Shown one piece after another: positions 1 to 20,000 of a DNA stretch of 20,000 bases. Position numbers and translations under genes: made by a program. Source of the DNA: an uncultured virus (IMG/VR IMGVR_UViG_3300050821_011122) (Duplodnaviria > Heunggongvirae > Uroviricota > Caudoviricetes). Where the stretch lies: the IMG/VR virus record IMGVR_UViG_3300050821_011122, one strand, 5' to 3'. The notes under the pieces are model-generated. The model had not been told where the DNA came from. It was given only the letters and a program-made list of their open reading frames with translations, and did no database searches. Position 1 is the first letter of the stretch. Each line of letters starts with the position of its first letter.

Positions 1-279
1 CCGTGCACGCTGGCCACGCGCCTGGCGCAGTACAGCAACATGATGCTGGTGCAGCTGCGCGCCCCGGAGTCGCGCGAGAATTTCGCGTCCACCGTGATGA
101 CGCTGCGGTTCGAGCAGATTTTCCTGGGCAGCGTGTCGGCCGCCACCCAGAGTTCGCGCAACCAGCAGACCGGGAGCAGCCCCGAGGGGTCGCTGTCCAC
201 CACCACGCCGAGCAGCGGCACCGACGGCCTGCAGAACGGCGACGGCACCTACAACAGCAATTCTTTACCCACGTTCTAA
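1..279 (+). CDS. Dit-like phage baseplate/tail protein, 3' part (truncated by window start)
   Basis: Frame 1 is open from base 1 (PCTLATRLAQYSNMMLVQL...LRFEQIF), resembling the 'T.L..Y.NM.I...L.F.EI' pattern of Dit-like N-terminal domains. Its TAA overlaps the next ATG (TAATG at 277-281). Confidence 0.6.
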   Translation, partial: PCTLATRLAQYSNMMLVQLRAPESRENFASTVMTLRFEQIFLGSVSAATQSSRNQQTGSSPEGSLSTTTPSSGTDGLQNGDGTYNSNSLPTF

Positions 280-638
280 TGTCCACTTCCCCCCAGATCG
301 TACCGCTCACCAACTCTCCTAACCAGACGTTCTCGGTGGCGCTGTCCATCGACGGCACGGTGAAGAGCTTGCAGGGGTACCTGCACTACAACGAGGTGGC
401 GGGCTACTGGGTGCTGTCCATCTACGACCTGCTGGGCAACCTCATACTGGACTCCGTGCCGTTCGTAACCGGGAACGGCTCTGGCGACGAGGCCAGCGGC
501 AACTTGCTGGGCCAGTTCGACTACCTGGGCATCGGCAGCCTATATATTCTTAACATCAGCGGCGTCACTACACCGGACTTTCCCAACTCCACCGACCTGG
601 GCGCCGACTTTCAGGCGCTGTGGGCGTCTACCCAATGA
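279..638 (+). CDS. Phage baseplate plug protein (DUF6983 / Pam3 gp18-like), 119 aa
   Basis: Starts MSTSPQIVPLTNSPNQTFSVAL; contains YN...YW.LSI.D..G..I...VP.VTG..NLL.QF.YLG; lies immediately upstream of the hub gene; start taken from the TAATG overlap. Confidence 0.75.
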   Translation: MSTSPQIVPLTNSPNQTFSVALSIDGTVKSLQGYLHYNEVAGYWVLSIYDLLGNLILDSVPFVTGNGSGDEASGNLLGQFDYLGIGSLYILNISGVTTPDFPNSTDLGADFQALWASTQ

Positions 639-1759
639 GCGCCGCCGCCCTAGCTACGCCAAACGCCGTTGCGCCTAACAAGTTCTTCGGGCGCAAGTTC
701 CAGCTCACCGTAACCCTACCGGCGGACAGTTCCGGCAACCAGCAGGTGCTATACATCCCGCAGAACTCGCTGGACCCCGAGGCGTTTCGGATTAAGTTTA
801 CCGTGTACACGGTGTTCTACCAAAAGGCGTGGTTCGCGGACATCGACATCTACAACCTGGACAAGTTCACCACCAACCAGCTCATTTCCGGGTCCGGGCA
901 AACTACCTCCACCGCTACTTCCCCAACTTCCACTATTAAACAGGGAATGGTGGCCACCCTTTACGCTGGGTACCAGAACGGCGCGTACGGGGCGATCTGG
1001 ACCGGGCCAGTGTTCCAGGCGCGGTTTACCAAGGAACAGGTGGTAGACTTTAAGATTACCTTACACTGCCTGCTGTGGCTGGACCCCTTGACCCGGACTA
1101 ATATTAACTCGACGTTTTCGGCCCTGACCAACCAGACCGACCTTATCAACCAGATTGCCAATCTGGCGTTCGGCAGCAGCGTGCACACGTCGGTGAGCGA
1201 CAGCGTCAAGTCCACTCAGCAGTCGCGCGGCGGAGTGGTATTCGGCTCGGCCAAGCAATTCTTCAATTCTACCGCCGACGACAACAACATGCAGTGGTTC
1301 CTGGGGCCGCGCGGTTTCAACTTCGCCCGGATCGACGACAACATTCAGGCGAACAGCGGCTCGGACGACGCCATCCCGACCACCACCGGGGTGCGGGTGT
1401 ACAGCCCCCCGCCGCCCGCGGGCTACCCCGCGCCCGCCGCCGACGGCGTCATCATTGGCACCCCGGAGCAGACCCAGTACGGAGTGCGGTTCCGCGTGCT
1501 GATGGACCCGGCGGTGCAGGTCACTTACCCCGCGCAGCTGGTGAAGATAGACAACAGCCAGATTATACAGCTTAAGAAAAGCTTGGGGGAATACGTGAAC
1601 GTCCTGGACCCCACGGGCACCTACATCGTGCTGGCGGCCACCTACGTGGGCGACACGCGGGGGGACGCCTGGTACACAGAGATCGAGGGCCTGACCAGCG
1701 TGGGCGGCAAGTGGGCCGCGGCGCAGGCCCTGGCGGAAAAGGCCAGCGTGAACCACTGA
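635..1759 (+). CDS. Baseplate hub protein (T4 gp27-like fold)
   Basis: FGRKFQLTV start, ADIDIYNL, LYAGY...G.IW.G.V, RG.V.FG, IG.PEQT..GV....L.DP and GDTRG..WYTE motifs; ATGA overlap at 635-638. Confidence 0.8.
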   Translation: MSAAALATPNAVAPNKFFGRKFQLTVTLPADSSGNQQVLYIPQNSLDPEAFRIKFTVYTVFYQKAWFADIDIYNLDKFTTNQLISGSGQTTSTATSPTSTIKQGMVATLYAGYQNGAYGAIWTGPVFQARFTKEQVVDFKITLHCLLWLDPLTRTNINSTFSALTNQTDLINQIANLAFGSSVHTSVSDSVKSTQQSRGGVVFGSAKQFFNSTADDNNMQWFLGPRGFNFARIDDNIQANSGSDDAIPTTTGVRVYSPPPPAGYPAPAADGVIIGTPEQTQYGVRFRVLMDPAVQVTYPAQLVKIDNSQIIQLKKSLGEYVNVLDPTGTYIVLAATYVGDTRGDAWYTEIEGLTSVGGKWAAAQALAEKASVNH

Positions 1760-2619
1760 TGGGCGCCCCCGCAACTTCGTCTTGGATCAACGTGCCGCAG
1801 CGGCTGCGGCAGCCGGAGCTTAGCTTCCTGGAGCTGCTGTTTCAATTCAGTCGCGACCTGCGTGTGGCCGTGCCGGGCATCGTACAGTCGTTTAACGCCA
1901 CCAAGCAAACTGTTACCGTGCAGGTTGCCATCCGTGAAATGATCAATGTAATTACGGCAGATGGCCAAGGGGGCGCTGCCCCGGTGCCCACACCCACGCA
2001 AATCCAGATACTGTCGGACGTGCCGATTTGCACCTACGGCGGCGGAGGATTCGAAGTTACCCTGCCTATTGCGGTCGGCGACGAATGCCTAGTGGTGTTT
2101 GGCGACAGCTGCATGAGCGCGTGGTGGGCCAACGGCGGGGTGCAGAACCCGGAGGTGAGCCGCCGCCACGACCTGTCCGACGGGTTCGCCGTCATCGGGC
2201 CGCGGTCGCAGCCGCGCAAGATTGCCAACTATTCTACCGACTCCCTGCAAATACGCTCCGACGACGGCAACACGCTGATCAACGTGAAGGCGGGTCAGGT
2301 GAACTCCACGGTGGACGGAGGCACCACCACCAGCAAGATGACGGCGGGCGACATCGTGCTCAGCCCGGACGGCGGCACCACCCAGCTAGCCATCACACCC
2401 GGGGCCATCAACCTTACCGCCGCCACCGTGAACATCAACGGCAACGAGGTGATTAGCGGCGCTTTGACCGTGGACGAGACGGCACTGATCATAGGCCAGC
2501 TTACGGTGGACAGCACGATAGTGGGCCACGACGACGCCACCATCAGCGGCATTACCTACAGCTCGCACGAGCACAGCGGCGTCACCACCGGTGGCGGAAC
2601 CTCGGGGCCTCCCGTATGA
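1759..2619 (+). CDS. Gp138-family baseplate central spike protein
   Basis: VAVPGIVQSFN...TVTVQ, L.DVP.....GGGF..TLPI..GDECLVVF.D, RRHDLSDGFA motifs; beta-strand repeats; C-terminal HEHSGV (HxH iron-binding tip); TGATG overlap at 1757-1761. Confidence 0.9.
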   Translation: MGAPATSSWINVPQRLRQPELSFLELLFQFSRDLRVAVPGIVQSFNATKQTVTVQVAIREMINVITADGQGGAAPVPTPTQIQILSDVPICTYGGGGFEVTLPIAVGDECLVVFGDSCMSAWWANGGVQNPEVSRRHDLSDGFAVIGPRSQPRKIANYSTDSLQIRSDDGNTLINVKAGQVNSTVDGGTTTSKMTAGDIVLSPDGGTTQLAITPGAINLTAATVNINGNEVISGALTVDETALIIGQLTVDSTIVGHDDATISGITYSSHEHSGVTTGGGTSGPPV

Positions 2620-3011
2620 GCACTTCGCCTGTCGCCACTTATCGGAACATCGTCAACGGCGAGCCGCAGTGGGGCCAGGGGCAGTCCAACTTCGTGGCCG
2701 ACGTGTACGCAATCGCGCTGTTGCTGCAAACTCGCCTTAGCCTATTCATGGGCGAATGGTGGGCCGATCTTAACGACGGGCTGCCGCTTTGGCAGTCCAT
2801 ACTGGGCCAGAACTCCAACGTGGCCGCCATCAGCATGCTGATCTCGCAGCGCATTCTGGCCACGCCGTATGTTGTCGGCATCGTTAGCTCCAGCGCGGTG
2901 TACGCCAACTCGCAGTTCAGCTACGCCGCAACGGTACAGACGCAGTTCGGGCCGGTAACCGTGACCAACCAGGGGCCGACGTTCCTGACGCAGTCGCTGC
3001 AGACACCATAA
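2616..3011 (+). CDS. Baseplate wedge / sheath initiator (gp25/gp46-like)
   Basis: TRL.LF.GEWW.D..DGLP..Q.ILG, IL.TP.V and V.TQFG motifs; located between spike and baseplate J. Confidence 0.8.
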   Translation: MSTSPVATYRNIVNGEPQWGQGQSNFVADVYAIALLLQTRLSLFMGEWWADLNDGLPLWQSILGQNSNVAAISMLISQRILATPYVVGIVSSSAVYANSQFSYAATVQTQFGPVTVTNQGPTFLTQSLQTP

Positions 3012-4210
3012 TGGGCGCATACGCACCTCCGGCGATCACCAGCGCGGGCCTCACCGTCCCGGGCTACCAGGCAATCTACAACTACTACATCGCCGCGCTG
3101 CAGCAGATCTACGGCCAGAGCGTGGTGATCGACAACAGCAACCCGGACGTGCAGCTCGTCTCGCTGTTCGCCCTGGCCGCCGCCGATGGGTTTTCCGCGC
3201 TGCAGCTGGACTTTAACAACCATTCCCCGAACTTCGCCATCGGCGCGGCGCTAAGCAGCCTGGTGAAGCTGAACGGTCTGCAGCGCAAGGTGGCCACGTT
3301 CTCCACCGTGGGCGTCACGCTTACCGGCACCCCCGGAACCGTCATCACCGGCGGCGTGGTGCAGGACACGGTGACCGGAAGCCGCTGGGACCTCCCGGCC
3401 TCGGTCACCGTTGGCGGCGGCGGGTCGGTGTCGGTGATAGCCACGTGCGAGACCGCCGGGGCGGTCAACATCCCGATCGGCACGGCCACCATCATCGCCA
3501 CCCCCACGGCGGGGTGGACGTCGGTAACCAATTCGGCCATCTCCACCCCGGGGCAGCCCGTGGAGGCCGACAGCCAGCTGCGCACGCGCCAGGCATTGTC
3601 CGTGGCGGCCCCCAGCGAGACGCTGCTGGCCGGGACACTGGCCGCCATTGCGGCGGTGCCGAACGTCACGCGGTACGCCATCGACGAGAACACCGGGAGC
3701 ACGACCAACGGAAACGGCACCCCGGGCCACAGCATCCAGGCCACGGTGGAGGGCGGCGCGCAGGCGGCTATCGCCCAGGCCATCTTCGCCAACCGCGGCA
3801 TCGGCTGCGGCACGTTCGGCGACGTGACGGTCGCCGTGACCGACCCCAACACAGGCATCACGCTCAACATCAGCTTTAACCAGCCGCCCACGTACGTGCC
3901 GATTTACGTCATCATCAACGCCCACCTGCTGCCCGGCGGCACCAGCGCCACGCTGACGGCCATCGCCCAGGCCGTGGCCGCCTACATCAACAGCCTGCAG
4001 ATCAGCGGGGGCGGCGGCGTCATCAGCTTCGGCGAGCTGATCACGGCGGCGGCCAGCGTAAACGCGAACCCGGACGAGCCCGTGGTTTCCATACGCTCGC
4101 CGTTCTACTTCGGCACTAGCGCCAGCCCCAGCACCAGCACCGACGTGGCACTGGCCTTTGGGGACGCGGCCCAGGGCGCGGTGGGCAACATCACGGTGAA
4201 CTCCGTATGA
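3011..4210 (+). CDS. Baseplate J / gp47 family wedge protein
   Basis: GLTVP.Y, PD.Q, A.GA.L..LV.LNGL.RK.AT.S.V, ATC...GA, GW.SVTN, E.D.QLR.RQ, ENT, GHSI...VEGG motifs. Confidence 0.92.
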   Translation: MGAYAPPAITSAGLTVPGYQAIYNYYIAALQQIYGQSVVIDNSNPDVQLVSLFALAAADGFSALQLDFNNHSPNFAIGAALSSLVKLNGLQRKVATFSTVGVTLTGTPGTVITGGVVQDTVTGSRWDLPASVTVGGGGSVSVIATCETAGAVNIPIGTATIIATPTAGWTSVTNSAISTPGQPVEADSQLRTRQALSVAAPSETLLAGTLAAIAAVPNVTRYAIDENTGSTTNGNGTPGHSIQATVEGGAQAAIAQAIFANRGIGCGTFGDVTVAVTDPNTGITLNISFNQPPTYVPIYVIINAHLLPGGTSATLTAIAQAVAAYINSLQISGGGGVISFGELITAAASVNANPDEPVVSIRSPFYFGTSASPSTSTDVALAFGDAAQGAVGNITVNSV

Positions 4211-5595
4211 GAAAATCACTCGCTGTACTGCTTCTACTCGGCGCGGCGCTACCGGCCCTGGCCCAGATCACCCCGGAGCTGGGGTTCAACGTTCCGCCAT
4301 ACGGCACGCTGAACTGGAACGTGCCGTACAACTCCAACTGGCTGGCCCTGGACCAGTACCTTTCCGGCAGCACCTCCACGGTCATACTCGGCAACCCCGG
4401 CCCGCTGTTCGGCGGCCCCATCAGCTTCAGCCAGACCAACGGCGGCGTGCTGTTCTCGGCGCTGCCCACGGTCTACCCCAACGGCTCGCAGTTGTACTGC
4501 AAAGACTGCAACACCAACTGCACCGCCGGGAGCAGCACGGGCAAGACCTGCTTTAGGGAGAACGGCGTGTGGACCGGGGTGTCGAGCGGCGGTTCCGGCG
4601 TCACCAGCGTGGGGCTGGTGGGTACCGCTAACGAAATCACAGTCACCGGGACTAGCCCCATCATTGCCACCGGCTCCTGGACCTTATCCTTGCCCAGTCC
4701 TCTCACCCTATCCACCGCCACCAACGTGCCCAGCGGCGCCACCCTTACCATCCAGTCCGGCGGCTCGCTGGTGTGCGCCGGAGGTTCCACTTGCCCAGGT
4801 GGCACTGGCAGTTTCCCCACCAACCAGTCTTTGGGCGACACCGTGCGCTATAGCGTGTACGGCGACAGCAAGTGGGACGCCGCCCAGTCCGGCATGAGCA
4901 TCAGCCTGGGCTGGTACAACGACCAGGCGCAGGGCGTGCCCATCTGCTACGGGGCCATCGGGTGCAGCCACCCCGTGGCCGAGGGTTCGTTCGCCAACGT
5001 GTACGCCAACGGCACCAACAGCCCGGGGGCCACCTACTCCGCCGCGGCCACGGCCTCGACCTCGGACGTCATCGGCATGGACGTGGGCGCGGGGGCGAAC
5101 TTCGGCGACTGGGGGTTCGGCAACTTCTACCGCCTGGCCTTCAGCTGGGCCGCCGGTAACACGACCAACGTGCGGTATTGGCTTGGCATGACGGCGTTCA
5201 ACACCGGCGGCGCCGGGTGCAGCACGGCCCCGCCGCGCTCCACTACCTGCTACGCCACCAACACGCCCAACACCAGTGCCCTGGTCTTCCGGTACTCGGC
5301 GGGCACAGACACGCACTGGCAGGCCGTCAGCATCAACGCCGGGACGGCCACGGTGACCAGCACCGGCGTGGCCGTCGACACCAACCCGCACCTGTTCGAG
5401 ATCGCGGCGGCCATTGGCGGGGGCTACAACTACTACATCGACGGCGTGCTTACGGCCACCATCACCACCAACCTGCCCTCGGTCACGGCGCAGTCTTCTC
5501 TGACCGAGACCATCATTTTCTGGACCGGGGACAACGAGAACACGGCCACGGCCATCGCCGGGACTAGCTACTGGATGTCCATGAGCGAGAAATAA
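4207..5595 (+). CDS. Sec-signal-peptide-bearing, Cys-rich tail-fibre-like protein (462 aa)
   Basis: MRKSLAVLLLLGAALPALA|Q signal; fibre-type N-terminal motif TPELGFNVP..G..NWNVPYNSNWLALD; GVTSVGL...ITVTG.SPI..TG fibre-shaft motif; C-terminal beta-sandwich/lectin-like region (YYIDGVLTAT). Coupled to both neighbours (ATGA, TAATG). The CDS is solid; the function is inferred. Confidence 0.65.
   Translation: MRKSLAVLLLLGAALPALAQITPELGFNVPPYGTLNWNVPYNSNWLALDQYLSGSTSTVILGNPGPLFGGPISFSQTNGGVLFSALPTVYPNGSQLYCKDCNTNCTAGSSTGKTCFRENGVWTGVSSGGSGVTSVGLVGTANEITVTGTSPIIATGSWTLSLPSPLTLSTATNVPSGATLTIQSGGSLVCAGGSTCPGGTGSFPTNQSLGDTVRYSVYGDSKWDAAQSGMSISLGWYNDQAQGVPICYGAIGCSHPVAEGSFANVYANGTNSPGATYSAAATASTSDVIGMDVGAGANFGDWGFGNFYRLAFSWAAGNTTNVRYWLGMTAFNTGGAGCSTAPPRSTTCYATNTPNTSALVFRYSAGTDTHWQAVSINAGTATVTSTGVAVDTNPHLFEIAAAIGGGYNYYIDGVLTATITTNLPSVTAQSSLTETIIFWTGDNENTATAIAGTSYWMSMSEK
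4726..4797 (+). repeat. 72-bp imperfect repeat, copy 1 (VPSGATLTIQSGGSLVCAGGSTCP)
   Basis: By manual alignment, 58/72 nt and 20/24 aa identical to 7699-7770. Confidence 0.9.
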
Positions 5596-6200
5596 TGGGC
5601 GCCGGGTCGGGAGGGCTTGGCGGCGGAGGCTACGGCGGCCCCAACCTGCAGTACTACCTGTCGCTGCTCACCAGCGAGTGGCAGGCCACGGCCAAGTTCC
5701 AGGCGTGGGTGGCGGCCCTGCTGACGCCGCTGGTAGACCTGCAGTCGGCGGCGCTGGCCATGTACGCGTTCTTCGATGTGGACAACGCCATTGGCGCGCA
5801 ACTGGACGCGCTGGGCACGCTAGTGGGGCAGGGGCGCCAGGTGCCGTTCCAGCCCTCGGGCGGGGTAAGCCCCGTACTGGACGACCCCACGTACCGCGTG
5901 CTGCTGAAGGCCAAGATCATACAGAACCAGTTCGATGGCCAGATCGACAGCCTGTACGCCGCGTGGGCGCAGCTGTTCCCGGGCACGCGCTTTATCTTCA
6001 TCGACAACATGAACATGACGGCCACGGTCGAGATCGCCGGGGTGTTCACCAGCATCCTGCAGGACCTGATCACCAACGGGCTGATCGTGCCGCGCCCGCA
6101 GGGCGTGCAGTACACGTACTCGTTCGCCACGCTCCCGCTGTTCGGGGTGGACCTGAACAACTCCATCATCGCGGGCGTAGACATAGGACACATCGCATGA
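5595..6200 (+). CDS. DUF2612 family baseplate wedge protein (gp48/gpI-like)
   Basis: Y..LLTSE, FDVDNAIGAQLDALG..VG..R, L.D..YR.LLKAKI..N..DG, DNMNMT, VPRPQGV motifs. Confidence 0.9.
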   Translation: MGAGSGGLGGGGYGGPNLQYYLSLLTSEWQATAKFQAWVAALLTPLVDLQSAALAMYAFFDVDNAIGAQLDALGTLVGQGRQVPFQPSGGVSPVLDDPTYRVLLKAKIIQNQFDGQIDSLYAAWAQLFPGTRFIFIDNMNMTATVEIAGVFTSILQDLITNGLIVPRPQGVQYTYSFATLPLFGVDLNNSIIAGVDIGHIA

Positions 6201-6808
6201 GCACCAACTTTGTCGTATTTAATCCAGGCTGCGCCAACCAGGAGTCGGACGCAACTTATGCCTCCGACGCCACGCGCACCGGCGGTTACGCCACCGACCA
6301 GATCGTGCCCAGCCCACTGCTGAATAAAGCCACCTACCAGCCCAGCATCGGGATTACCGCCTTGATGCAGTCGCTGGTGGCCAAGGGTTATAGCCCGAAC
6401 GACGGCTCGGCGGCCCCGGCTAGCGCGCTGGCCAACCTCGTCGCCGTCCTGGCCAACATCATGACCAACGCCGACGTGCTTACGGCCATCAGCCTAGGCA
6501 ACCAGGCGGGTTACGTCAAGTTCGGCCCCGCATTCGGCAACCTGATGGTCCAATGGGGCGTCGTCAGCGGCGTCAGCTCGAATGTGTCTAATGTGGTCAC
6601 CTACCCCCAGGCGTTCAGCGGGTCCGGCGGCTCGGCCCCGTTCAACATGCTGGTTCCGTACTTCCCAGCGGGCGTGCTCGGGACCATCACGCAGTGGGGC
6701 GTGAATTCCGGGGCGTCCACCCCGCTCACCACCTTCACCTTCGAGGTTTCCTCCAGCACCACCGCCACGCTCAACATGGGGTGGTTCGCCATAGGTAAGC
6801 ATTCATGA
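6197..6808 (+). CDS. Short tail fibre / baseplate-anchored adaptor with C-terminal gp53-like domain (203 aa)
   Basis: N-terminal TNF..F......N......Y.....R..G.......S...NK...Q.S anchor motif; C-terminal GYVKF...LMVQWG...VTYP.AF...WFAIG; start from ATGA overlap at 6197-6200. Confidence 0.8.
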   Translation: MSTNFVVFNPGCANQESDATYASDATRTGGYATDQIVPSPLLNKATYQPSIGITALMQSLVAKGYSPNDGSAAPASALANLVAVLANIMTNADVLTAISLGNQAGYVKFGPAFGNLMVQWGVVSGVSSNVSNVVTYPQAFSGSGGSAPFNMLVPYFPAGVLGTITQWGVNSGASTPLTTFTFEVSSSTTATLNMGWFAIGKHS

Positions 6809-8748
6809 GGAAAATACTTTGCTTTCTGCTGCTCTCCTGCTCCCTCGCCGCGGCCCAGAACTTCCTTACCGTGGCGGGCTCGAACACCTACGGCTACGGC
6901 AACGCCCTGCTGCCCTCCGGCAGCCTCATTTTTACCGCCACCGACTCGCACGGCGCCCCCATCAGCTACCAGGCCGGTGGCGGGGGCCAGGTTGTCCGCT
7001 ACCCCACCGCCTGCTCCATCGCCAACGGCGTCATCGCCAGCGGGTGCCAGGTGGCCAACGTGTCGGTGTCTAACCCCGCCAATTTCTGCTACTCCGTGCA
7101 GATCGTGGACGCCGCCAACCGGCTGGTGCTCGGCGGCCCCCAGTCCGGCTACAACTGCGTGCAGCCCCAGACCACCAACTTTTGGTGCGCCTCCGGTACC
7201 TGCAATTTCGACCAGTACGTGCCCAACATCCCCACGGCCCTCACCATGCTGCTGCCGCTGCCCAAGGCACTCAGCATCGGCGGGGTATACGCGTTCACCT
7301 GCCCCGTTGGGCTGGTGGCCAACGGCGTGCTTACCACCGGCCTGCTGTCGTGCGTTACCGGCGGGGGCGGCGGGGGCCTTACCTTTCCCATTTTGGCCCC
7401 GAACGGCGGCATCAACGCTCCGTCCTACACCTTCCAGAACAATCGTGACTTGGGCTGGTCCCTCGACACGACCAATACTTCGGTGTACTTCCAGTTCGGA
7501 GAGAGCGATGCCATGGGGTGCGGCACGGCCTTCCTGGGGGGAGTCGGCGGCGGCCCGCTGGACTGCGGCATCCAGCTGGAGGCGGCCCAGAATTTCTTCT
7601 TTACTAGCACCAGCTACAGCGTCCCGCTGCTGTCCATCAGCAGCGCGGGCGTCACCGTGGGCGCGAACGCTCCGTTGAACGTGAACGGCGGCGAGAGCGT
7701 GCCCAACGGCAGCACCCTTACCATTCAGCCGGGCGGGTCGCTGGTGTGCGCCAGCGGCAGCACCTGCCCCGCCCCCGGGGTTACGGCCTTCGCGGCGCTG
7801 ACGCCGGGGGTTAACGCTACGCCCACGCCATTCGGCATTGCGCCCAGCTCGGCGTTGGGGGGTAGCACGCCCGACTTCAGCGTGCTCGGGGCCGTGGGGG
7901 ACGCCAACACCGGCCCCGTGGTGAATATAGACACCCCCACCGGGTCGCAGCAGAACAGCTTCCGGGCGGGGGTTAATGGCGTATCCCAATTGCAAACCTG
8001 CTGGCAGCCGGGGCCGCTGGGGGAAATGGTGTTCGGGTCCACCGTGGCCTGCCCATCCATCTACACCACCGTGTTCGCCAAGAACGTGTTCCAAGACGGC
8101 GCCACCGGCCACACGGGCGCCCGATTCTGGCAGTCCAGCGGCGCCTACGTCGGGGACTTCCTACAATTCAACACGGCCACCGCCGCCGGGACGGGGTTCA
8201 ACGCGCTCACCCTGTATACCGGGGTGACTGGCAGCGACACCTACCATGCCGGCGGGGTGCTGGTGGCCCAGCTCGACGGCAACGGGGACTTCCTTGGCAG
8301 CAGCTTCGGCGGCGTCAACCCGTCCGCCCCCATCCAGATCCTAACCTCGGTCCCAGGCGGCACGGCCTGCGTCCCGACCGGTGGCAAGTCCCAGATCGCC
8401 ATAGGTTCGGACGGCAACTTCTACTCCAGCAACAACGGCGGCGCGTGCGTGCGGCTGGGCACCGCGGTGGACGTCATCAATGGGACGGCCTCCATGCCCG
8501 TCACCGGGATATCTGCGGGAACGTGCTCTACCGTGACGGTGTCGGCCCCGGGCGTGCTGTCCACCGACTCAATCAACTGGACCCCCAACGCGTCAATCAA
8601 GGCGGTTAACGGGTACTCGCCCCCCGCCGCTCTAGCCATACAGTCCTACCCTACCGCTAATTTCGTGAACTTCGACGTCTGTAACAACGCCCCCACCGGC
8701 AGCGTCACACCTGGGGCCGTTACGTTGAACTGGCGGGTGGCCCGATGA
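6805..8748 (+). CDS. Sec-signal-peptide-bearing, Cys-rich tail-fibre-like protein (647 aa)
   Basis: MRKILCFLLLSCSLAAA|Q signal; N-terminal adaptor-like beta domain; poly-Gly hinge; G...APSYTF fibre motif; compact C-terminal beta domain (ISAGTCSTVTVSAPGV...VNFDVCNN...VTPGAVTLNWRV); ATGA overlaps at both ends. Confidence 0.65.
   Translation: MRKILCFLLLSCSLAAAQNFLTVAGSNTYGYGNALLPSGSLIFTATDSHGAPISYQAGGGGQVVRYPTACSIANGVIASGCQVANVSVSNPANFCYSVQIVDAANRLVLGGPQSGYNCVQPQTTNFWCASGTCNFDQYVPNIPTALTMLLPLPKALSIGGVYAFTCPVGLVANGVLTTGLLSCVTGGGGGGLTFPILAPNGGINAPSYTFQNNRDLGWSLDTTNTSVYFQFGESDAMGCGTAFLGGVGGGPLDCGIQLEAAQNFFFTSTSYSVPLLSISSAGVTVGANAPLNVNGGESVPNGSTLTIQPGGSLVCASGSTCPAPGVTAFAALTPGVNATPTPFGIAPSSALGGSTPDFSVLGAVGDANTGPVVNIDTPTGSQQNSFRAGVNGVSQLQTCWQPGPLGEMVFGSTVACPSIYTTVFAKNVFQDGATGHTGARFWQSSGAYVGDFLQFNTATAAGTGFNALTLYTGVTGSDTYHAGGVLVAQLDGNGDFLGSSFGGVNPSAPIQILTSVPGGTACVPTGGKSQIAIGSDGNFYSSNNGGACVRLGTAVDVINGTASMPVTGISAGTCSTVTVSAPGVLSTDSINWTPNASIKAVNGYSPPAALAIQSYPTANFVNFDVCNNAPTGSVTPGAVTLNWRVAR
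7699..7770 (+). repeat. 72-bp imperfect repeat, copy 2 (VPNGSTLTIQPGGSLVCASGSTCP)
   Basis: Matches 4726-4797. Confidence 0.9.
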
Positions 8749-11700
8749 CCAAGCGCTTATTCCTAACCGCGCTGCTGTGCGGGCTGTGCCATGGGCAGGT
8801 GTCCGGCGGCGCCGTGTTTAACGGCCAAGTATCCTTCCGTTTAACCAACGGCGCCCCGCAAGTTCCGGCGCTGCCCATGTTCTGGGTGGACAACAACGAG
8901 GGGCTATGCGTCGTCTCAGCTACCTGCTACCCGGGATCCCCGGCCCTGACAGTACCCTACGTAACACCCGCCTACGCCCTCACTCTTACCCCCGGCGGCG
9001 GCGCCTGGTCCCCGAGCCAGCCGGCCTGCGTGCTGCACGCCGGGGCCTACGCCGACTCCGCTCAGGGGCTGCAGTACGCCTGGAACGACCAGGACTACTG
9101 CGACACGAACTTCGGCGTGGGGTTCATAGTCAAGGTTCCCACGCCCGCCACCTCTGAAACGGCGACGGGATGCCCGGCGGGCTGGTACTGCTTCAGCAAG
9201 GCGGTAAACAACTACGGCGGCGTGATACCCAATTCCAGGTCGTCGCTCTCTGTCATTCCCAAGATAACGGAGTCGGTGTACGACTCAACTCTAGCGGCCA
9301 TGCCGCAGCCCGTATGCGCCGGGGGCGTAGAGGATAACGTCGCATCGGCCACCCAGCCCGGCCTCAACAACCCGGACTGCACCGGCAGGAATATGTACTA
9401 CCAGGCCGGGCCGCAGAACGACCAGGGCGTGATTTCCGGAATCGTCACGGTATCGGTCAGCACGACGGGCTGGGGTTCGGTCATCTCGACGGGCACGCAA
9501 TTCCTTCCCCTCAGGAACGGCTACGTGTCGGCCACGCTGGCCCCCACCACCACGGCCTCGAATAACGGCTGCGCCAGCGGCTACCTATCCGTCGATAGCG
9601 GCATTAATCAGGAGTGCGTGCGGTCCATTGCGCCCACGCCCGGGACGGCGTCCAACCAGGGCGGGCTGTACGGCAACTTCACCAAGACGCACACCTACCC
9701 ATTCCCCGTTACCTACACGCCCGACTCCGGCGCGGGCTCGGGCACCTTCGCCCTGGCTAATGGTATCGCCACCAGCATTTCGGCTTACAACTACCTGCAG
9801 TACATGCCGCAAATCGGGATCAACTTCGCGGGCGGCTTGCCGTTGCAGCTGTGCACCGCTAGCGCCATCACGGGCGGCAGCGTCAACGTTAATTGCGCCA
9901 CCAACCAGGGCCCGTCCAACTGGACCTTTGCGGATCTCGCGGTAGCCTTGTGCCCTGGCCCGGTCAGCGGCTGCGCGGGGGCCAGCAACAACCAAAACCT
10001 TGTGGCGACCGGCAACGGCGTGACCGCCCAAGCCGTATCCTCGTGCGTTACCGCGCCGTTCGCCGCGTATTGCTACACCCAGTACGCCCATGACATCCAC
10101 TTCCGCCGCATCTGGGCACATGGCGATTGGACAAGTTTGTACGCCGGAACGAACGCGGTGGCGGACGGCTTTAATCTCAGCGGCTGTTATTACTGTTCAG
10201 TCATCGACTATCAAGTCAGCCAAGCCCTGCGCCCCGGCGAGGAGGGCCACTGCGTACTGAACCAGGGGAATACCACCAAGATCAGCAACGGATGGTGCGA
10301 GGGAATGTCCAGCGGAGTATTGCAGGGTGGCGTCATCATCGCACCGGCATGGCTCGCATACAACTCCGGGAGCGATCTGCAGCTCACGCGCTATCGGGGG
10401 ACGTTTCCTTATTCTTGGCTGGGCTGGCAGTGCTCGAACAACCCCAGCTCGACGCCGACGAACAACAACAACGGCTGCTACAACATCCCCGGGACGAATG
10501 CCTACTGGGGCGGGGCGGGCGACAACTATGCCGCTCTTACCTGCGGCCAGCCGGGCGTGACGTGCGTAAATATCGCGAGCGGGGGAACCGCGGTGACCTA
10601 CGTCAGTGGCCCGCCATTCCATGATGCTAATTCGTTCTGGAGCGTCGGACACCAAAAGGTCTTGGTCAACGGCAGCGACGTCAACATTGGGTCGCTCGGT
10701 CCAGGAACCTGCTCTTGGCCTTTGGGAACGGGCTGCCCGACGACCATGACTCTGCAAACCGCCGCGACGGGATGTTCCTCGGGCTGCACCAACGCCACGT
10801 TCGTATTTAATGGAAATTCTTTAGTCCGCAAGAATGCGGCTGAGTTGAAGCAGGGTCAGCGGATACTTATCGCTGGCGCCATCCTGGAGAACGTGGACAA
10901 CAGCGGCGGCCAAAACGGAATCGGCTTCGCCAACGCAGTCAGGAGCATTTCCGGAGTTCCCACCGGCGCGGCCTACAACACCATCATGTCGGACATCACC
11001 GTCCAGGGAATCATCATGCGTAATCTTTGCGATGGATTCACCGACAGCGGCGGGCGATCGGCCAACTCCACCAGCGGCGACGGCGTGTCCTACGCGCAGG
11101 CCAGGTTTAGCTATGTGGACGCGCTCGGTTACAATATATCGCTGACTAATCCAGGTTGTGGCGGCAGCAGCTATGCCATGACGCAGGCCTCAGCGGGCCA
11201 GTTCTGGAACGTCACCGCTCAGGAGAATACGGCGGGAACCGCGGTAGCACTGACTGCAATTGCTTCGGTGGACGCCGGGCAGAACGTTGTACAGGCCACC
11301 CCTTCCGGGGCTAATACAGTCTATTTAACTACCGGCTCAACTGCGGCGCTCAACGCCATACTGTGCGGGTCGCCCAGCGGCGCGTATGTGTTCGTGTTCG
11401 GGTTCGTCAACGCCGGTAACAACTCCCCAGCCGCGGGTTTCCAGTGCGTATCCTCCACCAATACGTCGCCGCTGACCATAACCCTGGCCAATTCCGGAGG
11501 CGTGGCCGAGGGGCCGATAGCCACCCCAGCCATCAACAACGCCAACCCAATCTTGAACAACACCTCCGGGATTTGCTCTGGCGCGGTGGTCTCCGTCACC
11601 TGCCCCGCCGTGGGTTTCCAGGTCCTCGACATGCTGCCTAGTGACCCCGCGGCGCTGCTCGGCGTCTCCAGTTACGCGCCCACGATTTCCGGCGCTGCCT

Positions 11701-12620
11701 GCGCGACATTCGCAATGCCCAACCAGACGGTTGGCGGAAACATCATTCCCGCTGGTGTCGGGCCTTTGCTTTCTTCCGGTACTACCCCGTGGACTGGAAC
11801 CTGGAACACGGGAAATGTGACGATCACCTATCCATGGGTTGCAACCCCGCTGGCTTCTGATCCAAGCGGCTATTGCGTTCTATCCAACACCCAGGGTAGC
11901 CCAGCGCACGTCACCCACAACCATGAAACCCTGATCACTACAGCCCTTGAGACCATCGGAAACGGCCCAGCCCCGACCCCTCACGGGCCTCCGTTCATCA
12001 CCGGCTTTAATCTGAGCAATAGCATCATCGGGAACAAGGGCAATGCTTACACCCTGGCCGATGGTTCCACCACGACGCCCCTCAACACCGGCAGCCCCAC
12101 GGCCCTGTACAACTCGTCCACCAACCTGCCGCACGAGGGCCAGAGCACGGAGTCCTTCAACTACGACGTCACCACCATGTCCTTGTTCGACGACGTGTGG
12201 CCGGGGCGGGCGGCGCAGTTCACGCAGTCGAGCGCCGGGTGCTACGTGGAGTACGGCAACAACCCGCTCCACCCGGACCCCGGCGGTTGCACGGGCGCGG
12301 GGTGCGCTCCGACCGGCGGCTGCACGGGCAGCGGCGGGACGCTCCCGACCATGAGCTTCCCGGCGGCGCTGCACTGCTCCGGGGCCACGGCCACCAGCGC
12401 GTGCGTGGGCTTTGCGGCGGCCATGAGCGCGGCCAGCACGCCGCTCACCATGGCCGACTACCACGGCTGGACGCTGGTCGGCACCAGCTCGTTCCACAAC
12501 GCGGCCTCGGACGGCACGGACGTGGGGGCCAGGATCGCCAACATCGACTCCGCGCTGACCAACAACCTGTACGTGTGCGGCACGCCCTGCGGGGCGCCCG
12601 GGCCGTTCCCGGACCACTAG
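8745..12620 (+). CDS. Large signal-peptide-bearing, Cys-rich protein, probably a right-handed beta-helix (pectin-lyase-like / depolymerase tailspike), 1291 aa
   Basis: MTKRLFLTALLCGLCHG|Q signal; beta-helix-like rungs (HDIHFRRIWAHG, KISNGWCEG, RKNAAELKQGQRILIAGAILEN, SDITVQGIIMRN); C-terminal SSFHNAASDGTDVGARI motif resembling the ends of secreted beta-helix proteins. Confidence 0.6.
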   Translation: MTKRLFLTALLCGLCHGQVSGGAVFNGQVSFRLTNGAPQVPALPMFWVDNNEGLCVVSATCYPGSPALTVPYVTPAYALTLTPGGGAWSPSQPACVLHAGAYADSAQGLQYAWNDQDYCDTNFGVGFIVKVPTPATSETATGCPAGWYCFSKAVNNYGGVIPNSRSSLSVIPKITESVYDSTLAAMPQPVCAGGVEDNVASATQPGLNNPDCTGRNMYYQAGPQNDQGVISGIVTVSVSTTGWGSVISTGTQFLPLRNGYVSATLAPTTTASNNGCASGYLSVDSGINQECVRSIAPTPGTASNQGGLYGNFTKTHTYPFPVTYTPDSGAGSGTFALANGIATSISAYNYLQYMPQIGINFAGGLPLQLCTASAITGGSVNVNCATNQGPSNWTFADLAVALCPGPVSGCAGASNNQNLVATGNGVTAQAVSSCVTAPFAAYCYTQYAHDIHFRRIWAHGDWTSLYAGTNAVADGFNLSGCYYCSVIDYQVSQALRPGEEGHCVLNQGNTTKISNGWCEGMSSGVLQGGVIIAPAWLAYNSGSDLQLTRYRGTFPYSWLGWQCSNNPSSTPTNNNNGCYNIPGTNAYWGGAGDNYAALTCGQPGVTCVNIASGGTAVTYVSGPPFHDANSFWSVGHQKVLVNGSDVNIGSLGPGTCSWPLGTGCPTTMTLQTAATGCSSGCTNATFVFNGNSLVRKNAAELKQGQRILIAGAILENVDNSGGQNGIGFANAVRSISGVPTGAAYNTIMSDITVQGIIMRNLCDGFTDSGGRSANSTSGDGVSYAQARFSYVDALGYNISLTNPGCGGSSYAMTQASAGQFWNVTAQENTAGTAVALTAIASVDAGQNVVQATPSGANTVYLTTGSTAALNAILCGSPSGAYVFVFGFVNAGNNSPAAGFQCVSSTNTSPLTITLANSGGVAEGPIATPAINNANPILNNTSGICSGAVVSVTCPAVGFQVLDMLPSDPAALLGVSSYAPTISGAACATFAMPNQTVGGNIIPAGVGPLLSSGTTPWTGTWNTGNVTITYPWVATPLASDPSGYCVLSNTQGSPAHVTHNHETLITTALETIGNGPAPTPHGPPFITGFNLSNSIIGNKGNAYTLADGSTTTPLNTGSPTALYNSSTNLPHEGQSTESFNYDVTTMSLFDDVWPGRAAQFTQSSAGCYVEYGNNPLHPDPGGCTGAGCAPTGGCTGSGGTLPTMSFPAALHCSGATATSACVGFAAAMSAASTPLTMADYHGWTLVGTSSFHNAASDGTDVGARIANIDSALTNNLYVCGTPCGAPGPFPDH

Positions 12621-12636
12621 AAAAAAGGGGGATTAA

Positions 12637-12987
12637 ATGGAACCGAACATCGTATTCAGCCAGCTAACCGGGGGCGCCGCGTGCGCCTACCTGCTGCTGC
12701 TGCTGCAAAAGTGGAGCAAGCTGCCGTGGATCACGGCGCACACCACGTGGATCAACTTCATGGTCCGCGTCGTCTTCTCGCTGGCCACCAACCTGGGCAT
12801 CCAGGCCGTGTGGGCCAGCAACGTCAGCACGCCCGGCGGCCACGTGCTTACCGTGACGGTGCCGCCCGCCGTCGAGATCCTGCACTTCGCCTGGGTGTGG
12901 TTCGGGCAGTACGCCATGCAACACGGGTGGCTCAACCTGTTCACCATGAGGCCGGTGACGCCGCCGCTGGTGGCGGAGAGCAAGTAG
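12637..12987 (+). CDS. Small membrane protein, holin candidate (116 aa)
   Basis: Purine-rich RBS (AAAAAAGGGGG) upstream; 2-3 hydrophobic segments; first gene after the tail module. Confidence 0.5.
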   Translation: MEPNIVFSQLTGGAACAYLLLLLQKWSKLPWITAHTTWINFMVRVVFSLATNLGIQAVWASNVSTPGGHVLTVTVPPAVEILHFAWVWFGQYAMQHGWLNLFTMRPVTPPLVAESK

Positions 12988-13223
12988 TGACGGAAGCGGT
13001 GGAGATTGCGCTGATTGTAGCAACGCCCCCCACCTTGGCTGCTACCGCGGCACTGGTCATGGCTGTTCGAGCGGTGCATAAGATTCAAGAGGTGCATATA
13101 GGCATCAACTCTCGCATGGACCAACTGGTGGCGGCGTCTAAGGCCCAAGGGCGGCAGGATGAACGCGACTCTCATAGCATCACAGTGCAGGGCTTCCCGG
13201 AGAGGCCGGATGCGGGAGAATAG
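12987..13223 (+). CDS. Small single-TM protein, holin/antiholin candidate (78 aa, GTG start)
   Basis: TAGTG overlap at 12985-12989 with GGAG upstream; MTEAVEIALIVATPPTLAATAALVMAV hydrophobic N-terminus followed by VH..INSRMDQLV. Confidence 0.55.
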   Translation: MTEAVEIALIVATPPTLAATAALVMAVRAVHKIQEVHIGINSRMDQLVAASKAQGRQDERDSHSITVQGFPERPDAGE

Positions 13224-13226
13224 CGT

Positions 13227-13403
13227 GTGTCCCGGAAGTACAACCCGCCGCTCAGGGTGCGCCCGCAGCCTACGACGCGGGCCGGGTACTTGGAGGAGAT
13301 CTTCGACCTGCAGCAACTGCGCCCCGGCCAGCCGGAGTTCATGCAATGGTGGATTGACAGGCGCATTACAGAACTGCAAAAGAAGTTGGAGGAACTGAAA
13401 TGA
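13227..13403 (+). CDS. Hypothetical 58-aa protein (not in ORF track)
   Basis: GTG at 13227 preceded by GGGAG; MSRKYNPPLRVRPQPTTRAGYLEEIFDLQQLRPGQPEFMQWWIDRRITELQKKLEELK; stop overlaps next ATG (ATGA 13400-13403); exactly fills the gap. Confidence 0.7.
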   Translation: MSRKYNPPLRVRPQPTTRAGYLEEIFDLQQLRPGQPEFMQWWIDRRITELQKKLEELK

Positions 13404-14104
13404 TTACCGATAGCGGACTAGAGTTCAACAAGCAGTGGTATGCGATAGCCAATGCCGGCATCGGTGGGCCAAAGCCATACATGGCGCCAACCCTGTTCAC
13501 GGTCACGGACGGCACGGTAAGCAAGTCGGGAGCCTTGGAAGTCGCCATTGCCGGGAGTTCCTACACGGACATGATGGCGGCAACCCACCGTCCGCTGATG
13601 CCCGTGTTCGATCCGAGCCGCATTTACTACTCGTTCTCGTACAACATAAACCTCGATCCGAACGCCCCAACTCAGGGCCAGGCTCTGGAGAGCGAGGCCG
13701 TTCCCACGTGGACCGACAAAAACGGGATCTCGTGGCAGTTACCGGGATACTTCCAGATAAACATCGAAGAGAAAGGCATGGTGCAGGGCTTCACGACCGC
13801 GGAGCCTTGGCTCGACAGCGACAACAGGGTGCAAATTCCGACTCCGGGGACGCCGTACCCGGTCAAGATCAGCTACATGTGGAACCAAGTGGCTAACACC
13901 ATATCGCTTCCCGGCTTCAAGGCCAATGGCGTCAAGTACGCGATGCCGGCCGCCTTCCAGAACGTTCCGGCGTTGGCGAAGAACACCGTGCCCAACGTGG
14001 ACACGTGGCAGCAGGGAATGTACGTCCAGCTACAAAGCGACCTCGCTTCCAAGGGCGGGTCGATGACGAACAAGTATACGGGCATTGAGCTAAACTGGGA
14101 GTGA
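13400..14104 (+). CDS. Hypothetical beta-rich protein, possibly ConA-like jelly-roll (234 aa)
   Basis: GGAGG RBS; alternating beta-strand pattern rich in W/Y; QALESE and QLQSD acidic motifs; no signal peptide, no Cys. The fold is a guess. Confidence 0.55.
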   Translation: MITDSGLEFNKQWYAIANAGIGGPKPYMAPTLFTVTDGTVSKSGALEVAIAGSSYTDMMAATHRPLMPVFDPSRIYYSFSYNINLDPNAPTQGQALESEAVPTWTDKNGISWQLPGYFQINIEEKGMVQGFTTAEPWLDSDNRVQIPTPGTPYPVKISYMWNQVANTISLPGFKANGVKYAMPAAFQNVPALAKNTVPNVDTWQQGMYVQLQSDLASKGGSMTNKYTGIELNWE

Positions 14105-14108
14105 ACGC

Positions 14109-14534
14109 ATGCTGACCTACGAGCAGAACACTGGCCAGCTGTACGACGCGGGCATGAATCCTTTGGGCGCGCCCGGCTACAGCGGCCACCCGCCGCACGT
14201 GAACGACCCGGCGGCGCAGGGCATGGTGGACGTGGGGCCCATTCCCGCGGGCCTGTGGAACATGGTCAGTATGGTCACCGAGGGCGCCGCGCAAGGGCCG
14301 TACGTGATCGTGCTGCGCCCGGCCAGCGGGGAGTTCCGCGCGGCCATACTGGCCATGGGGCGCAACCCGGACACTTTCCTGTGCCACGGGGACCTGGTAG
14401 AAAGCCCGGGCGCCGAGCTGGCCAGCGACGGCTGCATCATACAGCCGCGCATGGTCAGGATAGAGATGTACAACGAGCCCGACAAGCAGCTAAACGTGGT
14501 ACCAACCGTCACAATACAAGGAGCTACAATATGA
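14109..14534 (+). CDS. Tlde1 / DUF2778 (L,D-transpeptidase fold) peptidoglycan enzyme, probable endolysin
   Basis: TY.Q.TG.L, GYSG, N.P..Q....VGPIP.G.W, GP..I.L.P, GR..F..HGD......ASDGCII with catalytic His and Cys; GGGAG RBS. Confidence 0.85.
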   Translation: MLTYEQNTGQLYDAGMNPLGAPGYSGHPPHVNDPAAQGMVDVGPIPAGLWNMVSMVTEGAAQGPYVIVLRPASGEFRAAILAMGRNPDTFLCHGDLVESPGAELASDGCIIQPRMVRIEMYNEPDKQLNVVPTVTIQGATI

Positions 14535-15112
14535 AATTCAACAAGCAAGTGTTCTGGAAGCTAATCGGCGTCTTCGCGATCCTGGATTTGATCATTCTAA
14601 CGACCGGGTGCGCGGACTGGGAATCACAAGCCTCAAGCATCATCACGTTATTGGGACCGGCCATTCAGGCGGCCATCGCAATCCTCGCCGCCTTCGGCGT
14701 GGGCGTCAGCGCCACGGTGCAGGAGCAGTTCGCCGCGTGGTCGGCGCAGGCCCAGACAGACCTAGTCACCATCAAGGGGCTTATCAGCCAGTACCAGGCC
14801 GCCGCGGCCAGCGCCCAGCCCGGCATCTTAAACGAGATCATCGCCGTGGTGGGCACCACCAACACGAACCTGAGCAGCATCCTGACGGCGCTGCACGTGA
14901 CGGACGCCACCACGCAGGCGCGGATTGCGGCGGTGTTCGCCGCAATCACGGGCATGCTGACGGCCATCGTCAACCTGGTCCCGGCGGTGCAGGGTCAGGT
15001 AAGCACGGAACGGCGCCTGGAGCTGTACAAGCTGTTCAAGAGCAAGGCCAGCCAGTTCAAGTCCACGTTCAACGCGGCGGCGGGCGTGTTCGGCAAGCAG
15101 TACCAAATATAG
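14531..15112 (+). CDS. Predicted alpha-helical lipoprotein, spanin candidate (193 aa)
   Basis: AAGGAG RBS and ATGA overlap; MKFNKQVFWKLIGVFAILDLIILTTG|C27 lipobox-like signal; Ala-rich helices with two further hydrophobic segments; directly follows the endolysin candidate. Confidence 0.55.
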   Translation: MKFNKQVFWKLIGVFAILDLIILTTGCADWESQASSIITLLGPAIQAAIAILAAFGVGVSATVQEQFAAWSAQAQTDLVTIKGLISQYQAAAASAQPGILNEIIAVVGTTNTNLSSILTALHVTDATTQARIAAVFAAITGMLTAIVNLVPAVQGQVSTERRLELYKLFKSKASQFKSTFNAAAGVFGKQYQI

Positions 15113-15153
15113 AGCTTGTCCCCGGCTTATCGGGGGAGGGCCGGGCAAGGAGA

Positions 15154-15181
15154 ACGGGACCAACTTACATGTTGGTCCCGT
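15154..15181. terminator. Perfect 11-bp hairpin between convergent operons, probable bidirectional terminator
   Basis: ACGGGACCAAC-ttacat-GTTGGTCCCGT; pyrimidine-rich tails on both strands but no clean U-run; a second GC-rich imperfect hairpin lies at about 15115-15149. Confidence 0.6.
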
Positions 15182-15227
15182 CTCTATCTCATCCTCTTCA
15201 TCGACTCCGCCGCCGTAGTGCCTTTAC

Positions 15228-15872
15228 TCATCTTTTGGCCTCCCCCCTGCCTCTGGGTCCAGAAACCATGCTCTTGTATGCCGCTAGGATGGGTTTAATC
15301 TCCGGCGGATGGTACCCGGGGCCCTTGCTGATCTTGCCCCCATACTTCAGACCGGCGTCCAAGGGGGTAGACACCAGCTCTTTCGACATGTTCGACTTGT
15401 GGACTTCTGAGAAAATCTGGTGGTAGGGGAAGTCAAACACGCAACTGACTGCGTAAGCGGATCTAAATAGCCCGATGGTGGCCTCCATCAACCGCTGCGG
15501 CTCATCTTGGTGGATGGCACACGCTAAGTTCCCGAGTTCCGACACAGCGTGGAAAATTCCCCTGCGCCGGGCCCAGAGGTTGACGACTGTTTGCCGTTCC
15601 TCAACCTTCGGTTCTGTCCAAATATCGTCAAGACCAAGTCCGCAGGTGACTGATGTCCCAGCCAGCACGTAGCCGAGGTCAGCCGCCGCGTCCGCGATCA
15701 AAACCACATTCAGCGGCTTCTCGTTAAGGGCCTCGGCCAGCTCGCCAAGTTCCTCTGCGATTAACCTTAATCTTAGCAGCCTGACAGCTGCACTCGGGCT
15801 GCCATGCTCAGTAAAGATCCAGTGCTGGAATTTTTCGTGAAACTCAAGAACCATCTCCTCGTAGCCGATCAT
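15228..15872 (-). CDS. MazG-like all-alpha NTP pyrophosphohydrolase (DR2231/PRA-PH-like)
   Basis: V.EFH.KF, LRL.LI.EELGEL..A, IADA.ADL.YV, EVH.SNMSK, GK..KGP.Y.PP motifs. Confidence 0.88.
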   Translation of the reverse strand: MIGYEEMVLEFHEKFQHWIFTEHGSPSAAVRLLRLRLIAEELGELAEALNEKPLNVVLIADAAADLGYVLAGTSVTCGLGLDDIWTEPKVEERQTVVNLWARRRGIFHAVSELGNLACAIHQDEPQRLMEATIGLFRSAYAVSCVFDFPYHQIFSEVHKSNMSKELVSTPLDAGLKYGGKISKGPGYHPPEIKPILAAYKSMVSGPRGRGEAKR

Positions 15873-16306
15873 AGTCGATCCTCTTTCATGTGCAGTTTCA
15901 ATACCCTTAACAGGGTTTCAAAGTCCTTTAGATTCGAGCAGTGCTTCGTCAGGTCGAGCAGCAGGTTCTCTCGGCAGGCGCTAGCCACTGAAACCCCGGA
16001 GTTGACGTAGGTCCACCACTGCTCGCTGTCAGTCAGGAAAATGATGTAATAAGATCTTCCGTGCAAATCCAATAATCCCATGGTCCTGGACTGTGGCTTT
16101 CCGAAGTCGACGATCTTGCGAAGATCGAATAACTTAGGCCTTTTGAATTTAACCAGTTTGACCTCAACCCACTGTGTCAAGCCGCCAGAGGTGACTGAAA
16201 AGTCAGGCACTCCAATTGTAGATAAGTCAGAGTGCTTGATGATTAGACCACGCAGTTTCTCTCGCAAGAAACTCAGCAGTTGAGATGTTACCTGAGCCTC
16301 ATTCAT
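15869..16306 (-). CDS. VRR-NUC-like PD-(D/E)xK nuclease / resolvase
   Basis: M.E......L, GVPD......G...WVEVK and a downstream Q motif; adjacent to DNA polymerase. Confidence 0.75.
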   Translation of the reverse strand: MNEAQVTSQLLSFLREKLRGLIIKHSDLSTIGVPDFSVTSGGLTQWVEVKLVKFKRPKLFDLRKIVDFGKPQSRTMGLLDLHGRSYYIIFLTDSEQWWTYVNSGVSVASACRENLLLDLTKHCSNLKDFETLLRVLKLHMKEDRL

Positions 16307-18173
16307 ATTTCCTCTTCAATGCCTCGTAATCTTTTTCCTTGGCCTCAGCCCAGTTTCTGCCGCTCCCAACCTCCCACAGAATTGGCACTCTGAACTTCGT
16401 GGACTGCTCATTCAGGAGCTCCTCAAACCGAGAGGCGTAAGCGGGGTCGGGCGGCTGGTCTCCATCTAGCTCATCATGGACCGGATACCTAGCAGTCAGT
16501 TGAAGGTCCTTACGATTATCGTAAACTTCTTTAATCTTCTTCTTCATCACGTCCCCGGCAGTACCCTGCAGTACCCTGTTCAGCGCTGAGTGCGGCTTGT
16601 ACTGAATCTCCTCAATCTGCCGGATCTTAGGATCTTTTGAACTTGGCTTCACGAACCTTGCCCGTCTCCCCAGGTAGGTCTTGACGTAGCCGCGTTCGTT
16701 CGCCAGCCTCGTCGCCTGGTCTAAGAGCACCTGCACCTCTGGGAACTCCTGGTCATATGCATCGACAAAGACGTCTGCCTTCTTCCTCGGCAGCCCAAGC
16801 TCAGATGCCACCTTCGCCCTGCCACCTCCATAAACCTTTGTGAAGTTCATGGTCTTCGCGGGCTGCCTGTCAAAGTCCGGGATTACCATCCGAATCAGAT
16901 CACGAACCTTGTCGTGGAAGTCAACCCTTGGGTTATCGCGATAAGCCTGTAGCAGCTTCTCGCTCTTCGCATAGTGGGCGAAGAGGCGGAACTCGATTTG
17001 CGCGGCGTCAGCCGCCACGAACACCTTACCAGGCTCCGGGATGAAAAGCTCACGGATAATCCAGTCAGGCCCCACCATCTTCAGTTGGTCTTTCACCCGC
17101 ATTACCTGCTGGAGATTCGCCCCCGCCCGCTGCGAGGGCGCCGCCATGCTGAACCTGCCAGAGATGGTGCCGTAGTTCTCTTCAGTAGATCGAAGTTGGT
17201 GGAGGCTGTACCTCAGGATGTTCTTGCTGTCCAGCGCCTTCAAGTACTTCACCAGGTACTTCGACAGCAGGCTGTCAAGCCGTCTGACCTTCAGTGCCAG
17301 CTGGACGTCATCATTCTTTACTTTTTCCAGGAAGTCGGCCTCGAAGCTAGCACCCCCTTTTGAGGTTGAAGGATAAGACAGGCCATGGTACTTGAAGAGC
17401 CTGACCATGTCGTCGCCGGAGTTCGGGTTCACTTTGAATTTTACCCGTTGTGAGAGCTCGATGGATAGTGAACTTACCCTTGTCTGAACCTCCCGAACCC
17501 AGCGCTCAAGCTTCGGCCTGTCTATCAGGGCGCCATTGCGCTCCATCTCAACCACGGCATAGATGATGCTGTCCTCGAGGTCTAAAACTTGTTCTAGTTC
17601 CTCCGCCTTAATTTTAGCTTGAAAGAATAAATCAAGATCACGAACGTCCACAGCGTCCTGCTCTGCATAGGGACCAACCGCCCCAGCCGGCATTTCTGAG
17701 ATGTGACCACGTTCTTCTTTCCTTATGTCGTCGCTCTTATGGCGGCCAAGGAAATCAAGCAGCAGCTGGTTAAGGTTAAACCGCTGCCGTCTTTCATCCA
17801 GCAGGGCTGCCGGGAACGCCACGTCATGGACCCGGCAGCCAAGCTCTTCGAGGTTGATGCCGCTGTTAAGCAGGCAGTGGACGTCATACTTAGCGTTGAG
17901 AAAGACGAGATCCTTGCCATGTAGTTCCACCATCCACCGCTTGAACTTCTCAACGTCTGGCTCGTAGAACTTAGTGCCGTCTTCAAGACAGCAGCTGACT
18001 CCAATTACCCGCGCCTTCAGGGGATCCTTGCTCGTGGTCTCCGTGTCCATCCAGATTCTTTTATGATTGACCAACGGAGGTAAAAACTCAAGAGGATGCC
18101 AGTTAGGATCCACCTCCATGACCGGGGCAAACAGGCTGAGGCCCCGGTGGTCTTTGTGTGGGAGGCGGCTCAT
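16299..18173 (-). CDS. polA: Family A DNA polymerase with 3'-5' exonuclease domain (no 5'-3' exonuclease)
   Basis: ExoI DTET, ExoII NAKYD, ExoIII YAEQDA; SGRFS, NLQQ, motif A DAAQIEFR, motif B R..AK..NF...YG, N..LQGTAGD, motif C VHDEL. Confidence 0.96.
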   Translation of the reverse strand: MSRLPHKDHRGLSLFAPVMEVDPNWHPLEFLPPLVNHKRIWMDTETTSKDPLKARVIGVSCCLEDGTKFYEPDVEKFKRWMVELHGKDLVFLNAKYDVHCLLNSGINLEELGCRVHDVAFPAALLDERRQRFNLNQLLLDFLGRHKSDDIRKEERGHISEMPAGAVGPYAEQDAVDVRDLDLFFQAKIKAEELEQVLDLEDSIIYAVVEMERNGALIDRPKLERWVREVQTRVSSLSIELSQRVKFKVNPNSGDDMVRLFKYHGLSYPSTSKGGASFEADFLEKVKNDDVQLALKVRRLDSLLSKYLVKYLKALDSKNILRYSLHQLRSTEENYGTISGRFSMAAPSQRAGANLQQVMRVKDQLKMVGPDWIIRELFIPEPGKVFVAADAAQIEFRLFAHYAKSEKLLQAYRDNPRVDFHDKVRDLIRMVIPDFDRQPAKTMNFTKVYGGGRAKVASELGLPRKKADVFVDAYDQEFPEVQVLLDQATRLANERGYVKTYLGRRARFVKPSSKDPKIRQIEEIQYKPHSALNRVLQGTAGDVMKKKIKEVYDNRKDLQLTARYPVHDELDGDQPPDPAYASRFEELLNEQSTKFRVPILWEVGSGRNWAEAKEKDYEALKRKYE

Positions 18174-18691
18174 CCGACCTCGTACTTACTTGTATAGTTG
18201 CCAAGCTTGCGATAGCCGACGTTTGCAACTCTTACCTCCATGCCGGGCTTTCTCAGTAGTAGCTCGAGACCCCGGTGGTCAGGGTAGTCTTCTAGTGCAT
18301 AGACATAGGTGACGGCGGTCTGTAGTATAAGTTTTGCACAGCTGTGGCACGGCAAATTGGTGCAGTATAGGCTCTTCGCTAGCCGTGGATCCGGCAGCCA
18401 GACCAAACAGGAAGCTTCCGCGTGATTCGCCTCGCAGTTGCTGCTTTCATTCCCCGCGTCCCCGGAGACCGCGGAACCAGGCGCGGCCCCCGGGTAGCAG
18501 GGGTTTCCCTCGTTACAGTGAGGGAAGCCGGGGGCAACTCCATTGTAGCCCAAAGACAAAAGTCGATTGTTCTCGTCGACAATCAGGCAGGCCGTTTGGC
18601 GTCGGACGCAGGTGCCGCGCTGCTGAAGGGCCTGGAGGACTAATGCCCAACCTTCATCTCTAGAGGGCCTTGGACTAACAAAGTTATTCAT
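18170..18691 (-). CDS. dCMP deaminase family protein
   Basis: RGTC.RR, GYNG...G..HC, HAE and PC..C zinc-binding motifs. Confidence 0.92.
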   Translation of the reverse strand: MNNFVSPRPSRDEGWALVLQALQQRGTCVRRQTACLIVDENNRLLSLGYNGVAPGFPHCNEGNPCYPGAAPGSAVSGDAGNESSNCEANHAEASCLVWLPDPRLAKSLYCTNLPCHSCAKLILQTAVTYVYALEDYPDHRGLELLLRKPGMEVRVANVGYRKLGNYTSKYEVG

Positions 18692-18694
18692 ATT

Positions 18695-19972
18695 TTACTT
18701 TTCTTGAAATTTTCGAAGTTCGTGAAGCCAAGTATTTTTTATTTCTTTTTTGTCCGCCAACGATTTTAAATGGTTTATTAGTTCTTTTCCATTCTTAAAT
18801 TCTTTAGGATCAAAAGGGGAATATTTGAAGCCAAGAGTCATTCCGTTAAGACATTTTTCTATATTTTCTATATCAGTTTTGTATATATGCCGGGATGCTG
18901 CATTTTGATAAAGAAATCCTAAGGTTAAATCCAGTTTTGATTCAATTAGAATGTAAGCGGCCCACATGCTGAAGGAAAAAATATCGTATGGAACTCCTAG
19001 GTATACATCGCTAGACCTCATGTTAACTACAAGATCAAGTCTTTTTTCTCTAATTAAAAAGTGACAGGTTAAGGTGCAAGGAATGTCTTTTGAAGCTTTA
19101 GGATTTTTTCTCCATATGCTGGCGACTGCTTGACGAGTATTAGGATCTTTGCGCAGGGTCCTTATAAGGTAGTCCGTTTGCTTTTTTAGAGGAGGTCCAT
19201 AAGCGCCAAAGAAGTTAAAGCCATTGTCACTAAAATTGGATATAATTTTACTGTAAGGCGCAAGTGTTTTAACTCTATTGTCTCCCGAAAGAATCCAAGC
19301 AGCTTCTGCGCACATAAAACGATAACCAAGTTTTCTTTCTACCACTGTAAGTACAGGTGTGTCCATCCTCACTATTATCTGGGAATTTATTAATTCTTTT
19401 GTTTCTTTTCCTCGAGGATAAACTGCAGCCCCATGATAATAGACGTCGCAAAGAAGACGAAGCCAAGCGGAATCCATAGAAAGAGGACCTATTTCACGCA
19501 CTCGATGCCAAAGTCTAGTTCCTGTAGATATATCTCCAATTGGAGTAAAAGGTTTGTTTCTATTCTTGATTCTCCTCAGTGCACATTTTGTCGATTGGGT
19601 ATCTTTGGCTTTCCAAGGTTTATTAGATCTATTAACCAACATATTTCTTCTTTTTCGATCGTCCTTCCAAGCTTCTACGAGAGTTCTACTGTGCCTTCTG
19701 CCGTTATTTAGCGCGTTACATAATTGCCGGACGGGAAATTTTGCCATCCATGCTTTTTCAGAAATATCCTCAATTATAGTTAAGTTTATGATAATGGGGT
19801 CCACGGTTAAGGATCTTAACCAATTAACTAATCGAGCATTTGCTTTTTTTCCTCCATATCTTTTTAAAGATAGATGTTGGCCTAAACGTTCTTGTAAAGT
19901 TAAAGCAGTAGATCCAACATACTTTATTATCTCTATTTTTCTTGGATCTGCTAAGCCATAAACAGTTTTCAT
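18695..19972 (-). CDS. GIY-YIG nuclease domain fused to a thymidylate synthase family enzyme (dCMP-type, likely dCMP methylase/hydroxymethylase)
   Basis: aa 1-90 VYGLADPR...KYVGST...L.ERL.QH...E.AW...LCN; aa ~166-425 PRG..TKEL, EAAWILSG, GAYGP, D..TRQA, DIPCT, MRSSDVYLGVPYD, S.HIY; SD-like AAGGGGG upstream. Confidence 0.85.
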   Translation of the reverse strand: MKTVYGLADPRKIEIIKYVGSTALTLQERLGQHLSLKRYGGKKANARLVNWLRSLTVDPIIINLTIIEDISEKAWMAKFPVRQLCNALNNGRRHSRTLVEAWKDDRKRRNMLVNRSNKPWKAKDTQSTKCALRRIKNRNKPFTPIGDISTGTRLWHRVREIGPLSMDSAWLRLLCDVYYHGAAVYPRGKETKELINSQIIVRMDTPVLTVVERKLGYRFMCAEAAWILSGDNRVKTLAPYSKIISNFSDNGFNFFGAYGPPLKKQTDYLIRTLRKDPNTRQAVASIWRKNPKASKDIPCTLTCHFLIREKRLDLVVNMRSSDVYLGVPYDIFSFSMWAAYILIESKLDLTLGFLYQNAASRHIYKTDIENIEKCLNGMTLGFKYSPFDPKEFKNGKELINHLKSLADKKEIKNTWLHELRKFQEK

Positions 19973-20000
19973 AGACCATGCGCCCCCTTCAACTTCTGAA
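19969..20000 (-). CDS. 3' end of an upstream gene (…QKLKGAHGL*), truncated by window end
   Basis: Open frame ending in a TGA that overlaps the ATG at 19972 (ATGA coupling); only 9 sense codons visible. Confidence 0.35.
   Translation of the reverse strand, partial: QKLKGAHGL

Follow-up and report, generated by a model that had tools for sequence, protein, structure and literature searches.

Tailed-phage particles assemble in the cytoplasm. The phage proteins that use the export machinery of the host include the signal-peptide and SAR endolysins, the spanin lipoproteins and the coat proteins of filamentous phages; the last are virion parts that cross the membrane, and filamentous phages assemble at the membrane. 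The endolysin and spanin lysis proteins carry Sec signals like those described below, but they are not receptor-binding virion parts. No paper was found in the literature that describes export signals on tail fibre or spike proteins of the present sort.

A precedent is provided by Cellulophaga phage phi18:3 (KC821620), in which three adjacent large proteins, gp085, gp086 and gp087, have Sec-type leaders, with Gln at +1 in gp086 and gp087. All three are annotated in GenBank as 'structural protein ... experimental MS/MS proteomics', while the examined stretch of the record has nine further structural proteins with MS support, all of them leaderless. This phage is a cultured podovirus (Pachyviridae) of a Bacteroidota host; its three proteins have no sequence similarity to the proteins studied here (P0001-P0003), and they contain few cysteines (0, 1 and 3, respectively), unlike P0001-P0003. 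Virion preparations may also contain proteins that have only co-purified.

The Q-rule for signal peptidase I substrates concerns a Gln at +1 that is cyclised to pyroglutamate; PMC5837995 describes the rule as characteristic of the Bacteroidetes, a continuum being seen in other groups. Five Porphyromonas gingivalis phage genes of unassigned function are reported in PMC10367356 to obey this rule, which is read there as an adaptation to host secretion; these are not tail fibre genes, unlike the present candidates.

Gene order and predicted leaders

The window (the whole stretch of DNA that was analysed, 20,000 nucleotides) derives from an uncultured soil phage, probably with an acidobacterial host. 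Its features are collected in Table 1. The leader genes follow the baseplate wedge genes within the tail module, as they do in related loci, and the P0001 gene lies between the J and DUF2612 genes, inside the baseplate operon. The order spike, wedge, J, DUF2612-type protein and fibre is shared with gp22-gp26 of Burkholderia phage Magia (NC_070954), whose J protein is 40.7% identical to that of the window. Magia, however, has a single leaderless fibre of 642 aa, whereas the window has a leaderless stub and three leader-bearing proteins, one of which is inserted between J and DUF2612. The true start of the gpV-type spike may lie a few codons downstream. For the small membrane protein beyond the leader genes, no family match was obtained in Pfam, PHROGs or NCBIfam; the family of the Tlde1-domain protein also follows a leader gene in another locus (L007).

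Table 1. Features of the leader-bearing region and its surroundings (window coordinates; a slash marks a predicted cut)
Feature	Positions	Strand	Basis
Baseplate plug-like protein, no leader	3..638	+	Pfam Pam3_gp18 2.4e-9
Baseplate hub, no leader	620..1759	+	phrog_196 baseplate hub 3.5e-36
gpV-type baseplate spike, Apex motif, no leader	1711..2619	+	PF18352 1.4e-27, Apex 1.7e-5
gpW-like wedge subunit, no leader	2616..3011	+	phrog_120 3.8e-22
Baseplate J wedge protein, no leader	3011..4210	+	Baseplate_J 1.9e-16; phrog_6 2.2e-44
P0001, 462 aa: leader, Gly/Ser/Thr-rich shaft, C-terminal ConA-like lectin domain	4207..5595	+	
P0001 leader, 19 aa, predicted cut ALA/Q	4207..4263	+	heuristic call, family alignment
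P0001 lectin-like jelly-roll domain, residues about 210-462	4834..5592	+	BLAST mapping, structure model, Foldseek
DUF2612 baseplate protein, no leader	5595..6200	+	PF11041 2.1e-27; counterpart of Magia gp25
Leaderless fibre stub, 203 aa: tail-fibre N-terminal domain and gp53-like C-terminal domain	6197..6808	+	
P0002, 647 aa: leader, conserved N-domain, variable distal part	6805..8748	+	
P0002 leader, 17 aa, predicted cut AAA/Q	6805..6855	+	family comparison, conservation step
P0002 conserved N-domain, residues 18-185, candidate docking module	6856..7359	+	homologue alignments
P0003, 1291 aa: leader and large beta-helix, acidobacterial secreted-protein family	8745..12620	+	
P0003 leader, 17 aa if cut CHG/Q	8745..8795	+	translation, family comparison
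P0003 residues 332-1291, right-handed parallel beta-helix model	9738..12617	+	AF2 pLDDT 65.6, pTM 0.66
Small membrane protein, holin-like by position	12637..12987	+	hydrophobic segments in translation
Tlde1-domain protein, possible lysis-region cell-wall enzyme	14109..14534	+	PF10908 3.8e-7; phrog_24118 4.4e-22
Predicted lipoprotein, lipobox LTTG/C, start overlaps Tlde1 stop	14531..15112	+	translation

The translated N-termini of the genes at 4207, 6805 and 8745 are, respectively, MRKSLAVLLLLGAALPALA followed by QITPE, MRKILCFLLLSCSLAAA followed by QNFLT and MTKRLFLTALLCGLCHG followed by QVSGG. Leaders were called with a rule-based heuristic of our own, not with SignalP or any other trained predictor: about 15-30 residues had to contain a basic n-region, a hydrophobic h-region free of charges, and small residues at both -3 and -1. 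By this caller, P0001, P0002 and P0003 all have leaders of the Sec/signal peptidase I type, and none of the remaining 16 proteins of the window was called; the plug, hub, gpV, gpW, J, DUF2612 and stub proteins are thus all without a leader. The initial annotation had described three large genes of the baseplate operon with signal peptides predicted to be cut before Gln, starts fixed by overlap with the previous stop, and leaderless flanking baseplate genes, and each of these descriptions is borne out. One difference concerns the gene at 8745, for which the caller placed the cut at VSG/G, three residues downstream of the site first proposed; the family alignment favours a predicted cut at G/Q.

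It is conceivable that these leaders are artefacts, either because start codons were misassigned or because the N-termini are hydrophobic by chance. The use of a heuristic instead of a trained predictor is the one point in favour of this explanation, which we consider highly improbable. Each ATG is the earliest possible start in its ORF and overlaps the TGA of the preceding gene as ATGA (at 4207, the TGA of the J gene). When the caller was applied to internal 50-residue segments of the proteins encoded in the window, it called only 6 of 4781 (0.13%), and leaders recur in independently predicted homologues and related loci. When the N-terminal 50 residues of P0001, P0002 and P0003 were shuffled, 110, 258 and 218 per 5000 sequences, respectively, were called; composition alone thus explains little of the result.

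A lipoprotein (signal peptidase II) signal was also considered and rejected, as a conserved lipobox with Cys at +1 is not present: the LLSC of P0002 at residue 12 is missing in its homologues P0046-P0050, and no lipobox was found in P0001 or P0003.

Inheritance of the leaders and composition of the mature chains

Among related sequences, leaders were called in 28 of 41 members of the P0001 family, 8 of 10 of the P0002 family and 22 of 30 of the P0003 family. Gln occupies +1 in most of these called members (26/28, 7/8 and 16/22, respectively), a likeness to the Q-rule substrates, although that rule is described as characteristic of the Bacteroidetes and the likely host here belongs to the Acidobacteriota. 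Among the best 150 of 2987 profile matches, 62 were called with a leader, and Gln stands at +1 in 42 of these 62. In 14 of the 15 viral loci analysed, the P0001-family gene that was matched has a leader.

The host is probably a diderm member of the Terriglobales (Acidobacteriota): the genome loci of the P0003 relatives belong to Terriglobales or Acidobacteriaceae MAGs in 8 cases out of 8. In 400 kb of one Terriglobales/Acidobacteriaceae genome, Gln occupied +1 in 15 of 49 called leaders, more often than any other residue, and the Gln at +1 of the present leaders therefore fits the likely host. A search of two Acidobacteriaceae genomes for glutaminyl cyclase of the plant type (PF05096) found none.

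The pairwise alignments have another feature, namely that the conservation step of P0001 and P0002 coincides exactly with the predicted cut. P0001 and P0006 are identical at 8 of 18 leader positions and at 39 of the first 40 mature residues, and the corresponding values for P0002 and P0046 are 9/17 and 40/40. The pair of P0003 and P0055 (3/19 and 4/40) is not informative on this step.

These data bear on the explanation that the hydrophobic N-termini stay uncleaved, either as membrane anchors or assembly helices (e.g., for inner-membrane tethering) or idle because late infection blocks Sec. Cleavage is a prediction, and the calling of 2-5% of the shuffled N-termini would agree with a composition that is simply hydrophobic. 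We regard this explanation as improbable, for several reasons. Positions -3 and -1 retain small residues, and +1 retains Gln, in the different families; the conserved sequence begins precisely at +1, the leader itself being variable. With 16-22 residues, the leaders have the short length of cleaved signals. The mature chains are rich in Cys, and chromosomal homologues in the host group bear the same kind of leader.

The mature chains of P0001, P0002 and P0003 contain 10, 18 and 44 cysteines, all even numbers, whereas the seven leaderless baseplate proteins contain 7 in total in 1826 aa. The contrast between leader-bearing and leaderless proteins is repeated in a related locus, L001. In the P0001 family, the mean Cys content is 1.79% in 74 leader-bearing members and 0.95% in 52 leaderless ones, although the members are related sequences and significance is inflated accordingly. 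Two observations in this family count against the export of these proteins followed by docking: the number of cysteines in the lectin domain is much the same in leaderless and leader-bearing members (2.85 vs 2.96), and an even Cys number is only modestly commoner with a leader (45/74 vs 23/52).

Taken together, the conserved leaders, the conservation step at the cut, the host-matching Gln at +1 and the Cys-rich, even-numbered mature chains strongly support a predicted export via Sec and signal peptidase I. From these sequence features we infer export, cleavage and disulfide formation.

Domain architecture of P0001-P0003

P0001-P0003 are proteins of the receptor-binding or depolymerase type. 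The lectin domain of P0001 was modelled with block-mean pLDDT values of about 72-98, mostly above 85 past residue 260, and Foldseek matched it to 1byh (E 7.6e-8) and to BFVD phage proteins (to E 8.7e-13); the modelled domain resembles the lectin-like domains of phage fibres. A GH16 glucanase, the best PDB fold match, was rejected: the catalytic motif of GH16 is E-x-D-x(0,1)-x-E, its regular expression is unmatched in P0001, and the invariant Glu pair is absent from the family alignment (A1). The domain is therefore read as lectin-like, not as an enzyme. In BLAST mapping, the C-terminal lectin domain is conserved in the family and the N-terminal part varies; this is the reverse of the usual pattern of an anchor with a variable tip, and is counted against docking. 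P0001-family genes close structural modules and, in several loci, stand directly before an endolysin gene. Among leaderless relatives, P0016 consists of DUF2460 and a lectin domain, and P0183 and P0206 share 42% identity over 202 aa, the leaderless counterpart keeping the domain order.

P0002 is the only one of the three with a conserved, putatively particle-proximal N-domain and an exchangeable distal part. Its N-domain is 67-86% identical to those of P0046-P0049, whose C-termini differ, and one homologue has Beta_helix/NosD. A leaderless protein with this N-domain is present in one acidobacterial genome. The P0002 gene follows the stub. Over its residues 1-85, the stub can be aligned at 37% identity (E 3e-4) to the N-terminus (residues 1-86) of gp26, the Magia tail fibre, and it matches Gp53-like_C in Pfam (2.2e-5); P0002 itself did not resemble the Magia fibre. 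Stub homologues were found in 15 viral loci, and other viral lineages also have J, DUF2612 and stub, in this order, ahead of leader proteins. In L001, the gene after the stub encodes a leader (N-terminus ...CPG/QQNFMTV) and a P0002-type N-domain with 56% identity over 172 aa; the two genes are adjacent in both phages, although the J proteins are only 51% identical. The stub could, however, be a complete short fibre by itself, and this too is counted against docking.

P0003 had no family match in Pfam, PHROGs or NCBIfam. Its model was similar to the tailspikes of Det7 (gp208, 6f7d; VIA Z 25.2, rmsd 5.7, 315 residues aligned), Sf6 (2vbm; VIA Z 23.3) and CBA120 (TSP2, 6w4q; Z 22.7), and Foldseek returned GH110 enzymes and tailspikes with E down to 3.7e-6. 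Polygalacturonases and alginate epimerases/lyases score as well as tailspikes against the model, and P0003 is therefore left without an enzyme-family assignment. Its gene closes the tail module, which is also tailspike-like, but the Det7, Sf6 and CBA120 spikes have an N-terminal particle-binding domain and no signal peptide, whereas P0003 has a leader and an N-terminal region in common with chromosomal bacterial proteins. Over its whole length, P0003 is collinear with the head of chromosomal secreted proteins of 3000 aa in Acidobacteriaceae, which adjoin F420-biosynthesis genes. Since the N-terminus is shared with these proteins, the leader may just have come along with a host gene that the phage captured. 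P0003 has no phage-specific docking domain, which is a further point against docking. A bacterial secreted enzyme with a tailspike-like fold, WceF of Pantoea stewartii, is described in PMC7949094; it is comparable by fold to the host homologues of P0003 as a chromosomal glycan-modifying protein, and differs in that its gene is bacterial, not phage-encoded.

Export and docking

The initial annotation proposed export to the periplasm and docking onto particles at lysis. The export part is upheld by the sequence evidence, while we infer docking, and its time at or after lysis, from architecture only: the P0002 N-domain, the stub and the leaderless relatives. We give an even chance to the whole reading, in which the leader proteins are Sec/signal peptidase I substrates of the receptor-binding type that are exported and then docked.

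Possible, but rather doubtful, is that the proteins are exported and never join the particle, acting in the periplasm or medium, with timing as the sole reason for their co-expression with the tail; the initial annotation had also raised such secreted accessory proteins as an alternative. They might degrade or mask exopolysaccharide or receptor glycans for progeny escape, block superinfection or serve as decoys. This alternative bears most on P0003, because its whole length, with a glycanase-type beta-helix, is common to chromosomal secreted proteins; the variable N-terminal regions of P0001, the possibly complete fibre encoded by the stub gene and the established assembly of tailed phages in the cytoplasm are also in its favour. 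It accounts less well for P0002, whose N-domain with swappable distal parts beside the stub in two phages looks like a docking module, which a free enzyme does not need. The leaderless relatives that retain the domain order, the ATGA coupling that makes the genes part of the baseplate operon, and the annotation of the leader-bearing phi18:3 proteins as virion components also argue against it.

If export is followed by docking, the three leader proteins would be made from one translationally coupled operon together with the cytoplasmic baseplate. The leaders would carry the chains across the inner membrane of the diderm host and be removed before Gln, and the Cys-rich chains would fold oxidatively in the periplasm. 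At lysis, the periplasmic pool would meet particles without fibres. The P0002 N-domain would then dock, probably on the stub or on the DUF2612/J wedge, and P0001, as a lectin-tipped fibre, would dock in like manner; P0003, a glycanase-like beta-helix, would attack the host surface polysaccharide, either particle-bound or free. The host-recognition gear of this phage probably folds outside the cytoplasm, unlike the rest of the particle.

Export signals within the baseplate operon

According to Pfam and PHROGs, the first 12.6 kb of the plus strand forms a single, tightly coupled contractile-tail baseplate operon. The window is a phage genome and not a tail-like injection system. Its G+C content is 0.60–0.68 across the structural genes and goes down to 0.38 at the far end (19–20 kb). 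Scanning for Rfam families and tRNAs gave no match. The nearest record, a 22.7-kb IMG/VR fragment (G001), encodes a protein 100% identical to P0003.

Genes of the window in map order, and other located features of the window and related loci
Location	Coordinates	Strand	Feature
Window		+	Pam3 gp18-like plug
Window		+	Hub
Window		+	gpV spike with Apex motif
Window		+	gpW-like wedge
Window	3011-4210	+	Baseplate J
Window	4207-5595	+	P0001
Window		+	DUF2612 protein
Window	6197-6808	+	203-aa stub
Window	6805-8748	+	P0002
Window	8745-12620	+	P0003
Window	12560-12620	+	C-G-x-P-G-P-F-P-D end of P0003
Window			Small membrane protein
Window	14109-14534	+	Tlde1-domain (L,D-transpeptidase-like) protein, phrog_24118
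Window	14531-15112	+	Lipoprotein (193-aa lipobox ORF)
Window		-	MazG-like protein
Window		-	Family A DNA polymerase
Window		-	dCMP deaminase
Window	18695-19972	-	Thymidylate synthase
L007	8978-9640		phrog_24118 Tlde1-domain protein
L025 (G002 contig C3, Acidobacteriaceae)	11559-12252		Peptidase_M15_3 gene and 62-aa hydrophobic protein

Several features were seen outside the operon. The Tlde1-domain protein lies at the position expected of an endolysin, and its counterpart in L007, a related locus, follows a leader-bearing fibre gene. The lipobox ORF, which was missed by the gene caller and seen in translation, has an ATG overlapping the stop codon of the Tlde1-domain gene and starts with MKFNKQVFWKLIGVFAILDLIILTTG before the lipobox C; its product may be spanin-like or another phage lipoprotein. 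In the thymidylate synthase ORF, the ThyA domain occupies residues 170–376, and the N-terminal extension, which has a weak GIY-YIG match (E 0.0033) and lies in the stretch of 0.38 G+C, may stem from the fusion or insertion of a homing endonuclease.

The initial annotation held that P0001, P0002 and P0003, the three fibre/spike-like proteins, carry Sec signal peptides (leaders), that their starts are fixed by ATGA overlaps, and that the flanking baseplate genes lack leaders. All of this was borne out. Each ATG is the first start in its ORF and overlaps the upstream TGA as ATGA. A purpose-written rule set, used rather than SignalP and demanding a basic n-region, an uncharged hydrophobic core and small residues at −3 and −1, was positive for all three proteins and for 0 of the 16 other window proteins. 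As controls, 6 of 4781 internal 50-residue windows were positive, as were 110, 258 and 218 of 5000 shuffled N-termini of P0001, P0002 and P0003, respectively. An artefactual origin of the leaders fits the data poorly and is highly improbable. The claimed cut before Gln agrees with all three translations, although for P0003 the caller places it three residues after the CHG/Q site of the initial annotation. A lipoprotein reading of P0002 was ruled out, the Cys not being conserved.

Leaders and mature chains of the three proteins and their families (family counts include the query)
Protein	N-terminus before Q	Mature-chain Cys	Relatives (word-indexed search)	Leader	Gln at +1	Pair compared	Identity, leader	Identity, first 40 mature residues
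P0001	MRKSLAVLLLLGAALPALA	10	40	28/41	26/28	P0001/P0006	8/18	39/40
P0002	MRKILCFLLLSCSLAAA	18	9	8/10	7/8	P0002/P0046	9/17	40/40
P0003	MTKRLFLTALLCGLCHG	44	29	22/30	16/22	P0003/P0055	3/19	4/40 (pair uninformative)

The leaders also recur among relatives of each protein, and the leader-negative members are in part incomplete gene calls, or, in several cases, have evident leaders with long n-regions. At the level of aligned sequences, a step in conservation coincides with the predicted cut in the P0001/P0006 and P0002/P0046 pairs, and the leaders are, on this comparison, inherited. The reading of the leaders as uncleaved anchors fits the data poorly and is unlikely. A profile search with the P0001 family retrieved 2987 proteins at E ≤ 0.001; among the best 150 representatives, 62 were leader-positive, and 42 of these had Gln at +1. 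In a looser pass over 142 family members of at least 300 aa with a Met start, 74 were leader-bearing, 52 leaderless and 16 ambiguous.

Other searches gave little. A tblastn search with P0001 against cultured phages, the P0001-family alignment in two Acidobacteriaceae genomes, and P0002 as a query in viral contigs each gave no match. Pfam, PHROGs and NCBIfam hold no family for any of the three proteins, and the profiles of three family alignments (A1, A2, A3) gave nothing usable against PDB sequences, A2 having three matches at E 0.27–0.52. Atlas feature searches (scores 0.84 and 0.88) provided leads only.

All eight genome loci with P0003 relatives are in Terriglobales or Acidobacteriaceae MAGs, which point to the likely host. 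In one host-like MAG (400 kb, evenly sampled), 49 of 317 genes were leader-positive, and Gln was the commonest +1 residue (15/49), followed by Gly (7); the phage leaders thus resemble host leaders. The Q-rule has been described for Bacteroidetes, other groups forming a continuum (PMC5837995), and five genes of unknown function in P. gingivalis phages are reported to obey it (PMC10367356). A plant-type glutaminyl cyclase was found in neither of two host-like Acidobacteriaceae genomes.

Folds and cysteine content of the probably exported chains

The folds are of receptor-binding type. The P0001 family is conserved only at residues about 200–462, where the AF2 model has block-mean pLDDT values of ~72–98, mostly >85 beyond residue 260; the whole-chain mean is 68, and the Gly/Ser/Thr-rich shaft is unmodelled. 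By model and fold search, the C-terminal part is a ConA-like jelly roll, matching GH16 glucanases in the PDB (E down to 7.6e-8) and uncultured Caudovirales proteins in BFVD (E down to 8.7e-13), some of which are named SO2946-like C-terminal, LamG or Mtd-N. The GH16 catalytic motif is absent, on which ground a GH16 enzyme was rejected, and the C-domain is therefore taken to be a lectin-like fibre tip. The fold list also includes botulinum/tetanus Hc and NTNHA chains, which have only the widespread jelly-roll fold in common with it; no toxin claim is made.

P0002 has the reverse pattern of conservation, its N-terminal part being kept and its C-terminal part variable: residues 18–184, directly after the leader, are 67–86% identical to P0046–P0049, homologues whose C-termini differ, and in P0054 a P0002-type N-domain is joined to Beta_helix/NosD. 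A 45-residue shaft segment ending in a Cys-x5-Cys pair is common to P0001 (153–197) and P0002 (278–322) at 53% identity and has the look of a module that was swapped between these fibres.

P0003 is collinear with relatives of 1100–1330 aa. Its residues 332–1291 were modelled as a right-handed beta-helix (pLDDT 65.6), which VIA likened to the Det7 (Z 25.2) and Sf6 (Z 23.3) tailspikes and to alginate epimerases and polygalacturonases (Z 24–25), and Foldseek to GH110 enzymes and the HK620 and Sf6 spikes; P0003 fits no nameable enzyme family. In five MAG loci, a P0003-like module forms the N-terminal 1000–1200 residues of a larger predicted secreted protein, which reaches ~3000 aa when the gene call is complete and carries a leader, for example MRQLLALMFLVSLAVG before Q. 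The one such chain scanned with Pfam (L024) continues with He_PIG, Big_3_5 and cadherin-like domains; its gene adjoins CofC, CofD, CofH and F420-ligase genes, and the other four have the same type of neighbours, judged by gene starts. Three further loci of P0003 relatives adjoin a 2-oxoacid dehydrogenase E2 gene. Given these chromosomal neighbours, the P0003 family is chromosomal in the likely host, and the phage P0003 may have been acquired together with its leader. A leader-bearing family member is also present on a viral contig (L018).

Two further observations concern this family. Its C-terminal C-G-x-P-G-P-F-P-D is nearly invariant (alignments A2 and A5), with no hydrophobic tail beyond it, and in the 3000-aa host proteins the motif stands at an internal module boundary. 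The gene pair in L025, which follows a 1177-aa P0003 homologue, resembles a phage lysis pair, yet adjoins a 2-oxoacid dehydrogenase E2 gene.

The cysteines of the three mature chains are arranged in close pairs, and the chains are rich in them; the seven leaderless baseplate proteins have in total 7 Cys per 1826 residues. In the related locus L001, the leader proteins have 21 and 31 Cys, while J, a 709-aa protein and the stub have 3, 4 and 3. Within the P0001 family, mean Cys is 1.79% in leader-bearing and 0.95% in leaderless members, a difference whose significance is overstated by the test since the sequences are related. The lectin domain has 2.96 and 2.85 Cys, respectively, and the excess is in the N-terminal and shaft parts.

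The leaderless stub and the order of genes

The cultured phages nearest by J are Burkholderia phages. In one of them, Magia (NC_070954), the genes after J (40.7% identity to the window J) encode a DUF2612-type protein and then one leaderless 642-aa fibre. Residues 1–85 of the window stub align with residues 1–86 of this fibre (37%, E 3e-4), which P0002 does not resemble, and the stub C-terminus has a weak gp53-like C domain match; the 203-aa protein is thus a short leaderless fibre stub.

In L001, J and the stub are 51% and 39% identical to their window counterparts, and the next gene starts with MKKLLALLTLVILSSVACPG followed by QQNFMTV, that is, a leader and a P0002 N-domain (56% over 172 aa); its distal part is much longer than that of P0002 and unrelated to it. 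Homologues of the stub were found in 15 viral loci, but nine of these represent a single phage in near-identical copies. The order J, DUF2612, leaderless stub (320–333 aa) and at least one leader protein was found in the L048 group, L049 and L059; L055, close to L049, ends before the leader gene, and L060/L061 and L062 are too short to judge. In L048, L050–L054, L056 and L058, the longest ORF of the post-stub leader gene starts within the 3′ end of the stub gene (~60 nt overlap), and the leader comes into view only when translation is begun at an internal Met 24 codons further on.

The P0001-family gene is leader-bearing in 14 of 15 viral loci, the exception being L006; a sixteenth (L015), where a contig end cuts the gene, was set aside. 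Leader genes there stand two to five in a row at the ends of structural modules, of myovirus type in L002 (sheath, tube, tape measure) and podovirus-like (phrog_598) in several, and in several loci the run directly precedes the endolysin. Leaderless counterparts exist as well: P0183 and its relatives have an N-terminal domain in common with the leader-bearing P0206 (42% over 202 aa), and in P0016 the lectin domain is fused to DUF2460. Among 401 Acidobacteriota genomes, one has the P0002 N-domain, at the start of a leaderless protein. Such architectures thus occur both with export and without it. In these 401 genomes, the lineage bearing this domain occurs rarely, if ever, as a prophage.

A possible two-compartment route

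Tailed-phage assembly is wholly cytoplasmic in textbooks, and no signal peptides are expected on fibres. In the openly accessible literature searched, no description of tailed-phage tail fibres with signal peptides was found. The closest precedent verified is Cellulophaga phage phi18:3, whose gp085-087 carry leaders and are annotated as structural from MS/MS (GenBank record), while leaders are absent from nine further structural proteins with MS support in the stretch examined; gp085-087 have no sequence similarity to P0001–P0003 or the other proteins compared. We class the present finding as receptor-binding proteins bearing export signals.

Export of P0001–P0003 is very probable. In the route that we propose, the chains would be exported by Sec, have their leaders cut before Gln, and fold in the periplasm, forming disulfides there. 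On lysis, the chains would meet fibre-less particles; P0002, and probably P0001, would dock via the domain behind the leader, and P0003 would act on surface polysaccharide, either particle-bound or free. Attachment after lysis is physically plausible: T4 and P22 particles can take up their fibres and spikes in vitro. Of the initial proposal, periplasmic export and folding agree with the conserved leaders and Cys-rich chains, whereas docking at lysis is something we only infer. To the whole route, from export to docking, we give an even chance. The main alternative, that the proteins are exported and never become part of the particle, suits P0003 best and is overall less likely than not.

More tentatively than for the route itself, we suggest that in some diderm phyla of soil and sea, tailed phages may assemble their virions in two compartments: the cytoplasm would make the head, the tail and the baseplate, along with a short fibre stub, the periplasm would supply disulfide-bonded receptor-binding fibres and spikes via host Sec, and the two would join only when lysis merges the compartments. 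If true, this route would be new to descriptions of Caudoviricetes morphogenesis. Periplasmic maturation of receptor-binding proteins would make fibre attachment a post-lysis step, tie phage fitness to the host Sec and disulfide machinery, and explain the source of oxidatively stabilised fibres in soil phages; receptor-binding proteins of uncultured phages should then be predicted and expressed leader-free, in an oxidising compartment. The P0003 family, common to host and phage, would connect host surface-glycan enzymes with phage spikes. Even were the proteins free secreted enzymes, lytic phages would still be shown to have a conserved secretome embedded in an operon.
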